Assembly (NCBI GenBank): GCA_041675285.1
Contig: JBAYTZ010000014.1
Span: 22,891 to 86,890, forward strand
Length of the DNA stretch: 64,000 nt
Source: Candidatus Delongbacteria bacterium
GTDB lineage: Bacteria > CAIWAD01
Direction: 5' to 3'
Shown: positions 1-64,000 of the stretch, in pieces
Position numbering within the stretch: the first letter of the stretch is position 1
How the letters are laid out: each line of letters starts with the position of its first letter
Notes under the pieces: model-generated
Database searches by the model: none
Told to the model about the DNA's origin: nothing
What the model saw: only the letters and a program-made list of their open reading frames with translations
Program-made: the position numbers and the translations under genes

Positions 1-4
1 GTCC

Positions 5-391
5 GTGGGCGAACTGCTGGACAAGATGTCCATCCTGCGCATCAAGCTGGTGGAGATCCAGGATCCGGCCAAGCGCCAGAATGTCCGCCGCGAGCTGGAC
101 GAGCTGGAGGCCGTGGCCCGGACGCATGGCCTTGCCCATCCGGAGCTGGAGCAGGGGCTGGACGAGGTGAACGCGGAACTCTGGCGCATCGAGGACGAGC
201 TGCGGGTGCTGGAGCGCGAGCAACGCTTCGACGCGCGCTTCATCGAGCTGGCCCGCGCCGTGTATTACACCAACGACCGGCGCGCCCGGCTGAAGCGTGA
301 ACTCAACGCGCACTTCGGCTCCGCGCTGGTGGAGGAGAAGCAGTACGTGGAGTACGGCGGGCCGGTCCCGCCGGGGTCCTCCGGTCCATGA
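5..391 (+). CDS. conserved hypothetical protein, possibly 5'-truncated by the window edge; coiled-coil and charged, first gene of the LPS-core operon
   Basis: ORF-track protein with real-protein composition (MSILRIKLVEIQD...). Overlaps the downstream heptosyltransferase start by 4 nt (ATGA), indicating translational coupling. No recognisable catalytic motif. Confidence 0.5.
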   Translation: MGELLDKMSILRIKLVEIQDPAKRQNVRRELDELEAVARTHGLAHPELEQGLDEVNAELWRIEDELRVLEREQRFDARFIELARAVYYTNDRRARLKRELNAHFGSALVEEKQYVEYGGPVPPGSSGP

Positions 392-1482
392 TTCGCATCC
401 TGGTCATCCAACTGCGGCGCCTTGGCGACGTGCTCATGACCACGCCGCTGCTGCGCAGCCTGCGCGGCAACTTCCCCGACGCGCGGCTGGACTTCCTCTG
501 CGAACCCGGCAGCCGTCAGGTGCTGGAGCACAATTCCCTGGTGGATGAGATCCGGCTGCTGAGCGAGCGGCCCACGGGCGTGGACCTGCTGGACCTGGCC
601 ATGGAATTGCGACGGGCCCGTTACGATTGGGTGATCGACTGCCAGGGCCTGGCCAAGACGGGCCTGCTGGCGCGGCTGAGCGGCGCGCCCGTGCGGCTGG
701 GATACGGCGGCCGCTGGTGGAGGCCGCTGGTCTACAGCACGCGCTACGTGAGACACAACGCCGATTACAGCGCCCTGGACAAGCTGCGGCTGCTGGGGCG
801 GCTGCTGGACGAGGCCCACGCCCCCGATCCCCGCGACCTGGAGCTGGAGTTTCCCGTGGCGCCCCAGGCCCGCCAGGAGGCGGAGCTGTTCTGCCGCGCC
901 ACTTTCCAGGGCACGGCCAGCCTGCCCCCCGCCCGCCCGGGCGGACCCGCGCGCTGGCCCGTGGCGGCCCTGTTCGGCGTCAGTCGGCAACCCTACAAGG
1001 TCTGGCCGGCGGAGGCGCTGGCGGAGGTGGGCCGGCGGCTGGCTGCGGCGGGGCTGCGGCCCTTCCTGGTGCACGGGCCGGGCGAGGAGGAGGCGGCCCG
1101 GCGGGTGGCGGAGCGCATCGGCCCCGCGGCCCTGGTGGACTACCCCCTGCCCTCCTTTCCCGTGCTGAAGGAGATCCTGGCCCGCTGCGCGCTCTTCGTG
1201 GGCAACGACGGCGGACCCAAGCACCTGGCGGCCCTCTCCGGCATTCCCAGCGTGGCCGTCTTCGGCCGCGTGCACCCCGAGAGCTGGACGCGCCCGGGGG
1301 ACGCCACCCAGCGCTGGGTGGCCACGGCCTCGGAGACGCGCCGCCTGCCCACCCGCGGGCCCTGCGAGACGGCCCGCAGCCTGGAGGAGATTCCGGCGGA
1401 GAGCGTCTGGCGCGAAGTGGAGTCCCTGCTGCGCGGCCAGCCCCGCCTGTTCCAGTCCCAACGGGGAGCGCGGCGGCCATGA
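388..1482 (+). CDS. ADP-heptose:LPS heptosyltransferase (glycosyltransferase family 9)
   Basis: N-terminus MIRILVIQLRRLGDVLMTTPLLRSL is the hallmark GT9 (WaaC/WaaF-like) motif. C-terminal GNDGGPKHLAAL...VAVFG block. 364 aa. Stop overlaps the next start (ATGA). Confidence 0.85.
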   Translation: MIRILVIQLRRLGDVLMTTPLLRSLRGNFPDARLDFLCEPGSRQVLEHNSLVDEIRLLSERPTGVDLLDLAMELRRARYDWVIDCQGLAKTGLLARLSGAPVRLGYGGRWWRPLVYSTRYVRHNADYSALDKLRLLGRLLDEAHAPDPRDLELEFPVAPQARQEAELFCRATFQGTASLPPARPGGPARWPVAALFGVSRQPYKVWPAEALAEVGRRLAAAGLRPFLVHGPGEEEAARRVAERIGPAALVDYPLPSFPVLKEILARCALFVGNDGGPKHLAALSGIPSVAVFGRVHPESWTRPGDATQRWVATASETRRLPTRGPCETARSLEEIPAESVWREVESLLRGQPRLFQSQRGARRP

Positions 1483-2546
1483 GGATCCTCTACGTCAACA
1501 GCACGCGTCGCTGGGGCGGCGTCAAGAGCTGGTGCCTGCGGAGTGCCCGCAGCCTGCAGCAGCGCGGTCACGAACTGTGGGTGGCCGGCCGGACGGGCGA
1601 CCCCTTCCTGGACGCCTGCCGGGACGCGGACCTGAGCATCCTGCCGCTGGCCTTCGGCATGAGCTGGTCGCCCCTGCTGATCCTGCGCCTGCACGGCCTG
1701 ATCCGCCGCCTGGGCATTGAGGTAACGGTCTGCAACACGGGCCGCGACTTGTCCACCGCGGGAGTGGCCAGCCGGCTGGCCGGCGTGCCCGTGGTGCACC
1801 GGGTGGGCTCGGGCAGCGACTTCCCCGACAGCTGGGTCCGGCGCCGCACGCACCACCTGCTGGGAACGCGCCTGCTGGCCCCCGCCCAGGTGGTCAGGGA
1901 CGAACTGCTAACGAACTACAGCTGGCTGCGTCCCGAGGACGTGGCGGTGTCCTGGAACGGCGCGCTGGCCCCGGCGCGGCCCGCCCTGCCCGGACCGGCG
2001 GACCGGCTGGTCTGCCTGTCGCGGCTGGCGGCGGGCAAGGGCCTGGAGCCGCTGCTGCAAGCCGTGGACCAACTCCAGCGCGCGGGCCGGGTCCTGCAAC
2101 TGGATCTGGTGGGCGAGGGCCCGCTGGAGGCCGAGTTGAAGTCCCGCAGCCGGGAGCTGGGTCTGGACGAGAGCGTGCGCTTCCCCGGCTTCGTCCGCCC
2201 CGCGGCCGGCGTGCTGTCGCTGGCGGGAATCGGCGTGCTGCCTTCCCTGCGCGAGGGTTTTCCCAACACCCTGCTTGAATACTGGGCCGCCGGGCTGGCC
2301 GTGGTGGCCAGCGACCTGCCCGGCGTGCGCGAGGCCCTGGATGGGAGCGGCGCGGCCCTGCTGGTGCCGCCCGGCGACCCGGGCGCGCTGGCTCAGGCCC
2401 TGGGCCGCCTGCTGGACGACGACGGCTTGCGGCGGGAAACGGCCGCGGCCGGGCAGGCCCGGCTGGCCGAGCGCTTCACCAGCGTGCGCGAGGCCGAGCG
2501 CCTGGAGGCCTTCTACCAGGGCCTGATCGCCGAGCGTCACCCATGA
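1479..2546 (+). CDS. glycosyltransferase family 4 (GT-B fold)
   Basis: True start MRILYVNSTRRWGGV at 1479, in frame inside the longer track ORF 627..2546. C-terminal EGFPNTLLEYWAAGLAVVASDLPGVRE is the GT4 E-x7-E region. Confidence 0.8.
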   Translation: MRILYVNSTRRWGGVKSWCLRSARSLQQRGHELWVAGRTGDPFLDACRDADLSILPLAFGMSWSPLLILRLHGLIRRLGIEVTVCNTGRDLSTAGVASRLAGVPVVHRVGSGSDFPDSWVRRRTHHLLGTRLLAPAQVVRDELLTNYSWLRPEDVAVSWNGALAPARPALPGPADRLVCLSRLAAGKGLEPLLQAVDQLQRAGRVLQLDLVGEGPLEAELKSRSRELGLDESVRFPGFVRPAAGVLSLAGIGVLPSLREGFPNTLLEYWAAGLAVVASDLPGVREALDGSGAALLVPPGDPGALAQALGRLLDDDGLRRETAAAGQARLAERFTSVREAERLEAFYQGLIAERHP

Positions 2547-3778
2547 CGGATCCGGTGGCGCCGCGGCAGCTGGTCATCCTCTGCTACGTCCGCCTGGACC
2601 GCCCCGGCGGCGCCGCCTGGTCCCGCCTGTTGAATTACGCCCGGGCCTTCGTGGCGGCCACCGGCGGCCACGTCCACATTTTTTCCTCGCGCTGCCTGGA
2701 CCTGGGCGCGCCGCCCCTCGAGACGGGGGTGGCGGGCTGCCTGGCCCAGGGCCGAACCCTGCCTCCGCTCGCCTGGTGGGAACAGGGGTGGCCGCGCCGG
2801 CGCCTCCGCCGGTGGCTGCGGGAGGTGCTGGAGCGGATCCGCGCGCTGGGGGGCGAGTGCTCCGTGCTGGTGGTGCCCAACAACCACGAGCTGTGGGAGA
2901 ACCGGCTGACCCGGCGCACGCTGCAGGAGGCCGGGCTGGCCGTCTATCTGGAGAAGAACGAACTCGAGCTGGGCCTGGCCCTGCACCTGCGGGGCTTCCA
3001 GTGGAACCGGCTGGGCGACTGCCTGCGCGACTGGCTGCTCTTTCCCTATCAATTGCTCAAGGCCGCGCTGCTGGACCGGCAGATCTCCCGCTACCAGGGC
3101 GTGGTGGTGATTTCCCGCCGCCTGGAGGCCTGGGTCGCGCCGCGCAATCCCAACCTGGTGCGCGTGCCCGTGCTGATGGACGAGCCGGCGCCGCACGCTG
3201 CCGACCCGCCGCCCCCCGGCTTCCAGATCGGCTTCACGGGCAGCGTGAGCCAGCGCAAGGAAGGCTTGGGCCGCTTCATCCGGGTCCTGGGCGAATTGCG
3301 CGGACAACTGCCCGACGCCGAGCTGCAGATCTACGGCAAGTGGCAGACGCCGGAGGGGCGCCGGCTGCGTGCTTTGGTCCGCCGGCTGGACCTGGAGGCG
3401 CGCGTGCATTTCCACGGCGAGCGCTCCCTCTGCGAAATCCAGCGCGTGCTGGGAGCCCACCACCTGCTGATCCTGCCGCGGCCCCGCACGCTGCAGAACG
3501 AGTACGGCTTCTCCACCAAGCTGGCCGGCTACCTGGGCTCCGGCGTAGCCACCCTGGCCACGGCGGTCAGCGACAATGCCGACTACCTCCAGGACGGCGT
3601 GAACGGCTTTCTGCTGCCGTCGGACCGGCCGGAGCGCCTGCGCGCCAAGCTGCTGGAGATCTACGGGCGGCGTGGCGAGCTGGCGGCCATCGGCGAGCGG
3701 GGTCGGCAAACAGCGTTGCAGCACTTCCATTTTTCCCGCCACGGCGAACGCCTGGCGGGCCTGTTGCGGGGTCGTTGA
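2543..3778 (+). CDS. glycosyltransferase (GT4-like)
   Basis: 411 aa. C-terminal half FQIGFTGSVSQRKEGL...FSTKLAGYLGSGVATLATAVSDNADYLQDGVNGFLLP resembles the GT4/GT1 donor-binding domain. Start overlaps the previous stop. Confidence 0.7.
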   Translation: MTDPVAPRQLVILCYVRLDRPGGAAWSRLLNYARAFVAATGGHVHIFSSRCLDLGAPPLETGVAGCLAQGRTLPPLAWWEQGWPRRRLRRWLREVLERIRALGGECSVLVVPNNHELWENRLTRRTLQEAGLAVYLEKNELELGLALHLRGFQWNRLGDCLRDWLLFPYQLLKAALLDRQISRYQGVVVISRRLEAWVAPRNPNLVRVPVLMDEPAPHAADPPPPGFQIGFTGSVSQRKEGLGRFIRVLGELRGQLPDAELQIYGKWQTPEGRRLRALVRRLDLEARVHFHGERSLCEIQRVLGAHHLLILPRPRTLQNEYGFSTKLAGYLGSGVATLATAVSDNADYLQDGVNGFLLPSDRPERLRAKLLEIYGRRGELAAIGERGRQTALQHFHFSRHGERLAGLLRGR

Positions 3779-3819
3779 GCGGGCGGACCGCCGCTGACAG
3801 CCCGCCCGCTGGAGACCCG

Positions 3820-4710
3820 CTACTCGTCCTGCGGCCAGAAGTGCTGGATCACGTCCACCAGCGCCCCGGCCAGCGAGGCAACCGCCACGCCCTGCCAGTT
3901 CTGCGTCCGCTGCAGGGCGGTCAGATCGGCGAACACGCCCCACGAGCAATCTTCCCCCACATCCTGGCTGAACTCGAACCACCAGGCGACGGAGGCCGCC
4001 ATGCACGAGGCGCTCCAGTATTCGCGCAGATCGCTGTTGGCCTTGGAATCGGCGAAGTCCTGCCACTTCCGCACCTCGGCGGCGGCGATGCCGTTCTCCA
4101 GATCGCGCAGCAGGGCCGGCAGCTCCTTGTCGTGTGCGAAGGCCCCGCGGGTCGGCCGGTCCTGCCAGGTCCGCATGAGGTCGGCGTGGGTGGGCATGTC
4201 CTGCGGCGACAACTCGCCGTCCAGCAAGCGCTTGAACAGGTTGAGACAGACCTCCCGGTCCTGCCGGGAGAACTGGTCGGCCACGCCGCAGGCCGCGGCG
4301 GCCTCCTCCATGGCGCGAAGCAGGCCCTCGGGGTTGCGCTCGGCGTGGCGCCAGGCGCTCAGACTGGCGTTGTGGAAGGCCGCCCAGGCCGGCACGTCCG
4401 CCCGCTTGACGCTGAAGTTCGGCCCGCCCCAGTAGTAGAGGTCTCCCAGGGGATCCTCCGGCAGCTCGGGCTGGCACCAGCGCGGGAACCAGATGCAGAA
4501 CCACTTGGCGGAGAGGTCCTTGGCGAAGTCGGTATCGGAGCCTTGGGAATCCCAGCTCCCGCTGAGGGGCGTGGCGGCCTCTCCTTCGAAGGAGGGCGGA
4601 CAGCCGCCCACGGGCGCGAGATCGCAACTGGTGACGAGCACCAGCACGAGGCAGCTGATGAGCAGGAGGCCGGCGGCCACCAGAGTGGGTGTGCGTCGAT
4701 GGAAGCGCAT
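3820..4710 (-). CDS. hypothetical lipoprotein
   Basis: N-terminal signal peptide with lipobox-like LISC followed by a Cys-rich secreted domain. High-GC native composition. Confidence 0.5.
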   Translation of the reverse strand: MRFHRRTPTLVAAGLLLISCLVLVLVTSCDLAPVGGCPPSFEGEAATPLSGSWDSQGSDTDFAKDLSAKWFCIWFPRWCQPELPEDPLGDLYYWGGPNFSVKRADVPAWAAFHNASLSAWRHAERNPEGLLRAMEEAAAACGVADQFSRQDREVCLNLFKRLLDGELSPQDMPTHADLMRTWQDRPTRGAFAHDKELPALLRDLENGIAAAEVRKWQDFADSKANSDLREYWSASCMAASVAWWFEFSQDVGEDCSWGVFADLTALQRTQNWQGVAVASLAGALVDVIQHFWPQDE

Positions 4711-5001
4711 GATCAGTCCTCCGGAATGGGCAGCCGGAATCCACCCGGAAGGCAGTCCGGCTGCAGTACACGTGTCGCGGATGAGGGCCGCAAAGCGGCC
4801 TCGGAGGTTGGCCGGCCGGGAGTCGAGGGCCCGGGCGCGTCGAAGTCAGGGCCCGTTCAACGGCGGGTCCCACCGGGAGTTCCGGCCGGACTGCGCCGTC
4901 TGCAGCGGGCTGCGCGGAGTGTCGATGGGACGGGACAGTCGCCGGAAGCGCCGGTGTTGGTGGGGGCTGCCGGCGGCGCGCAGGCCGGATGGTAAAAACA
5001 G

Positions 5002-5033
5002 AGGGAGCCCCCAAAAGGGGTCCCTCTGCTTGT
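5002..5033 (-). terminator. stem-loop (CAGAGGGAGCCCC-loop-GGGGTCCCTCTG) with a T-run on the minus strand; sits exactly at the GC-content boundary of the island
   Basis: Near-perfect 12-13 bp inverted repeat seen directly. Minus-strand reading gives stem + TTTTTACC. No such U-run on the plus strand. Confidence 0.5.
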
Positions 5034-5189
5034 CACTGGAACAATTGGCTTTCATCCCTTCGTTGCAGCTAAATGCTTGATAGTCAAAAGGTTGAGTGTT
5101 TCATTCTTGTGACAATTTTGACCCGTCAAACGCCGGTCAAATGGGTCCTATCCCGGTCTGATATTTGAAGGGTAACGAGCGAGGTGAGG

Positions 5190-6353
5190 ATGCTGAGGAT
5201 TCGATTCACGAAAGCGGCCCTGGAGGCCCTGCAGGGGGATGGTGCGAAGCGCACGTGGGTGTTCGACGATCAGGTGCCCGCGCTGGCCTGCATGGTGACC
5301 CCCGCGGGCGGGAAGTCCTTCTACGTGGTGAAGCACCGCAAAGGGCGCACACACCAGGTGCGCCTCGGCAGCGTGCAAGAATTGGCGGTGGATCGCGCCA
5401 GGCGCATGGCCATCGACATGGTGATGGAGATTCTAGCGGGCAGGGGGCCCGCGCCGGCGCGCCAAGTTGTGGAGGACGTGCCAGCCGAGCTCACGCTGAT
5501 GGAGGCATTTGAGGAATACATGGCGCACGCGGCCACCCGGCGGCGAGACGTGACGCTGGCAGAGTACCGGCGTGCCTGGGACATGCACCTGAGCACGTTG
5601 CAGGGGCGCCCTGTGCGCGAGCTGCGGCGGAAGGACGTGGAGGCCCTGCATCAGCGAATTGGGAAGGACAACGGCCGTATCGCTGCCAACCGCCTGGTGG
5701 CCACGCTGAAGGCTGTCCTGCATCGCGCCATTGCCGTGCACGAACTGGGCATTCCCAACCCCGCTGCGCGCATCGAGTTCTTTGAAGAACAGGAGCGCAC
5801 GCGACGGCTGGAAGCCCACGAGCTGCCGGCGTTCCTGAAGGCAATAGACGAGGATCCCAGCCGCGACCTGCGTGACTTCATCTTGCTCCTGCTCTTCACG
5901 GGAGTGCGCAAGACCAACCTGCTCGCCATGCGTTGGGAGCATGTATCACGCGAGAAGGCGCTCTGGACGATCCCAGGTGGGGAGTCGAAGACCCACCGCG
6001 AACTCCATGTGGTCCTATCCTCTCACGCCATGGCCATCCTGGAGCAGCGCGCGGCTGGGCATGCTGGGCCTTTCGTGTTCCCTGGACGCCAGAAGGGACA
6101 CATGGCATCACCGCAGAACGGCTGGGACCGCATTTGCGTGCGGGCCGGCCTCACCGACCTTCACATGCACGACCTGCGCCGCAGCCTGGCTTCCTTTCAG
6201 ATCGACACAGGCACGCCGCTGGAGGTGATCCAAAAGACGCTGGGTCATGAGTCCAAGGTGACTACGGAGATCTACGCCAGACTGGCGCTCGATCCCGTGC
6301 GGGCGAGTGTGGAGCGGGCGACGGAAGAGATGCTGCGGGCGAAGAAGGACTAA
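5190..6353 (+). CDS. int: tyrosine site-specific integrase, P4-type (N-terminal arm-binding DUF4102-like domain + catalytic domain)
   Basis: N-terminus KAALEALQGDGAKRTWVFDDQVPALACMVTPAGGKSFYVVKHRKGRTHQVRLGS is typical of P4-like integrases. C-terminal catalytic motifs HDLRRSLASF...LGHESKVTTEIYARL (H-x-x-R ... Y). RBS GAGG upstream of ATG 5190 (the track used an upstream GTG at 5184). Confidence 0.9.
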   Translation: MLRIRFTKAALEALQGDGAKRTWVFDDQVPALACMVTPAGGKSFYVVKHRKGRTHQVRLGSVQELAVDRARRMAIDMVMEILAGRGPAPARQVVEDVPAELTLMEAFEEYMAHAATRRRDVTLAEYRRAWDMHLSTLQGRPVRELRRKDVEALHQRIGKDNGRIAANRLVATLKAVLHRAIAVHELGIPNPAARIEFFEEQERTRRLEAHELPAFLKAIDEDPSRDLRDFILLLLFTGVRKTNLLAMRWEHVSREKALWTIPGGESKTHRELHVVLSSHAMAILEQRAAGHAGPFVFPGRQKGHMASPQNGWDRICVRAGLTDLHMHDLRRSLASFQIDTGTPLEVIQKTLGHESKVTTEIYARLALDPVRASVERATEEMLRAKKD

Positions 6354-6376
6354 GGCCACCGCACAACTGGCGGTGC

Positions 6377-6502
6377 AGCCTGGCTCACTTCCAGATTGAC
6401 GCCAGAACGCCGCTTGAGGCGGTTTAGAAGGAGCTGGGGCACGAGTCCAAGACGACCACTGAGATCTATGCCAGGATGGCACCGGAACCCCGTTCGGGCT
6501 AA
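6377..6502 (+). pseudogene. degenerate duplicate of the integrase 3' end (integrase C-terminal fragment with an in-frame stop)
   Basis: Translation SLAHFQIDARTPLEAV*KELGHESKTTTEIYARMAPEP parallels the intact Int C-terminus SLASFQIDTGTPLEVIQKTLGHESKVTTEIYARLALDP. Roughly 75-80% nucleotide identity by eye. Confidence 0.6.
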
Positions 6503-6877
6503 TCATGAGCAAACGATAGAGCATGTTCGAATTCCAAAGGAGTAGTAGCTTCCTTGGTCTGATGCATCATCCGAATTGCCGGACTGCAATCGGGGCAAGA
6601 ATTCCGTTGCGTCCAATGTGTCTCTAATCTGATGCCCCGGTCCGTGCTCGGTTCGTACTTACATCCGAGGCAATGGCGGAATATGACAGAGCAAGTCTTG
6701 ACAAGTCCCCCCTCTCAATCCGTCTCGATAGCGAACCCGCGTAGGTCGCATAAAGCCTATCTCGTTATACTGCGCGCAGCGTGCTTTTTCTCTGACGGGT
6801 CAAGGGGATGCGCCAGTCACATAAGATCCTGCGGGGTTTTATCTAGACTGTCTAATTCTTAGTTATGCCGAAGCAAA

Positions 6878-7822
6878 TTGAAATGTGAGAACTGGAACAT
6901 GTCTGATACGAAGTTTAGGGAACTTAAATTCAGATTACGGCTTTGGACGAACCGAATGCGATTTCAGATTTTGCGTAGTAAGAGAGGAATGCCGCTGAGA
7001 CTATACCTTGATCTTAGGTATAGGAGATTTGTACGGTGGACTATTTGGATGTTGGCAATGACAGGTCTATTGTCATCGTTCATTTCTTTTCAATCAGTAG
7101 TTGTGGCGTTTGTCTTTGGTTTGGTATTGTTTATCCTTGGTAAGGTTTTTGAGTTTTTCGCCTTTGCGCATCCTGCCGCATTTCTCCACGCACTTCCTAC
7201 ATTTGATATTGATCCAGCAAAGTGGACGGGCATGGTGTTTGGATATGCTTGTCCACCTGACAAATCGATTCCTGATGTTCCACTTGTGGGAATGGCTATC
7301 TCCGATCATAGTTATGCGAGGCAGCTGTCAGAACTCTTATTAGTTTGGTCGGACCAAGAAAAAGACGACAAGGATGGTTGCATTGTGGTAAGAGTAATTA
7401 TTCTCAATGAATCTGAGTATATGATCATCTGCAGACCTGGGATAAATAGAAAGAGAGCGAAAGATTTTTTTGACTTGCAGCGCCAGAATCTCAGCAAAGT
7501 GTCATTGATGGATATCGTTGTCGAACACCATGGAATGATTGTGTTTGGAAAGCGATGTGTGATCACAGCAAGCTCGTTCTTCCCCAAGTTTCGCGAAAAG
7601 TATAAAGATGGGACACCGGTTATATTTGGCTTCTTTGACGCGGACCGTCCAGAACTGGGCTTCATTGATGCTCTACCGCAGTTTAGGTTGTCTTCGTTTT
7701 CAATTGTCCGAAAAAATGAGCTGACAAGGCATGACCCGGAATATGATTTGCTGCCGCTTTGGGAAACTGGTGGAGTTTGGCAAGGCCCAGGTGAGCCGCC
7801 TACTCGGAAATCTTCGGCATAA
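6878..7822 (+). CDS. cassette 1: hypothetical membrane protein (2 N-terminal TM helices + cytosolic domain)
   Basis: 314 aa. Hydrophobic stretches LAMTGLLSSFISF and VVVAFVFGLVLFILG. No recognisable catalytic motif. Confidence 0.5.
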   Translation: MKCENWNMSDTKFRELKFRLRLWTNRMRFQILRSKRGMPLRLYLDLRYRRFVRWTIWMLAMTGLLSSFISFQSVVVAFVFGLVLFILGKVFEFFAFAHPAAFLHALPTFDIDPAKWTGMVFGYACPPDKSIPDVPLVGMAISDHSYARQLSELLLVWSDQEKDDKDGCIVVRVIILNESEYMIICRPGINRKRAKDFFDLQRQNLSKVSLMDIVVEHHGMIVFGKRCVITASSFFPKFREKYKDGTPVIFGFFDADRPELGFIDALPQFRLSSFSIVRKNELTRHDPEYDLLPLWETGGVWQGPGEPPTRKSSA

Positions 7823-7944
7823 CATGTGCTTGCAGCCGACTTTGCGCCTGTCACGGCGCTTGCGAGAAGTGAGCGAAGAGGAAGACAAAGAAAGCTAAGG
7901 CAAGCGCCGCGCCAGGCGCGCCGCGGCTGAAGCCAACGTTATGT
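7817..7944 (+). repeat. attC-like site 1 (GCATAAC ... GTTATGT)
   Basis: Inverse core overlaps the TAA stop. Internal inverted repeat GCGCCTGTCACGGCGCTTGC / GCAAGCGCCGCGCCAGGCGC. Shares a conserved family sequence with sites 3 and 5. Confidence 0.6.
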
Positions 7945-7976
7945 GCAGTTGAAGTTGTCATGCAAAGGAACATAAA

Positions 7977-9671
7977 ATGACACCCGCAGAATTTGAGCAA
8001 TCCGTTGATAAAGCTGTTGAGCGACTGCAGATATTCGGTCTTCCCTCAAAGTGCATATTCGGTGCTGTGTTCGGTGTGATTGATAATTTGTTTAACGGTA
8101 AGAGATTTAGTGAAAACATCGAGCCAAGAATCGATGCAGGCTGCGCACTGATTGGTCGACTCTCCTATATGGCACCACTGTTACTTACATGCGATAGTAC
8201 GCAGATAGGTAGTAGCGCACTTGACACACAACAGGCTTACTTCTCCGTCGATTCAGATGGAGAACAGTTAAAGCTATTGCAAGCATATGGCCATTTCTGT
8301 GAGATAATGCCTGAAGTACATCGTGGATACTACAAGGTCATAGAATGCACTACAAACCGGTTGCGACTCGAACATAGCAGCCCTGAATTCAGGCACTCTG
8401 AATCGCTAGATATCATACTATCAGATTTAGCGTTGCCCTACCTTGTTCGTGTTCCTACAAACTACATGAATATGTTTGATAGGCAGGCAGAGCAATTACC
8501 AAAAGGAGACAGTGAGTTTCTAAACAAGACACTGGAAATTCTGTTTAATCATCACGCTACTCACACATTTGAAGTGCCAATATTATCATCCACAGGCTTT
8601 CTTTCGGGAGTTGGTGTATCCTATGAGGAATTTAAGCGTTTCCGTGCTGCATGGTTTGCATTCGCAGACTATTGTTTAGGAATGGCAGCAGCGATATCTC
8701 GATTAGGTGTAAACGACCCTAGCAGACAAGAGCAGTTGTTGCCTGAGCTATTCGAATGGCAGACCATAAACTTTAAAGAATATTTCTGCAAAGATCTAAT
8801 TATAAAAATCTCCAATATCCATCCCGATTCATATGAGAAGATTCTCAGCTTGTACTCATTCTACACTAATAATGAGGAATCTGACATGCGGTTCGGAGAT
8901 GGTTTTTTTCCGCCATTTATTCGGTACAAAGAATCTATCTGCTTCAATCCAAATACTCTTCAAATCATGCTTTCAGAAAGAAACATTCCCTATGTATTGA
9001 ACAAAATTGATCGAAAAAGATTTGATGGTGAGATATCAGAATACATGGAACCCCAGTTGATAAGTATTGCTGTAAAGCTGTTGAAGGCAATTGGCAATTG
9101 GGTGATAGTTGAGAACAAAGCCTGGGCGGGGGGTGAATTCGATATTCTGGTATATGCCCAACATGAAAACGTTGTACTGCATATCCAAGCAAAATCGGCC
9201 ATACCAGCACAAGGCGCAAGAATGATCAAGGCAAATGAAAGCCGCATCAAAGAAGGATTAAGGCAACTAAGAGTTTTCAGAGAAAAGCCTCAATCTTTTC
9301 AGGACTCGATCCTATCTAAGGCATTGGGCTTGAAAGTCTGCAACGCTTTAGTTTTAGATTCAGTACTTAGTCGTTCCAGTTTTGGAACTCATAACCTATG
9401 GTCAGAACTTGATAACACAATTCCATTGTCACCGACAATACTGTTGCACCTAGTGAGGAAGTACAAAGACTCAACACAACAAATTTTATTAACGGATATT
9501 AAGAATGAGATTGAGAGTTTCTTCGAGTTTATTTTGGATGATATGTGTCCGATATGGTCGGAAGCAATACTTGAAATTTCCGATAAGCAAGTTCTCTTTC
9601 CGCTGCTTGAGTTTGATGCAAACAATCTATCAAAACTGCGCGAAAGACTATGGAACTACTACGCAGTTTAA
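7977..9671 (+). CDS. cassette 2: hypothetical protein with a possible C-terminal PD-(D/E)xK nuclease-like motif
   Basis: 564 aa. Segment WAGGEFDILVYAQHENVVLHIQAKS fits D ... (E/Q)xK. Otherwise no similarity I can assign. Confidence 0.5.
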   Translation: MTPAEFEQSVDKAVERLQIFGLPSKCIFGAVFGVIDNLFNGKRFSENIEPRIDAGCALIGRLSYMAPLLLTCDSTQIGSSALDTQQAYFSVDSDGEQLKLLQAYGHFCEIMPEVHRGYYKVIECTTNRLRLEHSSPEFRHSESLDIILSDLALPYLVRVPTNYMNMFDRQAEQLPKGDSEFLNKTLEILFNHHATHTFEVPILSSTGFLSGVGVSYEEFKRFRAAWFAFADYCLGMAAAISRLGVNDPSRQEQLLPELFEWQTINFKEYFCKDLIIKISNIHPDSYEKILSLYSFYTNNEESDMRFGDGFFPPFIRYKESICFNPNTLQIMLSERNIPYVLNKIDRKRFDGEISEYMEPQLISIAVKLLKAIGNWVIVENKAWAGGEFDILVYAQHENVVLHIQAKSAIPAQGARMIKANESRIKEGLRQLRVFREKPQSFQDSILSKALGLKVCNALVLDSVLSRSSFGTHNLWSELDNTIPLSPTILLHLVRKYKDSTQQILLTDIKNEIESFFEFILDDMCPIWSEAILEISDKQVLFPLLEFDANNLSKLRERLWNYYAV

Positions 9672-9691
9672 TGGGAATCTAAATTGTAATA

Positions 9692-9822
9692 GCACATAAC
9701 AACTGCATGAAGCTGATGCCTCGCCTTGTCGCGGCCTTTGCCCTGGCAGATGACGCCTGCGCGTCAGGCTTGACGAGCAAAGCCCGCGCCAAGCCGGTCA
9801 CAGCTTATGCAGAACGTTATGC
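9692..9822 (+). repeat. attC-like site 2 (GCACATAAC ... GTTATGC)
   Basis: Inverted repeats GGCCTTTGC/GCAAAGCCC and CTGCATGAAGCTGATGCC/GGTCACAGCTTATGCAG. Ends 15 bp before the cassette 3 start (RBS AAGGAG + TTG). Confidence 0.55.
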
Positions 9823-9836
9823 ACAAGGAGCAGTAG

Positions 9837-10517
9837 TTGTCTAATCAAGAGATTGAAGAAACGACAGGCGATAGGCTGTCTCAGGCTAAGATCTACTTCG
9901 CATTTGTCAACGATCATGCCTCTTCACTTGATGACAAGGCGCGTACTCTTTTAACGATCGTATCATTACTAATCGGAACAGGGGTTCTGACTTTTTTCAA
10001 AGCGACTTTTGACAGTCAAGCAACCCTTAGCATTCGTCTAGCTTTTGTGGTGCTTGAATTGTCTCTATTGGCAACCTCAGCTGTTGCATTCTTCAAAATT
10101 CTGAACGTTTTGCGACTTCACGGATATAAGGGACCGCCTGATGCAAAAGGATTCCTGGAAAAGTTCAGAACAGAAGATGCCAAGACGACGAGGGAATCAC
10201 TGGCGCATTATTATGCTGCTGCGGCGGCAGAAAATTCAGAGCAAGTAAACACGATGGCCTCATGTTTGAAGGAGGCTTTCATTTGGACAAAAGTCGCATT
10301 CGGGGTGTTTCTGTTGTCAATCGTTACGTTAACACTCGCAATGTCATTTGGTGGAGAGCCAAAAATGTCAAACCAGAATGAAGCTCCAAAAAATCCCGCA
10401 AGCGGGACAACATCAGGTCAAGGATCGCAACCAACTCAACCGGCATCATCAGCACCGCCTGAACCTAAGCCAGTTCCGGGAACTCGAATTGAAAAGAGCG
10501 ATACACCTGGCAAGTAG
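9837..10517 (+). CDS. cassette 3: small 3-TM membrane protein with a low-complexity S/P/T-rich C-terminal tail
   Basis: 226 aa. TM segments LLTIVSLLIGTGVLTFF, LAFVVLELSLLATSAVAFF and VAFGVFLLSIVTLTLAMSF. Resembles small membrane effector/sensor proteins of defence systems (SLATT-like topology), but this is only topology-level similarity. Confidence 0.5.
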   Translation: MSNQEIEETTGDRLSQAKIYFAFVNDHASSLDDKARTLLTIVSLLIGTGVLTFFKATFDSQATLSIRLAFVVLELSLLATSAVAFFKILNVLRLHGYKGPPDAKGFLEKFRTEDAKTTRESLAHYYAAAAAENSEQVNTMASCLKEAFIWTKVAFGVFLLSIVTLTLAMSFGGEPKMSNQNEAPKNPASGTTSGQGSQPTQPASSAPPEPKPVPGTRIEKSDTPGK

Positions 10518-10527
10518 AAGTACGTAT

Positions 10528-10653
10528 GCATAACATGCCGTGCAGCCGACTATGCGCTTGTCACAGTGCTTACAGAACTTGACACAAAGAAACGTCGGTA
10601 AGACGAGGCAAGCGCCGCGCCAAGCGCGACGCGGCTGACGCCAGCCGTTAGGC
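10528..10653 (+). repeat. attC-like site 3 (GCATAAC ... GTTAGGC)
   Basis: Same sequence family as site 1 (TGCAGCCGACT.TGCGC.TGTCAC ... GCAAGCGCCGCGCCA.GCGCG.CGCGGCTGA.GCC). Confidence 0.6.
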
Positions 10654-10666
10654 ATTTGGGGGAAAG

Positions 10667-11674
10667 ATGATCAGAACAGCAGCGCAAGAAATCGAAAAAG
10701 TGGAAATGGGTAGACCGCACTTAGTCATTCTTGGCGCAGGGGCAAGTTACGCATCTACACCAACTGGCGATCGATTCGGAAAGCATCTCCCGCTGATGTC
10801 GAATTTGATTGAAATCCTTGAACTTGATGACATCGTTTCGAAATCTGGAATTGACTGTAGCAAGGGCAATTTTGAAACATTCTATTCGGAGCTTTACTTG
10901 CGAAAGGATATGGAATCGCAACGGAGAGAGCTCGAAGAGCGCATTCATCGCTACTTTAGCAGTTTGGAGTTACCGGAAGAACCCACTATCTACGACCATC
11001 TTGTTCTCAGTCTGCGCGAGAAAGACTATGTAGCGACATTCAATTGGGATCCTTTCCTGGTTCAGGCAATAAAGCGAAATGGCCGACGCTTCCCAATGCC
11101 CCGTCCACTTTTTCTCCATGGAAATGTAGCTGTCGGCTATTGTCGTCATGGGCATTCAATGGGTGACATTGGAAGTTGTTGCTCTAAATGTGGCGAGAGC
11201 TTTGTTCCGACAAGGATTCTGTACCCTGTTGCAGAGAAGAACTATCAAAACACTGAATTCATAGATCGGCAGTGGAGGGCAATCCAGGCAATTCTAAATG
11301 ATACATTTATGGTCACAGTTTTTGGCTATGGTGCCCCAGCCACAGATGCGAGTGCGGTTGAATTGCTGAAAACTGCCTGGGGTGGCGGCGACACTCGGGT
11401 TATGGAAGAGATTGAGATCATCGATATTCGCGATGATAATGAGTTAGAAGATCTTTGGTCACCGTTCATACATTCACATCATTACCGAGTGCACAGCTCC
11501 TTCTACGATTCGTGGATCTCAAAACATCCCCGCAGAACGGGCGAGGCCTATATCGATCAGTTCATCGATGCGATGTTCATCGAAGACAATCCTATTCCAC
11601 GTGGTTTGAGTTTTACCGGACTCTGGGATTGGTTTCAACCTTTGTCAGATGTAGAATTTGAGGCAAATGTCTGA
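10667..11674 (+). CDS. cassette 4: SIR2-like (SIR2_2 family) NAD-binding/NADase-type protein with an internal Cys/His Zn-ribbon-like insert
   Basis: Four SIR2_2 motifs in the same order as in ThsA-type SIR2 domains: LVILGAGAS (GAGxS), ATFNWDPF (TTNYD-like), LFLHGNV (catalytic HG), VFGYGAPATD (FVGFSFxD-like). Insert CRHGHSMGDIGSCCSKCGE resembles the sirtuin Zn module. Confidence 0.7.
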   Translation: MIRTAAQEIEKVEMGRPHLVILGAGASYASTPTGDRFGKHLPLMSNLIEILELDDIVSKSGIDCSKGNFETFYSELYLRKDMESQRRELEERIHRYFSSLELPEEPTIYDHLVLSLREKDYVATFNWDPFLVQAIKRNGRRFPMPRPLFLHGNVAVGYCRHGHSMGDIGSCCSKCGESFVPTRILYPVAEKNYQNTEFIDRQWRAIQAILNDTFMVTVFGYGAPATDASAVELLKTAWGGGDTRVMEEIEIIDIRDDNELEDLWSPFIHSHHYRVHSSFYDSWISKHPRRTGEAYIDQFIDAMFIEDNPIPRGLSFTGLWDWFQPLSDVEFEANV

Positions 11675-11795
11675 CAAGAACTTGCAATTGCCCCGCCCAG
11701 CGTCACGCCGCTTGCGTTGGACGCGACGCTAATCTTGGACGGAAATGTTCGCAAGCGGCGCGCCTCTGGGTGGGCAATTGAAGTCAACGTTAGGT
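11674..11795 (+). repeat. attC-like site 4 (... GTTAGGT)
   Basis: Inverted repeats GCAATTGCCCCGCCCAGCGTCACGCCGCTTGCG / CGCAAGCGGCGCGCCTCTGGGTGGGCAATTG. 3' core GTTAGGT lies 25 bp before the cassette 5 ATG. The 5' inverse core is poorly matched (CAAGAAC). Confidence 0.5.
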
Positions 11796-11819
11796 TCACA
11801 AGGAACTGAAGTGACGTAA

Positions 11820-12704
11820 ATGAAGATATTCCCTGATCCACCGCGCTTTGCTGATGAAGTCATCAGGTCATGTAAGCGAACGAATGATTATAGACCTATA
11901 ATATTCGAGTGGTATCAACACGTAATGATGCTTGCTAATGAGGTTTCCCTAATAAGCTTTGAATCACCTTCGGTTAGACAATTGAATAGATTGCAACATA
12001 TTGTTCTAGCTGGACTTCTATTTAGATGCAGTAGACTCATGAACTCGGTAGCATTAATTTCACGGAATGGCGAGTTTGGTGAAACTACAGCTATTCTGGA
12101 TCGATGTATATTTGAATCTTCAATAAAAGTTGTTTGGTTATGTCGAAGCGGGACTTATGACAAGTTTGTGCGATTCATGGCCAATGGTCTGAAAGCCGAT
12201 GTTTGTTTGAAGAATGAAATCGAAAAGGAGATCAAATCGCGAGGAGGAGCAGTACTGGAGATCGAAAATCGAATGCTGAAGTCAATTGAGAATTTCTTAG
12301 AGATTTCAAATCTTAGTGAAGAGGATGTAAGAGATTGTAAATGTCTTCCTCGTTTTGATATCATGATGCGTGAAATTGGGGAAAGTGATCTTGGTTATAT
12401 AGTAGGACAGAAGATTAACTCACACTTTGTTCACGGAACATGGTCTGGAATGCTACATCATTGTCTGAAGGTTGGTGATGATGGACTGTTGCATGTGGGA
12501 AGAAGTAGATGTCAAACGCACTTCAGTCAGTATTTAGGTACGGCGCTACAGGTTGTCGTTGCGGTATATGCTTATTGTGAATGGATGTTTGATCAGTCAA
12601 CTGCAAAAGTTTTCAAGGATGCTCTTCAGTTTGTTTATGATGAAGTGCTCAAGGTGGAACAGTCTGCAATGGGACGAGATTTTGACGAGGTGAATGGAAC
12701 CTAA
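11820..12704 (+). CDS. cassette 5: hypothetical protein
   Basis: 294 aa, low-GC ORF with plausible protein composition. No assignable motif. Confidence 0.5.
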   Translation: MKIFPDPPRFADEVIRSCKRTNDYRPIIFEWYQHVMMLANEVSLISFESPSVRQLNRLQHIVLAGLLFRCSRLMNSVALISRNGEFGETTAILDRCIFESSIKVVWLCRSGTYDKFVRFMANGLKADVCLKNEIEKEIKSRGGAVLEIENRMLKSIENFLEISNLSEEDVRDCKCLPRFDIMMREIGESDLGYIVGQKINSHFVHGTWSGMLHHCLKVGDDGLLHVGRSRCQTHFSQYLGTALQVVVAVYAYCEWMFDQSTAKVFKDALQFVYDEVLKVEQSAMGRDFDEVNGT

Positions 12705-12830
12705 CAACAGCTTGCAGCCGACTTTGCGCCTGTCACGGCGCTTGCAGGCTGGATTTGAAGAAACGTCGGTAGGAAAAAGCAAGCGACGCGCCAGACGCGT
12801 CGCGGCTGAAGCCGCGGAGCCAAAGTCCTC
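12700..12830 (+). repeat. attC-like site 5 (ACCTAAC ...; conserved family body but no canonical GTTRRRY 3' core)
   Basis: Same family body as sites 1 and 3 up to GCGGCTGAAGCC, then diverges (GCGGAGCCAAAG). A lone GCCTAAC occurs about 60 bp downstream (12888-12894). Confidence 0.45.
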
Positions 12831-13425
12831 GCCAAATTCTTCTTCAGTGCTGACGAATGGAATCGCGGCGTTCGACTCAGCACGGTCGCCTAACCACTTG
12901 ATCCCATTGAAAATTGACGTCGCTAAGGCGGCAAACCCACTGCTGGAGCGGGCTGAAGGCCAAACAGAGAACAGTTTGCCGAAGACTTGCCTCGGATCCC
13001 CAAGCCCCGCAATGGGGCACTCAACCCATGTACCAGACCCGCTTATCTTGGCTCCCGTGTCTCACGTTGCACGGTTACCTCGGAGTGGATCATGTCCCGG
13101 CTTACATACATCGCGGCCCTCACCATCGCCCGTCCCATTCACCACTGCGCCCTCTCCCGTTCCATTCTGCTGACCCTCAAGTAGCCCGGAGCGACAGTCC
13201 AGGCCTGGTTGATCACCAGGTCTAACGCGGACCGTTCGGCCCGGGCATTCCTGTGCTCATCCCATTTCCGTGTGACACACGGATCGGGTGATCTCTGCCT
13301 ACAGGTCGCCAGGGCGAACTCTGCCCAGTTCATCACCTGTCGGCTCCGGCGCGCACCCAGCGCCCGGGCCTTGATCCCGCTCTCCGGCGAAGCCGCGCCG
13401 GCGCTGACGCAGCGCTGGAGCGGCC

Positions 13426-14124
13426 ATGCTACCCACCAAACGCACCGATGCCCTCACCCCCCAGTCCGTCGCGGACTACTTGACCCTGGCCGCGGAAAAT
13501 GCCGCGCTGCCGGCGACGCTGGAGGCGTTCCTGGCCCTCCTCGGCCCGGAGGGAAAGGACAAGAATGAAGAACGCAAGGCGGCCCTGGCGACGGTCCTCC
13601 AGAAGTTGCAGACAGGGCATCCGGCGCGTGCCAGCATCCAGCTCTGGCTGCTGGTCGCCTATGCCCCCCTGCTCCGAGGGCTTGCCGGCCGCTATTCGCG
13701 AAATGGCAACGAGCAGGCGGATGTCGAGAGCACTGTCGTGGTCGCATTCCTGGAGACCATCCAAGGCACCCCTGAAGCGCGGCTGAAGGATGCCTTTCTG
13801 CAGAAGCGGGTCTTGGACGACACCAAGGACCGGGTCCGAGTTCACCTGGGTCTGCGAGACTACCAGCAAGACAACCGCATCGAGCTCGTGGCGGACGACG
13901 CAGTGCAGGAGGACCGCGCACCGGACGAGCGGGTGGATGGATACGAGTCGCTGCTGGCCCAGATCAATGAGCTGCCCATCGCCGCCAGCGACCGCGACCT
14001 CTTGGTGGGGATCTATGTCTACGGCTACAGCATGGCCGAGCTGGCCGAGAGGTGGCACATCCCCCACGACACCGTCAAGAAGCGCTACCAGCGGCTGCTG
14101 CGGCGCCTGAAGGAAAAACTCTGA
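13426..14124 (+). CDS. sigma-70 family (ECF-like) RNA polymerase sigma factor
   Basis: Region-2-like LWLLVAYAPLLRGLAGRYSR and region-4 HTH YSMAELAERWHIPHDTVKKRYQRLLRRLKE. 232 aa. Confidence 0.65.
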   Translation: MLPTKRTDALTPQSVADYLTLAAENAALPATLEAFLALLGPEGKDKNEERKAALATVLQKLQTGHPARASIQLWLLVAYAPLLRGLAGRYSRNGNEQADVESTVVVAFLETIQGTPEARLKDAFLQKRVLDDTKDRVRVHLGLRDYQQDNRIELVADDAVQEDRAPDERVDGYESLLAQINELPIAASDRDLLVGIYVYGYSMAELAERWHIPHDTVKKRYQRLLRRLKEKL

Positions 14125-14179
14125 CCCCTGTCCCCTTTGGCCTGATTTCCCGCCCTCTTCTAAGGAAACGACCAAGGAG
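14124..14179 (+). promoter_or_regulatory. 56-bp conserved promoter/leader element, copy 1 (ACCCCTGTCCCCTTTGGCCTGATTTCCCGCCCTCTTCTAAGGAAACGACCAAGGAG)
   Basis: Near-identical second copy at 24748-24804. Both end in RBS AAGGAG 6-8 nt before an ATG. Lies immediately downstream of the sigma-factor gene. Confidence 0.55.
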
Positions 14180-14185
14180 ACCCGG

Positions 14186-14473
14186 ATGACCCAGACCGCC
14201 ACCCTGCCCACCACCGCAGACGCCGAAGAGGTCGCCAGCCGCGTCAAGGGAGCTTTCCTCATCCTGACGCTGGAGTTCGGCGGCATCGCTGCGGAGCACA
14301 ACCTCGACACCATCGTGACGGAGCGCGTGTCCGCCTCCATCGAGACGGCCCTCCGTGCCTGTCTGGAGCCCCTGGAAAGCCTGCGCACCAAGCCCGTGCT
14401 CGGGGCAACCCTCAACCTCAGACCCTACCCAGCCATAGCCCGCCTTCTGGGCGTCATCCGTGACACGCAGTAA
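14186..14473 (+). CDS. hypothetical protein
   Basis: 95 aa. ATG preceded by AAGGAG within the conserved leader. Confidence 0.45.
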   Translation: MTQTATLPTTADAEEVASRVKGAFLILTLEFGGIAAEHNLDTIVTERVSASIETALRACLEPLESLRTKPVLGATLNLRPYPAIARLLGVIRDTQ

Positions 14474-14498
14474 TCCACATCAATCTGGAGGTCCCACC

Positions 14499-15269
14499 AT
14501 GGGCCGATTCGACGACATGAACAAGCGCCACGAGCAGCACACCCTGGAGAGTGGCCGCTTCCTCAAATTCGACGACGGAGACAAGCACCTGCTGGTCTTC
14601 CTGGGCTTCCCCCACATCCGCGAGGTGTACTGGGACGGCACCAACTACCACGACTGGAAAGACGGCTGCGGCAAGGAGAAAAGCCTGAAGACCTCGATGA
14701 ACGTGGCCATCATCGAGCTGGTTGGCGGCAGATACATCTTCAAGGCCCTCAAGGTCCTGGAGAACTCCAAGACGTTCTTCAAGCAGGTCAACAAGATGGA
14801 TGTCAAGTACGGCGTCGACAACGAGATCTTCGAAGTTGAGCGCACGGGCCAGAAGGCCAAGGACACCACCTACACGATCCTTCCTGAGGCCCCCATCAGT
14901 CCCGAGCTGCGCGCCCAGCTGGACGCTCTGGAACTCAACGACCTCACCAAGGATCGCGACGACGACGACCAGAAGGGCGGCAGTGGCGGCAGCACCACCA
15001 AGCAGCCCGATCCCCCGGCCATCATCACCCAGGACGAGGGAAACGCCATCATCGAGCGGCTCAAGGCCCTCAAGGCCGCGCTGGGCGACGCCCAGGGCGC
15101 GCAGATGATGGCCGATTTCCTGGCCAAGTTCGGCATCAAGCAGATCCGCCAGCTCCCAGCGGCCAGGCTCAAGGAAGCCCAGCAGTGGATCGCGGGAGAG
15201 GAGGAGAACCTGCGTCACGCCAAGAATGATGGCGGCGTGGGTGCGGCCGAGGCCGACCCCTTCTCCTGA
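14499..15269 (+). CDS. hypothetical protein, possibly an SSB-like ssDNA-binding protein (Gly-rich linker + acidic C-terminal tip ...EADPFS)
   Basis: Start MGRFDD with GGAGG RBS. GGSGGSTT linker. Terminal DPFS resembles SSB C-terminal tips (DIPF). Weak. Confidence 0.4.
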   Translation: MGRFDDMNKRHEQHTLESGRFLKFDDGDKHLLVFLGFPHIREVYWDGTNYHDWKDGCGKEKSLKTSMNVAIIELVGGRYIFKALKVLENSKTFFKQVNKMDVKYGVDNEIFEVERTGQKAKDTTYTILPEAPISPELRAQLDALELNDLTKDRDDDDQKGGSGGSTTKQPDPPAIITQDEGNAIIERLKALKAALGDAQGAQMMADFLAKFGIKQIRQLPAARLKEAQQWIAGEEENLRHAKNDGGVGAAEADPFS

Positions 15270-15348
15270 TCCCGTTCCCCAGGGCCCGGTCGACTTCCTC
15301 ACGTGCTTGTCGACCGGGCCTCACTTCCACCCCAGCAGAGAGCCAATC

Positions 15349-17367
15349 ATGCACCTTTCGGATTCCACTCCCTGGCCGGTGCTGCCAGAGGACCTGCTCA
15401 CCCTGCCCGGCGACCCGGAGATGCAGGAGCCCATTGTCACGGCTGAAGAGGTCTTCGGCCCTGGTGGCCTTCTGTCTCAGCGGCTGCCCGACTACCAACC
15501 CAGGGCCAGTCAACTCATCATGGCCCAGGAAGTGGAGCAGGCCCTAACGGATGGCCGGAGTCTGATGGTTGAAGCGCCGACAGGCACGGGAAAGAGCCTC
15601 GCCTATTCCGTGCCGGCCATCCAGCACGCCCTAATCACTGGGCAGCGGGTGCTCATCGCTACGGCCAACATCGCCCTGCAGGAGCAGCTCACCCAGAAAG
15701 ACCTGCCCTTCCTGCAGCGAGTGCTGCCCGGCCCCTTTCGATTCGCGCTCCTCAAGGGCCGAGGGAACTTTTTATGCAGCAGCCTCCTCCTGGAACAGCG
15801 GAGCATGCTCTTCGCTGGAGTCTCCGGCGAAGACCAGGACGAGTTCGACCGCGTTCTCGACTGGACGAATCGGACCAGCACGGGCGATGCAGGCGAGCTT
15901 CCCTTCAGAGTTAAGCCCCGGGTATGGCGCCACTTCGCCGTCGGTGATACAAGCGAGTGTGCCGGCTGCACGCTGAAGTGCTACCACAAGGCCGCCATGG
16001 TCGAGGCCGAGGATGCCCAGGTGGTGGTCTGCAACTACCACCTGCTCTTTGCCCACCTGAAGGTCCAGGCGGCCACGTGCGGCATGGCCGGCGTGCTGCC
16101 GACCTTTGACGCCCTCATCTGCGACGAGGCCCACGAGGTCCCGGACATCGGCAGCGACTTTGCCGGTGAAGAGATCGGCCGCTGGAGCTTCCGTGGTTTC
16201 AAACGCCACCTCTCACGCGGTGGGTTCGAGGCACTAGACCGCGCCGCCGATGGCCTGTCCAAGGCCATCAAACTGATGGCGTTCCGGCACGCTGCGGCTG
16301 GATCGAACCGCATCAAGCTCCCCGGTCTCATCGACGAGGAACCCATTCTGGAGGCCCTACGCCACGCCTGGCTGGAGCTGCGCGCCCTGCAGGCCCAGTA
16401 CGAGGCGGAAACCAAAGAGCACGCCCAACTGGAACGCCAGAAGGAGCAGTGTCGCCAGCTGGCCCAGCTGGTCCATCGCCTGATCTGGCAGGAGTTCTCG
16501 GATTGGGTCTACTGGGTGGAGCGCCAGGAATCTCACATTGGCGAGAGCTGGAAGCTCAAGGGCAAGCCGGTTTCCATCGCACCCTTCCTGCAACAGGCTC
16601 TCTTGCCCTGGGTTCCGTTGATCGCCACCAGCGCGACGCTGACCACCACCCATGAGGACTTCACCTTCATCCGCGAGCGCATCGGCCTGGACGCTGCAAC
16701 GCGTCAGGTCGTCTTGCCCAGCCCCTTTGACTTCAGCAGCGCGGCCCTCCTGGTGGTGCCTGAAGGGCTTCCTGAGCCCAACGATCCTGCCCACCGCGAC
16801 CGCGTGCAGGGTGAGCTCCACGAAGCCGTGCAGCAGAGCGGTGGCCGGGCCCTCCTGCTCTTCACGTCCAGCCAAGCGCTGAAGGCTGCTCACAGCCTGC
16901 TGGCCCCGGAGTTCGAACGCATGAACTACGCCTGCCACTGCCAAGGCGATGCCCCCTCCACTAAGCTCATCACCCGCTTCAAGGAGGACGTGTCCAGTGT
17001 CCTCTTTGCCACGCGGACTTTCTTCCAGGGCGTGGACGTACCCGGGGAGAGCCTGTCCCTCGTGGCCCTGGACCGCTTGCCCTTCCCCTCGCCAGCGGAC
17101 CCGGTGATGGACTACATCGCCGAGCACGACCCCAAGGGCTGGTTCTTCAAGCACAGCCTGCCCATCGCCCTGATCACCTGGAAGCAAATCTTCGGTCGCC
17201 TGATCCGCCGGCACGACGACCGCGGCGTGGTGCTGCTGCTGGATGGCCGGGTGGGCACGAAGAAGTACGGCAAACAGTTCTTGAAAGCCATCCCGGGCGG
17301 CATGTTGAGCCGCGAGGTGGCGGCCATTGGGTCCTTCCTGGCCGACCCGGAGGACCCTTTCGCATGA
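15349..17367 (+). CDS. DinG/XPD-family (Rad3-like) ATP-dependent DNA helicase with an Fe-S cysteine cluster
   Basis: Walker A MVEAPTGTGKSLAY, DEAH box LICDEAHE, Cys cluster SECAGCTLKCY between the motifs. Ends ...PEDPFA. Confidence 0.8.
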   Translation: MHLSDSTPWPVLPEDLLTLPGDPEMQEPIVTAEEVFGPGGLLSQRLPDYQPRASQLIMAQEVEQALTDGRSLMVEAPTGTGKSLAYSVPAIQHALITGQRVLIATANIALQEQLTQKDLPFLQRVLPGPFRFALLKGRGNFLCSSLLLEQRSMLFAGVSGEDQDEFDRVLDWTNRTSTGDAGELPFRVKPRVWRHFAVGDTSECAGCTLKCYHKAAMVEAEDAQVVVCNYHLLFAHLKVQAATCGMAGVLPTFDALICDEAHEVPDIGSDFAGEEIGRWSFRGFKRHLSRGGFEALDRAADGLSKAIKLMAFRHAAAGSNRIKLPGLIDEEPILEALRHAWLELRALQAQYEAETKEHAQLERQKEQCRQLAQLVHRLIWQEFSDWVYWVERQESHIGESWKLKGKPVSIAPFLQQALLPWVPLIATSATLTTTHEDFTFIRERIGLDAATRQVVLPSPFDFSSAALLVVPEGLPEPNDPAHRDRVQGELHEAVQQSGGRALLLFTSSQALKAAHSLLAPEFERMNYACHCQGDAPSTKLITRFKEDVSSVLFATRTFFQGVDVPGESLSLVALDRLPFPSPADPVMDYIAEHDPKGWFFKHSLPIALITWKQIFGRLIRRHDDRGVVLLLDGRVGTKKYGKQFLKAIPGGMLSREVAAIGSFLADPEDPFA

Positions 17368-19418
17368 GCGCGCCCATCCTGGTGGACAGCCTGATTCGGA
17401 TCCCACTGCGAGACCTTTCCCCACGCGAGCGGGAGATCCTGGAGAGGGCCCTGTCCTACCCCAACCCCGCCTACCAACAGGCCAAGGCCCGGGGAGTGCA
17501 AACCCCGCGCGAGAAGGTGGACGGCGTCTGGCGCGAGATCCCCAAGCGCCTGGACGGCTTCCTGCTGGACGGGCAGGGCCGCTGGTGCATGCCCCGTGGT
17601 GCAGTAGCACTCCTGCGCAAGCACCTTCCAGCCTGGCCGGGCACAGAGGATCGGCGCAGCCGAGCACCCTTGGCGCCCAGCACACTGCCCGCCATGCGTA
17701 TCGAACTACGCCCCTACCAGCTGGCCGCCAAGGAAGCCATGGTCACCCGAACCCAGGGCGTGGTGGTGATCCCCGCCGGCGGCGGAAAGACCGTCACGGC
17801 CCTGGCCGCCTTGGTGGAGATCGGGCAGCGCACGCTGGTTCTGGTCCACACACTAGACCTGAAGGAGCAGTGGGAAGAGGAGCTGGAGGAGCACCTGGGC
17901 GTGGCGCCCGGGAAGATCGCGCCGGTGCAAGTGGCCACGGTGCAGACCCTGGCCAAGATGCATGCGGACGCTCTGACCCGGTACCTGACCGGTTTCGGCT
18001 GCCTGATTCTTGACGAAGGCCACCACGCCCCGGCCAGCACATTCGACCGCGTGGTGGCGTCCTGCCCGGCTACCTGGCGCCTGGCACTGACGGCCACTCC
18101 CGACCGGGAAGACGGCCTGACACCCAAGCTCCTGCACACCTTCGGCCCCATCCTGCACGAGACCCGCCAAGAGGACCTGCTGGCCGCCGGCTACCTGGTG
18201 CCAGCCGTCATCCACGAGGTCCACACGAGCTTCACCTTCCCCTACCAGGGCGCCGAGGACTACCAGGCCTTGGCCGAAGCATTGGCCCGGGACGAGGAGC
18301 GCAGGCGGCTGGTGCTGGACACGCTGGAGGCCCTCTACCAGGACGAGGAGCGCGTGATTCTGGTGCTATCCACCCGCGTGGAGGACCACCTGGTCCCGCT
18401 CTTCGAAGCGGCCAAGGCCCGAGGCATCCAGGGCGAGCTCCTGGCCGGGAAGGTGAAGAAGGACGCCCGGCGGCTCATCCGGCGTGCTGTGCGTGAAGGC
18501 CATGTGCGCGTGCTCTTCGCCTCGACTGTCGCAGACGAGGGCCTCAACATTCCCGAGCTGAACACCCTGCTCCTGACCTTCCCCGCCAAGGCCGAAGGCC
18601 GAGTTGAGCAGCGCGTGGGCCGGGTGATGCGCGCGTCGCCAGGCAAGACCAAGGGCGATGTCTACGACTTCATCGACAGCGCCGTGACCCATGTGGCCAC
18701 GGACGCCAAGCCCTTCCTGCGCCAGTATGCCAAGCGTCGGGCCGCCTACAAGAAGCTCCGGGCCAGCATCGTGAGGGCCGCTCCTGCGGCCCAGGCCGCC
18801 AACAGCGCCCTTGATGCCGGGCTGCTGCATCCCGTGCTCGCCCCGGCGATCCTGAAGCCCCACGCGGGCCGACGGCTGGTGGTGGGCATGGATCCTTCCT
18901 TCACCCACTTCGCTCTGGTAGCCGTGGACGTCGACCTCTGGTGGCCCGTGGCCATGACCACGCTCACCACCGCGCCCAGCGACAAGAAGCTGGGCATCCG
19001 CAAGGCCGACGATGACGGGCGTCGGTTGGAGATCCTGGCACTGGGCATCCGCGACTTCCTGGCCCGATTCCGCCCGGACCTACTCTGCTGCGAAACCCCG
19101 TCCTCCGGCGCCCAAAGCGCCGCGGCCTTGAAGGGCCTGGCCTATGCCAAGGCCCTCCTGGTGACGGCCAAGGTCTACCACGAAACGCCCACCATCTGGC
19201 TCCTGCCCGGGGACATCAAAGAGCGGGTGGGCGGCGGCCTCATTGCCACCAAGCAGCGAGTGGCCCAGTCCGCCCAGGCCTGCCGCGCCAGGGACGGCAG
19301 GCCGTGGTCGGAGGCCGGCTGGGACGCCACCAAGGACAAGAGCGAGCACCAGTTCGACGCCGCGGCGGCCATCCTGGCCAGCGTGAACGAGGACCTGTTC
19401 CAGGCCGTGATTCGATAG
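17364..19418 (+). CDS. SF2 helicase (DEAD/DEAH, type III res-subunit-like) fused to a C-terminal RuvC-like Holliday-junction resolvase domain
   Basis: VVVIPAGGGKTVTALAA (motif I), LILDEGHHAP (motif II), VLFASTVADEGLNIPELN and RVGRVMR (motifs V/VI). C-terminal 170 aa align to RuvC: VVGMDPSF (D), LLCCETPSS (E), DAAAAILAS (DAxDA). Confidence 0.7.
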   Translation: MSAPILVDSLIRIPLRDLSPREREILERALSYPNPAYQQAKARGVQTPREKVDGVWREIPKRLDGFLLDGQGRWCMPRGAVALLRKHLPAWPGTEDRRSRAPLAPSTLPAMRIELRPYQLAAKEAMVTRTQGVVVIPAGGGKTVTALAALVEIGQRTLVLVHTLDLKEQWEEELEEHLGVAPGKIAPVQVATVQTLAKMHADALTRYLTGFGCLILDEGHHAPASTFDRVVASCPATWRLALTATPDREDGLTPKLLHTFGPILHETRQEDLLAAGYLVPAVIHEVHTSFTFPYQGAEDYQALAEALARDEERRRLVLDTLEALYQDEERVILVLSTRVEDHLVPLFEAAKARGIQGELLAGKVKKDARRLIRRAVREGHVRVLFASTVADEGLNIPELNTLLLTFPAKAEGRVEQRVGRVMRASPGKTKGDVYDFIDSAVTHVATDAKPFLRQYAKRRAAYKKLRASIVRAAPAAQAANSALDAGLLHPVLAPAILKPHAGRRLVVGMDPSFTHFALVAVDVDLWWPVAMTTLTTAPSDKKLGIRKADDDGRRLEILALGIRDFLARFRPDLLCCETPSSGAQSAAALKGLAYAKALLVTAKVYHETPTIWLLPGDIKERVGGGLIATKQRVAQSAQACRARDGRPWSEAGWDATKDKSEHQFDAAAAILASVNEDLFQAVIR

Positions 19419-19429
19419 GGAGACTGTCC

Positions 19430-22312
19430 GTGGGGTATCTGGATCTGGTGGAGCGCATCAAGCGCGAGTTGACGATGGACGAGCTGGTCCCGCACCACAC
19501 GGGACGGAAGCCCATCCGCTGCCCGCTCCCCGGCCACGAGGACAAGGACGGGTCCTTCCTGGTCTACCAGGAGACCAACTCCTGGTGGTGTCCCAGCCAT
19601 CCCCACACACGCTGCGGTGGCAGCCCCATCGACTACATCATGCTGGAGCAGCACCTCGACTTCAAGGGTGCCGTTAGGCATGCCGCCGCCCTCAAAGGCT
19701 GGGACCTTGCGCCGCCGTCCGAAGAGGATCGCATCGCAGAAGAGGCCCGCCACAAGCGTGAGGAGACACTCAGCGCCCTGGTGCGCTATGCCCATGGACA
19801 GCTCCTCGCCGACACGGATGTGGCCAAGGAGGCGCGCGAGTATCTGGCAGCCCGAGGCTTCCACGAGAAGCTGCTGGAATACCACCAGGTGGGTCTGCTG
19901 AGCTTGGAGAAGCTCTACCAGGTGCGTGGCACCCACCCCCTCCTGGCGGACTTCAACCAGGCGGATTTCGAAGAGGCCGGTTTGCGAGGGGCGACGGGCA
20001 GCCTCCTCTTCCGGGACACGCGCATCGCCTTCCCCTTGCTGATCCGCCAGCGCGCTGTGGGCATGACCTTTCGCGCCATTCCGGGCTCCAGCGACAAGCG
20101 GAAGTTCGTCCACCTGGCCGGCCAGCCGGCCGGCTTGTGGAACCAGGACGCGCTGTTCAACAAGGACCGAGAGGTGACCGTCGGCGAGGGCGTCCCGGAT
20201 GCCGCCACGCTGGCCGGGTGGGAGATCCCAGCGGTGGGCAACCTGGGCCTGGAGGTGGCCAAGAACGCCCACCTCTTTGCCCACCTACGCGTGGTCACTC
20301 TCGTCTGGGACAACGACAAGGCCGGGCGCAGCCGGGTGGTGAACGCGGGCCGGGCCATCCAGGCCGCCCTGCGCGACGGGGAGGTGCGGATCCTCCACAT
20401 GCCTGGCGAGAAGGACATCAACGACTGGGCGCGAGCCGGGGGAACCAAGGAGGAGTTCCTGACCCTTCTGTGTGGGGCCCCGGATCTCTTGACCTACCAG
20501 GTGCAGCTGCTGCCAGACGTGAAGGCCGGCGAGCGCATGACGCGCGATGCACAGGCCGCGCTGCATGAGCTCCTGGCCGACGTCAAGGGGCTAGACGAGA
20601 ACTTACAGGACGTCTACCTGAAGAGGATTGCAGCCCGGGTCGATTCCAAGCCGCTGACCCTGAAAGGCATGATCCGGGCACAGGGAAAGAAGACAGCCGG
20701 GTCTGGAGCCGACGTGGGTGACTCGACAACACCCACGCTGGTGGCCTCTCAGGCCCCTGCCCTGGGGGCCGTATTCAAGGACGAAATCCCCTACCGGGCA
20801 GCCCTTGGGTTCCAGTTCAACGAGGCCCCCACCGCCAACATCGGCGTCTGGCTCAGGCCGAAGGATGACGAGCCTCTCGCCCCTTTCCTCATCGAGTCAG
20901 TGATCCAGGACGGGAAACCGTCCATCTCCTTGGTCCCCTATGCGGCACGCAGCAGGAAGGCCAAGGGCAAGATCAGCTTCCCCAATGAAGACCTACCCCG
21001 CTGGACAAAGGGCGATGCGCCCTACAGCATGGAGAGCTTGCTGACCGCCCCCGAGGCCAACACGCCGAATGCCGCCCACGTCTTCACGAGGATGCGTAGC
21101 CTGATCAAGCGATTCATCTGGTACCCCGCCGACCACGAATACGACGTCGTGACCATCTGGATCATGATGACCTACTTCTTCCCCGTCTTTGGTCGCGTGG
21201 GCTATCTGCACTTCAACGGCGGGTCGGGATCAGGCAAGAGCCTCAGCCTTCGCTTCATCGAGGCCCTGGCCTTCAACGCACTCAAGACCGCCAACATCAG
21301 CGACGCAGCCCTCTACCGCATTGTCGACGGATCCCGCTCCACCCTCCTGATGGACGAGGCCGAGCGTCTGAGCTTTCCCAAGGCCGGCACGCTGGAGGCC
21401 ATCATCCGCTCCCTCTTTCTGGACTCCTATGCCGAGGGGGCGGTGGTCTATCGGATGAACATGGAGACCGAGCGCCCCGAGCCTTTTGATGCTTTCGGCC
21501 CCAAATGCATGGGCAGCATCAACAAGATCGACCCTGTGTTGAACAACCGTTGCATCACCATCCACTGCCTGCGAAAGGAAAAGGGCGTCCACCTCGCCCA
21601 CCATGCCCAGATGGCTGAGGAGTTTTCACGTCTAGCTTCGCAGCTCCGGGACATGATGCACTGCATGGTGCTGACCCGGTTCCACGATGTCAGGCGAATC
21701 TTCACGGTTGACTTGATGGGGGCCTACACCGAGATCGAGAACCGCGAGTACGAGATCTGGATTTCCCTGATCGCCATGGCCCGCCTGGTGGACCAGGACG
21801 CGGAGTGGGATGAGACGCAGTCCCTGACGGACATCATCCTGAAAGCCCAGCACAGCAAAGAAGTCGAGCGGGAGGAGGAGGCCCGCAGAGAAAGCGTCGA
21901 CATCCTCATCCTGCAGACGCTGCTGAACATCATCACCGGCGATGACCAGGACACGTACGAGGTGCGCGGCGACGCCTGGAAGTACGTAAGCCACAAGCTC
22001 GCCGAGGGCATTCATTCCGAGCTCAACCAGGATGGCACGTGGCCCTTTGAGAAGCCGCTCACAAGCAACCGCCTGACCAACCTGCTGAAAACCCAGCACG
22101 TCATCGAGGAGGCCGATGTCAGCCGGCCCTTCATAGGCGGCAAGCGCGTGCGAGCCCTCAAGATCCGCCACGATAACCTTCGCAAGGCGCTGCAGCGCAT
22201 GCACGGCCTGAGCGCTGAAGACGAGGCTGCGCTTCCTACCGCCACCGAAGACCAAGCAACCCCGCCCCACCCCATGCCAACCCAAACCAAGCAGGACGAC
22301 CTGCCCTTTTGA
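19430..22312 (+). CDS. DNA primase (CHC2 zinc finger + TOPRIM) with a C-terminal P-loop (primase-helicase/D5-like) domain
   Basis: CPLPGHEDKDGSFLVY...WWCPSH zinc finger. TOPRIM EVTVGEGVPDA ... VWDNDKAGRS. Walker A HFNGGSGSGKS. Start GTG 19430 with GGGAGA RBS directly after the upstream stop. Confidence 0.8.
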   Translation: MGYLDLVERIKRELTMDELVPHHTGRKPIRCPLPGHEDKDGSFLVYQETNSWWCPSHPHTRCGGSPIDYIMLEQHLDFKGAVRHAAALKGWDLAPPSEEDRIAEEARHKREETLSALVRYAHGQLLADTDVAKEAREYLAARGFHEKLLEYHQVGLLSLEKLYQVRGTHPLLADFNQADFEEAGLRGATGSLLFRDTRIAFPLLIRQRAVGMTFRAIPGSSDKRKFVHLAGQPAGLWNQDALFNKDREVTVGEGVPDAATLAGWEIPAVGNLGLEVAKNAHLFAHLRVVTLVWDNDKAGRSRVVNAGRAIQAALRDGEVRILHMPGEKDINDWARAGGTKEEFLTLLCGAPDLLTYQVQLLPDVKAGERMTRDAQAALHELLADVKGLDENLQDVYLKRIAARVDSKPLTLKGMIRAQGKKTAGSGADVGDSTTPTLVASQAPALGAVFKDEIPYRAALGFQFNEAPTANIGVWLRPKDDEPLAPFLIESVIQDGKPSISLVPYAARSRKAKGKISFPNEDLPRWTKGDAPYSMESLLTAPEANTPNAAHVFTRMRSLIKRFIWYPADHEYDVVTIWIMMTYFFPVFGRVGYLHFNGGSGSGKSLSLRFIEALAFNALKTANISDAALYRIVDGSRSTLLMDEAERLSFPKAGTLEAIIRSLFLDSYAEGAVVYRMNMETERPEPFDAFGPKCMGSINKIDPVLNNRCITIHCLRKEKGVHLAHHAQMAEEFSRLASQLRDMMHCMVLTRFHDVRRIFTVDLMGAYTEIENREYEIWISLIAMARLVDQDAEWDETQSLTDIILKAQHSKEVEREEEARRESVDILILQTLLNIITGDDQDTYEVRGDAWKYVSHKLAEGIHSELNQDGTWPFEKPLTSNRLTNLLKTQHVIEEADVSRPFIGGKRVRALKIRHDNLRKALQRMHGLSAEDEAALPTATEDQATPPHPMPTQTKQDDLPF

Positions 22313-22323
22313 GAGGATCCATC

Positions 22324-23688
22324 ATGGCTGAGAAGAAACCCCACCAGCTCGCCGACAGCTACCGGCTCATCGGGCTGTCAGCCGAGAACTTCCTGCGGCT
22401 GAAGGCTGTGCGCATCGCCTTCGACCCGAAGGCCAACGCGGCCGAGCTCTCCGGCGAGAACGGCCAGGGCAAGTCCAGTGTCATCAAAGCCATCTGGACG
22501 GCGCTGGGTGGCGCCAAGGTGCTGGAGGACGAGCGCGTGCCGGTCCATGAGGATGCGGACAAGGCCAGCATCACCCTGGACCTGGCGCCGGCCGATGATG
22601 CCCGTGCCGGCAGCCCGCGGCGGATCCGCATTACGCGGACTATCAGCGCCGACGGTGGCTGGGGCCTCAAGATCTGGACCCCGGACAAGGGCAGCTTTCC
22701 CAGCCCCCAAGCCATCCTGGACACCTTCTTCCACACCCTGTGCTTCGACCCCAGCGAGTTCGTGCGCATGGACCAGAAGAAGCGCAACAAGGTCATGATC
22801 GACCTGGCCGGCGTGGGCGACCGCATCACCCCGCTGAAGGTGAAGCGGCAGGGCATCTACGACGAGCGCACGGGGATCAACCGCGACCTGAAGAACGCCC
22901 AGGCGCGCCTGGACGAGATGGAGCCACCGGATCTGGACGTCCCCGCCGAGGTCAGCCTGACCGAGCTGAATCGCCAGATCGATGAAGCCCGTCGGAAGGA
23001 GGAAGCCAATGAGCATGTGCGACGCGAGCTGCAGGGCCTCTACGACGCGCACGCCGAGGCCAAGCAGCTGGTGGCCGACCTGGAGGCCCGGCTTACCACA
23101 GCGCGCGACCGGGTGGAGGAGTTGGTGGCGCTGGGCCAGGAGAAGAAGAAGTCCGTGCTGGCGCTGGTGGACCCAGGCCTGCAGGCCCTGCGCGACAAAC
23201 TGCAGACGGCCGAGACCGACAACGAGCAGGCCCGCACCGCACGCAAGTACGCCGAGGAGACGACCGAAGTCGAGCGCCTGCAGGGCAGGAGCGAAGAGCT
23301 CACGAGCCGGATCGACGCCGTGAATGACGAGATCGCCCAGGTGCTGCTTTCGGCCACGTTCCCCATCCCCGACCTGGCCATCACCGAAGAGGGCGACGTG
23401 GTGTACCGCGGGAAGCTATTTGAGCAGGCGTCCGACGCCGAGCGCCTGGAGGTGTCCCTGGCCATGGGCGCGGCCATGAACCCGCGTCTGCGCTTCCTGG
23501 CCCTGCGCGAGGCATCTATGATGACCGAACGGACGCGGGACCGCGTGAAGGCCTGGGCGGCCGAGCACGACGTCCTGGTCCTCTTTGAGCTGGCCACCAG
23601 CCAGCACATCGGGATCCACATCGAGGATGGCGAGGTGGCGGGCCAGGCTGCAGAAGGCGAGCAGCAGGAGGAAAGCCATGCGGCCTGA
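22324..23688 (+). CDS. RecF/RecN/SbcC-like (SMC-head) AAA ATPase
   Basis: Walker A GENGQGKSSVIKAI, long coiled-coil middle, C-terminal LRFLALREASMMTERTRDRVKAWAAEHDVLVLFE (signature / Walker B-like). Confidence 0.6.
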   Translation: MAEKKPHQLADSYRLIGLSAENFLRLKAVRIAFDPKANAAELSGENGQGKSSVIKAIWTALGGAKVLEDERVPVHEDADKASITLDLAPADDARAGSPRRIRITRTISADGGWGLKIWTPDKGSFPSPQAILDTFFHTLCFDPSEFVRMDQKKRNKVMIDLAGVGDRITPLKVKRQGIYDERTGINRDLKNAQARLDEMEPPDLDVPAEVSLTELNRQIDEARRKEEANEHVRRELQGLYDAHAEAKQLVADLEARLTTARDRVEELVALGQEKKKSVLALVDPGLQALRDKLQTAETDNEQARTARKYAEETTEVERLQGRSEELTSRIDAVNDEIAQVLLSATFPIPDLAITEEGDVVYRGKLFEQASDAERLEVSLAMGAAMNPRLRFLALREASMMTERTRDRVKAWAAEHDVLVLFELATSQHIGIHIEDGEVAGQAAEGEQQEESHAA

Positions 23689-24304
23689 TGGCCTTCGAAG
23701 CCAGCCGGTCACCGGCGGCACCCTCTACCACGAAACCCCTGCGGCCTGGGAGATCCTGGCCATCCTGGGCCGGAAGCTGCTGCCCATGGAAAAGCTGCTG
23801 GAGCTGCTGGCAGGCTTCCATTCGAGCGATCTGCACGCGGCCTATTGGCTGACACGCCGACGCGCCGAACTGGTGCGCCGGGACCTTTTAGTGGACGGTG
23901 AGGACGCCGGTCGGGGCGCCCGCATCCGGGCCCGAAACATCCTGGCCAGGGCGAGCCGCCAGAGCATGTTGGTCGAGCAGACCATGCTGCTTGAAGAGGA
24001 TCTGCGCGCCGTGCGAGAGGAGATTCGGGGCAGCCCGCCGGCAAATATCGGGACCCACCTTCGGTCCAGCCTCCAGGTCTTGGTCCTGGCAGGATCCGCG
24101 CAGCCGCTGTCCGTGCGGCTGCGCCGGCTCTTAGCCATGCACCCGGATCGGCTTGAGGCCGCACGCCTTCGCATGCTGACCCTGCCGGACAATGCATGGC
24201 TTCGAAAGGGCTGGCCCAGCAGGCTGGAGCGCCCCCACATGCGCAGGGTGCTGGAGCTGGCCTCGCAACTCCAGCGTGAGCTGTTTGCCAACCGGGAGAC
24301 GTGA
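23678..24304 (+). CDS. hypothetical protein
   Basis: ATG with GGAGGAAAG RBS, in frame within the longer track ORF 23585..24304. Confidence 0.4.
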   Translation: MRPDGLRSQPVTGGTLYHETPAAWEILAILGRKLLPMEKLLELLAGFHSSDLHAAYWLTRRRAELVRRDLLVDGEDAGRGARIRARNILARASRQSMLVEQTMLLEEDLRAVREEIRGSPPANIGTHLRSSLQVLVLAGSAQPLSVRLRRLLAMHPDRLEAARLRMLTLPDNAWLRKGWPSRLERPHMRRVLELASQLQRELFANRET

Positions 24305-24721
24305 GTGGCGTCGGCCAAGAAGAAACGTGGACCCGGAACACCCCCCCGGGAAGAGCGGAACCTGGACCCCCACTGGACGAACTGGGAGGTACTGGCCGCC
24401 TTTGGCGAGGATGAGCGTGGTGACACCTACCTCGACGCCGTCAAGCGTTTCTGCTGTCTGCCCAGCGAGGAGGACGTCTGGCTGGACGAATTGGTGCGTG
24501 CTGCCCATCGAGCCCACGACCGTGCCGGCTCCTGCCAGACGGGCCGCATGGCGGCGTGGCGCGTTTTCCGCCGGGCCGGCATGATCCTGCTGCATGACTT
24601 CATGGAAGACCTGCAGGTTGAGACCGGGAGGCTTAAGCCCCGGGCCGCGTTTTACTGGCCAGCCAAAGCCATGACCGTGGTTATCACCACGAACTGGCGG
24701 GTGGACACCGATGTGAAGTAG
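24305..24721 (+). CDS. hypothetical protein
   Basis: 138 aa. GTG start immediately after the upstream stop. Confidence 0.4.
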   Translation: MASAKKKRGPGTPPREERNLDPHWTNWEVLAAFGEDERGDTYLDAVKRFCCLPSEEDVWLDELVRAAHRAHDRAGSCQTGRMAAWRVFRRAGMILLHDFMEDLQVETGRLKPRAAFYWPAKAMTVVITTNWRVDTDVK

Positions 24722-24747
24722 CCCCCAGGTTCCTGCCTTTTTCTTCC

Positions 24748-24804
24748 ACCCCTGTCCCCTTTGGCCTGATTTCCCGCCCCCTTCTAAGGAAACGACCAAG
24801 GAGG
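24748..24804 (+). promoter_or_regulatory. 56-bp conserved promoter/leader element, copy 2
   Basis: Identical to copy 1 except 1-2 nt. Followed by AAGGAG and ATG 24813. Confidence 0.55.
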
Positions 24805-24812
24805 CGGCAGCC

Positions 24813-24947
24813 ATGCCCAATCATTCCAAACGCCACCCGCGCTTCTACCTCGCCCACCTCCTCCGGGCCACCACCCTGGGCATCGTAGAACTCAGCAACC
24901 AGGCCGCATTCCAGAAGGCCCCTTGCGTCGAGGACGCAATCGCATGA
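24813..24947 (+). CDS. small ORF (44 aa) driven by the conserved leader
   Basis: AAGGAG-N8-ATG. Not in the ORF track (short). Stop overlaps the next start (ATGA). Confidence 0.35.
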   Translation: MPNHSKRHPRFYLAHLLRATTLGIVELSNQAAFQKAPCVEDAIA

Positions 24948-25216
24948 GCCGCGCATTGACGCCCGTACAGCCGCAATCGGTGGACGAGATAGTGGTTGAA
25001 ATCCACAGACAGCTCGGCTACTCGGTCAGGCCACCCGCGCTCTTGACAGCCAGCGAAGTGGGCAGCGTCCTGCGCATCAAGGAGGCGACCCTACGCAACT
25101 GGCGATCTGCCCAGCGACCAGGTCTGCCGTTCACACGCATTGGGAACTCGCCCATGTATCGCCCCCGCGACGTCGCTGCCTTCATCCTGTCCTGCACCGA
25201 AGGAGCCTCCCAATGA
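24944..25216 (+). CDS. AlpA/excisionase-family helix-turn-helix DNA-binding protein
   Basis: LLTASEVGSVLRIKEATLRNWRS...LPFTRIGNSPMYRPRDVAAFI matches the AlpA/Xis-type HTH pattern. Confidence 0.5.
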   Translation: MSRALTPVQPQSVDEIVVEIHRQLGYSVRPPALLTASEVGSVLRIKEATLRNWRSAQRPGLPFTRIGNSPMYRPRDVAAFILSCTEGASQ

Positions 25217-25677
25217 ACACCGCCCTGTTTGCCGTGACTGCTGCTTGCGCCGCAGTTGCCTGGTACGGGCACCGCACCCGCATCGCCCGTGCCCTGTGCG
25301 AGGACCGCACACTATGGCGCGCCAACCTGACCCGCGGGCTGGCGGAGGCATCTCAGGCCATCGCCCAGACATCGGAGGCCGCGGCCGCCGCTCTCAAGCT
25401 GGTGGCCGAGGCAATTCAAGGCACCGGGGAGATGGGCGTCCTGGAGTCCAGCGTCCTGGCCGAGCGCGTGGCCGAAGGGGCCAGCCTGGACACGCGGGCG
25501 GCCCAGGCCCCCAGTGTCGCGCGGGCCTTGGTGATGCTGCAGGAGATCGCCGCAGCGCGCGAGCTCATCCGCATGATGGAGCCCACCGGCGCCCGGGACA
25601 CCACCCTGCAGGACGACGCCATCCAGCACCTGGACGCCGCCACGGCGGCCTTCCTGTGCACGCCCAGGACCAACTGA
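25213..25677 (+). CDS. hypothetical protein
   Basis: 154 aa, Ala-rich; translationally coupled. Confidence 0.4.
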   Translation: MNTALFAVTAACAAVAWYGHRTRIARALCEDRTLWRANLTRGLAEASQAIAQTSEAAAAALKLVAEAIQGTGEMGVLESSVLAERVAEGASLDTRAAQAPSVARALVMLQEIAAARELIRMMEPTGARDTTLQDDAIQHLDAATAAFLCTPRTN

Positions 25678-25705
25678 CCACATCCCAATTCCAATCGGAG
25701 GATCC

Positions 25706-26326
25706 ATGCGCCGAGGCAAGAATGACATCGAGGGCCAGGTGGTTCCACTGAATCAGGTGACCACCCCTACCACGGGCAAGGACCGCAAGGGCGGTCCCAC
25801 CGACATCGATTGCAGGGCCTATGACCGGCTGATCCACGAGGTGCAGCATCTGGAGGAGCTCACAGGCTGCGCCGGCTGGGGCCGCTTCTTCGGTGGGCTC
25901 TTGCGCGAGGCCGACGAGGCTCGCACCCAGCTGGAGTTCGCCGAGAAGCCCCGCGACGTAATCAAGCTGCAGGCCACCATCGCCCTGGTGAAAAGCCAGC
26001 TCAAGAAGCTGCACCAGCCGGTGGAGGACTTAAGCGCCATGCGCACCAAGTGGCCACTGTTCACGGGCGAGATGCCCTGGCGCGCGGACTTCGATGAGCC
26101 CACCGGTCGCGTGACGCTGAACTGGGCTGGGCAGGGCCCCGCGCCAGAGAGTTATCACCCCATCACAGATCCCGAGGACGGTGAGGACGCGCCCGCAGGG
26201 GACCAGCCCGCGGAGCCGGCCGCCCTACCCAGTCGGCCCTGCCTCGACGAGGACGACCCGGACGAGGAAGAGGACCTGGACACCACCGGCCCCGGTCCCG
26301 AGCCAGACGACCCCTTCGGGAACTGA
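25706..26326 (+). CDS. hypothetical protein (acidic C-terminal tail ending DDPFGN)
   Basis: 206 aa. Confidence 0.4.
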   Translation: MRRGKNDIEGQVVPLNQVTTPTTGKDRKGGPTDIDCRAYDRLIHEVQHLEELTGCAGWGRFFGGLLREADEARTQLEFAEKPRDVIKLQATIALVKSQLKKLHQPVEDLSAMRTKWPLFTGEMPWRADFDEPTGRVTLNWAGQGPAPESYHPITDPEDGEDAPAGDQPAEPAALPSRPCLDEDDPDEEEDLDTTGPGPEPDDPFGN

Positions 26327-26329
26327 CCC

Positions 26330-26677
26330 ATGACCACCCAGGACATCGTCACCCAGCTGCGCACCCTCCATGGCTACACCGACCTCGACGCCAAGCGCGC
26401 CGTGCGTGACACGCTGGACGTGCTGCGCCACATGCTGGACGAGCTGGACGCGGGCGAGGGCTTGACGCTTCCCGGGATTGGCCGCTGGCTGTGCCGGGTG
26501 AAGGCCAGGCCCCATGGCGCGCATGGACTGGAGATCGTCTGGAACAACAGCCGGCAGATCAGCGAGGGGATGGCAGCGCGCACCCTGCCCGCGGATGACC
26601 CCAGGGTGGTCAAGGCGCTGAAGAAGAAGAATGGGCCCTGGCGCCCGTGGGGCCAGGACTGGAGCCCGGGAGAATGA
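26330..26677 (+). CDS. possible HU/IHF-like DNA-binding protein
   Basis: GEGLTLPGIGRWLCRVKARPHG parallels the HU arm (G.V.L.GFG.F.VR.R.AR). Weak. Confidence 0.35.
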   Translation: MTTQDIVTQLRTLHGYTDLDAKRAVRDTLDVLRHMLDELDAGEGLTLPGIGRWLCRVKARPHGAHGLEIVWNNSRQISEGMAARTLPADDPRVVKALKKKNGPWRPWGQDWSPGE

Positions 26678-27108
26678 GCATGCACCGGCACCCAGCGCCC
26701 CTCAGCCCCACCGCCGCCGAGCACCTGGCCCTGATCGCCGACGCCCTGCACGTCCCACGCGACACGCCTGGGCATGAATTGGTCCAGCTGGTTTCCGTGC
26801 GCTGCAGGCCCATGGACAGGCAGCACCTGGACCGGCTGGTCACGGGAAGCCTCAAGAGCGCCATTCACGCCCATGGCCCAATCACCCACGAAGGCATCTG
26901 CAGCACGGCCAGACGCATGTCCGGCCAGATCCACGCAGTCCTTTGCGCCCAACACATGGGCCTGGACGACCCCGGGCAGGAGCTGCCAAGCGGGCCCGCA
27001 GCCATGCCGAACCCCCCAGAGGATGCGCCGCCCTACAGCCCGACTTGGTTGTCGGCAACGGCCAGCTCCATCAACACGCCACCCCACAACGAGAGGACCA
27101 CACCATGA
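26674..27108 (+). CDS. hypothetical protein
   Basis: ATGA-coupled to neighbours. Confidence 0.3.
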   Translation: MSMHRHPAPLSPTAAEHLALIADALHVPRDTPGHELVQLVSVRCRPMDRQHLDRLVTGSLKSAIHAHGPITHEGICSTARRMSGQIHAVLCAQHMGLDDPGQELPSGPAAMPNPPEDAPPYSPTWLSATASSINTPPHNERTTP

Positions 27109-28526
27109 GTGTTGAGCCCGTTTCCCAGGAGATGGCCACCCAGGCCGCCGGCGCCTGGCTGGCGCGCTTGCCCGAATCTCAAGCCGCCGGTCGGGCAGGC
27201 GTCACCGTCTTGGAGACGATGGATCTGGACGACGACCACCCAGGCTTCCACGTCGTTTCCAGCGGCATCACCACCGTCCTTGTCGCTGGCGACCTGCAGG
27301 CCCAACCGATCCTGGGCTGGGCGGATCATGGCGACCTGCAGGGCCTGGGCGAAGACATCCCGGAAGGCCTGCGCGAGCTTCTCGCCGCCTGGGGCCAGCA
27401 GATCCTCATCACCCGGCAGGCACCGCCGGAGCGCGCTGGCGGAGACAACCCCAACCGCGCCAAATGGGAGCACCTCCTGGACACAAGTGGGCGCGCCCAG
27501 GAGGAAGAGCAAGTCAAGGTGATCCCGCCGCTCCTGACCGCGCGCTGGGGCCAGGGCGCAGGCTGGAACGCCCACTGTCCCATCGATGCGGCCGGCCCCG
27601 CGGGGCGCGCCTATGCGGGCTGCGTGGCCACGGCCATGGGCCAGGTGCTGCATCACCATCACCACCCTTGGCGGGGACGAAACATCCAGTCCTACGAGCA
27701 CGACAAGTACGGCGAAATCAGCTTGGATTTTCTTGAGGAGACGCCGGCCTGGAAGGCGCTGGCCGACCAGGGTGCCACAGACGCTGCAGCGCGCCTGCTC
27801 TTCATGGCCGGCGTTGCCGCGCGCATGAACTACGGCTACCGGAGTTCCACGGCCAGCTCCAGCAACATCCCCGTCGCCTTGCGCGGCTTCCTGCGCTTCG
27901 CCGACACCACCCGTCTGGTGTGGCGGGCGAGCACGCCGCCGGAGATTTGGGAGGAGCTGATTCGGGAAGAGCTTGATGCCGGTCGCCCCATCATCCACCG
28001 CGGCCAAGGGGCCCAGGGTGGGCACGCCTTCAACCTGGACGGCTGGCGGTCGGACGGGTTCAAGCACGTGAACTTCGGCTGGAACGGGTCCTACAACGGC
28101 TGGTACACCTTGGATGACATCACCCCGGGCAACTGGAGCTTCACCAGCACGCAGGGCATGGTGGTGGGCATCCAGCCGCGCGAGGAGGAGCTGCTTGCCC
28201 CACCCGATGGTGAGCATGGCGTGCCGTCCGGCGGCATCACGCTGCGCTGGCGCCCGCAGCCAGGCATGGCGCGCGTGGAGTTGGATGTCTCCACCAACGC
28301 CCAGTTCACACCTGTCATCCGCCGGGCCGTACTCCCGGGCGGCATCACCAAACACTTTCTGACCGGCCTTGCGCCAAGCGCGCGCCACTTCTGGCGTCTC
28401 ACCTGGGTAGACAAGGTGGGCAACCGCCGCACCACGCAGGCGTGCAGTTTCGTCACCGGATCCCAGCCTACCACCGGCAGACCCGGTCAGCACTCCACAA
28501 CCATCAAGCCGGAGATCCTGCCATGA
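27105..28526 (+). CDS. peptidase C10 (streptopain/SpeB-like cysteine protease) with a propeptide and a C-terminal beta-rich (Ig/FN3-like) domain
   Basis: Catalytic Cys block YAGCVATAMGQVLHHH (SpeB GCVATATAQIMKYH). His block GGHAFNLDGWRSDGFKHVNFGWNG (SpeB [24 protein letters not shown]). RBS GAGAGGA before ATG 27105. Confidence 0.85.
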   Translation: MSVEPVSQEMATQAAGAWLARLPESQAAGRAGVTVLETMDLDDDHPGFHVVSSGITTVLVAGDLQAQPILGWADHGDLQGLGEDIPEGLRELLAAWGQQILITRQAPPERAGGDNPNRAKWEHLLDTSGRAQEEEQVKVIPPLLTARWGQGAGWNAHCPIDAAGPAGRAYAGCVATAMGQVLHHHHHPWRGRNIQSYEHDKYGEISLDFLEETPAWKALADQGATDAAARLLFMAGVAARMNYGYRSSTASSSNIPVALRGFLRFADTTRLVWRASTPPEIWEELIREELDAGRPIIHRGQGAQGGHAFNLDGWRSDGFKHVNFGWNGSYNGWYTLDDITPGNWSFTSTQGMVVGIQPREEELLAPPDGEHGVPSGGITLRWRPQPGMARVELDVSTNAQFTPVIRRAVLPGGITKHFLTGLAPSARHFWRLTWVDKVGNRRTTQACSFVTGSQPTTGRPGQHSTTIKPEILP

Positions 28527-28912
28527 AGCACGCCATCCGCACCGCTCTGCTCCTCTTGGTCCTGGTCGGAACCAGCGCCGCCTGGGACGCGCCCGAGCTC
28601 ATCACGCCCATGCTGGGCCAGCGCCACGTCCCCACTCAGGGCACGCTCTTCGCATGGGTGCCCAAGGCCGGTTACCACACCTGGATCTTGCAGGTGGCCG
28701 ACAACCAGGGCCTGCTCCACCCCTTTGTGGATGTGGAGACCCATGCCACCAACATGCACTGCCCGACGCCCTTGCCCGCTGCCGCCCACCTTTACTGGCG
28801 GGTCCTCTACGTCAACGACGAGGGTCAGGTCTACTGGTCCGGCACGGGGCACTTCTGGACCACGCCGGTCATGCCTCGACACATCCCGGCCACCAGCCTG
28901 AGCATGGACTGA
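28523..28912 (+). CDS. secreted hypothetical protein (signal peptide); possible partner or inhibitor of the C10 protease
   Basis: MKHAIRTALLLLVLVGTSAAWDAPE signal peptide. ATGA overlap with the protease stop. Confidence 0.45.
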   Translation: MKHAIRTALLLLVLVGTSAAWDAPELITPMLGQRHVPTQGTLFAWVPKAGYHTWILQVADNQGLLHPFVDVETHATNMHCPTPLPAAAHLYWRVLYVNDEGQVYWSGTGHFWTTPVMPRHIPATSLSMD

Positions 28913-28996
28913 CCGCCGCGCCGTGAATCGGCTCATCTGGGGCAGCCGGCCCTGTCCCAACCACCCCTCATCCTGACCCAGCACGAAAGGACCCCA

Positions 28997-29590
28997 ATGC
29001 TCCACCATTTCATGATCGACATCGAGACCTGGGACACGGCGCCCACGGCCGTCATCCGCGCCATCGCCATCGTGGGTTTCAACCTGAACGGCACACTCAA
29101 TGAGATGACACTCGTCGACTGCCGGCGAACCGTGGATGAGCAGATCCAGGCCGGTCGGACCACCAGCGCCGAAACCGTGGACTGGTGGGCCAAGCAGTCG
29201 TTCGGGCTGGGCGACCTGCTGGTGGACACGCGCCATCACGCCACTGACACGGGGATCTACCAGACGGAGATCGTCGAGCCGCGCTGCTTGGCTGACGTGG
29301 TGAGAAACGTCGAGGACGGCCTGATGGCCGAGGACGGCGAAATCCGCGTCTGGAGCCGTGGCCACTTCGACATCACCATCCTGGAGAACCTGCTGCAGGC
29401 CCAAGGCGATCCGGTCCCCTGGCGCTACAGCCAGGTGCGCGATGTGCGCACCCTTGACGAGATCATCCCACCCGACATGGCCCAGTGGGAGCATCACCCG
29501 CTCTCCGATTGTCTGGCGCAAATCCGGCAAGTGTGCATGGCAATGCGCATGGCCAAGGCCGCCGCCAGCGAAGCGTTCAACACCCATTGA
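28997..29590 (+). CDS. DEDDh-type 3'-5' exonuclease
   Basis: MIDIETWDT (D-x-E) and H-x4-D (HHPLSD) motifs. Confidence 0.55.
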   Translation: MLHHFMIDIETWDTAPTAVIRAIAIVGFNLNGTLNEMTLVDCRRTVDEQIQAGRTTSAETVDWWAKQSFGLGDLLVDTRHHATDTGIYQTEIVEPRCLADVVRNVEDGLMAEDGEIRVWSRGHFDITILENLLQAQGDPVPWRYSQVRDVRTLDEIIPPDMAQWEHHPLSDCLAQIRQVCMAMRMAKAAASEAFNTH

Positions 29591-29604
29591 AAACCGGAGC
29601 GACC

Positions 29605-30036
29605 ATGAGCACCACCCAACCCATCAAAGACATCTGCGCGGCCCACAGCGCGGGGCGCGAACAAGGCCTCGTCATCGAGGAGGCGGACACCCTGGCAGCC
29701 AAGGAAATGGCAAGCCTCATATACGTCAACGACGAACTCCGGCGAGCCTATGTCCTGGGGATCGAATGGGGCCAGGCTGTCCGCCAGCGGGCCATGGCAC
29801 GCGACGCGGCCAATCCCCTCAAGGCGCTGGTGGACGCGCGGAAGGCGCTGGCCGATGCAGACATCTCCATCCTCTGCCCGGGCGAAGGTGATGTCGAGCT
29901 CGCCAGCGTGGCCGATTCCATCACCCGGATGGCCACGGCACTCCGCAAGGCCCACCAAGAGATTGCAGCAGCCCACCAGGTCCTGGATGCCGCCGGCGTG
30001 CCGCATGTCATGCCCTGCCAGGCCAGCCAGAACTGA
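29605..30036 (+). CDS. hypothetical protein
   Basis: ATG in frame within track ORF 29485..30036. Confidence 0.4.
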   Translation: MSTTQPIKDICAAHSAGREQGLVIEEADTLAAKEMASLIYVNDELRRAYVLGIEWGQAVRQRAMARDAANPLKALVDARKALADADISILCPGEGDVELASVADSITRMATALRKAHQEIAAAHQVLDAAGVPHVMPCQASQN

Positions 30037-30050
30037 AAGGGCGGACAAGT

Positions 30051-30272
30051 ATGCGATTCGACATCCCCTACTGGTTGAACGACGAACAGCGTGACACGCT
30101 GCTGGAGAATTGGGATCGCTACCAGGCCATCGTGGTCGCACTCTTAAGCCCGGCCACATCAAGATCAACCCCCATCGATGATGCCGTGCGCTTGACGCTC
30201 TCCGAGGCGGCATGGAAGAAGGATCTGCTGCAGCGGCAGGCTGCGCGCACCACTTCAGGCGGGACTTCATGA
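30051..30272 (+). CDS. hypothetical protein
   Basis: 73 aa. Confidence 0.3.
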   Translation: MRFDIPYWLNDEQRDTLLENWDRYQAIVVALLSPATSRSTPIDDAVRLTLSEAAWKKDLLQRQAARTTSGGTS

Positions 30273-30739
30273 GCGACACCAAGGCCCAGATGGCCAGGCT
30301 CAACGAGCGCATGGACAAGGCTGCCGAGTTCATGCGCGAGTTCAAGATTGAAGTCCTGGAACGCATTGAGCGCCTGGAACAGCGCGTCACAACGATCGAA
30401 CAGGCCCTGGGCGACCACCTTCGCGAGCACCAAGCCCGGGACGCGGCCAGCCCGCCGCCCAGGCCGCGGGCGCCGCGCGTCGTGCGCACGCCTGGCGGGA
30501 AGATCCGGGATCCCCTACTGGCAGCACTCAGCGCGCGGAAGGCGGACATCGGGCTCAACACCAGGCAGTTGGCCGGGCTGCTGGGCTACCCCCGGAACAC
30601 AGTTTCGAATTGGCTGAATCGAGTCAATGCGCCGACTCACCCGGGTGACCGCGCGCGCATCCACGAGTGGGTCAGCCTGGCAGAAAACGCGCCGGCGCGT
30701 TTGATCCGCGAGTGGCGAGAGGAGACAGACCGTGGATGA
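30269..30739 (+). CDS. hypothetical coiled-coil protein with a C-terminal HTH-like segment
   Basis: RQLAGLLGYPRNTVSNWLNR. ATGA coupling. Confidence 0.4.
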   Translation: MSDTKAQMARLNERMDKAAEFMREFKIEVLERIERLEQRVTTIEQALGDHLREHQARDAASPPPRPRAPRVVRTPGGKIRDPLLAALSARKADIGLNTRQLAGLLGYPRNTVSNWLNRVNAPTHPGDRARIHEWVSLAENAPARLIREWREETDRG

Positions 30740-31276
30740 ACCATGGACCCGAATTCTGGACGTGCCCGATCGCAAACCCGGGCAGTCGGGCAGAAATGGA
30801 GATTCCGTGATACAAACTGACAGGAGTATTTTGCCCGACTGCCCGAGTTTGCCTTCGGGCAGTTCGAATACAGGCAACCAACGTGTAGCTTTGAAAAAGC
30901 CCGAAGTCCTGCCCAAAGTACATCCCATGGGGGTGTCACCCCCCCCTGAGAAATCAAAAAACCTACCCGCGGGACTCCGCCCGCACGAACTCAGTTTTTT
31001 TCTCCTTTTAAGAAGTAAATGCCAGTGCGGGCAGAGTCCCGCGGGAAGTCGCTTTTTCGTCTTACAGACCCAAGGTGACACCCCTGGGAAAACAGGTTTG
31101 GGCGGTCTTTGGTCTAACACCTCAGGGTGGGAGATTCGTCACTCCCAAGGCGAACGCCGCAATTCCGCCCTAACCGCCGGTCTTCCTCCTGTCCCCCCAT
31201 GCCGCCGCCGCGCGGCCGCAGGCGCGCCCCACCACGCCGCGAACGCCATCAGCCGAACCCACGGAAGGATCCTCCC
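30740..31276. promoter_or_regulatory. 0.5-kb structured non-coding region: several hairpins including a 21-bp-stem hairpin (30966-30986 / 31025-31045, 38-nt loop with T7 run) flanked by inverted GGGGTGTCACCCC / GGTGACACCCC motifs
   Basis: Inverted repeats read directly from the sequence. No credible ORF. Lies between the regulatory/replication genes and the nuclease gene. Confidence 0.5.
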
Positions 31277-32665
31277 ATGACGACGCCACACGCGGCGCCT
31301 CTGACGCCCTGCTGCCCTAACCTGCCCCTCCTGGACCCCAAGCTCCCCGATGGCTTCCAGGTCCACAACGAGCACTGGTCCTTCTCCCGGCTGGACACCT
31401 ACGCCAGGTGCCCCCTCGCCTACAAGGCCAGGTACCTCGACCCCCAGATCTACGGCGCCGACTACGTCAAGCCCTTGCCAGACCCCAGTAGCCCGGCCGT
31501 CCTCGGCACCCTCTGCCACCGGACGCTGGAACTCGCCGGACTGACTCTCAAGCAAGCACGCCACATGGGCAGGCTCTTCCGCCAACAGAAGCTCATCCTC
31601 GACTGCCTCCACCAGGCCTTCCAAGAGAAGCCCGAAAAAGGCGACGTCATCCACACCGGCCAGGTCCTGGCCGATGCCCAGGCCATCCTTGTTGAGTACC
31701 TGAAGAACGGCGACTTCTACGCCGACCAGATCCTCGGCCTGGAGTGGCCCTTTGACTTCGTCATCGAAGACCCCCTGGGAGACATCCGCATCATCGGCTT
31801 CATCGACCGCCTGGAAATGACGCCCGAAGGCGTAGTGCGCCTCAAGGATTACAAGACCAACCGCATGCTCTACACCAAGGACGAGCTCAGGCAGTCCCTC
31901 CAGGCCTCCATCTACGAGCTGGCCGTCCGCGACAGCGAAGCCCTGGCCGTCACACCCGACACGCCCGTCGACTTCGAGTTCGTCCTCTTGCGCCATGGCC
32001 TGTCCCAGCGAACCACGCGCTCGGAGAGCGACCTGCAGCTGGCCGTCCACCAGATCACCTGCCTCGTCCACCGCTGCGAAGGGTCGCGCACCTTTCCCGC
32101 TCAGCTGAACAAATACTGCGCCTACTGCGACCACAAGGTCCAGTGCCCCTTTTGGCGGGAAGTGGTCGCACGCGGCCTGCCCCAGGCCCACGTCGGCGCC
32201 AGCGATCTGTCCGCCATCGCCGTCGAATACGAACGCATGACCGACGCCGCCAAGGTCCTCTACGCCCGGAAGGAGGAGATGGCCGACCTCATGAAGATCC
32301 ACCTCATCGGAAGCGAGCAGATCGAGACGCCCACACACCTCTTCCGCACCAGCGCCAACAATGAGACCACCTTCAGCGATCCCTTCCGCGTCGCCAAGCT
32401 CCTCGCCCAGGTCTACCACCGGCCCGTCAGTCAGGTCCTGCGACGCATCGGCCGCATCTCCAAGACTGAGTTCGACGCCGTCATGAAAGACGCCGAGCAG
32501 CGCGTGACCGCCACGGCCCTTGCCGAACTGAAGACGGAGCTGGAACCGCTCATCGAGACCATGCCCAACCCCAAACTCCAGGCCTACAAGCGCCCCGTGG
32601 AGGCGGAAGGGCAGCCGGCCAAACGGGTGAAGCGGCCCCAGGTGAAGCGCAGGCTGAAGGTTTGA
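31277..32665 (+). CDS. PD-(D/E)xK nuclease, Cas4/RecB-family, with C-terminal Fe-S cysteine cluster
   Basis: HWSFSRLDTYARCPLAYKARYLD (N-terminal Cys), IIGFIDRLE...VRLKDYKT (D...ExK), CAYCDHKVQCPF (three C-terminal Cys). RBS GGAAGGA. Confidence 0.7.
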   Translation: MTTPHAAPLTPCCPNLPLLDPKLPDGFQVHNEHWSFSRLDTYARCPLAYKARYLDPQIYGADYVKPLPDPSSPAVLGTLCHRTLELAGLTLKQARHMGRLFRQQKLILDCLHQAFQEKPEKGDVIHTGQVLADAQAILVEYLKNGDFYADQILGLEWPFDFVIEDPLGDIRIIGFIDRLEMTPEGVVRLKDYKTNRMLYTKDELRQSLQASIYELAVRDSEALAVTPDTPVDFEFVLLRHGLSQRTTRSESDLQLAVHQITCLVHRCEGSRTFPAQLNKYCAYCDHKVQCPFWREVVARGLPQAHVGASDLSAIAVEYERMTDAAKVLYARKEEMADLMKIHLIGSEQIETPTHLFRTSANNETTFSDPFRVAKLLAQVYHRPVSQVLRRIGRISKTEFDAVMKDAEQRVTATALAELKTELEPLIETMPNPKLQAYKRPVEAEGQPAKRVKRPQVKRRLKV

Positions 32666-32848
32666 ACGCGGTCTGAGGGTACTGACAATTGAACCTGACA
32701 AGACCTCAAGTTGATGTCAGATCAAGAAAATTGAGCGGAAAATGAAGCTAGAAACGGTTGGGGATACGCAGCGTGAGCCCGCCGGCCCTGGATGCCCCGG
32801 CCGGCCTGTCTGGAGCTGGGGCAGCTTGACTTCAACGCGGAGGCCAGC

Positions 32849-33562
32849 ATGAAGCCGGAACCGGGGAAAGTGGACACGGGAACCCGCGGGGGATTCGGCC
32901 GGTCCCCGCGCTGCAACCGGGAGCTGGAGGACGGCCGGCTTTGCCGCCAGCCGGTCCCGATGGCGGGCATGCGCTGCTACCTGCACCAAGCCAAGCCGGA
33001 GGACCTGGTCCCGGCGCCGGACTTGCCCGCGGGCGTGGTTGTCCCGTCCCTCTTCCAGGACCCGGCTTGGCAGTTGTCCCTGGTCGGGTTCGTGGCTGAC
33101 ATTTACCGCGACTACGCCGGGCTCAATAAAGGCGCGGACCTGCGCCAGATCCTGGCGGCCGGCGCGGCCCACGTGCGGCTGACCTACGGCATGGAGGCTC
33201 TGGAGCCGAAGGACATTGAGCTGCTGTCCAGGGTGGTGGACAGGCACCTGCGCAACCTGCGGGCGACGCCCAAGGAACAGGAGGCCGGCCGGGCCGGGAA
33301 GGACGGCAAGGGTGCCCTGGGTGCCTTGGCTGCCGGCGTCCAGGTGGGCGCCTTGCTGGAACGCGTCCGTGGGGCGCTGTCGCCGGCCCAGCGACGCGCG
33401 CTGGCCGCGGGCCGGCCCATCGCCGGCGCGGAGGTCCTGCAGGCAAACGCGCCGGCTGTGGCCCCGGACGAGGCTGAGGTCTTGGACGACGAGGACGACC
33501 TTGGCGTGCCCAGACCCATCGGCCTGGCGGGCGAGGACCTTCCGCCGGACCCGTTTGCCTGA
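32849..33562 (+). CDS. hypothetical protein with an N-terminal C/H-rich segment (ends ...PPDPFA)
   Basis: Plausible composition, whereas the overlapping minus-strand ORF is R/G/Q-rich. Start uncertain (32792 or 32849). Confidence 0.4.
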   Translation: MKPEPGKVDTGTRGGFGRSPRCNRELEDGRLCRQPVPMAGMRCYLHQAKPEDLVPAPDLPAGVVVPSLFQDPAWQLSLVGFVADIYRDYAGLNKGADLRQILAAGAAHVRLTYGMEALEPKDIELLSRVVDRHLRNLRATPKEQEAGRAGKDGKGALGALAAGVQVGALLERVRGALSPAQRRALAAGRPIAGAEVLQANAPAVAPDEAEVLDDEDDLGVPRPIGLAGEDLPPDPFA

Positions 33563-33883
33563 AAACCGCGAAAAAACGTCCAGGATCATGCCGCCCCGCC
33601 TTGGGGCGGCATTTGTGTGTCAAAGGGATCGCCCACCAGGTGCGTGCGAAAATGTCCGAGAATGGCTGTTCCCGGACGTTGGCGCGGGCATAGAGTGCGT
33701 ACATCACCTGCCGGCAGCCTGGCAAACGGGTGGGCCGGGGGGTGGTCTGGCGCAAAGCGGCAGGCCCCGCCGGGGCATCTTGGCTGTAAGGGGTGCTTTT
33801 GCGCACGCGTAGCTGGCCTATATGCAGAAGCTCCAGTGCTATACTCTTCCACCAATCTTGTTGCCTATTCAAGCAGGAAAGCT

Positions 33884-36800
33884 ATGAGCGACTCCACATC
33901 AGGGCGAAGCCTTTTCATTGTTGACAACAGCGTCTCCAACTGGACTGGAATCCGATATCTAGATGAATGGGCCGGCATCGCCAAATCCTTCGACGTGGCG
34001 ACCGGCTACTTCGAGATCGGCGCCCTTTTGGCCCTGGATGGCAAGTGGCAAGGATTGGACAAGCTGCGCATCCTCATGGGGGCGGAAACCACTCAACGCA
34101 CGCGCCAGGCGCTGCGCGAGGCGGTCACTTCGCGAGCGACGAATCGGCTGGACAACAGCCTGGAGGAGGAGAAGGATGCCAACCCTTTCCTCCGCGGCGT
34201 GCCGGCGATTCTCGATGCCCTGCGGCGCGGCCAGATTGATGTCCGGGTCTACGACAAGGACAAGTTCCACGCCAAGGCCTACATCACACACGCCAAACTG
34301 GAAGTCGTCGGTTCCCAGGCCCTGGTTGGCTCCAGCAACTTCACTCGACCAGGCCTGACCAAGAACATCGAGTTGAACATCCAGGTCCAGAGCGCGCGGG
34401 AAGTGGCGCAGCTCCAGGAGTGGTTTGAAATCCACTGGAATGACGCCCGTGAGGTGACAGACGCGGTCATTCGCATCATCGAGCGCCAAACGCAGGAGTA
34501 TGCCCCATTCGAGATCTATGCCAAGGCCCTTCAGGAGTATTTCCGCGGACATGAGCTGACGGACACTGAGTGGGAAGATGGGCAGTCGCGCATGTTTCCC
34601 GTGTTGGATCGTTACCAGAAAGAGGCCTATTGGAAGCTGCAAAAGATTGCCCATGCCCATGGTGGGGCCTTCCTCTGCGACGGGGTGGGTTTGGGTAAGA
34701 CTTTCGTGGGACTGATGCTCATTGAGCGCTTGATCCTGCACGAGGGCAAGCGGGTGGTGCTCTTCGCGCCCAAGACCGCCAAGGAAGGGGTCTGGGAGCG
34801 GGACCTGAAGCGCTATCTGCCTCACATCGGCGGCATTAGCGGCGGCGCGGATTTCAGCAATCTGGCCGTCTTCAGTCACTCGGACTTGGGACGCAAAGGA
34901 GATTTCCCCGAGCGCTTCCGGCGAATGACGGAGTTGGCCGATGTGGTGATCGTGGATGAGGCGCATCACTTTCGCAACCCCGGCACCCCAGGGGACGCGG
35001 ATGCAGAAGTGGAGCCCTCCCGCTACTTCCAGCTCTTCAACCTCCTCGACAACACGCAACGATCCAAGACGCTCTACATGCTGACGGCCACGCCCATCAA
35101 CAACAGCTTGCATGATTTCCGGCACATGGTGGAGCTGTTCTCGCGTCGCCAGGAGGATTGGTTCAAGTCCCTGGGCATCCACAACCTGCGTGCCCACGTC
35201 AACAAGCTGGAGCGGGACCTGCGCCAGCGCATGGCGAGTGCAGCTGTGGCAAAAACCCAGTCGACGGAAGTCGCCCTGGGCGAACTGACGACGGAGCTGC
35301 AGGAAGTCCTCGCCGCGGATCCGCTGATCGGTGAGTTGGTGGTCCAGCGCAGTCGCTCCTATGTGCGGGAGAGCCAGTTGCGTGAGCATGGCAAGGCGGC
35401 GGTCTTCCCCGTGCGCAGGCCCCCCCAGGTGGCGGACTACAGCATCCGCAAGAGTTACGGACGCTTGCTGGAGATCTTTGAGCTGGCCTTCCGCAAGGAA
35501 CACCCGCTGTTTTCGCTGCCCATGTACTACCCCTTGGCCTTTCCTCGGGTTGAGGATGGCAGCGTGGATCCTTTCGAGGAGAGCCGACAGAAGGAGGTGG
35601 TGGGGCTCATCCGCACCCAGTTCCTGAAGCGCTTCGAAAGCTCGGTGGCGTCCTTTGAGATTTCCTGCGACCGGCTGTTGAAGAAGCTGCTCGCTTTCCT
35701 GGAGATCCATTGCGAGACGGAGCGGGAGCGCAGGTTGCTGGAGCGCTGCCTCCTGCAGCACAAAGACGTGCTGGGCTTTGTCCATTCCCGGCAGAGCGAG
35801 ATCTGGGAGAGCGAGGCCGGTGAAGAGGGCGAGAGCGACTTGATACCACCCGAGTTCCTGGCCCGGGTGACCAAGCTGGATCGCGCCGAGTACCGCGTGG
35901 AAGACATGATCCAGGAGACCCTGCAAGATGTGAACCAGATCGCGGCCTTCTTGGAGGAAGCCAGGCATTTCCAGCCCAAGCATGACGACAAGCTGCGTCG
36001 GCTGGTGCGCCTGCTGAAGTCCAAGGAACTGGCGGGACAGAAGGTGCTGGTGTTCACCGAGTACGCCGACACGGCCCGCTACCTGAAGCGCCAATTGCGT
36101 GCGGAGGGCATTGAAGGCGTCGGTGAGGTGGACGGCGGCACGCCGGGCAGCCGCGCCCAGGTGATTGCCCGGTTCGCGCCCTATTACAACGGACACAGCT
36201 CTGCTGAGATGGAGGCGGAAGGAGGCGAGATCAGGGTGTTGATTTCCACCGACGTCCTGTCGGAAGGCCTCAACCTCCAGGACGCGTCACGGATGATCAA
36301 CTACGACATCCACTGGAACCCCGTGCGCTTGATGCAGCGCATCGGCCGTGTGGACCGCCGCTTGAATCCGGAAGTGGAGGCGCGCCTTCTGGCGGACCAT
36401 CCCGAGCTGAAGGGCTCGCGCGGCATCGTCCACTACTGGAATTTCCTCCCGCCCGATGAGCTGAACCAGTTGCTTAGTCTCTACACCATCGTCACGCGCA
36501 AGACTCTGCTGATCTCGCGGACTCTGGGCATTGAAGGCGGCAAGCTGCTTCGGCCGGAGGACATGTACGACGACCTCAAGGTCCTCAATGCCCATGACGC
36601 GGCCTACGAGGGCTCGCGCACCGTGGTCGAGGACTTGCACTTGGAATACCAGGCCTTGCTGGCTGCGATGCCGGAGCTGGAGGCGAAGTTGAAAGCGCTA
36701 CCGGGGGCTGTGTTCAGTGGCCGGGAGGCAGTGACAGCAGGTCTACGCGGCGTGTTTTTCTGCTACGCCCTGCCTGCTCTGGACCTGGAGACCGGCGAGT

Positions 36801-37054
36801 TCAGCCTGACGGCCGGCCCCACCCGCTGGTACTTGGCCGACCTGGAGCAAAACCGCATCCTGGAAGAGCCGGGCGAGATCGTCGAGCATGTGCGCAGCAC
36901 GCCGGAGACGGCGCGGCGCTGCCAAATGGATGAGGTCCTGCTAAAGGACTGGCGCGGGCGCGTCGAGAAGCACATCAAGAACACCTACCTCAAGCGCGTG
37001 GACGCTCCCATCGGCGTCAAGCCGGCTCTGCGTTGCTGGATGGAGGTCAATTGA
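33884..37054 (+). CDS. PLD-nuclease (HKD) domain fused to an SNF2-family helicase (SNF2_N + Helicase_C)
   Basis: HKD motif FHAKAYITHAKLEVVGSQALVGSSNF. Helicase motifs LCDGVGLGKTF (I), VIVDEAHHFRN (II), LISTDVLSEGLNLQD (V), QRIGRVDRR (VI). AGGAAAG RBS. Confidence 0.85.
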   Translation: MSDSTSGRSLFIVDNSVSNWTGIRYLDEWAGIAKSFDVATGYFEIGALLALDGKWQGLDKLRILMGAETTQRTRQALREAVTSRATNRLDNSLEEEKDANPFLRGVPAILDALRRGQIDVRVYDKDKFHAKAYITHAKLEVVGSQALVGSSNFTRPGLTKNIELNIQVQSAREVAQLQEWFEIHWNDAREVTDAVIRIIERQTQEYAPFEIYAKALQEYFRGHELTDTEWEDGQSRMFPVLDRYQKEAYWKLQKIAHAHGGAFLCDGVGLGKTFVGLMLIERLILHEGKRVVLFAPKTAKEGVWERDLKRYLPHIGGISGGADFSNLAVFSHSDLGRKGDFPERFRRMTELADVVIVDEAHHFRNPGTPGDADAEVEPSRYFQLFNLLDNTQRSKTLYMLTATPINNSLHDFRHMVELFSRRQEDWFKSLGIHNLRAHVNKLERDLRQRMASAAVAKTQSTEVALGELTTELQEVLAADPLIGELVVQRSRSYVRESQLREHGKAAVFPVRRPPQVADYSIRKSYGRLLEIFELAFRKEHPLFSLPMYYPLAFPRVEDGSVDPFEESRQKEVVGLIRTQFLKRFESSVASFEISCDRLLKKLLAFLEIHCETERERRLLERCLLQHKDVLGFVHSRQSEIWESEAGEEGESDLIPPEFLARVTKLDRAEYRVEDMIQETLQDVNQIAAFLEEARHFQPKHDDKLRRLVRLLKSKELAGQKVLVFTEYADTARYLKRQLRAEGIEGVGEVDGGTPGSRAQVIARFAPYYNGHSSAEMEAEGGEIRVLISTDVLSEGLNLQDASRMINYDIHWNPVRLMQRIGRVDRRLNPEVEARLLADHPELKGSRGIVHYWNFLPPDELNQLLSLYTIVTRKTLLISRTLGIEGGKLLRPEDMYDDLKVLNAHDAAYEGSRTVVEDLHLEYQALLAAMPELEAKLKALPGAVFSGREAVTAGLRGVFFCYALPALDLETGEFSLTAGPTRWYLADLEQNRILEEPGEIVEHVRSTPETARRCQMDEVLLKDWRGRVEKHIKNTYLKRVDAPIGVKPALRCWMEVN

Positions 37055-37923
37055 TGCCCCGCAAGAAGCAGGATGCCGATCCGCCGACCCTGGGTCGCGG
37101 AGGAGAGATCGTCCTGTTCCAGGAAGGTGGCGTGGGGCGTCTGGAAGTCAGGCTGCAGGGGGAGACCCTCTGGCTGAGCCTGCAGCAGCTGGCCGATCTC
37201 TATCAGCGCGACAAGTCGGTCATTTCCCGCCATCTGCGAAGCATCCTCGCCACGGGGGAGTTGGAGCGTGAGGTAGTTGTTGCAAAAAACGCAACAACTG
37301 CCGCCGACGGCAAGACCTATCAGGTGGACTTCTACAACCTGGACATGATCATCTCCGTCGGTTACCGCGTTCACTCCTTGCGCGGCACCCAATTCCGCAT
37401 CTGGGCCACCCGCACCCTGAAGGACACTTTGGTGCGCGGCTACACGTTGAACGAGAGTCGCCTGCAAGCCCAGGTGGAACGCCTGGAGGGCCTGCTGGCC
37501 GCCGTCCAATTGGTGGGGCGCGTCGCCACGGAGCGCTCCCTGAGCAGCGGCGAGGCCAAGGGCCTGCTCAAGGTCGTGGGCGACTTCTCGCTGGCGCTGG
37601 ACCTGCTGGACCAGTATGACCACGGCCGCCTCTCTCTACGAAGCACGACGGCCAGCGCGGGCCGCGTCCTGGAAGAAACCCGCAGACGCAGGCCCGCGCC
37701 CCGCTGCGCCCTGGTGCTGGGCCGGGTGGACGCCAAGCGGACGCCGGACCGCGCCGCGCCGGTTCTTGCTGGCCGGGGCCTTTGGGCTGCCCGTCCTAAC
37801 CGTCCGCCAAGACGCCCAGCTGGCCACGGCTTTGGGGGTTGGATATGTCCCGTCCGCATCCAGCCGGGGGGCGCGGAAGACCTGGAAGCCGTGGCAAAGT
37901 GGATTGATGGAGGAAAACCGTGA
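37054..37923 (+). CDS. RhuM-family (virulence protein RhuM-like) protein; C-terminal ~90 aa atypical and possibly degenerate
   Basis: LFQEGGVGRLEVRLQGETLWLSLQQLADLYQRDKSVISRHLRSI...DFYNLDMIISVGYRVHSLRGTQFRIWATRTLKD is the RhuM signature. Distal part is R/P/G-rich. Start overlaps the upstream stop. Confidence 0.65.
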   Translation: MPRKKQDADPPTLGRGGEIVLFQEGGVGRLEVRLQGETLWLSLQQLADLYQRDKSVISRHLRSILATGELEREVVVAKNATTAADGKTYQVDFYNLDMIISVGYRVHSLRGTQFRIWATRTLKDTLVRGYTLNESRLQAQVERLEGLLAAVQLVGRVATERSLSSGEAKGLLKVVGDFSLALDLLDQYDHGRLSLRSTTASAGRVLEETRRRRPAPRCALVLGRVDAKRTPDRAAPVLAGRGLWAARPNRPPRRPAGHGFGGWICPVRIQPGGAEDLEAVAKWIDGGKP

Positions 37924-39203
37924 TGGTCGACAAGGGCTTTCCAGCCGGTTACGAGCCGCAGGGGAGCACTGAGGCTGCCGAGTGGTACCGCCTAGCCGCT
38001 GAGCAAGGGAATACAATGGCCCAGCGCAATCTGGGGGTCATGTACTACAACGGCGAGGGCGTGCTGCAAGACTACACAGAGGCTGTCAAGTGGTTTCGAC
38101 TAGCGGCTGAGCAGGGGTACGCGCCGGCTCAGTATAACCTGGGGGTTGCGTGCGCCAAGGGCCTGGGCGTGCCGCAGGACTACGTTGAGGCCGTCAAGTG
38201 GTACCGCCTGGCTGCTGAACATGGGAACGCAGGAGCCCAGTTAAATCTGGGATTCTTGTACCACAGCGGCGAGGGCGTGCCGCAGAACGGCGCTGAAGCC
38301 GTCAAGTGGTACCGCCTTGCGGCGGAGCAAGGCAATGTAAGTGCCCAGAACAACCTGGGAGTCATGTACAAGAGCGGCCAGGGTGTGCCGCAGGACTACA
38401 TTGAGGCCGTTAAGTGGTACCGCCTTGCGGCGGAGCAAGGACATGTAAGTGCCCAGAACAACCTGGGGGACATGTACAGTGGCGGCCAAGGCGTGCCGCA
38501 GGACTACGCAGAGGCCGCCAAGTGGTCCCGCCTTGCCGCGGAGCAGGGGTGCGCGCCGGCACAGTACAATCTAGGGGTTGCATGCGCCAAAGGCAGGGGC
38601 GTGCCGCATAACGACGCAGAGGCAGTCATGTGGTACCGCCTAGCCGCTGCGCAGGGGTACGCACCGGCTCAGTACAACATGGGAGTCATGTACGACGACG
38701 GCCGAGGCGTGCCGCAGGACTACGTTGAGGCTGCCAAATGGTACCGCCTAGCCGCTGAGCAGGGCCATGTAAGTGCCCAGAACAACTTGGGGGGCATATA
38801 CGGCGGCGGACAAGGCGTGCCGCAGGATGACGCAGAGGCTGCCAAGTGGTTCCGCCTAGCAGCGGAGCAAGGCCATGTAGGTTCCCAGTACAACCTGGGG
38901 GTTGCGTGCCACCTCGGCCAAGGCGTGCCTCAGAACTACGCGGAAGCAGCCAAGTGGTACCGCCTAGCCGCTGAGCATGGGTACGCACCGGCTCAGTACA
39001 ACCTGGGTGTCATGTACAACGACGGCCGAGGCGTGCCGCAGGACTATATCATGGCTCACCTGTGGTGGAACCTTGCTGCCACCAGCGGGGATGAGGACGC
39101 GGTGAGGGGTAGAGGCACTGTGGCTGGCAAGATGACCCCTGCCCAAATCGCAGAGGCGCAACGTCTCGCCCGCGAGTGGAAGCCCACACCGGAGAAGCCA
39201 TGA
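37923..39203 (+). CDS. Sel1-repeat (SLR/TPR-like) protein, ~11 tandem 36-aa repeats
   Basis: Repeating AEAVKWYRLAAEQG.A.AQ.NLG.MY..G.GVPQDY units. GGAGG RBS. Stop overlaps the methyltransferase start. Confidence 0.85.
   Translation: MVDKGFPAGYEPQGSTEAAEWYRLAAEQGNTMAQRNLGVMYYNGEGVLQDYTEAVKWFRLAAEQGYAPAQYNLGVACAKGLGVPQDYVEAVKWYRLAAEHGNAGAQLNLGFLYHSGEGVPQNGAEAVKWYRLAAEQGNVSAQNNLGVMYKSGQGVPQDYIEAVKWYRLAAEQGHVSAQNNLGDMYSGGQGVPQDYAEAAKWSRLAAEQGCAPAQYNLGVACAKGRGVPHNDAEAVMWYRLAAAQGYAPAQYNMGVMYDDGRGVPQDYVEAAKWYRLAAEQGHVSAQNNLGGIYGGGQGVPQDDAEAAKWFRLAAEQGHVGSQYNLGVACHLGQGVPQNYAEAAKWYRLAAEHGYAPAQYNLGVMYNDGRGVPQDYIMAHLWWNLAATSGDEDAVRGRGTVAGKMTPAQIAEAQRLAREWKPTPEKP
37960..39110 (+). repeat. DNA-level tandem repeat (period 108 bp) encoding the Sel1 repeats
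   Basis: Recurring ...gtggtaccgcct.gc.gc.gagca.gg... units visible in the sequence. Confidence 0.6.
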
Positions 39204-42200
39204 GCAAGACCCAAGACCGGAACTGGGAGCGCCTGCGCTCCATCAAGACGATCGAGGAGCTGCTAGCCTATTTGAGGGAGGAGCTTGACTGGCCGCTCGA
39301 AGGCGCGGACGTCGAGGACGTCGCCTTCGAATACACACCCGAGGAGCTGGGCCTGGAGCCCGCCCTGGCGGTTAAGATCGATTCCATTCACCGTCTGCGT
39401 CCGCTGAGCACGCACCAACCCTGGGGCATTTTCTTCGTCGACTTCGAGCCCAAGAATCTGCCCGTCACGGCCCTGCGCCGCATCCTGGGCCGCGTGGTCT
39501 TGAAGAAGCGCGCCAAGGGCAGCGCGCAGGCCTGGCACGCAGACGACCTGCTCTTCATCTCCACCTACGGGCAAGGGCCCAGCCGCCAGATCTGCCTGGC
39601 GCACTTCTCCGCCAGCGAGGGAGCGCGCGACCTACCCACCCTCAAGGTGCTGGGCTGGGACGAGCAGGACACGGCACTGCACCTTGCCCACGCCGCCAAC
39701 ACCCTGGTCAAGCACCTCACGTGGCCGGAAAACGAGAACGACCTGGAGATCTGGCGCAAGACTTGGAGCGCAGCCTTCACGCTGGGGCATCGGGAAGTCA
39801 TCTCCACGGCCAAGGATCTCTCCATTCGGCTGGCGGCGCTGGCGAGGGCGATTCGCCTGCGCATCACCACGGCGCTGGCGATCGAGAGCGAGAGCGGCCC
39901 GCTCACGCGTCTGATGCATGCCTTCCGCGAGGCCCTGGTCCACGACCTGACGGTGGAGAGCTTCGCCGACATGTACGCCCAGACCATCGCCTACGGCCTG
40001 CTCTCGGCGCGCATCACTGATCCACACAAGAAGACTGCTGACGATTTCGCAGGTCACTTGCGCACCAACCCCTTCCTGCGGGAGCTGATGGAGACCTTCC
40101 TGAAGGTGGGTGGACGGCAAGGGAAAGCGGGCGGGTCAGGCATCGACTTCGATGAGCTGGGCGTCTTCGATGTGGTGGAGCTGCTGGACGACGCCAACAT
40201 GGAGGCCGTCGTCCGCGACTTCGGCGACAGGAACCCACAGGAAGACCCAGTCATCCATTTCTATGAGGAGTTTCTTCGGCATTACGATCCAGGTGAGAAG
40301 AAAAAGCGTGGCGTCTTCTACACGCCGCGCCCGGTGGTAAGCTACATCGTGCGCTCGGTGGACGAGCTGCTGCGAACGGAGTTCGGCCTGGAGGACGGGC
40401 TGGCCGACACCACCACGTGGGGCGAGATGCTACAGCGACAGCCCGGCCTGCAGCTGCCCAACCTCTCAGAGGACTCCGACCACCCGCGCCTGCTGGACCC
40501 GCAGCATCCCTTCGTGCAGATCCTCGACCCGGCCACGGGCACGGGCACCTTCCTCGTTGAGGTCATCGAGATCATCCACCGCACGATGACCACCAAGTGG
40601 ACGGCCCACGGTCACAGCGAGAAGCAGATCGAGGCGCTCTGGAACGCCTATGTGCCGCGCCACCTGCTGCCGCGCCTGCACGGCTACGAGCTGCTCATGG
40701 CGCCCTACGCCATCGCCCATCTCAAGATCGGCCTCAAGCTCCATGAGACGGGCTACCACTTCGACAGCGAGGAGCGGGCACGCATCTACCTGACCAACGC
40801 CCTGGAGCCGGCCAACGACAAGCAGATCACGACGGCCATGCTGCCGGCGCTGGCGCACGAAGCTCAAGCGGTCAGCATGATTAAACGTCACCAAAGGTTC
40901 TCCGTCATCATTGGTAATCCTCCATATGCAAGAGATTCCGCAAACCGCAGTGATTATGCGGAGAATCTCGTAGCAATCTACAAGGAGGACGTGAGGAATG
41001 AACGAAACATCCAACCTCTGTCTGATGACTATGTGAAATTCATCGGGATGGCTCAAGCCGTAATGTCATCATGCGGTACAGGAATTGTTGGATTCATCAC
41101 AAATCACAGCTTTATTAAGGGAGTAATTCATCGAGGGCTAAGAAGACGTGTTTGTCAGTTCTTCCAGAGGGCATACTTTTTGGACCTTCACGGCAACTCG
41201 AACATCAACGAGCAGCCGCCAAAGGACATTGAGGACGAAAACGTCTTTGACATTCGACAAGGTGTTGCAGTCTCATTGCTGACCAGAGTTTCCGCTGTTG
41301 TTGGTTATAAAGACCAAACTAAAGTTTCTGAACTCTGGGGAAAGCGGACAGAGAAATATGAATATTTACTGAAGCAAAGACATGGTGATAATGATTGGAT
41401 TCTCGTTGAACCAAAACCGCCGGAATACGAACTCATTGTAGCCGGTGATGGATCTACTCAAGTTGAATTTGATTCGTTATTCCACCTGCATGATTGGTTT
41501 CCAACTTCAGCGACTGGATTTATCACGCACCGTGACGAATTGGTGATCGATTATGATCAGTCAAACCTTATGCGAAGGATTCACGATTTAGTGGATAAAA
41601 ATATTTCTGATGAAGAGGTTATCAAGAAATATTCCTTAGAGAGCAATTCGGACTGGAATCCAATTGATGCTAGAAAACAACTTCGGGCAGTAAAGGAGTT
41701 ACAAGAAAGAGTTGTTCGTTGCACTTATCGCCCGTTTGATAGTAGATGGTGCTGGTGGGGACGAGAACTAATGGATCGCCCGCGTCAGGAGTTATTTGAG
41801 TTTTTCGTAAAACCTAACTTGACGCTGTTATGTAAACGACAGAACAAAAGGACTCCTTTCTCTTACGCATTTGTTGCCTCTGAAATAACAGAAAGTTGCA
41901 CATTTGAGAGTGCACATGCGAATAATGTTGCGTTTCCAATCTTCGTCCACACAAATGACCTGTTGTTTGGGAAGAACATCATTCATCCAAACATTGGTGA
42001 TGAAATTGTAAGTAGAGTTCGAAGACGGCTTAATTTGAATTTAGTTTCGCTTGCTATGGGTGATTTGAAGGTGACCTGCGGGCCGCGCGATTTATTGCAC
42101 TACGTATATGCAACCATTCATGCACCTAGCTACCGGACGAGATATGAGGCGTGCCTGATTAAAAGCTTCCCGCGCATTCCGTTGACATATAATCTGGACC

Positions 42201-42715
42201 TGTTCCGCGACCTCACACTTTTTGGCGGCAGGCTCGTCGCTTTGCATCTGCTGGAGTCGCCCACCCTCGACCACTTCATCACCACCTACGCCGGCCCGCC
42301 CCAACCAGAAGTCGGGCGCGTGGGCTGGTCGGATGGCACAGTCTGGTTGGATGCCGCGGCCACCAAGAAAGGGCAGCCCGCCACGCCCGGCAGAATGGGC
42401 TTCAAGGGCGTGCCCGAGGAAGTCTGGAACTTCCACATCGGCGGCTACCAGGTCTGCGAGAAGTGGCTGAAGGACCGCAAGGGGCGGCGGCTGTCGGACG
42501 AGGACATCGCCCATTACCAGAAGATTGTCGTGGCGCTGAAGGAGACGATCCGCCTGATGGGCGAGATCGACGAGGTCATTGAGAAGCATGGCGGGTGGCC
42601 GGGGGCGTTTGCCGCAGGACCGGCGGCGGGTGCGGCGGACTATCCGACCTGCGAGACGGGGCAACGCAAGGCGGCGGAAACGGGCGACCTGTTTGGGCAA
42701 AATGCGGAGTCTTGA
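39200..42715 (+). CDS. type IIG restriction-modification / PglX-like gamma-class N6-adenine DNA methyltransferase (1171 aa), GC-mosaic
   Basis: Motif X/I GVFYTPRPVVSYIV and LDPATGTGTFLVEV, motif IV VIIGNPPYARDS, long C-terminal TRD-like region. GC drops from ~65% to ~40% between ~40860 and ~42200 within the ORF. Confidence 0.85.
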   Translation: MSKTQDRNWERLRSIKTIEELLAYLREELDWPLEGADVEDVAFEYTPEELGLEPALAVKIDSIHRLRPLSTHQPWGIFFVDFEPKNLPVTALRRILGRVVLKKRAKGSAQAWHADDLLFISTYGQGPSRQICLAHFSASEGARDLPTLKVLGWDEQDTALHLAHAANTLVKHLTWPENENDLEIWRKTWSAAFTLGHREVISTAKDLSIRLAALARAIRLRITTALAIESESGPLTRLMHAFREALVHDLTVESFADMYAQTIAYGLLSARITDPHKKTADDFAGHLRTNPFLRELMETFLKVGGRQGKAGGSGIDFDELGVFDVVELLDDANMEAVVRDFGDRNPQEDPVIHFYEEFLRHYDPGEKKKRGVFYTPRPVVSYIVRSVDELLRTEFGLEDGLADTTTWGEMLQRQPGLQLPNLSEDSDHPRLLDPQHPFVQILDPATGTGTFLVEVIEIIHRTMTTKWTAHGHSEKQIEALWNAYVPRHLLPRLHGYELLMAPYAIAHLKIGLKLHETGYHFDSEERARIYLTNALEPANDKQITTAMLPALAHEAQAVSMIKRHQRFSVIIGNPPYARDSANRSDYAENLVAIYKEDVRNERNIQPLSDDYVKFIGMAQAVMSSCGTGIVGFITNHSFIKGVIHRGLRRRVCQFFQRAYFLDLHGNSNINEQPPKDIEDENVFDIRQGVAVSLLTRVSAVVGYKDQTKVSELWGKRTEKYEYLLKQRHGDNDWILVEPKPPEYELIVAGDGSTQVEFDSLFHLHDWFPTSATGFITHRDELVIDYDQSNLMRRIHDLVDKNISDEEVIKKYSLESNSDWNPIDARKQLRAVKELQERVVRCTYRPFDSRWCWWGRELMDRPRQELFEFFVKPNLTLLCKRQNKRTPFSYAFVASEITESCTFESAHANNVAFPIFVHTNDLLFGKNIIHPNIGDEIVSRVRRRLNLNLVSLAMGDLKVTCGPRDLLHYVYATIHAPSYRTRYEACLIKSFPRIPLTYNLDLFRDLTLFGGRLVALHLLESPTLDHFITTYAGPPQPEVGRVGWSDGTVWLDAAATKKGQPATPGRMGFKGVPEEVWNFHIGGYQVCEKWLKDRKGRRLSDEDIAHYQKIVVALKETIRLMGEIDEVIEKHGGWPGAFAAGPAAGAADYPTCETGQRKAAETGDLFGQNAES

Positions 42716-42750
42716 TCGCAGCTAGGTGGGCGCCAGGCCGAGAGGTGAAC

Positions 42751-43455
42751 ATGGAACCAGGTCCGATCCGTTACCGGGACTTGCCGGATGATTTCCTGCT
42801 GCGGGCGGAATTGGTTTTTCACGCCATTGAAGATGCCGGCCTGATGGAGCGAACGGATTTCCTCGTCAACTTCCAGCGCGAGATTCATCCCATGCGGGAA
42901 TTGATGCTGTGGGAGCGGCTTGCCGTGGCCTATCGGAGCCGGTGGCGCAACCGAGCGGGCTCGGTCGCGGAGCGCAAGTCGTGGTTGACCTTGCTTCTTC
43001 TGGCATCCAGTGGCGCGACGGCACATGAAGGGGATCTGACTGGGGCACTGGAGCTGGAAGAAGCGCGCTTGGCCTTTCAGGAGGCCGCCACGGCGGGTAG
43101 AAACTGCTTGTCGAGCGCCGTTGATGCGCGTGCGGTGAAACAAAGCACCCTGGCGTTGGCGGCGATTCTGAGTCGGGACATTGGTCGTGCCATTCAATTC
43201 CACTGGAACCAGATCGACCGGCTGTTGGAATCGGAAGCATGGGAACCGGATGAGGTGGAAGCTCGGCTGCGAGAACTGCATGCCACGGTGGACGAACTGG
43301 CTGATGAACGCGAAAACCTGTCAATAGAACTCAATGACCGGTCTGATGAGCTGGAAGCCATGATCCAGGGGAAGCGCGAGATACTTGAAAGGGAGCGTCG
43401 CGAGGAGCTGCTGCGGCAATCCAGTCTGGGCAATCTATTCGGCGAGGAGAACTGA
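42751..43455 (+). CDS. hypothetical coiled-coil protein (first gene of a 3-gene operon)
   Basis: GAGGTGA RBS. 234 aa. C-terminal coiled coil (ELHATVDELADERENLSIELNDRSDELEAMIQGKREILERERREE). Confidence 0.45.
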   Translation: MEPGPIRYRDLPDDFLLRAELVFHAIEDAGLMERTDFLVNFQREIHPMRELMLWERLAVAYRSRWRNRAGSVAERKSWLTLLLLASSGATAHEGDLTGALELEEARLAFQEAATAGRNCLSSAVDARAVKQSTLALAAILSRDIGRAIQFHWNQIDRLLESEAWEPDEVEARLRELHATVDELADERENLSIELNDRSDELEAMIQGKREILERERREELLRQSSLGNLFGEEN

Positions 43456-43456
43456 G

Positions 43457-44620
43457 ATGGACGTGCTGGAACTCCAACACATCGGGCAAATCCAAAAAGC
43501 CCGAATCGAGTTTGGGGATCTCACCGTTTTGGTGGGTCCTCAAGCCACTGGCAAGAGCATAACACTACAGCTACTCAAGTTGTTGGTTGACATGCGCCAC
43601 GTTCAGGAAGACCTTCGTCGTCACGGCTTGGACTGGGGCGGCAAGCTGCCTGAGTTCCTTGACCTCATGCTTGGCGAAGGCATGCACTCCATCTGGTCTG
43701 AGAAGAGCACGATTCGCTGGCAGAACCGCGATGTGGACATGGTAGCGCGCGCCAAGCGTCGCATCAAGGCGCCTGAGCTTGGGCAAGGAGAGCAGATGTT
43801 CTTCATCCCAGCGCAACGAGTATTGACTCTGCGCGACGGCTGGCCGCGCCCCTTCACTGATTACTCCGCCGGTGATCCCTTCGCAGTGCGGGAGTTCAGC
43901 GAAAAGTTGCGCCTGCTGATGGAGCAGGAATTCGTTCAGGGTGATCAGCTCTTTCCACGCGCTAATCGGTTGAAACAAATCTATCGAGACGAGTTACGTG
44001 CTCACGTGTTCGCCGGGTTTGATTTGAAGGTGGACCGTTCCCGACCACAGAAGCGTATGGTTCTAGGTAATGCACATGGCGAACTCCCGTTTATGGTTTG
44101 GTCGGCGGGGCAACGAGAATTCATGCCGCTATTGCTCGGCCTCTATTGGTTGATGCCACCCGGGAGAATGGCAAAGCGGAAGTCCGTGGATTGGGTTGTT
44201 GTAGAAGAGCTTGAAATGGGGCTCCATCCGCGAGCTATCAGCCTGATGTTACTGCTGGTGCTGGAGTTGCTCTCACGCGGCTATAGAGTCTGTTTGTCGA
44301 CACACTCACCACAAGTCTTAGAAATGGTTTGGGCCTTGAATCACTTACGTGAGCAGAATTCCAGTGAGTCAAAGTTAGGCAGATTGTTTGACGTGCAAGC
44401 TGGCACTCAATTAAAGGCTGTTTTTCATGATACAATGAAGCGAGTGTTTAAGGTCTACTATTTCGAGCGTGATGGTGCAGTACGAAACATTTCTGGGCTT
44501 GATCCAGGTTCAACAGAGTCCTTTGTTGCAGGTTGGGGAGGCCTAACGGACTTCAGTGCAAGAGCCAATGAAGTTGTGGCATCTGCCGTGGCTGATGGGC
44601 TGCGGAGGCGCAAAGCATGA
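43457..44620 (+). CDS. ABC-type (AAA_15/AAA_21-like) ATPase of the OLD/abortive-infection type
   Basis: Walker A LVGPQATGKS. Distal D-loop/Walker B block DWVVVEELEMGLHP typical of the AAA_21 family. Start 2 nt after the upstream stop. Confidence 0.7.
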   Translation: MDVLELQHIGQIQKARIEFGDLTVLVGPQATGKSITLQLLKLLVDMRHVQEDLRRHGLDWGGKLPEFLDLMLGEGMHSIWSEKSTIRWQNRDVDMVARAKRRIKAPELGQGEQMFFIPAQRVLTLRDGWPRPFTDYSAGDPFAVREFSEKLRLLMEQEFVQGDQLFPRANRLKQIYRDELRAHVFAGFDLKVDRSRPQKRMVLGNAHGELPFMVWSAGQREFMPLLLGLYWLMPPGRMAKRKSVDWVVVEELEMGLHPRAISLMLLLVLELLSRGYRVCLSTHSPQVLEMVWALNHLREQNSSESKLGRLFDVQAGTQLKAVFHDTMKRVFKVYYFERDGAVRNISGLDPGSTESFVAGWGGLTDFSARANEVVASAVADGLRRRKA

Positions 44621-45072
44621 CTTTCACACAAGCAGTTGCAGCCTCACCTGACATTGCAAGCGCATATCAGCGAGGTTTAGGAGCATTGAAGGCTGTAGAT
44701 CGTGCTCATATTACGGTCAATAAGTCCACAAAACTCAAGGGAAGTGTTGATATTGATTCAACGTTGCAATCTAAGTGCCCAACTGAACACCGTTGGGATT
44801 ATGGGATTGGTAAGTCACAGGGTGGGAAGAAGGGTGATAAAGTCATCTGGGTTGAAATCCATCCAGCAAAAGACGGTGAAATCAATACGATGATGGACAA
44901 ATTGGCCTGGTTGAAGTCTTGGCTTCAGACATCCGCTACTGACTTGGATGCATTGTCGCGTGAATTCATATGGATATCAAGCGGAAAAACTACCATCACG
45001 CAAGGTAGCCCCGCAGCGAGAAAAATGGCCTTGGCTGGGTTGAGATTAGCGGGACATCATCTTCATCTTTGA
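44617..45072 (+). CDS. hypothetical small protein (151 aa) translationally coupled to the ATPase
   Basis: 4-nt ATGA overlap with the ATPase gene. No recognisable motif. Confidence 0.45.
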   Translation: MTFTQAVAASPDIASAYQRGLGALKAVDRAHITVNKSTKLKGSVDIDSTLQSKCPTEHRWDYGIGKSQGGKKGDKVIWVEIHPAKDGEINTMMDKLAWLKSWLQTSATDLDALSREFIWISSGKTTITQGSPAARKMALAGLRLAGHHLHL

Positions 45073-45281
45073 TGAATAGTGAGTAGCAAAGCGGATCAAA
45101 CCTGACCCGCTTCGCATAAGACGCCAGCTGACCATCAGGCCTGGGATTCCAGTGGAACCAATGTTTCCAGCCGTTCTGCCACCTACTCCACACTCTCCTA
45201 TAAGGCCTGCATCCGCCCCATCACTGTGGCCATCTGCGCTTGCAGCTCTGCGTCCTGTGTAGTTGTCGTGGGGTTGTTCTT

Positions 45282-45494
45282 TCAGCGGGTTAGGTTGGAA
45301 ATGAACTCGCCGTTCTCGTCGTAGACCTTGATGATGCAACGGCCAGAGCCGATGGGGTCGGGGACAACTGTGTAGGTCCAGCCTTCGGCCTCGCCCTTGC
45401 CCAGGTCGGTCGCGGCCTTCTCGGCTTCAGCTTCGGTGAGGAATACCCAGGTCGGGGCGTTGGTGAGGAGCAGCATGTTCATGGTCCCTTTCAT
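45282..45494 (-). CDS. hypothetical small protein
   Basis: ORF track. Part of the leftward small-gene module. Confidence 0.35.
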   Translation of the reverse strand: MKGTMNMLLLTNAPTWVFLTEAEAEKAATDLGKGEAEGWTYTVVPDPIGSGRCIIKVYDENGEFISNLTR

Positions 45495-45540
45495 AGGGCC
45501 AGAGCGGGTGTTCGAGCCGGCCCTGGCGCGCCGCTTGTTG

Positions 45541-45786
45541 TCAGGCAGCCGTCTCGTTACTGACCATCTCGGCGTTTGCAGCGGCGTCCTCGATGGCCTC
45601 TGCCAGTGCGGTGACTTGGGTGGTGATGTTGGCCAAGTCGTGCCGGAAGCGCTTGTCGGCGCCTAGCTGTGCCTCGGCCTGCGCCAGCGTTGCTCGCAGC
45701 GATTCAACCTGGGCGCTGGCGGTCCCAAGCAGGAAGAGGCCGTTCTCAAGGGGCTGGGCGGTTGTTGTCATCGTCTTGCGTGCCAT
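45541..45786 (-). CDS. hypothetical small protein (Ala-rich)
   Basis: ORF track. Confidence 0.35.
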   Translation of the reverse strand: MARKTMTTTAQPLENGLFLLGTASAQVESLRATLAQAEAQLGADKRFRHDLANITTQVTALAEAIEDAAANAEMVSNETAA

Positions 45787-45817
45787 GGTTGTCCCTCTAT
45801 GCGTTGTTGTCGGGAGT

Positions 45818-46036
45818 CTATTCAGCGGTTGGCAGAAAGAAGCTGCGGGGGCTTCTGATGGTGCGGCAGTGAATCCAGCGGGTGAAAGCCGCTACGTTCC
45901 GACGTTTCAGCTCAGTCGAGATGCTGATTGCCAGCTCGGTGTTTGATGGGTCGTTCATGGTGTATTCCCAGGTATCGATCAGCCAAGTCAGGCTCTGCGT
46001 CTTAAGGTTGTTTCCGGTGTTTGTCTCGTTCGTCAT
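45818..46036 (-). CDS. hypothetical small protein
   Basis: ORF track. Preceded on the minus strand by conserved promoter repeat copy 1. Confidence 0.4.
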   Translation of the reverse strand: MTNETNTGNNLKTQSLTWLIDTWEYTMNDPSNTELAISISTELKRRNVAAFTRWIHCRTIRSPRSFFLPTAE

Positions 46037-46048
46037 TGGTCTAACTCC

Positions 46049-46094
46049 CGTTTTGATGGGTATAATTACGCAGAGACACTTTTCATAAGCAAGT
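46049..46094 (-). promoter_or_regulatory. conserved ~45-bp promoter/operator repeat, copy 1 (plus-strand CGTTTTGATGGGTATAATTACGCAGAGACACTTTTCATAAGCAAGT)
   Basis: Three near-identical copies (46049, 47097, 48011), each immediately 5' of a minus-strand ORF. Minus-strand reading gives TTGACT/TTGCTT -N17-18- TAGTTA/TAATTA. Confidence 0.5.
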
Positions 46095-46345
46095 TAAAGG
46101 TGAGAAATATTTTGACTTATTTAAATAGCTGAGACAGTCAAGAGCTGACGGGATGCTGGTAAAGCAGAAGCGCTCCATCCGGGGCGCTTTCAGCAATTGG
46201 TTCTGTCACAGCTTTAGGGCGATGCGCCATGGGCTGCTTAGAACGACCGTTTTTATAGCGGCGATAGCTTGGCATGGGTCGATGCCTGCCGACACTTTTT
46301 AGCGACGGCGGCTTCCACGTTGTTCATGGGGTGGTACTTGGGAGT

Positions 46346-46684
46346 TTAGCTTTGGCTGCCGGTCATGTAGACGAGGCCGTACTTGTGCCGGAGACCCAGG
46401 CCTTGGGGCTTCAGGTGGCGCGCATCGAGCAGCATGCCGTCGTCGGTTGGCTTGGCTTCCGGCGTCCTGGTGACGGTCCAGTCGTTTTCCAGGTTCACTC
46501 CGCAGGCGATGTTGCCGGGTTGGTTCAGCCAGCGGCAGGCCTGCTCGACCATGTCGCACTCATGGGAGCTTGGGAAGCTGTGCAGGCCTCGGCCCAGGTG
46601 GATGGCGAAGTTGCTGGGGAAAACGTGGGCGGTGAAGTTGTGGGCGCCGGTGGCGGTGTAGGTGACCGTGTAGTTGGTAGTCAT
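46346..46684 (-). CDS. hypothetical protein
   Basis: ORF track. Confidence 0.35.
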   Translation of the reverse strand: MTTNYTVTYTATGAHNFTAHVFPSNFAIHLGRGLHSFPSSHECDMVEQACRWLNQPGNIACGVNLENDWTVTRTPEAKPTDDGMLLDARHLKPQGLGLRHKYGLVYMTGSQS

Positions 46685-46744
46685 GGGTTCGTTCCCTTGT
46701 TGGCCAGGGCTGGGCGCCTGGGCGACCCAGCCCCAGGTGGTTGC

Positions 46745-47059
46745 CTAGAAGCGGTCGCAGACGGCCCAGGCGGCCTTGCTGCCGTAACCGAGCTGGTTAC
46801 CTTCGATTAGGTAGATGATCTCGGGGTCGGTGCTGGGCTCCCTGCGCGGGCCGACCTCGTCGTCTTCCAGCTCGATGTCCAGCCCCATCAGGCGCTCGGC
46901 CTCTTGCTGGTCCTCGTCGTCGGTGATGGCGCTCTTGGTGGTGAGGCCAAGCAGGGAGTTTTCAAATGGCCAGCTCTGCTGGGTCATCAGGCGGACCTCA
47001 GCGTCCGGGTGTTCCTGGGCCAGTTCTTCCAGTCGGGCGATCAGGTCGGTGAGTAGCAT
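46745..47059 (-). CDS. hypothetical acidic protein
   Basis: ORF track. Preceded by promoter repeat copy 2. Confidence 0.4.
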   Translation of the reverse strand: MLLTDLIARLEELAQEHPDAEVRLMTQQSWPFENSLLGLTTKSAITDDEDQQEAERLMGLDIELEDDEVGPRREPSTDPEIIYLIEGNQLGYGSKAAWAVCDRF

Positions 47060-47096
47060 GTCCGTGTCTCCTGTTTTCCCGGCGGGTGTCTTGTCC

Positions 47097-47142
47097 GCCT
47101 TTTGTTGGGCATAACTACGCAGAGTGATACTCGTTAGTCAAG
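47097..47142 (-). promoter_or_regulatory. conserved ~45-bp promoter/operator repeat, copy 2
   Basis: CTTTTTGTTGGGCATAACTACGCAGAGTGATACTCGTTAGTCAAGT. Confidence 0.5.
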
Positions 47143-47289
47143 TAAAGATCGAGTAATAGTGGACTAAATAGTTGAGATAGTTTTATAGAAGTGAATTAAG
47201 AATAGATAAAGCATAAGGCGCTTTGAAGCGCCTTATGCAGCAATGAGTGTGACCTCCCAATCCGACTCCCTGTCCAGGGTCGTCGTTGG

Positions 47290-47562
47290 TCATGCCTCCT
47301 GACTGGGCGGGGCAGGCGGCAGTTTGGCTTCCAGGTTACTGGCCACCAGCTCCAGACTGCCCTTCAGCTCCTCCAGGCGGCCCATCACTGCGCCCATCTG
47401 TTGCTGCAACTCGGCGTCCTGCCCAAGCTGCAGGAATGCCTGCTGAAGGGCGACCTCCAGGCGAGTCACCCGCTTGCGCGCGCCGTCCAGATTTGTCTTG
47501 CCTTCCGCCAACTGCCCGGCCACAAAGGCCTTCACGTCCCAGTTCTGCTTTGCCATGATCAA
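47290..47562 (-). CDS. hypothetical coiled-coil protein
   Basis: ORF track. Confidence 0.35.
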   Translation of the reverse strand: MIMAKQNWDVKAFVAGQLAEGKTNLDGARKRVTRLEVALQQAFLQLGQDAELQQQMGAVMGRLEELKGSLELVASNLEAKLPPAPPSQEA

Positions 47563-47592
47563 ATCTCCCTGTTGATTGTGTGGTGATTCCGG

Positions 47593-48024
47593 TTACTTGC
47601 TGGCGCGGCCCAGCTCAAAGGCGGCGCGCAGGGCGTCCTTAAGCTGTAGGACGCTAACCTCTTGGAAATCGAGGGCGTCCATCCGGCGCTCCTTCAGCGT
47701 TTTGATCCCGAGGTGGACCTGGGCCAGGACCTCCATGCCGGCGTCAATCGTCGCGTCGTCGGCGCCAGGCTGGGCGGCGGCGGCCGGCGCCTGCCAGAGC
47801 TTTTGGGCGGCGGGGAAGCCGATCCACTCGCCGTTCGCTCCCAGGCCGCGGTTGGCCATCTCGTCGCGGGCAAGCTGGACCGTGTCCAGGGTGTCAGTTG
47901 CCATGAGCTGGATCAGGTTGGTTTTAAAGAGCTGCATGAAAGCGGCTTCGTCTTCGCCCAGCATGTTGATCAGGCCTTTGCGCGTCATCTTCGTCATGGG
48001 TCCATCTCCTCGTTTGGTGGGCAT
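47593..48024 (-). CDS. hypothetical protein
   Basis: ORF track. Preceded by promoter repeat copy 3. Confidence 0.4.
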   Translation of the reverse strand: MPTKRGDGPMTKMTRKGLINMLGEDEAAFMQLFKTNLIQLMATDTLDTVQLARDEMANRGLGANGEWIGFPAAQKLWQAPAAAAQPGADDATIDAGMEVLAQVHLGIKTLKERRMDALDFQEVSVLQLKDALRAAFELGRASK

Positions 48025-48055
48025 AACTACGCAGAGACACTTTTCTTAGTCAAGT
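48011..48055 (-). promoter_or_regulatory. conserved ~45-bp promoter/operator repeat, copy 3
   Basis: CGTTTGGTGGGCATAACTACGCAGAGACACTTTTCTTAGTCAAGT. Confidence 0.5.
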
Positions 48056-48175
48056 TGGTTTTGATAAATAGTCAGTAATTAAATTCTTCAAAAAGGTCTT
48101 TACGTGAGCACGACTTGAATCAAGAGAGGAAACGCCCCTTTCGGGGCGCTTTGGTCATGCTGATCAATTCCAAGG

Positions 48176-48625
48176 TCAAGTTCCGGGTGCCTGATCCCGC
48201 AGTTGCTCCAACTTTGTTTCCACCCATTCCGCCGGGTAGAGCAAGAGCAGCCACTCGCCAATCTGATTCAGGCACTGCAGGTAGGCACCACGGGCTCCGT
48301 ACTTGGACACGCTGCGCGTGATGACGTGGTTGTGGCCATTCACCTGCACGCGGCCTTCCCAGGCGTGGCGGACCCACACCTTCCCGGATCCCCGCACTTC
48401 CGTGCGCAGCGTGGGGTAGAGGTAGCGGCTGGTTTCGATACGAAGCTGCTCGGGGCTCTGCTGCAAGCCCAGTCGGACTTCCCGGCGCTGAGTGCGAAGC
48501 CGGCGCATGGCCAGGGCGGCAGGAGTTTGGCTATAGGGTTCTGCGCCCATGAGTTGCGATTCTGTGGACATCGTCATCTTTCTGTTTGATAGGGTTAAAG
48601 TCGTAAAAACACAAGGAATGATCAA
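48176..48625 (-). CDS. hypothetical protein
   Basis: ORF track. Immediately upstream (5') of the XerC-like recombinase gene's 3' end region. Start uncertain. Confidence 0.35.
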   Translation of the reverse strand: MIIPCVFTTLTLSNRKMTMSTESQLMGAEPYSQTPAALAMRRLRTQRREVRLGLQQSPEQLRIETSRYLYPTLRTEVRGSGKVWVRHAWEGRVQVNGHNHVITRSVSKYGARGAYLQCLNQIGEWLLLLYPAEWVETKLEQLRDQAPGT

Positions 48626-48750
48626 TAAGACCGAGTTGAACAGACATTGATCACTTCGTAAACCAACAAACCGCTCCTGTCAGGACTTCGAGTATACATC
48701 CTGTGAATGCCCCTCCAAACCTGCCACGGCTCCCGTTTGCCTCCCCATGA

Positions 48751-49599
48751 TCAGTTCCGCCTGCCCTCGATGGCGGCCCTAAGCTCCTCGTCGGCCACGT
48801 GGGCGTAGATGGCCGTGGTCTTGGGGCTTTCGTGGTCCAGGGCCAGTTGCACGAGGCGCAGGTTGCCCGTCTTCTTCAGCAGGCTGGTGGCAAAAGTGTG
48901 CCTCAGAACGTGTGGGTGGATTCCGCGAGAAATCCCGGCCAGGGCCACCCAGAAGTCCAGGAGCCGGCGGATGTGCCGGGTGCCGATGCCCTTCCCGGTC
49001 GTGCTGCGGAAAAGCGGAGCCTGCGCCGGCTGGCGCGCAACCAGCAGCTTCAGGATGTCCCGGGTTTCCACCGGCAGGAACCGGGTTCGCTGCTTGCCCC
49101 CCTTGGTGCTCACCCGAATCATCTTCTCGCTTAGTTCCACGTCGCCCACGGTCAGGGCGGCGGCCTCGGCCACACGCAGGCCTGTGTCCAAGAGCAGGCA
49201 GAAGAGAGCACGGTCCCTGGGCTGGCTGGTCACGTCTGAGCGTGTGCGTAGGGTTTTACGCAGCGCCTTCTCCTCGGCTTCGCTGAGGTAGTCGGGGGCG
49301 GCGGTATGAATGCGCGGCATGCGCATGGCGCCGACCTCAGCCGCCAGGGGGTGCTTGGCCCAGGTCAGGAACTGGTTGAGGACGGTCAACGCCCGTCGCT
49401 GAGTCAGGCTTGACCGCCCCTCTCGGACGAAGTACCGTGTGATCCGATCCATGGTCAGGGTTTTCAAGTCGGAGGACTGGCCATCCTCTTCCAGGGCTGT
49501 GGCCAGCCGGCGCAGTTCGGCCAAGTAGGGGACTCGCGTGCTGTAGGCCAGCTGCCTGGACTGGAGGTGCTCGTCGAAGCGCTGGAAGTGGGCGCGCAT
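48751..49599 (-). CDS. tyrosine recombinase/integrase (XerC/XerD-like, phage integrase family)
   Basis: C-terminal HVLRHTFATSLLKKTGNLRLVQLALDHESPKTTAIYAHV (H-x-x-R ... Y). N-terminal SAM-like core-binding domain. Start taken at MRAHFQRF (rc ATG 49597-49599). Confidence 0.8.
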   Translation of the reverse strand: MRAHFQRFDEHLQSRQLAYSTRVPYLAELRRLATALEEDGQSSDLKTLTMDRITRYFVREGRSSLTQRRALTVLNQFLTWAKHPLAAEVGAMRMPRIHTAAPDYLSEAEEKALRKTLRTRSDVTSQPRDRALFCLLLDTGLRVAEAAALTVGDVELSEKMIRVSTKGGKQRTRFLPVETRDILKLLVARQPAQAPLFRSTTGKGIGTRHIRRLLDFWVALAGISRGIHPHVLRHTFATSLLKKTGNLRLVQLALDHESPKTTAIYAHVADEELRAAIEGRRN

Positions 49600-49723
49600 G
49601 GGGTCTCCGTGGTTGGGTGGCGGCAAGGCGGGATCGCAAGGTCCCGCCCGCGCATGTCTCTGGACATGAGTCTGCACTAGTCGGGTCCGAAAGTCAAGTC
49701 TCAACCCATTGAGAGTAAACGAG

Positions 49724-51310
49724 ATGGGCATCAAGCCTCCGCGGCCAGCCAAGCTCTCCTCCGACGAGATGGCCTTTGCCCAGATCCTCTTGGATCCGGT
49801 CGCGTTCGCCGCGGCCTTTCTGACTCAGCTGGATGGAGAGACCGCCGGGCAGCCGATGGCGCTGTGGCCCCACCAGCAGGAGGACCTGCGTGAGCCAGAC
49901 CTGCAGGTGGTCCACCAGGACGGCCGGGCGGTGGGCAAGACCGTGGACATCGTGGTTCAGGTCCTTCACTACGGCGTGACCGCCCAGAACGGGCGCATGC
50001 TGGTGACGGCGCCCAACGACGGCCACGTGAACAAGGTCATCGAGGAGGTGGAGGCCCACCTTCAAAACAGCGAGTTCCTGCTGGAGATGGTGGCCATCGA
50101 CCAGAATGGCCGGCACCGGATCACGCGCAAGCCCTATTACCAGATGACCTGGAAGAACGGCACGATCATCTACTTCCGCCCCGCCGGCCCCACGGGCAAG
50201 AGCGTGCGCGGCCTCCACTGCGATCGCGTGCTGGTGGACGAGGCCGCCTGGTACCCAGAGCCTGCCTGGCGGGCCCTGCGCCGGGTCTTGAACCGCGGCG
50301 GCCAGATGCGCTGCTACTCGAACCCCAATGGCCTGCGCAACACGACGTATTACCGGATTACCCAGAAGGGCAGCGGCTGGCGGGTATTCCACTGGCCCAG
50401 TTGGATCGTGCCTGGCTGGACGGAGGACGACACCGAGCGGGAAGCCCGGTTCTACGGCGGCCGCGACACGGCAGGTTTCCAGCACGAGGTGGTGGGCGAC
50501 CACGGCGCGCCGAGCTATGCGGCCTTCAACATCCGCCAATTCCAGGCCTGCCAGCGCAAGCTGGAAAAGGCATATAAGGTGATCCGCCTGGACGGCGAGG
50601 AGTTCGAAGCTCTGCAGAGCGTGGACGAGGCCATCGACCGCATGTACGGCCTGCTCGACCAGCTCGAAGAGAATCGCGGCACCTACTGGCTGGGCGGCGA
50701 CCTCGGCTACACGAACGACCCCAGCGAGCTCACCGTCTGGCTGGACGACGAGCGCGGCCGCCTGGTGCCCGTTCTGCGCGTCCACAACGAGCGGCTGCCC
50801 TACACCTACCAGGCGGCGCTGATCGCCATCCTCGACGACCACTTCGACTTCGCCGGCCTTGGCCTTGACGCTGGCTCCAACGGCCTGGCCGTGGAGCACA
50901 TCCTCACCACCGAGGACCGCTACTCGGGCCACCAGTTCGCCTACCGCGTGGAGACCTACGACTTCGGCGGCACGCTGACCACGGGCTACGATCCCCAGGG
51001 GCGGCCCAAGAACCAGCGCACCAAGGAGTACATGACCAGCCTGATCAATGGGCGGCTGGCGGCGCGCACCATCCTTTTCCCCGCCGGCGACGCGGACCCG
51101 GACTGGGAGGACCAGTTCTGCACGCAGACCTACTCGCAGAACCAAGCGGGTCGACTGATCTATTCCAAGGGCAACGACCACATCATCGACAGCGCGCGCT
51201 GCGCAGCCCTGAGAAAGGAGCGCGAGCTCCTGAAGCAATTGGTGGACGACAACTCCTCCAGCGAGGCTGAATTCGTCATGCCGCTGGTCACCGACAACGT
51301 CTTCGTCTAG
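49724..51310 (+). CDS. terL: phage terminase large subunit
   Basis: P-loop GRAVGKT near the N-terminus. ~530 aa with an ATPase N-terminal half and a nuclease-like C-terminal half (acidic residues DGEEF...DLGYTNDPSE). Position directly upstream of the portal. Confidence 0.7.
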   Translation: MGIKPPRPAKLSSDEMAFAQILLDPVAFAAAFLTQLDGETAGQPMALWPHQQEDLREPDLQVVHQDGRAVGKTVDIVVQVLHYGVTAQNGRMLVTAPNDGHVNKVIEEVEAHLQNSEFLLEMVAIDQNGRHRITRKPYYQMTWKNGTIIYFRPAGPTGKSVRGLHCDRVLVDEAAWYPEPAWRALRRVLNRGGQMRCYSNPNGLRNTTYYRITQKGSGWRVFHWPSWIVPGWTEDDTEREARFYGGRDTAGFQHEVVGDHGAPSYAAFNIRQFQACQRKLEKAYKVIRLDGEEFEALQSVDEAIDRMYGLLDQLEENRGTYWLGGDLGYTNDPSELTVWLDDERGRLVPVLRVHNERLPYTYQAALIAILDDHFDFAGLGLDAGSNGLAVEHILTTEDRYSGHQFAYRVETYDFGGTLTTGYDPQGRPKNQRTKEYMTSLINGRLAARTILFPAGDADPDWEDQFCTQTYSQNQAGRLIYSKGNDHIIDSARCAALRKERELLKQLVDDNSSSEAEFVMPLVTDNVFV

Positions 51311-51319
51311 GAGGGCTCG

Positions 51320-52846
51320 ATGGGCTTGTTTGGCATCGGAACGCGTGCCCAGCTTGCGGCCGAAAGCGTCCACCACGTGGGAGGCGAGCTAGAGGCCCAG
51401 GCAGCCACGGTGGATCCGTTCGGCAGCGAGATGGCGGAGACGGGCATTCCCGCTGAGTGGCTGGATCGCGGCACGAAGGCATGGGAGTACTACCAGCAGG
51501 AGCCCATCGTCAACAACTGCATCAACGCCTGGCGCACGCTGGCCCTGGGCGAGGACTTCACGCTGATCGCCTCCAGCACCGAGCTGCAGAAGGACGTGGA
51601 CGCACTGAAGGAGCGGCTGGGCCTCAAGCGCTGGTTGAAGGACCAGCTCCTGCAACTGTTGACGAAGGGCGAGGCCGCGGCCTTCAAAGAGTACGGTGGC
51701 GAGAAGAAGGGCGAGACCGAGGACGGCCAGCCGCAGTACAAGGACTTCTCCCAGGTGAAGGCCCTGAACCCGCTCCTCCTGGACGTGGTCGTGGAGGACG
51801 GCAAGACGACCAAGGTGACGTCCTTCAAGCTGGATGCATCCAAGCAGCGCGTGGAGGTGGGTCCGGTCGCGATTGATCAGTTCCGGCGCTGGATGTGGGA
51901 CGCGCCTGGCTTCGCCGAGCACGGCACCAGCATGGTGCTACCAGCATTCGAGTCCATCGAGCTTCTGCGGGACTACCGGCGCGCCGAGCGCGCCATCGCC
52001 AAACGCTGGGCCATGCCCATCCGCCTAATCAAGGTGGGCGGGCAGTTCGGCAAGACTGTGGTGATGCCCAAGGCCTCAATGCTGAAGGACATCAAGAAGG
52101 TCTTTGACTCCATGAGCGCCCAACAGGGGGCGGTGGTGCCGTTCTACGTGACCATCGACACCTACGGCGCTGAGGGTGAGGCGTTGAAGGTCGAAGAGAA
52201 GGCCAAGGAGACCAAGGGCGACATCATCGTCGCCATGGGCTTCACACGGGCGTTGGTCAGTGGCGACGGGGCCAATTTCTCCACCGCCAGCCTGGGCTTC
52301 GCCAAGGTCCAGCTGATGCTCTCGGACATCCGCGACATGGCGCGCGAGATGCTGCGCTGGGTGCTGGACGACTACCTGGCCATGCGCGGGCAGGAGGGCG
52401 AGAGCGTCCACATCGCCTTCCAGGAGATCGACCTCTCCGCCGGCGCCGACCAGCGCAAGGTGCTGGTGGATCTCTACGACCGCGGGCTGATCAGCGTGCG
52501 CAGCCTGCAGGCGCTGATGGGCCTTTCGCCGGACATCGAGCACGCCCAGATCGGGCGCGAGACCAAGCAGGTGATCGCCCCGCTCTCACCGGGCGACATC
52601 GTGGGCCTGGCCCAGCAGGAGATGCTCAGCCTCGACCAGGTCTTCTACCTGCTCAACCTGGCGGAGCGGCTGAAGGGGGCGCCGGAGGCTGCGCCAGCGC
52701 CAGCGCCGCCTGAGAACGGCGCACCGCAGACCGGCGACGTGGCCGGCCTCTACCAGCAGGTGGACCAGCTCATCCGCGCCCGGGCCGTGCTGGTGGCCCG
52801 CGAACGCGTACGAGAGCTGGCCGCGGATTCCACGCCAACCGCCTGA
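51320..52846 (+). CDS. phage portal protein
   Basis: 508 aa. Located between terminase and MuF-like gene. Composition consistent with portal. Stop overlaps the next start. Confidence 0.55.
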   Translation: MGLFGIGTRAQLAAESVHHVGGELEAQAATVDPFGSEMAETGIPAEWLDRGTKAWEYYQQEPIVNNCINAWRTLALGEDFTLIASSTELQKDVDALKERLGLKRWLKDQLLQLLTKGEAAAFKEYGGEKKGETEDGQPQYKDFSQVKALNPLLLDVVVEDGKTTKVTSFKLDASKQRVEVGPVAIDQFRRWMWDAPGFAEHGTSMVLPAFESIELLRDYRRAERAIAKRWAMPIRLIKVGGQFGKTVVMPKASMLKDIKKVFDSMSAQQGAVVPFYVTIDTYGAEGEALKVEEKAKETKGDIIVAMGFTRALVSGDGANFSTASLGFAKVQLMLSDIRDMAREMLRWVLDDYLAMRGQEGESVHIAFQEIDLSAGADQRKVLVDLYDRGLISVRSLQALMGLSPDIEHAQIGRETKQVIAPLSPGDIVGLAQQEMLSLDQVFYLLNLAERLKGAPEAAPAPAPPENGAPQTGDVAGLYQQVDQLIRARAVLVARERVRELAADSTPTA

Positions 52847-55800
52847 TGCCACGCGCAGCCTGCAGCTGCGGCAGCTGGCACGCGCCCCTGCCCCGAGGAG
52901 AGCTCCACCTGGAGGTGGAGGCGCTCCTCCTGCCCCTGGGCAGCCGGGCTATCAGCTCCCACGCACTCACCCAGCGCCAGGCCATCGAGCAGGCCACGGC
53001 CCAGAGCCTGGCTCAGGCCGGGGCCTACTCGGACGAGGTGCTGGCCGGCAGCCTGAAGGCCCTGGACCGCGCGGCCAAGGACGTGAAGGCTCATGTGTTG
53101 GCGCTGGGTGACCTGTCACAGTTCGGTCCCGACGCCCAGCCGGGCAAGGCCGTGCAGCTGACTCGGCTGAAGGCCCTGGACAAGCACCTGGCCCAGACTG
53201 CCGCCCAGCTCAAGAAGGACCTGTCGCTGGTCCATCAGGACCTGACGGCCACGGCGACCAAGGCCGGCATCGAGGGCAAGCTGGCCCAGCTGGGCGCCAT
53301 GAAGGTGGGCGGCTACCAGGCCCTGGATCAGGCGGGCCGGGAGGCCTTGGCTGAGGCGGCCTTCTCCCTCGTTCCCACCGACGCCCTGGACTTCCTCTCG
53401 AACTATCAGCTGCAGCTTCTGGGCAAGCTTTCAGACGACCTGGTGGCCGGCATCAAGGGCGCCGTGCAGGTGGGCATTGCCCAGGGCGAAGGTCCGGCCA
53501 AAATCGCCCGGCGTATTGGCGGCATCGTCAAGGACCCGGACGAGTTCCGCCAGGTGGGAAAGACGGTCTTCAAGACCGTGCAGCAGCGCGCCGAACTCAT
53601 CGCGCGTAGCGAGGTGATGCGCGCCTACAACCAGGGCGCGCTGAAGTTCGAAGCGCAAGTGGGGATCAAGCGCGTGCGCTGGCTGACGGCCGGCGACGAG
53701 CGCACCTGCCCCGACTGCGGACCGCTGGACGGCAAGGAAACCAGCCTGGTAGACCTGCCGAGCCAGCCGCTACACCCCGCTTGCCGTTGCACGCATGTGC
53801 CGGCGGACATCTCCCAACTCATGACCAAGGATGTCTTGGAGTCTCAGTTGGCGGGGATGACTCTGGAGGACGCCGCTGTCAAGGAGGCGCTGAAGGACGG
53901 GGATTACAGCAAGCTCACCCAAGTCCAGCTGCGCGAGGTGGCCAAGGAGAAGGGCGTGTCCATCGCCCGCACCAAGGCCGACCGCATCGCCCTCTTGTCG
54001 AAGGCCGCGGGCCAGAGCGAGGAGTGGCTGGCTGGGCACACGCCCGCCGAGCTGGAGGCTTGGTTCAAGCAGTACAAGGTCGGTGCGCTCAAGAGCAAGG
54101 ACGAGCTGGTGGCGGCCCTGCACAAGGCCGACCACGCCACGGACGCGGCCAAGGCAGCAGCCCTCAAACAAGCCGAGGAAGCGGCCAAGCAGGCCAAGCA
54201 GGCGGCCGAGGACGCCGCTGCGAAACTGGCCAAGACGAACCAGGCCGTGGCGGACTTCCATAGCGAGCTGGGCAAGCTGAAGGCCCTGGAGACGGATCCG
54301 GGCACGTTCGGCGAGTACCACGCCCAGATCGATGTAATGGTCCAGCACCTCTTCAAGACGAAGGAGCTGCTGGGCCCCCAGCAACTGGCCGAGCTGGAAC
54401 AGTACGTGCTTACGTCGCACCACGCCTTCGCCAGCGCGGTGGAGGCCTTGCCCCAGGCCGTCCGGCGGGATATCCTCAAGGCGGCGAAGGTCAAGAACTT
54501 CCAGTGGTTCACGAAGGACGAGTCGGTCGCTTATCTGACGGACGTGACGGCCCAGACCAAGCTGGCTGAGCAGGTCGCGGCCAAGGTGGCGGCCGCCAAG
54601 GACGCGGCAAAGCTCAAGAAGGCTACGCCGCCGTCCAAGCCCACACCACCCGTGCCACAGCCCACGGCCGCGCCCGCCAGCCCCGCGGTCCAGGCCCGCA
54701 CGGCCGATGATGCCTGGCAGGAGCTCAAGGCCCGGAACCCCTTCCGCTTCCACAGCGACGCCAGCGAGCTGGGCGGCGTCCACACGAAGTACTTCTACCT
54801 GGATGAGGCCGGCGACAAATGGCTGTTCAAGCCCATCGCCGAGGACTTCCGCGCCTGGGGCGACGAGGTGGCCTACCTCATCCAGCGCGAGATCGACCCG
54901 GAAGCCATCGAGGTGCGCTGCATCGAGCTGAAGGACCTGCACGGGAAGCGGCGCCTGGGCTCGATCCAAAAGATGAAGAAGGGGCTCAGGGATCCCGCGA
55001 ACTTCGAGAAGATGGATGTGGCGGCCATTGACTCTGCGGAGCTGGTGCAGATCCAGCACGAGCAGGTGGTGGACTGGCTCATCTCCAACCACGATGGCCA
55101 CGCGGGCCAGTTCCTGCGCGCCCAGGACGGCCGGGTTTACGGTATCGACAAGGGGCAGCTCTACAAGTACTTCGGCCGCGACACGCTGTCCGTGGACTAC
55201 GCACCCAACGCCGGCGGGCGTTTCGACGAGCCGCTCTACAACAAGCTCCTGCGCACCCACCGGGATGGGAAGATCAAGCTGGACCTCCAAGCCACGGAGG
55301 AACGCATCCGCCGGGTGGAGGCGATCTCCGACGCGGCCTTCCGCGAGATGCTCATGCCCTATGCCGGCCGCCGCTTCGCCGGCCAGCCCGGCGCGCTGGA
55401 GGATTTCCTACGCGCCGCGGTGGATCGCAAGAACGCCATCCGGGCGGACTTCGAGCGCCTCTACAGCCAGATCGAATCAGCGCGCACAGGCAAGCAGGTG
55501 ACCTTCCGCTTCGGTGCCGCTGTGGCGGAACCGGCTCTTGCGAAGACTGTGGACGACGGGCTGGCCTGGGCGCGGGGCAGCCGCATCGACCTGCCAGAAG
55601 AAGTGAAGACCATCCGGGAATCCGGCTGGCAAGGGCGCTCCCTGGCGGTGGACAGGGGCGACATCGAGGACCAGAACGTGCTGGTGCGGGAGGTGGCGGG
55701 CCTGAGCGGCGAGCGGCAGACCGTGCTGCAGCTGCGGCTGCGGCCCGAGGCGGACAAGCGTGTGGTGAAGGTCTTCAAGGCCAATGTGGTGGGCGAGATT

Positions 55801-57285
55801 CCCAAGGAACTGGTGCACGAGGATGAGTTCTGGGATACGATCCTGGCTGCGGCCAAGACGGTCAACACGCACAAGGGCGATTTGGGTTACAACACGGGCA
55901 AGCTCAGCGCGGCCGAGGAGCTTCGTCCCCGGCTGCAGCGCTTGGCCAAGGGCGGCAACCCGCTGGAGCAGGCGATGGCGCGCCAGTACCTGGACGTGCT
56001 GGACGCGATTGCTCAGGCCGTGGATGCCACGCGGCAGGGCATGTCCACGGGCATGCCTCTGATCAAGCCCTACGCGCCCAGCGCGGCGGACCTGAAGGCG
56101 CTGCGGCAGGGGATGAAGGCCGCGCCCAAGACAAGCGGCCTGCGCGTGTCCACCAGCCCGGTGTGGACCGAGGACCGCCTGGCCACGCGCGGCCACGGCC
56201 TGGCCGTGGAGGCGGAGAACGTGCCCCTGTCGCGTTGGCATTCTGGTATCCACGACAAGCTGGTAGAGTACCACGCAGACCTGGGCGATGGGGTCGAGGT
56301 CGTCTACAAGCCCTGGCAGGGCACGGGCCGAGCGGAGGGCAAGAGCTACGCCCTGCAGGGCCGCATGTCGGTGCGCGTGCGCGAGGGGACCAGCGAGGCC
56401 ACTGTGGCACGGGCGATGGACAAGCTGAAAGTCCTGGGTCTGGACGCCGCGCCTGCCTCGGCCGTGGACGAGGAGCTCATGTACCTGCAGAAGGTGGCCT
56501 ATGTCGCCAAGGTGGACCAGACCCCGGCCTTTCTGGCGGCGGCGGAGGAAGCGCGCAAGGCAGGCTCGGGCGAGGCGGCCGTACGCGTCTGGCGCGAGGC
56601 CTGGAGCCGGCACCTGGGCGTCAAGGACGTGACCAAGCTCCCCGACTACAATCCCGCCGGCATCCACCAGGCCAGCACCACGGGCGCCAAGGCCGGCGCC
56701 GGCATGCGCGTGCAGTACCGCTTTGATATCCCGCGCGAAGAGCTGGCCAGGGAGCTGGAGGGTTACACGCTCATGCACCACCTGACCAAGGGCACGGTGG
56801 AGGACTTTCTGGATGCTGTGCTGCCCACCAACCGTGCCTTCGTGCCCACGGCCGACCGATTCGGCGTGGGCGTGCCGCTGGGCGGCATGAGCCCAACCCA
56901 GGACCTGAACACAGGTGGTGCCAGCTATTTCTTCACGCGGATCATCAAGGGCGCCAGCCCCTATCCCAACAGCATCCGCTTCAAGGTGGACATGCTACGG
57001 CGCGCGGACGCCATCAGCTACAGCAGCGACAAGTACGGCAAGGTGGTGGGCGATTTCGTGCGCGAAAACCGAATCTCGGACATTCCAACCTGGAAGCGAA
57101 TGCCAAACTACGGGGGCAACGAGACGATCTTCAAGGGCGCGGTCCCACTGCTGGAGCACTTGGACGCCATCGTGGTGGACAGTCAGGCCAGGCGGACGCG
57201 AGTGCTGGCCTTGTTCAAGAAGCACGGGATCACGGCGCTGCCCGACGGGCGGGGCATCGATGACGCGGTGAGGGTGAACGGATGA
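52846..57285 (+). CDS. phage head-morphogenesis (Mu F / SPP1 gp7-like) domain fused to a ~1100-aa extension (Ala/Lys coiled coil + divergent kinase-like domain + C-terminal domain)
   Basis: MuF signature ARSEVMRAYNQGALKFEAQVGIKRVRWLTAGDERTCPDCGPLDGKE (aa ~250-300). Coiled coil AAKAAALKQAEEAAKQAKQAAEDAAAKLAK. Segment WLISNHDGHAGQF...YGIDKGQ resembles a kinase catalytic loop plus DFG-like motif. Confidence 0.7.
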   Translation: MPRAACSCGSWHAPLPRGELHLEVEALLLPLGSRAISSHALTQRQAIEQATAQSLAQAGAYSDEVLAGSLKALDRAAKDVKAHVLALGDLSQFGPDAQPGKAVQLTRLKALDKHLAQTAAQLKKDLSLVHQDLTATATKAGIEGKLAQLGAMKVGGYQALDQAGREALAEAAFSLVPTDALDFLSNYQLQLLGKLSDDLVAGIKGAVQVGIAQGEGPAKIARRIGGIVKDPDEFRQVGKTVFKTVQQRAELIARSEVMRAYNQGALKFEAQVGIKRVRWLTAGDERTCPDCGPLDGKETSLVDLPSQPLHPACRCTHVPADISQLMTKDVLESQLAGMTLEDAAVKEALKDGDYSKLTQVQLREVAKEKGVSIARTKADRIALLSKAAGQSEEWLAGHTPAELEAWFKQYKVGALKSKDELVAALHKADHATDAAKAAALKQAEEAAKQAKQAAEDAAAKLAKTNQAVADFHSELGKLKALETDPGTFGEYHAQIDVMVQHLFKTKELLGPQQLAELEQYVLTSHHAFASAVEALPQAVRRDILKAAKVKNFQWFTKDESVAYLTDVTAQTKLAEQVAAKVAAAKDAAKLKKATPPSKPTPPVPQPTAAPASPAVQARTADDAWQELKARNPFRFHSDASELGGVHTKYFYLDEAGDKWLFKPIAEDFRAWGDEVAYLIQREIDPEAIEVRCIELKDLHGKRRLGSIQKMKKGLRDPANFEKMDVAAIDSAELVQIQHEQVVDWLISNHDGHAGQFLRAQDGRVYGIDKGQLYKYFGRDTLSVDYAPNAGGRFDEPLYNKLLRTHRDGKIKLDLQATEERIRRVEAISDAAFREMLMPYAGRRFAGQPGALEDFLRAAVDRKNAIRADFERLYSQIESARTGKQVTFRFGAAVAEPALAKTVDDGLAWARGSRIDLPEEVKTIRESGWQGRSLAVDRGDIEDQNVLVREVAGLSGERQTVLQLRLRPEADKRVVKVFKANVVGEIPKELVHEDEFWDTILAAAKTVNTHKGDLGYNTGKLSAAEELRPRLQRLAKGGNPLEQAMARQYLDVLDAIAQAVDATRQGMSTGMPLIKPYAPSAADLKALRQGMKAAPKTSGLRVSTSPVWTEDRLATRGHGLAVEAENVPLSRWHSGIHDKLVEYHADLGDGVEVVYKPWQGTGRAEGKSYALQGRMSVRVREGTSEATVARAMDKLKVLGLDAAPASAVDEELMYLQKVAYVAKVDQTPAFLAAAEEARKAGSGEAAVRVWREAWSRHLGVKDVTKLPDYNPAGIHQASTTGAKAGAGMRVQYRFDIPREELARELEGYTLMHHLTKGTVEDFLDAVLPTNRAFVPTADRFGVGVPLGGMSPTQDLNTGGASYFFTRIIKGASPYPNSIRFKVDMLRRADAISYSSDKYGKVVGDFVRENRISDIPTWKRMPNYGGNETIFKGAVPLLEHLDAIVVDSQARRTRVLALFKKHGITALPDGRGIDDAVRVNG

Positions 57286-57791
57286 GCGAGGACATGCGCG
57301 AGCAGCAGCGGCGAGTGTTCCAGGTCTATCTGGACCGTCTGCACGAGGACCCGGGCTGCGAGGTGGGCGTCACCTGGGTGGCGGACCGGGACACGCTGGT
57401 GTCCTTCTCAGCCGGCATGCGCGTCCTGTCTGCGACGCCACTATTCAACAGGGCGACAGGCGAGATCGAGCGCTGGCGCCACTGGCTGCTCTTCGCCGAG
57501 ATGGGCATCTTGGACACCTTCGGCGGCGGCCACCCCGTGCACTGCTTCGAATGTGAATTGCTGGAGCAGGATGCCCTGCACGTCAGGCTGCGGGAGGTAG
57601 GCGGCACCTACGAGTTCCTCATCTGCCACAACGACCCGCACGACGACGACGAGCGCCAGGCCGCGGTGTATCACGATTGGGCGCAGGCCGTGAAGGAGCT
57701 AGGCGGCGAGCCAGCGCTGCAGGCGCTGCTTGACCGCCAGGCGGAGCAGTGGACGCAGACGCTGCGGACTACGGGGGAGATGAAGCCATGA
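57282..57791 (+). CDS. hypothetical protein; candidate immunity protein for the toxin-like C-terminus of the MuF fusion
   Basis: ATGA-coupled directly downstream of the MuF-fusion gene. 169 aa, acidic. Confidence 0.4.
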   Translation: MSEDMREQQRRVFQVYLDRLHEDPGCEVGVTWVADRDTLVSFSAGMRVLSATPLFNRATGEIERWRHWLLFAEMGILDTFGGGHPVHCFECELLEQDALHVRLREVGGTYEFLICHNDPHDDDERQAAVYHDWAQAVKELGGEPALQALLDRQAEQWTQTLRTTGEMKP

Positions 57792-58204
57792 GGGTGCACT
57801 GGTTCTACGTCTTCGACCTGGAGGCTGAAGGACGCAAGAAACCCATCGGCGCGTGGATTCTCCAGGACGGTGTGCTCGATTACGTCTTCGACCCCGCCTA
57901 CCCGGACGACGAGGCGATCCCATCAGACCTCATCAATCGCATGCTAGAGGTTGGCGAAAAGGTGCTTGGCCTGGAAGGTTTGAGATACTGGCGAGAGCAC
58001 GTGGGCTATACCCATAGCGCTAGCCAGATCAAGGAAGAAGACGTGACGGATTACACCATGTGGTTCTGGGAAAGGCAGGCCGCTGTGACCGAGGGCTGTA
58101 GTTTGAGACGCGGAGGGGGGCTCGGGGCAGGCGCTGGCCAACTTCCGACGAAGAGCGCAATTGCCCAGACTGAGACCCGTTGGACGGCAATGAGTTCGAC
58201 TTAG
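57788..58204 (+). CDS. hypothetical protein
   Basis: ATGA-coupled. 138 aa. Confidence 0.35.
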   Translation: MRVHWFYVFDLEAEGRKKPIGAWILQDGVLDYVFDPAYPDDEAIPSDLINRMLEVGEKVLGLEGLRYWREHVGYTHSASQIKEEDVTDYTMWFWERQAAVTEGCSLRRGGGLGAGAGQLPTKSAIAQTETRWTAMSST

Positions 58205-58406
58205 CCGACCTGCCTTGTTTGCCTCCGCATCCACGAGCCCGTCGTCCTCAAGGTTACCCTCTTTAGGGACATACTGGAAGATCACCATGCACGCCAGGCA
58301 TTGGAGAACTTGGAGATCCAGAAAGCGCTAGAGCATCGATGACGAGTTGCAGATTCTTCTTCAGTGTAAAGAGTATTAAGTCAGAGTCTGCGCTAAATGG
58401 GTTAAA

Positions 58407-58437
58407 GTGTCAATATGATGTCAATTAGTAGTGTCAA
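58407..58437. repeat. three (G/A)TGTCAA direct repeats spaced ~one helical turn (TTGACA x3 on the minus strand) at the GC-content boundary of the low-GC island
   Basis: GTGTCAAtatgATGTCAAttagtaGTGTCAA seen directly. Confidence 0.4.
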
Positions 58438-58545
58438 CTAATTTAGTATCGGAGTTTAGTTGTCTGATATTATCACGCTTATATTTCAAGAATACACAAA
58501 TCTAGATGACTGTATGTGCAAATACGGCTGAACTTAATATTATGC

Positions 58546-59169
58546 TCACTTCTTGTCAGTGATGGCCGAGATGCCTTTGATCTGAAACCAGCTCTTTGAA
58601 GGTAGAAGCGGGGAATAGAATCTATTACCGCCAACCCTTGTAGCTGTCTGAATCAAGGCATCCATTGCGGCACCTAGTCCATCCTCCTTGTAGGCTGTTG
58701 ATCGGCTTCCATTTGTAAGGCAAGGTATACTAGGATGTTTTATGTCTGAAAGGTATGCATCGAAGGTATCACGTGCCACAGCCATGCCAAAAATGCGCCA
58801 AGCATACTTCCTTCCCAGATAGTGACCATCAGGTGCGCTATATTGAATTCGATCATCTGATTTTTGCGTTTCGAGAGCTCTACATTCCTCCCCGAGCAAG
58901 CGTGCGACGTAGTGACTCTTGTGCGGATCTACTTCGTCTGCCTTTGCAGTAGCCGATACATCAACCCAGTTCAAGCCGTTTTTAACAGTAAATCCTATAT
59001 TGTATCTCTGTCCTTCCATGAGAATTGGTTCATGATTCGCAATGAATTGGTACACCGTGGTTGTGTTTTTCGGAGAAAAGCTGTGTAAAAACTTGCCATT
59101 CGGATAGGGAATAATATTGTAGTTTGTGACAATCAAGACTGGCGTAGTATGTAACTTTCGAGACTTCAT
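58546..59169 (-). CDS. hypothetical protein (low GC) downstream of hamB
   Basis: Start MKSRKL with GAGGAG RBS (rc ATG 59167-59169). The track ORF extends further upstream in frame to 59325. No motif assigned. Confidence 0.45.
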   Translation of the reverse strand: MKSRKLHTTPVLIVTNYNIIPYPNGKFLHSFSPKNTTTVYQFIANHEPILMEGQRYNIGFTVKNGLNWVDVSATAKADEVDPHKSHYVARLLGEECRALETQKSDDRIQYSAPDGHYLGRKYAWRIFGMAVARDTFDAYLSDIKHPSIPCLTNGSRSTAYKEDGLGAAMDALIQTATRVGGNRFYSPLLPSKSWFQIKGISAITDKK

Positions 59170-59360
59170 CGGTCTGGTCTCCTCAAAGTGATTAGTAGGC
59201 TTGAGATCCTTTGGGTTGGCTCGAAGCTCTTGCGGGGCCACTCCCGGACGTGAAAGCCGTCGCCATTTCCTCCCAAAGAGAGTTTTGGAGCGAGTAATCA
59301 ACAATCCTTGACTATACTCAATCATATACCATGCCGAAACATACTTGGCGGGGTTTTTAG

Positions 59361-61664
59361 CTATTCAGGCAAATACCACTCGATTATTTCTCGTACATGA
59401 TCCGGAGCTTCACTTATGGCGTTTCGGAAGACGATATTCTCCACTGTGATCGAATCCACATATTCTGCTATCTCTTCAATGCGGTCTGGTGCGAATCCAT
59501 ATCGCATGAGCAGGATATGTTTGGCGTTGTTTGTTCCATATTTGAGAAGTTCAATCATACGATCTGCGCGATCATCAATAGTCCGCTCACTGTAGATCTT
59601 GAAGGCCGCTACGAAGGTATCTGAGAGACAGAAGGAAATAACTTGATCGAGATAGTCATAAGTGTCAAACAACACCGCATCATAGCTAACTACATTGGCC
59701 GGCGTGCCCTCAACGAATAGAGGGAATCGTCGCACTAGTGTCTTGTTTGGCAGTTGGCTAGCTGCTTGAGAGAACTCCGCCTGCCCTTGTCTTCCGAGAT
59801 TTCTTCTTGAAATGTGACTGTACCGAATTCCAACTATTTCTTTGAATGCTCGTCCTTGTATGGTGTGCAAAAATATCTGAATGGCTTGGCTAAACACCGC
59901 AACTTCGCCTTCGACGAGACACCGCCCTAGGGCGGCTTCGTAGATTTTTCTATAACAATCGCAAACATTGTGTCTGATTTCGGCCTTGTCCTCCCCCCCA
60001 ATGCTTGCTCTTATACCACGGGCATCTGCAAAAACGCTGTCGAGAATTTGACTGGCACTTTCTAGGACGATTGCGGTTGATAGTCGCTCAACTCGCGACA
60101 TCGGCAAGTTCTTATCCTCATCAAAGGTGTTTTCGCGAATAGAATTCAAGTATTCACCAGTGTCACTGTCTTCTGAGTAGTCGCCAGTCTCAATTATTGA
60201 TGCCTCATCTAGTCTCAAGGGGAAGTTCATCCGGTCAATGAAGAGCTTTGGATTTGTAGTGTACACATAACCGAAATCAAACTCGCTGCCACTCGTGAGT
60301 CTGCCAGCCCGACCAATTAGATTCTTGAAGGCCAGTGCTCGCTCCTTCTCTCTACCTGGCAGCCATGGATTCTTGAGCCATACTACGTCAAATGGCATGT
60401 TCACACCTTGGGCAAGAGTGCTTGTTGCGAAGCACATGACCGCATGGCCTCCACGAATGAAATCCTCTATGAGAAAACGAACCTCGAGTGGAACAGATCC
60501 ATGGTGAATGACGACTCCCTTTCTCAGTAGGGTTATCATGTCTGAACGATGCTCATTCTCGTTTGCACCGATGATGTCGACTATCCTACTTACAATTCTA
60601 AGAGCATCTGGCTCCTCAATTGGAGGCAGATCTGTAATGTGATCAGAGAAGTCTGTTAGATAGCTTCCATCATAGATTGATGCTTTAGATACGTAGACCA
60701 ATATGGAATGCTGCGGGGAAAGACAGAATGTCGGGAAGTCACATTCGAACTGCACGCAGTTTTTCAGATGATGCCCGTTGGTCAAGTAAGGTGAGAAGCA
60801 GTAATCTCGGCCGTTCGAGTGTCTGAAGACGCAAATCCTACCGACAGATCCGTGATCATATGAATGAGCGTATCCCCTTTCGAAATCGATTTCATGTTTG
60901 CTGAATTGAGCCTCAGGGTTGATGACAAAGGGGTGGGCAAAAACCAACTTTGCACGCGGGAAGTGCTTGATGATCCTTCGAACCGTGACATCAAACAGTA
61001 CACCCCGCGTATCATCTTCCGAGATTTGTGCTTCATCGAGAAAGAAGGTACCCACCGACTGCAACTCGCGAGATAGTCTGAACAGATCTTTCGTGCGTTC
61101 AGGGGTTAGGACGAAAATTCTGCGGGGTGCCCGAACTGTGAAAATTTGTTCAACAAAAGGACAAATCATCACATTTTTGTCGCTGCGAAAGCGATCTCTG
61201 AAAGCCCCCATGTACTCGGCGATCAGCGCTCGTGATGGCACAATGACAACGGCATCTTGCAGGTCCCGAGCTATATACTCGCGGACTGCGTAGGACTTCC
61301 CAGAACTTGTTGGCGCAGAGATTGATACATACTGCATCGAATCGATGGACCGGCTGACACTTGCCTGAATAGGTGTTAGACGCTTGCCATATTCTTGTTC
61401 ATGGGTTCTTCCGAAACCAGACATAAGAAATGAATAGAGATTGTTGTCTTCTTGTACTTTGTGAAATAGTCCTAACGCCGCCAGAATTTGACCCTCGACT
61501 CTTGTGAAGGCAAGGGAGTGGTACCGTTTATAGTAGGCGAGCGCTTCAAGGTCAGTTAGTGAGGTTGGTCCTTCACGATGCAGTCTGTCCAACAAGACCG
61601 CCAACTCCGTCGTTACATTCACGCTTGCGAGTATAGATCTAAGCGCCATGGCTGACACCGACAA
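59361..61664 (-). CDS. hamB: Hachiman HamB-like SF2 (DExH-type) helicase
   Basis: ISAPTSSGKSYAV (motif I), FFLDEAQI (motif II), ATSTLAQGVNMP (V), NLIGRAGRL (VI). 767 aa. Overlaps and follows a DUF1837-like PD-(D/E)xK gene. Low GC (~42%). Confidence 0.7.
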   Translation of the reverse strand: MSVSAMALRSILASVNVTTELAVLLDRLHREGPTSLTDLEALAYYKRYHSLAFTRVEGQILAALGLFHKVQEDNNLYSFLMSGFGRTHEQEYGKRLTPIQASVSRSIDSMQYVSISAPTSSGKSYAVREYIARDLQDAVVIVPSRALIAEYMGAFRDRFRSDKNVMICPFVEQIFTVRAPRRIFVLTPERTKDLFRLSRELQSVGTFFLDEAQISEDDTRGVLFDVTVRRIIKHFPRAKLVFAHPFVINPEAQFSKHEIDFERGYAHSYDHGSVGRICVFRHSNGRDYCFSPYLTNGHHLKNCVQFECDFPTFCLSPQHSILVYVSKASIYDGSYLTDFSDHITDLPPIEEPDALRIVSRIVDIIGANENEHRSDMITLLRKGVVIHHGSVPLEVRFLIEDFIRGGHAVMCFATSTLAQGVNMPFDVVWLKNPWLPGREKERALAFKNLIGRAGRLTSGSEFDFGYVYTTNPKLFIDRMNFPLRLDEASIIETGDYSEDSDTGEYLNSIRENTFDEDKNLPMSRVERLSTAIVLESASQILDSVFADARGIRASIGGEDKAEIRHNVCDCYRKIYEAALGRCLVEGEVAVFSQAIQIFLHTIQGRAFKEIVGIRYSHISRRNLGRQGQAEFSQAASQLPNKTLVRRFPLFVEGTPANVVSYDAVLFDTYDYLDQVISFCLSDTFVAAFKIYSERTIDDRADRMIELLKYGTNNAKHILLMRYGFAPDRIEEIAEYVDSITVENIVFRNAISEAPDHVREIIEWYLPE

Positions 61665-62376
61665 CTATGATCGCATGAGAGTTGTTGACCCGGGCAACCT
61701 GACGTGCTTGCTCAACTGCATGTCGAAGTACATTGAGAGGTCGATGCGCGTCCAGCGAGAATGCAATAACGACCCCCCATGTGTCCCTATCAAGTTCATC
61801 CATTCCTTCTGGGGCAAGGAGTTGAAGATGAGGAGTGTCTCGAAGATGCTTCTCTTCTTCAATGAAGCGATCGATCTGTTCGATTGCGTCACTGTATGGA
61901 TTGCTGTTTGAGGAGTACTTAGCTTCTCCGAAGTGGATGACGTGAGCTGGGCATATGGTGTGAAAGTCAAACCCTTCGTTCCCGCTGATCTGTGCCTTCC
62001 AAAGCTCCGCAATTGGGAGTGCCGTGTGGGAGAACACGAGTTCAATGGCCTTCGATGCGCCCATTGAAACCATCAACTCGCCGAACGCGCTGTTCACTTT
62101 ATTCGTGTCTGCTGTCTGGCGAAACAGGTCAGCGAGGCGCGTTGCGGTTTCAGCCACTGTGTGCCGATATGCACGCTGCGATCTCGGATCCAAGTCCATG
62201 ATCCAGGATGTGTCAAGGATGTCTCTAGTTAAGTACGTCGCCATTCTCTCGACGTCCGACACTTTGACATGGCAGATGAGAATGTGGGGCTGCCCGTGGT
62301 CTCCTTCGACAGCGGCCATCTCACAACCCATTTCCACTACAGGATTTATCGCCAGATACTGGTATCCGTCAGTCAC
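61639..62376 (-). CDS. hamA: Hachiman HamA-like protein (DUF1837-like PD-(D/E)xK nuclease fold)
   Basis: 245 aa. GFDFHTICPAHVIHFGEAKY fits D...ExK. 26-nt overlap with the helicase gene in the classic hamA-then-hamB order. Confidence 0.6.
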   Translation of the reverse strand: MTDGYQYLAINPVVEMGCEMAAVEGDHGQPHILICHVKVSDVERMATYLTRDILDTSWIMDLDPRSQRAYRHTVAETATRLADLFRQTADTNKVNSAFGELMVSMGASKAIELVFSHTALPIAELWKAQISGNEGFDFHTICPAHVIHFGEAKYSSNSNPYSDAIEQIDRFIEEEKHLRDTPHLQLLAPEGMDELDRDTWGVVIAFSLDAHRPLNVLRHAVEQARQVARVNNSHAIIVVGVSHGA

Positions 62377-62948
62377 GATCTCACCCGTTACGATTCTGGG
62401 TTAATCCTCTACCGAGCCACATTCAGTTTCACTCAATTCTGCGCCGCTTGATAATCATTGTCGGCCCATCGTGAGCTTCAACTGCGTTGTGCTTGCCATT
62501 GTGCCTAAACTCAAATGGCCATTGAATGCAAGTTCCGTGACAGACGTAGAGTCGGCTGCATACTGGCTTCGCTTCGGGTCCGATCTGTGTACAAAGTGTG
62601 CTTCACCCGCTCATGCGAACCCAACCGCCTTATTGCTCCAGTCCTCGACAGCAGCCTCAAGTATACACTTCGATTGTACATCTTCGAAATCTGAGTAGCT
62701 GGGCATCGTATCTCAGTTCCATTGCCTGTCGCTATGCGATGTCCATTGCCTTTTCATTGGAAAGATATTCAGAGGATAGCAAGTCGAAGGCTTGATTACC
62801 ACTCAGAAATACTAAAGAATGCAGAATTGCTTTTTCAAGCACCATCGGCCTATGCACTATCACCAACAAGTCTTGACATGCCCTCTCGGACAGGAGATCG
62901 TATCCGCGAATCCATGAACTCGCGGGGACGAGCATGCCTTTTCTAACC

Positions 62949-64000
62949 GTCGAAGCTGCCCTCTTCCCTGAGCTGACCGCCCAAGGTGCCGGCGCGCCCC
63001 AGAGCGTCGTCCAGTACATCGGGAACAAGCGCAAGCTACTAGACTGGATCCGCGAGCAGATCCCCGAGGGCGTGAAGACCGTGGTCGATGCCTTCGCTGG
63101 CGGCGGAAGCGTGAGCTACATGCTCAAGCGCGAGGGCTTCGCCGTCCATTCCAACGACAGCCTGCACTGGCCCCATCACATCGCCCGGGCCGTGGTGGTC
63201 AACCAGAGCGAGATCGTGACGGACGAGGAGATTGAGGCCCTCTGTCAGCCCAACCCCAAGGCCGGCACCTTCGTCCGGGACAACTACGCCGGCAAGTTCT
63301 GGAAGCCCGAGATCCATGGCGTCATCGACGAGGTGCGCGAGAACGTTGACGCCCTGAAGGGCTATAAGCGCGACCTCGCCCTAGCCGCCCTGGGCGCTAC
63401 CATGCTTTCGGCCCGCGGCTGGTTTCCCCAGTTCACCACCAGCAAGGTCAGCGAGGATGGATACTCGCCCGAGCAGTTCTACAAGCGTCTGGGCGAGGTC
63501 ATTCGGCGTCTCAACTCCATGGTCTTGGAGGGGCCCGCCTGCACGGCCCAGCGCTTGGACGTGCGCGAGTTCTTGCCCAAAGTGGATGCAGATCTGGCTT
63601 ACTTCGACCCCCCTTATGTGACTGAATTCAGCGCGGCCAACTACAGCGCCAACTACCACGTCGTCGACGCGGTGATGGTCAAGGGCGAGGGCCGCACTCC
63701 CAACGCCGACAGTGTCACACGGATGGAAAAGACCCAGGGCGACCTGACCAAGGCCAACATCCTGGAGTTCTTCCAAGAGGTCTTCGGGGCGTCCGAGCAC
63801 ATCCCCAACTGGCTCTTGTCCTACCGCGACCACAGCTACCCCAGCGAAGCCGAAATGCAGGAGCTCTTCGTGAAGGCCGGACGCGAGTTCCGGTTGGAGA
63901 CGAAGGACTTCTCCTACGGCAGCCTGGCCGGCAAGCGGCGGAATGAAGAGCCGGCCAAGGCCAAGGAGTACCTGTTCGTGGGCACGGCCAAGACGGCCGA
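62949..64000 (+). CDS. Dam-type (D12 class) N6-adenine DNA methyltransferase, 3'-partial at the window end
   Basis: YIGNKRKLLDWI N-terminal motif, FAGGGSV (motif I), AYFDPPYV (motif IV DPPY). High-GC gene starts exactly where the low-GC island ends. Confidence 0.8.

Follow-up and report, generated by a model that had tools for sequence, protein, structure and literature searches.

SaPI origins lie directly downstream of rep and have an AT-rich centre flanked on either side by at least two iterons, which point in opposite directions (PMC9371898). In lambda, the origin, built of iterons and an AT-rich tract, is located inside the translated O gene (PMC7466680). Both layouts resemble parts of a 0.55-kb segment described here from a phage of an uncultured bacterium.

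Long inverted arms with initiator-site-like sequences around a melting AT-rich centre are found in palindromic viral origins, e.g., oriL and oriS of herpes simplex virus. The ssi or primosome assembly sites, such as the G4-type ssi and Frpo of F, are long imperfect hairpins of single-stranded DNA, which recruit primase or RNA polymerase and act on one defined strand. In P1 parS, arms of specific repeats are arranged around a host-factor site.

The window analyzed here, a stretch of 64,000 nucleotides, belongs to a temperate phage with a Candidatus Delongbacteria-like host. The phage carries an integrase and codes for its own DnaG-like primase. Within the window, the region 30740-31276 has a G+C content of 53–57% in comparison to about 65% in the flanks. 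An earlier note on this DNA had placed the region after the primase/helicase module and before the gene of a Cas4-like nuclease. It does lie at the end of the replication module and before this nuclease, but the gene immediately 5′ encodes an XRE-type HTH protein and not a primase or helicase. In 11 related phage loci the same segment, 540–640 bp in length, is flanked by a coiled-coil/HTH gene on one side and by the gene of a Cas4-like PD-(D/E)XK nuclease on the other. The comparison set therefore consists of 12 loci including the window, two of them being IMG/VR viral contigs, with nuclease identities of 71%–95%. The segment has two parts, an inverted array of short repeats (domain A) and a quasi-palindrome of about 215 bp (domain B; Table 1). 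Our main reading, to which we give a probability of about 0.45, is that it represents a cis-acting DNA site, presumably the origin of the phage or a closely related initiation site, overlaid by a filler ORF.

Table 1. Features of the element and of its flanking genes (positions in the window).
Feature	Position	Strand	Basis
HTH-protein gene, 156 aa	30269..30739	+	Pfam HTH_23 and Phage_CI_repr
ORF-X, 182 codons	30732..31280	+	GTG start 30732, AGGAG at 30720-30724
Domain A: inverted short-repeat array around less G+C-rich centre	30757..30870	.	inverted-repeat search, DNA fold z = -7.4
Two tandem YCGGGCAG repeats	30778-30785 and 30786-30793	+	repeat count
Two reverse-orientation repeats: TTGCCCGAC (degenerate), CTGCCCGA (exact, 30839-30846)	30831..30846	-	
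Fifth repeat copy TCGGGCAG	30855..30862	+	
Further degenerate repeat copies	30762-30770 and 30908-30916		
Domain A apex motif CCGTGATACAAACT, family consensus CCGTGATACAAGTT	30805..30818	.	comparison of homologues
Conserved block (G)TAGCTTTG between domains A and B	30886..30893	+	comparison of loci
Domain B: nested three-stem quasi-palindrome, ~215 bp	30899..31116	.	inverted repeats, covariance model
Stem P1	about 30902-30917 / 31097-31112		
Stem P2	30929-30940 / 31074-31084		
Stem P3	30963-30986 / 31025-31048		
AT-rich 38-bp centre of domain B TTTTTTTCTCCTTTTAAGAAGTAAAT	30987..31024	.	
C-rich, G-poor conserved tail with TAACCGCCGGTCTTCC and two copies of GCGAACGCC	31150..31276	+	
Cas4-like PD-(D/E)XK (RecB-family) exonuclease gene	31277..32665	+	Pfam PDDEXK_1 1.5e-28, PHROG exonuclease

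Folded as RNA, both strands of 30740-31276 lie far beyond shuffled sequence (z = -8.1 for the + strand and -8.3 for the - strand, with none of 100 shuffles equally good). With DNA parameters, z = -9.1 was obtained for domain B of the window; in the homologues z ranged from -0.7 to -11, with 23 of 24 tested domains at -2.2 or below. The three types of structure claimed in the earlier note are all present. Its hairpin cluster comprises the arms of domain A (30763-30795 / 30829-30861, 33 nt, 88% complementary) and a small hairpin formed by ACTGCCCGA and TCGGGCAGT (30838-30846 / 30855-30863), the loop of which has 8 nt and not 6 nt. The inverted 11-nt copy, reported at about 140 bp distance, was recovered as P2, with GGGGTGTCACC (30930-30940) and GGTGACACCCC (31074-31084) being 100% complementary over 11 nt and spaced by 133 nt. 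The long stem with its 38-nt T-rich loop corresponds to P3, whose arms of 24 nt are 92% complementary. However, these last two had been listed as separate structures, while together with a third, outer stem they form one nested hairpin. No Rfam 15 family matches the window at the gathering score; at a permissive threshold only sub-threshold matches of the miRNA-precursor type were obtained on both strands, as expected of any long hairpin. A scan for tRNA and tmRNA found none.

A covariance model of domain B recognizes a single copy in each of 11 loci and none elsewhere; L104, the twelfth locus, has a diverged domain B at the same position, which was recognized by eye. In the alignment, 87% of the cells are paired vs. 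75% after shuffling (shuffle maximum 78.5%), and slid controls gave 32–50%. Changes on both sides were observed for 34 of the 55 pairs, in comparison to a shuffle mean of 15.8 and a maximum of 24, and the sequence of P2 differs entirely between lineages with the pairing being kept. The stems of domain B are maintained by compensatory changes, without a clear strand bias. The numbers of G:T and A:C mismatches are in balance (21 vs. 16 and 33 vs. 51; 36 vs. 22 in the + fitted alignment), and RNAalifold rates the + strand slightly better (-28.4 vs. -23.5). Template-switch repair could also keep inverted repeats alike, without selection for pairing. The AT-rich centre has the same orientation in all homologues and is a candidate DNA unwinding element. 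A MITE or other mobile palindrome was rejected, since domain B is present as a single copy per locus at a fixed syntenic position and diverges in step with its flanks. A protelomerase target (telRL) was discarded as well, as the palindrome is imperfect with an asymmetric 38-bp centre and no protelomerase domain was detected among the scanned genes.

Among cultured phages no DNA resembling the element was found, and there the nuclease matches only Cas4-family exonucleases of Gordonia phages, with about 24% identity. Exact-pattern scans of IMG/VR with the apex motif and the AT-rich centre gave chance matches and an already known contig only, and the covariance model run on the IMG/VR apex-motif loci revealed no further member. 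In a sister clade (L004, L005, L008) a plain AT-rich, repeat-rich non-coding region occupies the equivalent position. In the distant relative L006, a protein with AEP-primase, AAA and HTH parts is directly followed by a non-coding region with five copies of CGGTGACTCT, one inverted pair of which flanks TATATATATTATAA, and then by the nuclease module.

The layout of domain A is common to all homologues, with differing repeat sequences. In the window, four exact copies of YCGGGCAG lie within 85 bp vs. 21 in the other 64 kb, and about four degenerate copies are found besides these within 30762-30916. The apex motif occurs in forward orientation in L100 and L002 (14/14 positions) and in the window (12/14), and in reverse orientation in L098 (14/14), L001 (12/14) and L011 (11/14). 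The protein encoded directly upstream consists of a single, coiled-coil-like helix of about 60 residues and a C-terminal XRE/lambda-cI-like HTH domain; it is 100% identical to protein P0037 from a Candidatus Delongbacteria MAG. Its AF2 model has a pLDDT of 86.5, and the best Foldseek matches are cI and C-proteins, only at E-values of 0.04–0.2.

The repeats of domain A are lineage-specific and co-vary with the recognition helix of this HTH protein. The helix PRNTVSNWLNRVN is accompanied by the repeat CGGGCAG, PRKTVSNWLNRDR by TGGGCCA, VRTLTNWLNRRK by GGGTCCAG, ANTISHWLNRHW by GGTCGCGACC and YGTVSGWCRHVT by CCGGCCA. An exception is given by L001 and L098, which have the repeat TGCATGCA in common, yet differ in their recognition helices. 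Furthermore, in the recombinant L100 the C-terminal part of the HTH protein has been swapped jointly with domain A, while domain B and the nuclease are still window-like. From this co-variation we infer that the 156-aa protein is the binder of the domain A repeats. Repeat-like sequences are also present in the arms of P3 (GCGGGCAG in the window, GCGGTCGCGA in L097), and it is only a suggestion that the HTH protein may bind there, too.

A specific cluster of short repeats, as in iteron origins, is thus present. An adjacent A+T-rich region is provided by 30987-31024 and the low-GC centre of domain A, both predicted to unwind in a genome of 65% G+C. For a cognate initiator, the co-variation of repeat and helix is clear and the joint swap in L100 fits, but the protein is regulator-like and L001 and L098 deviate. 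Its HTH domain resembles transcription regulators (cI, C-proteins) and not a known initiator, and no known initiator family was recognized in the phage. A search for DnaA boxes found no cluster of TTATCCACA-like sites, only a lone site with two mismatches at 30731-30739 and no enrichment in the window. The cumulative GC skew has a V-shaped, reproducible minimum in the window and six homologues. It falls where the nuclease gene ends (3′), 1.2–1.4 kb rightward of the element, and GC3 skew is most negative in the nuclease gene and ORF-X themselves. Therefore, the skew supports an origin only loosely and may in part reflect the composition of the module.

The regulator-like fold also fits a different explanation, in which the HTH protein is a repressor or activator with its operators in domain A, and domain B acts within the mRNA to adjust how strongly the nuclease/recombination genes are expressed compared with those upstream. 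Here, domain B could be processed by RNase III, act as an attenuator or a terminator-like hairpin, or stabilize the mRNA, and translation of ORF-X would modulate formation of the hairpin. Besides the resemblance to cI and controller proteins and the Pfam match to Phage_CI_repr, the repeats lie just 3′ of the regulator gene, as is often seen with autoregulatory operators, and the last repeat lies 22 nt upstream of the conserved block TAGCTTTG. This block, with a preceding G, is present in 7 of the first 10 loci. The AT-rich apex of domain B keeps its orientation, the consensus fold of the + strand, which includes a small U/A-G apex stem, is slightly better, and T-runs follow P3 on both strands. 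On the contrary, G:U pairs are not in excess over A:C, the apex motif of domain A is found in both orientations, no Rfam family matches, and a frame translated from end to end would melt RNA hairpins.

The transcriptional setting bears on this explanation as well. No promoter-like site was seen within or near the region, and a scan for sigma70-like promoters over 13–33 kb gave none. The visible promoters of this phage are sigma70-like; however, it encodes an ECF-like sigma factor of its own, and promoters may therefore be unrecognizable. A reading of TAGCTTTG as a Bacteroidetes-type -7 box (TAnnTTTG) was rejected, because this motif is not enriched and occurs only once more in the G+C-rich phage part, within a gene. 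P3 was likewise rejected as an intrinsic terminator, from which its 24-bp stem and 38-nt loop differ and for which the T-run of the + strand begins 4 nt past the stem. The terminator scan of the domain B region listed only a 6-bp sub-hairpin on the - strand, whereas a strong terminator was found at 33588-33612. We consider a regulatory role through transcription and RNA unlikely.

For the element to act as DNA there are several signs, namely the apex motif in both orientations, the balance of G:T and A:C, and the equal change of the codon positions of ORF-X. A DNA-level nucleoprotein site need not be an origin. It could serve partition in the manner of a centromere, or packaging, the HTH protein then being the small terminase, or it could be an entry point or hot spot for the adjacent exonuclease/recombination module. 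The inverted arms of specific repeats in domain A around an orientation-free core resemble P1 parS, but no ParA-like ATPase was detected among the scanned genes and the phage has an integrase. Packaging is the role which the earlier note had offered beside an origin or RNA element. HTH_23-type domains do occur in small terminases, and none was recognized beside the large terminase gene (49709-51310). Nevertheless, this gene lies 18 kb off and nothing ties the region to packaging; moreover, the order of the coiled coil first and the HTH last is the reverse of that of typical small terminases. Roles of this kind would fit the position of the element immediately beside the Cas4-like nuclease, which is seen in all 12 loci; in the distant relatives, however, the repeat region directly follows the replicase. 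These roles appear quite unlikely to us. What stands of the earlier proposal is a conserved, single-copy, structured cis element with an anatomy of the origin type.

The region had also been described as having no coding potential. This does not hold, since ORF-X spans it completely. Its start overlaps the stop codon of the HTH gene (GTGGATGA) and its TGA stop overlaps the ATG of the nuclease gene (ATGA), so that the nuclease gene is translationally coupled to ORF-X; the C-rich tail ends in the nuclease Shine-Dalgarno sequence GGAAGGA (31263-31269). One fully open + frame, coupled to both flanking genes via ATGA/GTGA overlaps, exists in all 12 loci, whereas the remaining + frames contain 1–9 stops. 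The chance of any open + frame is 0.005–0.07 per locus, and that of zero stops given the observed number of substitutions is 0.006–0.08. The frame was revealed by a six-frame similarity search among the homologues, in which similarity appeared in all frames, the search therefore being uninformative on coding.

At the level of the product, no constraint was observed. The G+C content of the three codon positions of ORF-X is flat (0.62/0.57/0.58), as it is in 10 homologues, in comparison to a GC3 of 0.8–0.9 in neighboring genes. Differences per codon position amount to 0.53/0.54/0.57 family-wide. A comparison of the window with L100 yields 0.137/0.154/0.170 for ORF-X (synonymous codon changes, 8; nonsynonymous, 46) and 0.041/0.026/0.128 for the nuclease (57 and 24, respectively). 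The dN/dS of ORF-X is about 1. The reading frame of homologous nucleotides is not the same in the window as in L002. ORF-X has no match in Pfam or PHROG, and among 5.8 billion proteins it was called as a gene only twice, by two pipelines. The earlier note had named a conserved small ORF or a known ncRNA family over the region as findings that would refute its proposal. Such an ORF is formally present and no ncRNA family was recognized in Rfam; as ORF-X lacks constraint on the protein level, it does not explain the structures away.

ORF-X could still be a genuine, fast-evolving disordered protein, e.g., with an anti-defence or regulatory function, the repeats and palindromes being secondary or neutral. 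Its Shine-Dalgarno sequence, the start/stop overlaps as in real phage genes, the frame open in every locus and the gene calls of the two pipelines would all fit. Indels come in multiples of three in close pairs, and in L098 ORF-X is fused in frame to the nuclease. However, between distant pairs the indel lengths are not divisible by three, every frame is interrupted by stops at the equivalent place of the sister clade, and this explanation leaves the covariation of the stems unexplained. Together with the low GC3, the uniform change of all codon positions, the excess of nonsynonymous changes, the shifted frame in L002 and the missing family matches, this makes a real protein improbable. The best reading of ORF-X is an always-open filler without amino-acid constraint, which is presumably translated. 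That selection keeps a frame of about 180–210 codons open solely for the passage of ribosomes across a structured DNA element, with an irrelevant polypeptide, is a possible explanation, which we hold tentatively.

For an origin overlaid by such a filler, the following mechanism is proposed. The protein with coiled coil and XRE-type HTH would bind the repeats of domain A, where two repeats per side in opposite orientation, and additional copies, are arranged around a less G+C-rich centre. The orientation-independent motif in this centre is possibly a site for a host factor. After unwinding of the DNA, the arms of domain B could pair as a hairpin or cruciform, and the 38-bp AT-rich centre would be the likely point of melting or priming for the phage helicases and the DnaG-like primase. 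Ribosomes would cross ORF-X and bring translation to the nuclease gene, and their passage would in addition protect the C-rich tail from Rho-type polarity. We propose that, because the element lies amid a long, promoter-poor + strand operon, the frame in this clade is stop-free and coupled by ATGA/GTGA overlaps.

Compared with the known systems, the SaPI origins (cf. P4 ori/alpha and PLE ori) are similar in that the site lies directly 3′ of the gene for its specific DNA-binding protein, here a presumed one, and that at least two short repeats flank each side of a less G+C-rich centre in opposed directions. There, too, repeat sequence and protein specificity shift jointly among relatives (PMC9371898). 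In L006 a SaPI-like layout is seen, as a replicase-HTH fusion is followed by the repeat region; BLASTP detected no homology of the window HTH protein to the HTH at the C-terminus of this replicase. In contrast, the binder here is a small stand-alone protein of coiled coil and XRE-type HTH, and not the winged-helix domain of a helicase as in SaPI. The additional quasi-palindrome of about 215 bp and the presumed translation of the site are also different, and the origin role here is putative. With the lambda origin the element shares iterons and an AT-rich tract in a translated frame beside replication genes, and in lambda the specificity of the initiator and the iterons form an exchangeable module (PMC7466680). 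Yet the lambda frame is the initiator itself, a real and conserved protein, whereas here a separate ORF without amino-acid constraint is present and the presumed binder is encoded upstream.

The P3 arms with their repeat-like sequences around an AT-rich centre recall oriL and oriS of herpes simplex virus, although host and proteins are unrelated and the palindrome here is imperfect, with three stems and internal loops. Long imperfect hairpins in a phage with a DnaG-like primase are likewise reminiscent of the G4-type ssi and Frpo, but the element shows no strand bias.

Annotated origins are very rare in metagenomic phage genomes. A recognizable signature would allow such sites to be found by sequence alone, also in phages of uncultured FCB-group/Delongbacteria hosts. 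Here, this signature would consist of an HTH recognition helix with matching repeats and a quasi-palindrome with an AT-rich centre, the whole occurring once per genome where the replication module ends.

Less expected is the frame that stays open without constraint on its product. If our reading is true, the conservation of an ORF may serve translation as such and not the protein made, which bears on how hypothetical proteins and intergenic regions in dense viral genomes are read. Polarity and translational coupling across a DNA element could be tested cleanly in this system. Translated-spacer ORFs would then be a class that is missed by gene callers and ignored in annotation, and they would flag hidden cis elements in gene-dense phage genomes.

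The hairpin-rich element at 30740-31276 lies between the genes of a coiled-coil/HTH protein and a Cas4-like PD-(D/E)XK nuclease. An earlier note had described three structures in it, a cluster of short hairpins, a palindrome-like sequence with an inverted copy and a stem enclosing a T-rich loop, and all of them are present where they had been placed. The second and third form, together with an additional outer stem, one nested hairpin of ~215 nt (domain B). The proposed folding of both strands gave a clear result, as the element as RNA is on each strand ~8 SD more stable than dinucleotide shuffles. Using DNA parameters, the two domains reach z = -7.4 and -9.1, and the G+C content drops to 53-57% compared to ~65% in the surroundings.

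Positions of the element's structures and of phage genes in the window
Feature	Position	Remarks
Coiled-coil/HTH gene	30269-30739	directly 5' of the element
Domain A	30757-30870	inverted array of short repeats
Domain A arms	30763-30795 / 30829-30861	33 nt, 88% complementary
Domain B	30899-31116	stems P1, P2 and P3 around an AT-rich centre
Inner pair (P2 area)	30930-30940 / 31074-31084	11 nt, perfect complementarity, spacing 133 nt
T-rich-loop hairpin	30963-30986 / 31025-31048	arms 24 nt, 92% complementary, loop 38 nt
Nuclease gene	31277-32665	directly 3' of the element
Tyrosine integrase	48751-49752	minus strand
Large terminase	49709-51310	
Portal	51320-52846	
Mu-F-like head protein	52846-57285	

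The window is a temperate phage, and related contigs occur in IMG/VR; the HTH protein is 100% identical to a protein from a Candidatus Delongbacteria MAG. The first gene of the + strand block at 13.4-33.6 kb is that of an ECF-like sigma factor (13426-14124; Sigma70_r4_2, Sigma70_ECF); the block further encodes two helicases, one with a fused RuvC-like domain, a 1002-aa DnaG-like primase, an SbcC-like ATPase, a C10 peptidase as well as an Rv2179c-like exonuclease, and closes with a strong terminator (33588-33612). A promoter scan (13000-33000) revealed no sigma70-like promoter in this block. Since this 20-kb replication block is headed by a sigma factor gene and has no sigma70-consensus promoter, the phage may use phage-specific promoters.

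Several further observations concern the gene content. The fused helicase (17364-19418) belongs to superfamily 2 (ResIII/Helicase_C), and its partner is the RuvC-like Holliday-junction resolvase domain (PHROG 159), which is noteworthy because a cruciform-forming palindrome is near. The C10 cysteine peptidase (26943-28526), found among the early genes and also in the related loci L002 and L102, is streptopain-like with an N-terminal Spi-inhibitor-like domain. Downstream of the terminator, a variable defence/cargo island (33617-45072) harbors a PLD-SNF2 helicase, RhuM, a Sel1-repeat protein, an AAA_21 ATPase and a Type ISP-like restriction-modification enzyme (39176-42715); the same spot 3' of the nuclease module carries other cargo in relatives (L001, L002, L003, L098, L100), namely Abi, Vsr with a methylase and Eco29kI, DUF499 and SieB. 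An AT-rich module of ~70 bp (GGGCATAACTACGCAGAGACACTTTTC...AGTCAAGT...) occurs three times 5' of minus-strand gene groups (46040-46130, 47095-47175, 48015-48100). It resembles a sigma70-type promoter on the minus strand (TTGACT, ~17 nt, TAGTTAT/TAATTAT), and these copies are probably repeated promoters or operators for leftward (lysogeny or moron) genes. Low-G+C islands (41-50%) at 7000-13000, 41000-42000 and 58000-63000, in a window otherwise of 62-75% G+C, are probably recently acquired DNA.

Using the nuclease as search handle, eleven loci besides the window were collected. Their nucleases share 95% amino-acid identity with that of the window in L100, 92% in L001 and L099, 85% in L098, 84% in L010 (the same contig as L089), ~78-79% in L090 and L104, ~71-73% in L003 and L011, 72% in L002 and 71% in L097. 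In all eleven, the corresponding position is a gap of 537-635 bp, and most assemblies call no gene within it. These gaps are alignable only partly (mean column identity 61%), and their architecture is common to all.

The earlier statement that the region has no coding potential was only half right. One + frame, ORF-X in the window, runs without a stop over the entire gap in 12 of 12 loci, the remaining two + frames having 1-9 stops. Any open + frame would arise by chance at 0.005-0.07 per locus in dinucleotide shuffles, and the chance of zero in-frame stops from the substitutions observed between pairs is 0.006-0.08. The frame is coupled to both neighbors: its GTG at 30732, preceded by AGGAG at 7 nt, overlaps with the HTH stop codon (GTGGATGA), and its TGA shares bases with the nuclease ATG (ATGA). 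ATGA, GTGA or TGATG couplings are likewise present in the homologues, and in L098 (2357-4363) the open frame continues in frame into the nuclease, a potential 673-aa fusion.

What holds from that statement is the lack of constraint at the protein level. Pfam and PHROG searches with ORF-X gave no match, and it is called as a gene just twice in a collection of 5.8 billion proteins. Its GC1/2/3 is 0.62/0.57/0.58, compared to a GC3 of 0.8-0.9 in real genes here, and differences across the family are spread evenly over the codon positions (0.53/0.54/0.57). Between the window and L100, ORF-X differs by 0.137/0.154/0.170 per codon position, the nuclease by 0.041/0.026/0.128 and the HTH gene by 0.077/0.11/0.206. 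Codon changes are synonymous in 8 and nonsynonymous in 46 cases for ORF-X, compared to 57 and 24 for the nuclease. Furthermore, the reading frame over the P3 and apex nucleotides is not the same in the window as in L002, and indels are multiples of three in close pairs, not in distant ones. A six-frame comparison for a hidden gene was uninformative, since similarity appears in every frame. A genuine fast-evolving protein would fit the open frame and its couplings and is, next to these values, very unlikely. Judged from its sequence, ORF-X is not a normal gene: a frame open in 12 of 12 loci with no amino-acid constraint argues for selection on the openness, not on the product.

In the sister clade (L004, L005 and L008, three related prophage copies in one MAG, 8_bin.8; ~50% nuclease identity), the same place is occupied by a plain region that is rich in A+T and in repeats and has stops in all frames. 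Here, the upstream repeats of L005 and L008 form a common set (CCAACGCCCAG, more than 8 copies), those of L004 differ (TGGACAC/GTCCAT and GAGAGAGAG), and a conserved hairpin (GTCCCCGGCGAAGCCGGAC...GCGGGCGAAGCCCG) lies directly 5' of the nuclease gene in all three.

Within domain A, the repeat unit of the window is YCGGGCAG, with two tandem copies, two in opposite orientation, a fifth and more degenerate ones; four exact copies lie inside 85 bp, compared to 21 in the remaining 64 kb. The unit depends on the lineage, being TGGGCCA (L010, L100), TGGGTCAG/TGAGCCA (L002), GGGTCCAG (L003, L011), GGTCGCGACC (L097), CCGGCCA (L090), GGCGACT (L104) or TGCATGCA (L001, L098). The upstream proteins are homologous at all loci, each with a single long helix N-terminal to the HTH domain, and their recognition helices co-vary with the repeats; L001 and L098, with identical repeats and different helices, are a partial exception. 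L100 is a mosaic. It resembles the window in the nuclease, in domain B and over the first two thirds of the HTH protein, and L010 in domain A and at the C-terminus of that protein (KTVSNWLNRDR...), so that protein specificity and repeats travel jointly as one module. An AlphaFold model of the HTH protein (pLDDT 86.5) displays a 60-residue helix and a five-helix XRE/lambda-cI-like domain, with weak Foldseek matches (E-values 0.04-0.2).

At the apex of domain A, a conserved motif (CCGTGATACAAGTT) has forward orientation in L100 and L002 (14/14 each), L010 (13/14) and the window (12/14), and is reversed in L098 (14/14), L001 (12/14) and L011 (11/14). Placed at the tip of an inverted repeat, such a two-way motif is at odds with an RNA motif; it speaks for a site that is read on the DNA duplex, with the loop flipped via the hairpin.

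For domain B, a covariance model built on six close sequences found a single copy in each of 11 loci, with no match in more distant relatives or elsewhere. The P2 sequences are unrelated between lineages with pairing retained (GGGGTGTCACC in the window, GCGCTCTCTCTCT in L003, GGGGTGGTG in L097, GAGACAAAGGGG in L001 and L098). The suggested comparison for covariation supported the structure, with 87% of cells paired compared to 75% with shuffled partners (maximum 78.5%) in + strand rows and changes on both sides in 34 of 55 pairs (shuffle mean 15.8, maximum 24), figures that are biased towards structure because the alignment was fitted to it. Sliding the partner by 1-3 columns left 32-50% paired, and an independent MAFFT/RNAalifold run gave double changes in 15 of the 26 P3 pairs.

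An RNA strand should tolerate G:U and not A:C. In arm-against-arm alignments, G:U and A:C count 21 vs 16 (domain A) and 33 vs 51 (domain B), in the + fitted alignment 36 vs 22. Fold energies revealed no consistent strand preference; RNAalifold slightly favors the + strand for P3 and apex (-28.4 vs -23.5). A transcription or RNA regulatory element would also be compatible with the AT-rich centre of domain B (TTTTTnTnTTTTTAAGAA), conserved in both sequence and orientation, and appears unlikely. Since no clear RNA strand is apparent and the apex motif is flipped, the balance tilts towards a DNA-level element.

As for the function of the element, a phage replication origin is the best fit (probability roughly 0.45), because specific repeats lie directly 3' of the gene for their putative binding protein and because the distant relative L006 shows the same succession. 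There, an AEP-primase/AAA/HTH protein is directly followed by a non-coding region, in which CGGTGACTCT occurs five times and TATATATATTATAA is bracketed by one inverted pair of these repeats, and then by the nuclease module; several other distant loci have a protein of ~1000-1090 aa at this upstream position, as placed by size and position. In domain A, a centre poorer in G+C is flanked on each side by at least two repeat copies, with opposite orientations on the two sides, similar to SaPI origins, which share this layout and the adjoining binder gene (PMC9371898). The quasi-palindrome with its AT-rich centre could be the melting or priming site of a phage with its own helicases and primase. 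A partition, packaging or recombination site would equally be read on DNA, and is rated as quite unlikely.

The origin assignment stays at this level because the similarity of the HTH domain is to regulators instead of initiators, DnaA boxes are absent, the orientation of the AT-rich apex is fixed and the GC-skew minimum is displaced. The skew switch sought across the element exists as a reproducible cumulative minimum (window and six homologues), but it is offset by 1.2-1.4 kb to the right, at the 3' end of the nuclease gene. GC3 skew calculated gene by gene indicates that third positions are simply rich in C in the left module, ORF-X and the nuclease included. Exactly at the minimum lies an AT-rich gap of 126 bp (32666-32791) with two CTGACAA and one inverted TGTCAG, a possible alternative candidate for an origin or a promoter; the homologues have gaps of 130-240 bp at this place.

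In the simplest account, a DNA-level cis element would be located by chance within a long operon. Untranslated C-rich, G-poor stretches are prone to Rho-type polarity, a risk that an untranslated 0.55-kb stretch with such an end (31150-31276) would carry. In this clade, the element would stay translatable, allowing ribosomes to pass through, with re-initiation at the nuclease gene. The lambda origin, inside a translated frame, has the same arrangement as the element within ORF-X (PMC7466680).

Origins of iterons and an AT-rich tract are already well known, as are origins within genes. New are the combination of this layout with a three-stem quasi-palindrome and a stand-alone XRE-type protein in the role of apparent specificity factor. 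Above all, new is a frame kept open without constraint on its product.

Follow-up and report, generated by a model that had tools for sequence, protein, structure and literature searches.

Comparison with described defence systems

In the MtsD/MtsC arrangement of MANTIS, an effector with an N-terminal PLD domain and an SF2 helicase is directed by a separate N6-adenine methyltransferase, and the MtsD dimer makes one PLD site, with inverted sites favoured for restriction (bioRxiv 10.64898/2026.09.23.753747). MANTIS and BR type-2 follow the same logic of an HKD-helicase joined to an N6-methyltransferase, but they require DUF499 and DUF3780 proteins. Type IIL and Type ISP enzymes, for their part, modify asymmetric sites on one strand (PMC3874165). 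In this study, a locus of four ORFs (g1 to g4) was investigated in a 64-kb stretch of Candidatus Delongbacteria DNA, hereafter called the window. We observed that its first and last genes, g1 and g4, resemble a Type ISP enzyme divided over two genes, or a MANTIS system lacking its loader; the analogy with MANTIS is incomplete, as the MANTIS methyltransferase requires an AAA+ loader and a co-factor, both absent here. The pairing of g1- and g4-type proteins has so far received one passing mention and no characterisation (Milman 2023), in a work that labelled g4-type proteins as Cj0031-homologous Type II RM enzymes.

The original prediction had read the locus as DISARM- or BREX-like parts, with g1 as DrmD and g4 as a PglX-like or DrmMI methyltransferase. 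Pfam profiles detected no DUF1998/DrmA, PglZ, BrxC or DUF499 in the likely genes of the whole 64 kb, and DUF3780 was likewise not found, so the partners of DISARM, BREX and MANTIS are absent and the earlier remark that DrmA/DrmB and PglZ/BrxC are missing is upheld across this length. With NCBIfam, g1 recorded 141 bits for DrmD (cut-off 610) and 158 for the PLD anti-phage family (cut-off 1100), while the PADLOC matches of g4 to PglX (1e-5) and DrmMI (1e-3) are far below its match to REase_MTase_IIG, a REBASE-derived model (1e-181). Neither assignment was sustained, g4 being Type ISP/IIL-like instead, and membership of DISARM or BREX was rejected given the absent partners, the low DrmD score and the distance of g4 from PglX and DrmMI. 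The other suggestion made at that time, a minimal RM-like system of a type IIG-like methyltransferase and a PLD-helicase, holds up.

Organisation of the locus

All features described here are on the + strand. The g1 gene (33884-37054, 1056 aa) encodes a PLD(HKD) nuclease fused to an SNF2/SF2 ATPase, the predicted restriction (R) subunit; g2 (37054-37923, 289 aa) encodes a truncated RhuM; g3 (37923, or GTG at 37920, to 39203; 426/427 aa) a cytoplasmic Sel1-repeat protein with 10 repeats; and g4 (39200-42715, 1171 aa) an N6-adenine methyltransferase with a target-recognition domain, the predicted modification/specificity (M/S) subunit. The four ORFs and their three start/stop overlaps were confirmed, namely TGATG at 37052-37056, GTGATG at 37920-37925 (with TGA at 37921-37923) and ATGA at 39200-39203, and Pfam profiles of g1-g4 agree with the domain calls first made. 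Each of the four starts has a Shine-Dalgarno-like GGAG/AGGA 5-9 nt on its 5' side; the ATG of g1 is preceded by AGGAAA, and homologues share the same starting Met. A strong terminator-like hairpin at 33588..33612 (11-bp stem with 8 GC pairs, T-rich tail) ends the upstream gene and marks the 5' boundary of the transcription unit, with a 270-nt leader ahead of g1.

The PLD-SNF2 protein

Pfam matches of g1 comprise PLDc_2 (8.8e-12), ResIII, SNF2-rel_dom and Helicase_C (3e-19), and its best PADLOC model is C3a139 'HKD+Snf2' (1.6e-59). Its relatives fall into more than 5,800 90%-clusters at E<=1e-10, and the best 120 listed are 68-97% identical across 99-100% of the query. The PLD/HKD nuclease domain (34061..34438; PLDc_2 and RE_NgoFVII matches) harbors a single HKD motif, H129-x-K131 at 34268, the sole H-x-K motif found in the PLD domain together with a GSSN signature (residues 149-152, at 34328). 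Across 80 homologues, conservation is 100% at H129, K131 and G149-S150 and 95-100% at S151/N152. The SNF2-type motor (34604..36379) displays Walker A GLGKT (269-273), DEAH (358-361), motif III TATPINN and motif VI QRIGRVDR (818-825); helicase-motif residues are 97-100% conserved in the same homologues, with GLGKT, DEAH and TATP invariant. The C-terminal region of about 225 aa (36380..37051) has no Pfam match, is conserved at 59-81% identity per 50-aa block, and is a candidate contact surface for g4. The AF2 model of g1, with pLDDT 49, was too poor for use. Partial resemblance of g1 to DrmD (2e-33), BrxHII and HmaA was also noticed.

The methyltransferase/specificity protein

Pfam detects N6_Mtase, Eco57I and Type_ISP_C in g4, and residues 439-1094 align with DrdV (7lo5, 4e-31), which is the closest solved structure, LlaBIII (3e-24) and LlaGI (7e-22); the methyltransferase-specificity region is homologous to enzymes whose modification is confined to one strand of an asymmetric site. 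A very conserved, family-specific N-terminal domain of 345 aa (39200..40234) is followed by the catalytic core (40316..40927), with intact FYTPR (373-377), motif I DPATGTGTF (443-451) and motif IV NPPY (573-576). The Type_ISP_C specificity domain (residues 766-1121, 41495..42562) matches PF18135 at 1.9e-75 over profile positions 2-341 of 342. It overlaps a hypervariable block of low GC (0.38-0.50; residues ~568-1000, 40900..42200), bounded by sharp GC steps at ~40.9 and 42.15 kb, which could not be aligned to that of a syntenic relative, L001, and represents the swapped specificity module; the corresponding blocks of L001 and L089 are likewise low in GC. Identity to homologues is 41-81% (mostly 55-80%) over residues 1-550, falls to 18-30% over 700-950 and returns to 54-61% over 1000-1150. 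This profile looks like that of an RM specificity subunit, and the variable block is foreign in its GC content. About 10 of the 66 g4 homologues sampled are truncated, from which we conclude that some copies decay.

Conservation of the pair

Among 85 related loci, which span more than 12 phyla, 81 have a g4 homologue downstream of g1, and in two of the four exceptions the contig ends ~200 nt past g1. The start of g4 is located -19 to +28 nt from the g1 stop in 72 of 73 loci (mode +4 nt, 45 loci), and the same spacing survey showed an SD-like GAGG within the last g1 codons; in L001, whose g1 is 97% identical, the two genes overlap by 4 nt. Distances of g1 and of g4 residues 1-550 are correlated (Mantel r = 0.55, 0 of 999 permutations as high), and the two genes are co-inherited. 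Flanking-ORF clustering, which covered about 6 kb around the pair in the related loci sampled, revealed no conserved third gene, the commonest neighbour being an RT, at about 16 loci. The patchy distribution of the pair over more than 12 phyla, with identities of 60-70%, implies that it has been transferred horizontally. Judging by these sequences, g1 and g4 appear to be a widespread two-gene, restriction-modification-like defence module with an intact copy here. Of the four-gene operon first proposed, the overlaps stand, and the conserved unit is two genes. Separation in homologues, named in the original prediction as evidence against it, was found for RhuM and Sel1; g1 and g4, by contrast, are neighbours in nearly every locus.

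The RhuM-Sel1 insert

Relative to L001, the window carries a 2.1-kb insertion (37055..39199) that occupies precisely the stretch from the stop of g1 to the start of g4: window 29868-37054 matches L001 1-7206 with 91.6% nt identity, and the alignment picks up again at 39217. None of the 85 related loci sampled, L001 included, carries the RhuM or the Sel1 gene, in line with the earlier view of both as inserted genes. The Pfam match of g2 to Virulence_RhuM (1e-22) is restricted to profile positions 2-71 of 252. Residues 1-205 (37054..37668) are an N-terminal RhuM module only, with PDC-S23/S05 matches, and g2 is 84% identical to P0242, a 342-aa RhuM+Fic protein, as far as 'TTASAG', diverging after it. 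The tail (residues 206-289, 37669..37923) is not RhuM and resembles non-coding read-through to the Sel1 start; it lacks a codon-position GC signature (0.77/0.67/0.69) and holds no Fic/DOC remnant in any frame. Another relative, P0243, has this tail in common, but its frame shifts past 'AAPV' and ends in a stop that corresponds to window 37797-37799, about 120 nt earlier than g2. We regard g2 as a RhuM remnant that lacks the Fic/DOC domain. The g2/g3 overlap exists only because the g2 frame stays open through the frameshifted, non-coding-like tail, and since g2 is such a remnant, its apparent translational coupling to Sel1 is probably accidental. Ten Sel1 repeats make up g3 (Pfam Sel1 1.3e-121, 10 stretches), encoded by 10 tandem 108-nt units that are 71-79% identical. 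On the P0002 contig (g1 81% identical), the P0243 RhuM ORF comes directly after the PLD-SNF2 gene and ahead of a 272-aa ORF and a long ORF; the four-gene arrangement is confined to this contig and, probably, that one relative. Other relatives harbor unrelated defence cargo at the same g1/g4 junction, and the RhuM remnant and Sel1 gene are probably likewise embedded cargo at a recurrent insertion position for defence genes, outside the core mechanism. With the operon interrupted by 2.1 kb in this window, the ratio of g4 to g1 expression may be changed.

Proposed mechanism and alternative explanations

We favour, with reasonable though not high confidence, g1 and g4 as the functional unit, a two-subunit ATP-dependent restriction-modification system. 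The Type ISP/IIL-type specificity domain of g4 would read a short, probably asymmetric DNA sequence, and with motif I and NPPY intact, g4 would methylate one adenine at this target, marking host DNA as self; an asymmetric site would then be hemimethylated. At unmethylated sites on incoming DNA, g4 may recruit or license g1, whose SNF2 motor would travel along double-stranded DNA, driven by ATP. As each g1 chain has one HKD motif, a nuclease site would arise only when two chains meet, be it in a preformed dimer or through convergence from two sites, and the DNA would then be cut. A physical g1-g4 complex is suggested by one line of evidence, the gene coupling, and its likely contact surfaces would be the N-domain of g4 and the C-terminal region of g1, both of them conserved. 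SNF2 motors can also remodel or displace proteins instead of translocating over long range, which counts against g1 as a translocase. The proposed system is further weakened by the incomplete MANTIS analogy, by the truncation of some g4 homologues and by the 2.1 kb that interrupt the operon here.

Alternatively, g4 could be a self-sufficient Type IIG/IIL RM enzyme with its N-domain as nuclease, as in MmeI, DrdV and Cj0031, and g1 an accessory or independent PLD-helicase nuclease. Its top PADLOC model, its nearest solved relative, the Type II label given by Milman 2023 and a structure model whose first 150 residues have an alpha/beta layout that would suit a restriction-endonuclease-like fold all agree with this. 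However, Pfam, PADLOC and PDB searches gave no sequence match to the N-domain, MmeI N-terminal domain models included, and it has no invariant PD-(D/E)XK triad; there is no conserved acidic residue at the expected 'PD' aspartate position, and E83-x-K85 varies (A, Q, R, G) where the HKD residues of g1 are 100% conserved. Together with the tight coupling in 72 of 73 loci, which argues for obligate partnership, this renders the explanation unlikely. It is quite improbable, too, that all four genes form one integrated system with the RhuM fragment and Sel1 protein as sensor, regulator or abortive-infection arm. The overlapping ORFs with their SD sequences, the second lineage with the same RhuM breakpoint and tail (P0243), the short RhuM-only families among PADLOC candidates (PDC-S05 models, 138-212 aa) and the Sel1-repeat genes of RM-embedded Abi operons (PMC3710099) suit it; yet both genes occur in none of the 85 sampled loci, the closest full-length RhuM relative has the Fic/DOC domain that g2 lacks, the non-coding-like tail tolerates a frameshift between two lineages, and the junction holds unrelated cargo elsewhere.

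That the pair is an incomplete part of some larger system of BREX, DISARM or MANTIS type, dependent on partners elsewhere or non-functional without them, would fit the partial similarity of g1 to DrmD, BrxHII and HmaA and the logic shared with MANTIS and BR type-2. We consider it very unlikely given the lack of the five partner families among the likely genes of the window and of a conserved third gene in the related loci sampled, the NCBIfam scores, the complete specificity domain that g4 possesses, and purifying selection on all motifs across phyla. A role other than defence, such as an epigenetic regulator or a chromatin/repair module of an orphan-like methyltransferase and an SNF2 remodeller whose PLD domain serves another function, draws on SNF2 proteins such as RapA, which act in transcription, and on Type IIG-like methyltransferases, some of which are phase-variable regulators. 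Such a role seems highly improbable against a hypervariable, horizontally swapped specificity block, the horizontal transfer implied by the patchy spread, and an invariant nuclease-type HKD motif with an RE_NgoFVII match, and against the presence of the pair in integrated elements beside other defence genes. In the window, the operon sits in a defence island within an integrated element, along with integrases, PDC-M56A/B and a HamB-like helicase.

Gene layout and the conserved gene pair

Four plus-strand genes follow one another closely in the window: g1 (33884-37054, 1056 aa), which encodes a protein with a PLD (HKD) domain and an SNF2 motor; g2 (37054-37923, 289 aa), a RhuM remnant; g3 (37923-39203, 426 aa, with an in-frame GTG at 37920), a Sel1-repeat gene; and g4 (39200-42715, 1171 aa), an N6A methyltransferase/specificity gene. 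Reading of the sequence confirmed these four positions as the original prediction had placed them, and the three start/stop overlaps read exactly as it claimed, namely TGATG at 37052 (g1/g2), GTGATG at 37920 (g2/g3) and ATGA at 39200 (g3/g4); its domain calls were likewise borne out by Pfam for all four proteins. Every one of the four starts is preceded by a Shine-Dalgarno-like sequence. A strong hairpin terminator at 33588-33612 ends the gene upstream of g1 and, since the next comparable plus-strand terminator does not occur before 45252, the transcription unit may extend past g4 into the following genes. A longer g1, a 1145-aa ORF from the GTG at 33617, was ruled out, as homologues begin at the Met of 33884.

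The overlaps had been taken to indicate a single four-gene operon. They are real, but the conserved unit is g1 plus g4, and the overlap of g2 with g3 would most simply be a read-through accident. Three neighbourhoods were read directly, and in each of them the gene right after g1 encodes a protein of 1189-1340 aa with N6_Mtase and Type_ISP_C domains. Our scan of species-representative genomes gave 190 relatives, of which 80 were kept, and these span Acidobacteriota, Gemmatimonadota, Chloroflexota, Spirochaetota, Pseudomonadota, Planctomycetota, Actinomycetota, Elusimicrobiota and others. Of 85 loci, 81 have a g4 homologue downstream of g1, and in two of the other four the contig ends about 200 nt past g1. 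Both gene ends could be located in 73 loci; in 72 of these the spacing between the two genes falls between -19 and +28 nt, the commonest being +4 nt (45 loci), with GAGG within the last codons of g1. Pairwise distances of g1 and of g4 residues 1-550 are correlated (Mantel r = 0.55), none of 999 permutations being as high. Clustering of the ORFs flanking the pair in the sampled relatives yielded no conserved third gene.

In one relative (L005:17182-20964), a 1260-aa reverse transcriptase starts 4 nt past the g4 homologue and is matched by PADLOC Drt1a with 1234 bits (DRT type 1, RT-nitrilase). Two clusters, comprising 10 and 6 loci from various phyla, have a similar ORF of about 1270 aa behind g4, the Drt1a identity applying to the L005 protein only. 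This suggests that a cassette of RM-like pair and DRT1 recurs among relatives.

The PLD-SNF2 protein

Pfam places PLDc_2 at residues 104-185 of the g1 protein, followed by an SNF2/ResIII/Helicase_C motor. The family is very large and unusually conserved, with more than 5,800 90%-clusters at E<=1e-10, and the best 120 matches listed are 68-97% identical across 99-100% of the query. There is one HKD motif (H129, K131, GSSN 149-152); across 80 homologues H129, K131 and G149-S150 are invariant, S151 and N152 are conserved at 95-100%, and helicase motifs I, II (DEAH), III and VI at 97-100%. The C-terminal residues, about 225 in number, are likewise well conserved. An AF2 model of g1 was set aside as unusable (pLDDT 49.3, pTM 0.32); the underlying alignment lacked sufficient depth, most of its rows being about 70% identical.

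The PADLOC search that had been proposed gave the generic 'HKD+Snf2' as the top model for g1 (1.6e-59), while DrmD, BrxH, HmaA and DpdE match solely through the common helicase C-lobe. Against NCBIfam, the protein scored 140.6 bits with DISARM_DrmD (cut-off 610) and 158 bits with phospholipD_antiphage (cut-off 1100), the latter over the helicase C-lobe only, and a curated NCBIfam cut-off was reached by no family for any of the seven proteins tested.

The methyltransferase/specificity protein

The g4 protein matches N6_Mtase, Eco57I (1.2e-8), MmeI_Mtase (8.3e-7) and Type_ISP_C in Pfam, the last of these (PF18135, 1.9e-75) over profile positions 2-341 of 342, and both motif I and NPPY are intact. 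Its best PADLOC model is the REBASE-derived REase_MTase_IIG (1e-181). The PglX-like label of the original prediction fared poorly, as the PglX match has an E-value of 1.2e-5 and covers residues 439-640 only, and so did its pairing of DrmD with DrmMI, since the DrmMI match reaches just 1.2e-3 and DrmD falls far below its cut-off. Among solved structures in the PDB, residues 439-1094 match DrdV (7lo5, 4.2e-31), LlaBIII (3.3e-24) and LlaGI (6.7e-22).

Identity of g4 to its homologues is 41-81% (mostly 55-80%) over residues 1-550, 18-30% over 700-950 and 54-61% over 1000-1150, a profile that looks like that of a specificity subunit. The variable block at about 40,900-42,200, which begins at NPPY, has a GC content of 0.38-0.50 against 0.65 on both flanks and could not be aligned with L001, an otherwise syntenic locus whose g1 is 97% identical. 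The corresponding blocks of L001 and of a further related locus, L089, are also GC-poor, and because all three are low in GC, specificity modules appear to circulate among hosts.

Residues 1-345 form a family-specific domain with 77% mean column identity across phyla. This N-domain gave no PDB match in a profile search and no Pfam match (20 members, E<=5), and its alignment contains no invariant PD-(D/E)XK triad or D...ExK. As the N-domain lacks such a triad, the HKD domain of g1 is regarded as the probable nuclease of the system, and the N-domain of g4 is itself less likely to be one. The domain defines 263 50%-clusters at E<1e-30 and, among 150 matches listed, heads proteins of about 1060-1380 aa where these are full-length.

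The g4 homologues fall into lengths of about 1120-1200 aa, about 1300-1340 aa and a few near 1500 aa, that of the window belonging to the short class, and the long class (L004:13155-17099, L005:13156-17178 and others) carries a C-terminal extension with a weak Peptidase_S24 match. About 10 of 66 complete-frame homologues are shortened to 109-894 aa (e.g. in L057, L080, L016 and L018) beside a g1 that looks intact, and many N-domain matches in the protein database are fragments of 330-600 aa; both may mean that the methyltransferase gene is often inactivated, or may be artefacts of assembly or frameshifts.

Insertion between the two genes

The L001 locus is colinear with window positions 29868-37054 at 91.6% nucleotide identity, and the alignment picks up again at 39217; the segment 37055-39199 is therefore an insertion that fills precisely the interval from the g1 stop to the g4 start, in agreement with the earlier view that RhuM and the Sel1-repeat gene were inserted. 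The window copy is an ordinary member of the family, slightly scarred by insertion. The Pfam RhuM match in g2 covers part of the profile only, and the protein aligns solely to residues 2-178 of a 334-aa RhuM and to residues 1-205 of P0242, its closest full-length relative (342 aa, 84% identical), from which it diverges after 'TTASAG'. The last 85 codons of g2 are without the codon-position GC signature. A Fic/DOC remnant was sought at g2 in any frame and none was found, so that g2 lacks the RhuM plus Fic/DOC architecture (about 330 aa) of its family.

The RhuM insertion was at one point considered unique to this strain, a view that was dropped because a second lineage carries RhuM after its PLD-SNF2 gene. 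There, on an 8951-bp contig (IMG sample 3300059473), P0243 (251 aa) directly follows P0002, a PLD-SNF2 protein 81% identical to that of g1, with a breakpoint and tail as in g2. P0243 shifts frame after 'AAPV' and stops at the equivalent of the window's other-frame stop at 37797-37799; the g2 tail therefore tolerates frameshifts. It is followed by a 272-aa ORF and then by a long ORF that runs off the contig and is presumed to be the methyltransferase. The P0002 contig was not among the matches of a metagenome scan made with the g2 tail, the sole close match being L090, a locus with neither g1 nor g4. Pfam finds ten Sel1 repeats in g3. The underlying DNA array at 37972-39046 consists of ten 108-nt tandem units, 71-79% identical, with higher-order periods of 216 and 324 nt; it could expand and contract by recombination, and the 272-aa ORF of the second lineage could be a shorter Sel1 array.

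Neither RhuM nor Sel1 lies between g1 and g4 in any of the 85 sampled loci, and sequences identical to the g2, g3 and g4 proteins are found together on the source contigs only. Other cargo was found at the junction in three Longimicrobiales loci: a 1029-aa TmtA-like (Sacsin/NOV_C) protein with an AbiL-like AAA_21 ATPase in L058 (13374-18351), and an SDH/ClpP-like serine protease in each of L060 (13180-14283) and L083 (13190-13822). Because these loci hold other cargo there, the g1-g4 junction looks like a recurrent cargo site or hotspot, at which the window holds partly decayed cargo.

Comparison with known systems

The original prediction described parts resembling DISARM and BREX with the canonical partners missing, and this absence was upheld. 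Pfam finds no DUF1998 (DrmA/DrmB) or DrmA-type protein in the likely genes of the 64-kb window and no PglZ or BrxC/DUF499 in any of its scanned ORFs, and a DUF1998 or DrmA-type gene is not conserved beside the pair in the sampled relatives either. Class 1 DISARM does share an SNF2 helicase, a large N6A methyltransferase and a PLD nuclease with the locus, but its defining DrmA and DrmB are missing here, and PLD is fused to the helicase in g1 whereas DrmC is separate. Since DUF1998, PglZ, BrxC and DUF499 are absent and the DrmD, PglX and DrmMI scores are poor, the locus is neither DISARM nor BREX.

Of the characterised systems, MANTIS, Type ISP and Type IIL come nearest. The effector of MANTIS / Gao_RL / BREX-related (BR) type 2 combines an N-terminal single HKD/PLD domain with an SF2 helicase-like ATPase, and in MANTIS a separate N6-adenine methyltransferase gives sequence recognition and the self mark; by Pfam, g1 and g4 have this effector architecture and a separate methyltransferase. 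In MANTIS, an MtsD dimer builds one PLD active site, asymmetric sites are hemimethylated with inverted site pairs preferred, and the DUF499 AAA+ ATPase MtsA and the small DUF3780/3870 protein MtsB, both essential, load the methyltransferase (bioRxiv 10.64898/2026.09.23.753747). In contrast, neither DUF499 MtsA nor DUF3780 MtsB was found in the 64-kb window or in the relatives' neighbourhoods examined; g1 is remote from the PLD anti-phage family, and g4 combines a complete specificity domain of Type ISP kind with its distinctive N-domain. Type ISP enzymes (LlaGI, LlaBIII) have a homologous methyltransferase-specificity region, with the C-terminal specificity domain also found in g4, and follow the same overall logic, in which a nuclease, an SF2 motor, a gamma-type N6A methyltransferase and a specificity domain act at asymmetric sites. 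Unlike the present pair, however, they are single polypeptides with an Mrr-type PD-(D/E)XK nuclease rather than HKD/PLD, a motor related to Type I HsdR rather than SNF2-type, and a coupler region in place of which g4 has its unrelated 345-aa N-domain.

Type IIL/IIG enzymes (DrdV, MmeI, Cj0031-like) resemble g4 in size and in the order of methyltransferase and specificity domains, and g4 has a module of MmeI/DrdV type, DrdV being its best solved relative. They carry their own N-terminal PD-(D/E)XK nuclease and act with no ATP, motor or partner, whereas g4 rarely occurs uncoupled from a PLD-SNF2 gene and its N-domain lacks that motif and any family match. Type III systems (Mod plus Res) likewise consist of two genes, a methyltransferase/specificity subunit and an SF2-ATPase-nuclease subunit, with asymmetric hemimethylated sites that Type III requires in inverse orientation; yet Mod is beta-class and Res has a C-terminal PD-(D/E)XK nuclease and belongs to another SF2 family, so that the resemblance is one of analogy, not homology. 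Our literature search for the pairing found no paper in which the system is named, surveyed or put to the test, and one passing mention: Milman et al. 2023 (NAR 51:553, Table 3) list a PLD plus SNF helicase CDS beside a Cj0031-like 'Type II RM' CDS as a target of programmed inversions, as passing genomic context. The likeness in gene pairing is by description, not by sequence. A programmed inversion of the g4 specificity region was rejected, as the window, unlike those loci, has no meaningful inverted repeats that would suggest an inversion shufflon. Generic models for both proteins exist in PADLOC.

Proposed mechanism and significance

The system is assigned to ATP-dependent RM-like defence as a putative member. 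Beyond the domain content, conservation and gene coupling that were observed, we infer the methylation pattern, complex formation and cleavage mode from the homology of the methyltransferase-specificity region to Type ISP and Type IIL and from architectural analogy to MtsC/MtsD of MANTIS and Mod/Res of Type III. The g4 protein would read a short asymmetric site and methylate one adenine, and unmethylated sites would license g1, whose SNF2 motor would burn ATP to travel on DNA. A single HKD per chain cannot make a PLD active site, so that cleavage would need two g1 chains, either as a preformed dimer of the MtsD and SauUSI kind or by converging from inverted sites in the manner of Type ISP, Type III and MANTIS (PMC3874165; bioRxiv 10.64898/2026.09.23.753747).

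We give roughly even chances to the joint claim that the pair is a distinct, self-sufficient, loader-free class of ATP-dependent RM with N-domain coupling and a cargo-docking junction. If so, it would in effect be a Type ISP enzyme divided over two genes and equipped with an HKD nuclease, in which a methyltransferase guides activation of a PLD-motor nuclease with no need for the AAA+ loader of MANTIS; coupling would run through the family-specific N-domain of g4, and the R-M junction would be a recurrent docking site for RhuM, Sel1, TmtA-like, AbiL-like ATPase and SDH-type protease cargo. To our knowledge, the effector steps of BREX and DISARM are still unclear. Of the known systems in which a PLD-motor nuclease is directed by a separate methyltransferase/specificity subunit, the pair would be the simplest, and its two strongly conserved proteins would offer a tractable model for biochemistry and structural biology. 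The problem is a current one: the MANTIS study could not reconstitute MtsD activity in vitro (bioRxiv 10.64898/2026.09.23.753747). The pair would also link Type ISP, Type IIL, MANTIS and DISARM evolutionarily. Annotation probably lists thousands of g4-like proteins as stand-alone 'Type IIG' enzymes or as 'hypothetical', and their g1-like partners probably as generic helicases. The junction resembles the site where cargo has been described in Type I RM and Hma operons and would help in finding new defence genes.

Surroundings in the window

The operon sits in an integrated element, with integrases at 5184-6353 (tyrosine integrase) and at 48751-49752 on the minus strand. Directly past g4, within 42751-45072, lie a 234-aa ORF of no family with a coiled-coil C-terminus and candidates for PDC-M56A (43457-44620, an AAA_21 ATPase; PADLOC 3.5e-150) and PDC-M56B (44617-45072; PADLOC 2e-44), with no terminator between g4 and these genes. 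A PDC-M56-like pair directly follows g1-g4 in L089 (11350-12976) and in none of the 80 species-representative loci. Synteny with L001 includes a PDDEXK_1 protein and a 256-aa ORF upstream of g1 (93-95% amino acid identity) and returns at window 47318-47523, the genes between being different (window 42715-47318, L001:10772-13805). Because of this difference, the stretch past g4 is a variable cargo slot in an element common to both. Megablast of the locus against plasmids gave a 96-bp match only.

Low-GC islands occur on both sides of the operon. On the minus strand at 58546-62376 (GC 0.46-0.50), a 767-aa HamB-like DEAD-box helicase (59361-61664; Hachiman HamB models, 5e-51) is preceded by a 245-aa ORF (61639-62376) with no HamA, Pfam or PADLOC match and followed by a 259-aa ORF, and the island may be a divergent Hachiman-like system. 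The other, at 6878-12704 (GC 0.42-0.47), adjoins the tyrosine integrase and holds five plus-strand ORFs of 226-564 aa; these gave no PADLOC match and a sole Pfam match, DUF5677 (11820-12704), and could be uncharacterised element cargo.

A helicase/primase block of plus-strand genes extends over 15226-23688, where no CRISPR array or other cas genes were seen. It comprises a DinG-like helicase (15226-17367; type IV CRISPR-associated DinG model, 6e-111), a ResIII/Helicase_C protein with PbeA-like matches (17364-19418), a 1002-aa Toprim/zinc-ribbon primase-like protein (19304-22312) and an AAA_23/SMC-like ATPase (22309-23688). A Peptidase_C10 (streptopain-like) cysteine protease with an N-terminal Inhibitor_I69 propeptide, an unusual element cargo, is encoded at 26943-28526. 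Two ORFs without a family, each longer than 500 aa, occupy 49709-52846. After them, at 52846-57285, comes a 1479-aa ORF whose sole domain is Phage_Mu_F-like, near the N-terminus, and which may encode a large protein of several domains from a phage or conjugative element.

What the first reader, a model, noticed from the sequence alone, without database searches (positions are those of the whole stretch)
40860..42200. Abrupt GC mosaicism inside the methyltransferase gene (catalytic NPPY region and TRD at ~40% GC versus ~65% flanks)
The ORF stays open and motif order is intact, but a ~1.3 kb internal segment has foreign base composition. This is the pattern expected from recombinational swapping of the C-terminal catalytic/target-recognition module. 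Such swapping is known to reprogram specificity in type IIG and BREX methyltransferases.
Basis: seen in the sequence. Interest (0 to 1): 0.5.

Follow-up and report, generated by a model that had tools for sequence, protein, structure and literature searches.

The report
Swapped low-GC specificity module in methyltransferase
A restriction-modification methyltransferase gene in a GC-rich genomic island carries a 1.3-kb in-frame replacement from an AT-rich relative that covers exactly its DNA-reading part; this is a clear but expected case of how such enzymes acquire new target sequences.

Summary
Inside the methyltransferase ORF (ATG 39200 to 42715), third-codon-position GC (GC3) is 0.42 between nt ~40859 and ~42193 and 0.86 outside (log-likelihood ratio 126). 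The left edge is sharp, within 10 codons.

The gene encodes the methyltransferase plus target-recognition subunit of a two-gene Type ISP-like restriction-modification system. Its partner, a PLD-nuclease/SNF2-helicase gene, lies directly upstream in 78 of 80 relatives.

In 59 full-length relatives from many phyla:
- The same segment (aa ~562-1006) is hypervariable.
- Its pairwise similarities are uncorrelated with those of the N-terminal flank (Mantel r=0.10, not significant). The N- and C-terminal flanks co-vary with each other, and the two halves of the module co-vary with each other.
- Its GC3 is lower than that of the flanks in 57 of 59. The window is the most extreme case.

The module contains NPPY and the positions homologous to all six target-reading loops of LlaGI/LlaBIII. 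That published Type ISP pair shows the same mosaic layout. The module keeps 46 of 49 family-conserved residues and is modelled with high confidence.

No donor was found: the best match is 39% identical. No silent cassette is present. A second, independent assembly has the identical sequence across both junctions.

Verdict: a new member of a known kind, of moderate interest.

The parts
33617..37054 (+). Partner subunit gene encoding a PLD(HKD)-nuclease plus SNF2/SF2 helicase (1145 aa)
   Evidence: Pfam matches PLDc_2, ResIII, SNF2-rel_dom and Helicase_C. PADLOC matches 'HKD+Snf2' at 2e-59. A homologue lies directly upstream of the methyltransferase in 78 of 80 related loci at 55-70% identity.
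37033..37923 (+). RhuM-family passenger gene inserted between the two system genes
   Evidence: Pfam Virulence_RhuM at 1e-22. It is absent from most relatives, where the two genes abut.
37920..39203 (+). Sel1-repeat passenger gene whose stop overlaps the methyltransferase start (ATGA)
   Evidence: Pfam Sel1, 10 repeats. The sequence at 39200-39203 is ATGA.
39200..42715 (+). Methyltransferase plus target-recognition subunit gene (1171 aa from the ATG; the ORF is open from GTG 39176)
   Evidence: Pfam N6_Mtase, Eco57I, MmeI_Mtase, and Type_ISP_C at 1.9e-75. PDB sequence matches to DrdV, LlaBIII and LlaGI. Fold matches at E=2e-38 to 5e-36. NCBI record MFA7331977.1 is named 'type ISP restriction/modification enzyme'.
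39200..40858 (+). Native GC-rich 5' part: a conserved N-terminal region (aa ~1-340) and the AdoMet-binding half of the methyltransferase fold (motifs X, I-III)
   Evidence: GC3 is 0.87. It is 66-72% identical to relatives across phyla. Mean pairwise identity within the family is 0.74.
40853..40882 (+). Left junction: the support interval of the GC3 change-point, inside the conserved block LAHEAxAVxxIKR, 12-20 codons upstream of NPPY
   Evidence: Conserved positions E562, A563, A565, V566 and K570. In the model it falls in the helix preceding the NPPY strand.
40859..42193 (+). Low-GC specificity module (aa 562-1006): the catalytic half of the methyltransferase fold (NPPY onward) and most of the target-recognition domain
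   Evidence: GC3 is 0.42 and GC is 0.431. The best match to any of 1.84 billion representative proteins is 39% identical. It retains 46 of 49 family-conserved residues. Its amino-acid composition is shifted towards residues with AT-rich codons.
40916..40927 (+). Catalytic motif IV (NPPY), written with AT-rich codons (AAT CCT CCA TAT)
42125..42226 (+). Right junction: the support interval of the GC3 change-point, inside the conserved block HYVYAxxHxPxYRxxYxxxLxxxFPRIP
   Evidence: The same block aligns in DrdV, LlaBIII and LlaGI. Conserved positions Y978, Y986, R987, L994, P999 and P1002.
42194..42715 (+). Native GC-rich 3' part (the last ~170 aa, including the conserved GGYQVCEKWLKDRKGR region)
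   Evidence: GC3 is 0.85. All 37 family-conserved positions are kept. Its similarities co-vary with those of the N-terminal part (Mantel r=0.415, p=0.0005).

Best explanation
The gene encodes the methyltransferase-plus-target-recognition subunit of a two-gene, Type ISP-like, ATP-dependent restriction-modification system. Its partner is the PLD-nuclease/SNF2-helicase encoded at 33617-37054.

Codons ~562-1006 were replaced by the corresponding part of a very divergent allele from an AT-rich genome (roughly 40-45% GC). The replacement most likely occurred by homologous recombination, with one crossover in each of two conserved blocks. The left block is LAHEAxAVxxIKR, just upstream of NPPY. The right block is HYVYA...FPRIP.

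The replaced piece is the whole DNA-reading unit: the catalytic half of the methyltransferase fold plus the target-recognition domain. One subunit is expected to direct both methylation and restriction. The swap should therefore give the whole system a new target sequence in a single step.

Shown here: the compositional step and its edges; the colinear, intact, confidently folded protein; the family-wide decoupling of this module from its flanks; and the conserved gene pair.

Inferred: the enzymatic activities, the change of specificity, the direction and timing of the transfer, and the role of the conserved N- and C-terminal parts in docking the helicase-nuclease.
For: - Composition. GC3 is 0.42 inside and 0.86 outside, with a log-likelihood ratio of 125.8 and a left edge within 10 codons. 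GC1 and GC2 also drop. The module's amino-acid composition is shifted towards residues with AT-rich codons (GARP z=-1.8, FYMINK z=+1.4), while its N-terminal part is not.
- Replacement, not insertion. The module aligns colinearly with homologues, keeps 46 of 49 positions that are at least 90% conserved, and is modelled with pLDDT mostly above 85 across both junctions.
- Module shuffling across the family. Mean pairwise identity is 0.74 for the N-terminal part and 0.32-0.42 for the module. Mantel tests give r=0.105 (p=0.11) for N-terminal part against module, r=0.415 (p=0.0005) for N- against C-terminal part, and r=0.735 (p=0.0005) for the two module halves. For example, L056 and L064 are 0.93 identical in the N-terminal part but 0.31 in the module, whereas L001 and L053 are 0.75 and 0.72-0.78. 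In pairs with at least 85% N-terminal identity, the left identity breakpoint has its median at aa 586.
- The GC dip recurs at the same borders. In 57 of 59 relatives, module GC3 is below that of the flanks (mean -0.13); the window is the extreme at -0.44. The mean GC3 profile of 39 GC-rich relatives steps 0.85, 0.65, 0.80, independently of column conservation. Module GC is below the local background in 89% of 53 loci (Wilcoxon p=3e-8), whereas the N-terminal part and the helicase match the background.
- Function of the module. In LlaGI/LlaBIII, target-reading loops I-III lie after NPPY in the methyltransferase domain and loops IV-VI lie in the target-recognition domain (PMC4872093). The homologous positions all fall between NPPY and the HYVYA...FPRIP block.
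- Precedent. LlaGI and LlaBIII are more than 95% identical through the AdoMet-binding part, less than 50% identical in the catalysis and target-recognition part, and similar again over the last ~100 aa. They recognise different sites (PMC3553950).
- System. The helicase-nuclease gene is directly upstream in 78 of 80 loci.
- Not an assembly artefact. A separate Logan assembly is 100% identical over window 36299-45715.
Against: - No donor or near relative of the module exists in the databases searched. The best match is 39-40% identical, so the AT-rich origin rests on composition alone.
- No relative shares near-identical flanks. The best N-terminal identity is 72%, so the crossover points cannot be mapped by DNA identity.
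- The sequence comes from a metagenome assembly, and reads were not inspected.
- The modest GC dip across the family could partly have a non-transfer cause, such as less GC-biased gene conversion in a segment too divergent to recombine internally.
- No methylation or restriction data exist for this family, as far as the literature searches showed.
Confidence: 0.8

Rival explanations
1. Chimeric metagenome assembly. The contig jumps from the GC-rich organism's gene into a homologous gene of an AT-rich organism in the same sample, then jumps back.
For: The window comes from a MEGAHIT k141 metagenome contig assigned to a metagenome-assembled genome. Both junctions lie in conserved protein blocks, which is where homologues are most alike.
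Against: A separate assembly (Logan, SRR6484325) gives 100% identical sequence over 9.4 kb, including both junctions. A graph chimera needs long exact matches at two places between genes whose GC3 differs by 0.44. The reading frame and colinearity are kept at both ends. The same kind of dip occurs in relatives on chromosome-scale records, for example L012 and L031.
Confidence: 0.04
2. No import. The module diverged in place under diversifying selection, and its GC decayed locally. One possible cause is that a hypervariable segment escapes GC-biased gene conversion, or is under weaker selection on codon choice.
For: The module has lower GC3 in 57 of 59 relatives, in hosts of many GC contents. 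Module GC still tracks host GC (slope 0.45, r=0.5).
Against: Within each region, GC3 does not depend on how conserved a column is. In the N-terminal part it is 0.81 at variable columns and 0.86 at conserved ones; in the module it is 0.65 and 0.67. The variable bin at aa 421-440 of the N-terminal part keeps GC3 at 0.82. Module similarity is uncorrelated with flank similarity, and nearest neighbours agree in only 8 of 60 genes. Clock-like divergence in place does not predict this. In the window the step is 0.44 within ~10 codons.
Confidence: 0.08
3. Programmed switching. The module would be one of several cassettes exchanged by a site-specific recombinase (a shufflon or phase-variable system) or rewritten by a diversity-generating retroelement.
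For: Such switching is common in Type I hsdS genes (literature listed). A tyrosine recombinase gene lies 6 kb downstream at 48751-49752.
Against: No second copy or partial copy of the module exists anywhere in the 64-kb window, at either protein or DNA level. There are also no long repeats between the module and the rest of the window. A resident cassette would be expected to have host-like composition.
Confidence: 0.02
4. Same mosaic, different history. The recombination happened in an earlier host of the mobile island, or the GC-rich flanks (with the helicase gene) were the incoming DNA and overwrote the ends of an AT-rich resident gene.
For: The system sits in an integrase-bearing island with several other AT-rich patches. 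The whole two-gene unit is 60-70% identical across phyla, which implies frequent transfer.
Against: The flanks, the helicase gene and the surrounding island all share ~0.62-0.66 GC, and the adjacent core-like genes are at 0.70-0.75. The module is therefore the odd part in its present setting. The un-ameliorated GC3 of 0.42 argues against a long residence in any GC-rich host.
Confidence: 0.06

Closest known systems
Type ISP restriction-modification enzymes LlaGI and LlaBIII (Lactococcus lactis plasmids)
   Same: The methyltransferase and target-recognition unit is homologous: Pfam Type_ISP_C at 1.9e-75, PDB sequence matches at E=1e-24 to 1e-22, and fold matches at E=2e-37 and 5e-36. The mosaic layout is the same: conserved through the AdoMet-binding part, divergent from the methyl-transfer part through the target-recognition domain, and conserved again at the C-terminal end. 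In that pair the layout goes with different recognition sites (PMC3553950). [quoted passage not shown]
   Different: Here the nuclease and helicase are on a separate polypeptide. The nuclease is of the PLD/HKD type rather than Mrr, and the motor is SNF2-like. The methyltransferase subunit has its own conserved ~340-aa N-terminal region. The swapped module carries a foreign base composition; I did not find this reported for LlaGI/LlaBIII in the passages I read.
DrdV, a Type IIL single-chain restriction-modification enzyme (PDB 7LO5)
   Same: It is the best sequence match (E=4e-31) and the best fold match (E=2e-38) over the methyltransferase and target-recognition unit. This includes the NPPY region and the HYVYA...FPRIP block.
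   Different: DrdV is a single chain of about 1029 aa and needs no helicase partner. Sequence identity is only ~20%.
BREX PglX/BrxX and MmeI-family (Type IIG/IIL) methyltransferase-recognition modules
   Same: They belong to the same broad fold class (E=1e-14 for PglX and 1e-12 for MmeI). They share the general principle that the recognition module sets specificity for the whole system.
   Different: They are much more distant. The PADLOC PglX match is weak and partial at 1.2e-5. No BREX partner genes are nearby.
Hypervariable recognition regions with flanking recombination breakpoints in Type III mod genes (Haemophilus/Neisseria) and Type I hsdS genes
   Same: They have a conserved-variable-conserved gene layout, with allele exchange and breakpoints next to the variable region (PMC1557822; titles).
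   Different: They belong to different enzyme families. Many of those systems also use repeats or resident cassettes for programmed switching, which are absent here.

Membership tests
Type ISP restriction-modification enzymes | Nuclease, helicase, methyltransferase and recognition domains in a single polypeptide | tested here: not met
   The nuclease-helicase (33617-37054) and the methyltransferase-recognition protein (39200-42715) are separate genes, both here and in 78 of 80 relatives.
Type ISP restriction-modification enzymes | Mrr-family nuclease domain | tested here: not met
   The partner carries a PLD/HKD domain (PLDc_2 at 1e-11; RE_NgoFVII PLD domain at 1e-5). No Mrr domain was found.
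Type ISP restriction-modification enzymes | Gamma-class N6-adenine methyltransferase (NPPY) followed by the Type ISP C-terminal specificity domain | tested here: met
   NPPY at aa 581. Type_ISP_C covers aa 774-1129 at 1.9e-75. Fold matches to LlaBIII and LlaGI at E~1e-37.
Type ISP restriction-modification enzymes | ATP-dependent translocation with cleavage on collision, and protection by single-strand methylation | not testable with these tools
   This needs biochemistry. Only the presence of an SF2/SNF2 motor and a nuclease domain in the partner is shown.
Type IIL/IIG single-chain enzymes (DrdV, MmeI) | N-terminal nuclease fused to the methyltransferase-recognition unit, with no helicase partner | tested here: not met
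   No nuclease family matches aa 1-340. A helicase-nuclease partner gene is conserved upstream. The PADLOC label 'REase_MTase_IIG' (1e-181) covers the methyltransferase-recognition part only.
BREX (PglX) | PglX together with BrxA/B/C, PglZ and BrxL or another BREX gene set | tested here: not met
   None of these families appears among the neighbouring genes. The PglX model match is partial at E=1.2e-5.
DISARM class 1 | DrmA and DrmB together with DrmD, DrmMI and DrmC | tested here: not met
   The partner scores 143.9 bits against the DrmD model (cut-off 610) and 25.9 bits against DrmC (cut-off 133). No DrmA or DrmB is nearby.
Mosaic specificity-module exchange (allelic replacement of the recognition module) | A variable module bounded by conserved blocks, with a history independent of its flanks | tested here: met
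   Composition step at the same borders.
Mosaic specificity-module exchange (allelic replacement of the recognition module) | An identified donor allele or an un-swapped parental allele | tested here: not met
   The best module match is 39% identical among 1.84 billion representatives. The best flank match is 72% identical. The protein is a singleton 90%-identity cluster.
Programmed cassette switching (shufflon, phase variation or diversity-generating retroelement) | Resident silent cassettes or a template repeat, with inverted or direct repeats | tested here: not met
   tblastn and blastn of the module against the whole window find only the module itself.

The most novel reading that the evidence does not exclude
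The PLD-SNF2 plus methyltransferase-recognition gene pair is a widely transferred, experimentally uncharacterised two-subunit relative of Type ISP systems. It is built around a portable specificity cassette (aa ~562-1006) with conserved recombination 'handles'. On this reading, cassettes move between lineages, possibly also to and from a sister family with a shorter N-terminus. They move so often that they rarely equilibrate with host composition. A within-gene GC step would then be a general, datable marker of recent specificity switches in this family.
Probability: 0.3. Interest if true: 0.55.

Novelty: new member of a known kind. Interest (0 to 1): 0.4.

Why it matters
The gene is an unusually clean natural example of a specificity module exchanged as one unit in a Type ISP-like enzyme. 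The borders are visible directly in base composition.

The borders bracket NPPY and the positions homologous to all known target-reading loops. They therefore mark where chimeras could be built to re-target this enzyme class.

The family survey adds two further points:
- The two-gene PLD-SNF2 plus methyltransferase-recognition system is common across phyla and appears to be unstudied experimentally.
- Its specificity module is systematically more AT-rich than its flanks. This offers a simple way to look for recent specificity switches.

None of this overturns current understanding of restriction-modification evolution.

Tried and rejected
- Silent cassettes or repeats. I searched the window for a second copy of the module with tblastn and with blastn (word size 9). 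Only the module itself was found.
- Donor search. A word-indexed search of 5.8 billion proteins gave a best hit of 40% identity. An exhaustive phmmer search of 1.84 billion representatives gave 39%. I fetched the contexts of two of the better hits. They sit in hosts of 48% and 65% GC, which is uninformative at this distance.
- Sister-family origin. The module scores slightly higher against proteins of a sister family with a shorter N-terminus (best 255 bits) than against its own family (best 210 bits). The samples were chosen differently and identities are all 33-39%, so I draw no conclusion.
- Plasmid collection. A megablast search of 38800-43000 found nothing.
- Exact look-up of the protein. 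The look-up from GTG 39176 failed. It succeeded from ATG 39200.
- Structure prediction. I repeated it with proteins from the homologue searches.
- Literature. A search for PF18135/Type_ISP_C returned nothing. MANTIS/Gao_RL and the BREX-related systems I looked at are different gene sets.
- Relaxed constraint at variable sites. I rejected this as the cause of the GC dip because GC3 does not depend on column conservation within either region.
- tRNA scan. No tRNA was found that would mark the island's attachment site.
Full report
**1. The observation**

The ORF 39176..42715 (+) is open for 1179 codons. In 200-nt windows, GC falls from 0.62-0.68 to 0.39-0.47 between ~40900 and ~42150, then returns to ~0.66.

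The drop is mainly at synonymous sites. GC3 is ~0.9 before codon ~555, mostly 0.2-0.6 inside the segment, and 0.8-0.97 after codon ~1010. GC1 and GC2 fall less.

A two-change-point likelihood fit on GC3 gives these values:
- The low block spans codons 562-1006 (nt 40859-42193).
- GC3 is 0.42 inside and 0.86 outside, with a log-likelihood ratio of 125.8.
- The left edge lies within codons 560-569.
- The right edge is broader, at codons 984-1017.

NPPY is at aa 581 and is written AAT CCT CCA TAT.

The likely true start is ATG 39200. It overlaps the stop of the upstream gene as ATGA, and GGAG lies 6 nt upstream. Relatives align from about aa 18-20 of the long ORF.

**2. What the gene is**

The protein matches these Pfam families:

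| Family | Residues | E-value |
|---|---|---|
| N6_Mtase | 357-397 | 5.8e-10 |
| Eco57I | 559-658 | 1.2e-08 |
| MmeI_Mtase | 447-650 | 8.4e-07 |
| Type_ISP_C | 774-1129 | 1.9e-75 |

The closest solved structures by sequence are DrdV (Type IIL, E=4e-31), LlaBIII and LlaGI (both Type ISP).

An AlphaFold2 model has mean pLDDT 80, with the methyltransferase-recognition part mostly above 85. It matches the same three structures at E=2e-38 to 5e-36. BREX PglX (1e-14) and MmeI (1e-12) are far behind. NCBI names the protein 'type ISP restriction/modification enzyme' (MFA7331977.1).

Upstream, 33617..37054 encodes a PLD/HKD nuclease fused to an SNF2-type helicase. A homologue of it lies directly upstream of the methyltransferase gene in 78 of 80 related loci, usually abutting it. 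The other two loci lacked a helicase match; one of them has almost no upstream sequence.

In the window, a RhuM gene and a Sel1-repeat gene are inserted between the two, and all four genes overlap end to start.

The unit is therefore a two-subunit relative of Type ISP systems. It fails the defining 'single polypeptide' and 'Mrr nuclease' features. It also lacks the partner genes of BREX and DISARM.

**3. Where it sits**

The window is part of a 104-kb metagenome contig, ENA ERZ27247358 k141_1917367, labelled Candidatus Delongbacteria bacterium by the depositor.

Genes at 388-4710 are LPS glycosyltransferases at 0.70-0.75 GC. An integrase follows at 5184, and the rest looks like a mobile island at ~0.65 GC with several AT-rich patches.

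**4. Is the mosaic real?**

A separate assembly, a Logan contig of run SRR6484325, is 100% identical to window 36299-45715, which includes both junctions.

The module is colinear with homologues and keeps 46 of the 49 positions that are at least 90% conserved in the family. The three changes are T to S, S to A and D to S. The model is confident across both junctions. A chimeric assembly is unlikely but was not excluded with reads.

**5. Family evidence**

A scan of one genome per species, using an alignment of the N-terminal 565 aa, returned 80 loci from many bacterial phyla and one archaeal metagenome-assembled genome. These include Acidobacteriota, Myxococcota, Planctomycetota, Chloroflexota, Spirochaetia and Proteobacteria. 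All are 60-72% identical to the window in that part. I aligned 59 complete genes with the window's gene.

(a) Conservation among the relatives themselves is ~0.75 over aa 40-560. It falls to 0.2-0.5 over aa 600-960 and returns to 0.7 at aa 1081-1120. The segment is therefore hypervariable in every member, not only here.

(b) Pairwise identities show that the module's history is decoupled from that of its flanks:

| Comparison | Mantel r | p |
|---|---|---|
| N-terminal part vs module | 0.105 | 0.11 |
| N-terminal vs C-terminal part | 0.415 | 0.0005 |
| Two halves of the module | 0.735 | 0.0005 |

Nearest neighbours agree between the N-terminal part and the module in 8 of 60 genes. The 60 modules fall into 32 types at 55% identity. 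For example, L056 and L064 are 0.93 identical in the N-terminal part but 0.31 in the module. L001 and L053 are 0.75 and 0.72-0.78.

(c) In pairs whose N-terminal parts are at least 85% identical, the point where identity collapses has its median at aa 586, just after NPPY. A few pairs have other breakpoints near aa 703, 770 and 880, which points to occasional exchange of the recognition domain alone or of parts of it.

(d) The GC dip recurs. Module GC3 is below that of the flanks in 57 of 59 relatives (mean -0.13, minimum -0.32). The window is the extreme at -0.44.
- Change-points in the relatives with strong signals map mostly to aa ~530-590 on the left and ~966-1100 on the right.
- The mean profile of 39 GC-rich relatives is a step of 0.85, 0.65, 0.80. 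GC3 within each region does not depend on how conserved a column is.
- Relative to DNA outside the operon, the N-terminal part (+0.008) and the helicase gene (-0.006) match the background.
- The module is lower in 89% of 53 loci (mean -0.053, Wilcoxon p=3e-8).

**6. Why these borders**

In LlaGI/LlaBIII, three target-reading loops lie in the methyltransferase domain after the catalytic NPPY. Three more loops and a helix lie in the recognition domain. [quoted passage not shown]

In the HMMER alignments, NPPY and the block HYVYA...FPRIP align between the window's protein, DrdV, LlaBIII and LlaGI. The homologous positions of all six loops fall between them. That mapping is approximate in the recognition domain.

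The low-GC block therefore brackets the complete DNA-reading unit. The AdoMet-binding half, the N-terminal ~340 aa and the last ~170 aa remain native. Both GC junctions fall in short blocks with several nearly invariant residues, where divergent alleles are most alike.

LlaGI and LlaBIII have the same layout. They are more than 95% identical through the AdoMet-binding part, less than 50% identical in the catalysis and recognition part, and similar again over the last ~100 aa. They recognise different sites (PMC3553950). Type III mod genes show a comparable layout with breakpoints next to the variable region (PMC1557822).

**7. Origin of the module**

The best match is 40% identical among 5.8 billion proteins and 39% among 1.84 billion cluster representatives read exhaustively. 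The whole protein is a singleton cluster at 90% identity. The donor is unknown.

The module's amino-acid composition leans towards residues with AT-rich codons (GARP 0.227 against a family mean of 0.282; FYMINK 0.276 against 0.241). The N-terminal part of the same protein does not lean that way. This fits long residence of the module in an AT-rich genome.

AT-rich members of the family exist, for example L036, L044, L063 and L081 at 0.40-0.48 GC. A slight preference of the module for a sister family with a shorter N-terminus is not interpretable.

**8. Mechanism proposed**

The most likely history is allelic replacement by homologous recombination, with crossovers in the two conserved blocks. 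It was recent enough that the imported DNA has not drifted towards host composition.

By analogy with Type ISP enzymes, the methyltransferase-recognition subunit reads an asymmetric site, methylates one adenine, and directs the helicase-nuclease partner. Replacing the reading unit should therefore change methylation and restriction specificity together. These functional steps are inferred from homology, not shown.

The strong conservation across phyla of the helicase-nuclease (~55-70%), the N-terminal part (~74% among relatives) and the C-terminal end suggests they form the constant interface between the two subunits. This is also an inference.

**9. Rivals**

- An assembly chimera is made unlikely by the second assembly and by the need for two long exact matches between genes of very different GC3.
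- In-situ divergence with local GC decay cannot be excluded as a contributor to the modest family-wide dip. It does not fit the lack of correlation between module and flank similarity, the independence of GC3 from site conservation, or the 0.44 step within ~10 codons in the window.
- Programmed cassette switching is rejected for this locus because no second copy exists in the 64 kb.
- The event may have occurred in an earlier host of the island. That changes the history, not the nature of the mosaic.

**10. Verdict**

The swapped unit excludes the last ~170 aa. The closest relatives are Type ISP enzymes and DrdV rather than BREX PglX. The specificity change is inferred.

This is a new member of a known kind. 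Two things go somewhat beyond the expected: the recurrent, same-bordered GC dip across a pan-phylum, apparently uncharacterised two-gene family, and the extreme size of the step here.

Noticed in passing
window 37033-39203; L008, L028, L033, L051, L059, L076 between the helicase and methyltransferase genes: The slot between the helicase-nuclease gene and the methyltransferase gene is a recurrent insertion point for unrelated passenger genes. The window has RhuM plus a Sel1-repeat protein. Relatives have Fic, a RhuM-Fic fusion, Hsp70-TPR with a UvrD-like helicase, DUF932, and a Sacsin/NOV_C protein.
   Followed up: partly
window 33617-33980: The first ~120 codons of the helicase-nuclease gene have lower GC3 (0.63 and 0.47, against ~0.82 for the rest). 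They are not conserved in relatives, whose matches start at about aa 85-90. This may be a second small variable or imported piece.
   Followed up: no
window 43385-45072: A candidate two-gene defence system (PADLOC PDC-M56A, an AAA_21 ATPase, plus PDC-M56B) lies just downstream. It is also compositionally graded: GC3 falls from ~0.7 to 0.30 along the first gene and is 0.41 in the second.
   Followed up: no
window 6500-13000 and 58000-62500: There are two larger AT-rich islands (0.41-0.50 GC) in a ~0.65 GC background. The first has five ORFs, of which only one is recognisable (DUF5677). The second has a 767-aa DEAD-box helicase and unassigned ORFs.
   Followed up: no
L004, L008, L021, L047, L065, L077, L079, L080: In several relatives the methyltransferase reading frame is interrupted, by a stop or a frame change in or after the variable module. 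This fits the many sub-1000-aa hits in the protein searches. I did not examine whether these are decayed genes, sequencing errors or on/off switches.
   Followed up: no
window 41365-41926: Three of the seven sigma-70-like promoter matches in 33000-45500 fall inside the 1.3-kb AT-rich module, on both strands. This is what AT-rich DNA gives by composition, but such DNA can create internal promoters in GC-rich hosts.
   Followed up: no
window 33588-33612: A strong terminator-like hairpin (11 pairs, 8 of them G-C, followed by a T-rich tail) lies immediately upstream of the helicase-nuclease start. It suggests the four-gene unit 33617-42715 begins its own transcript here.
   Followed up: no
window 42716-43384: The 286-codon ORF 42595-43455 overlaps the 3' end of the methyltransferase gene. 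It has no family match and only GC3 0.67. The gene caller of the public record instead places a 234-aa gene there (L083 6453-7157). Its status is unclear.
   Followed up: no
whole window: The depositor's label is Candidatus Delongbacteria bacterium. One named member of that group has '40' in its name (GWF2_40_14), which may denote 40% GC. The contig is 65-75% GC, so the taxonomic assignment or the binning of this contig may deserve a check.
   Followed up: no
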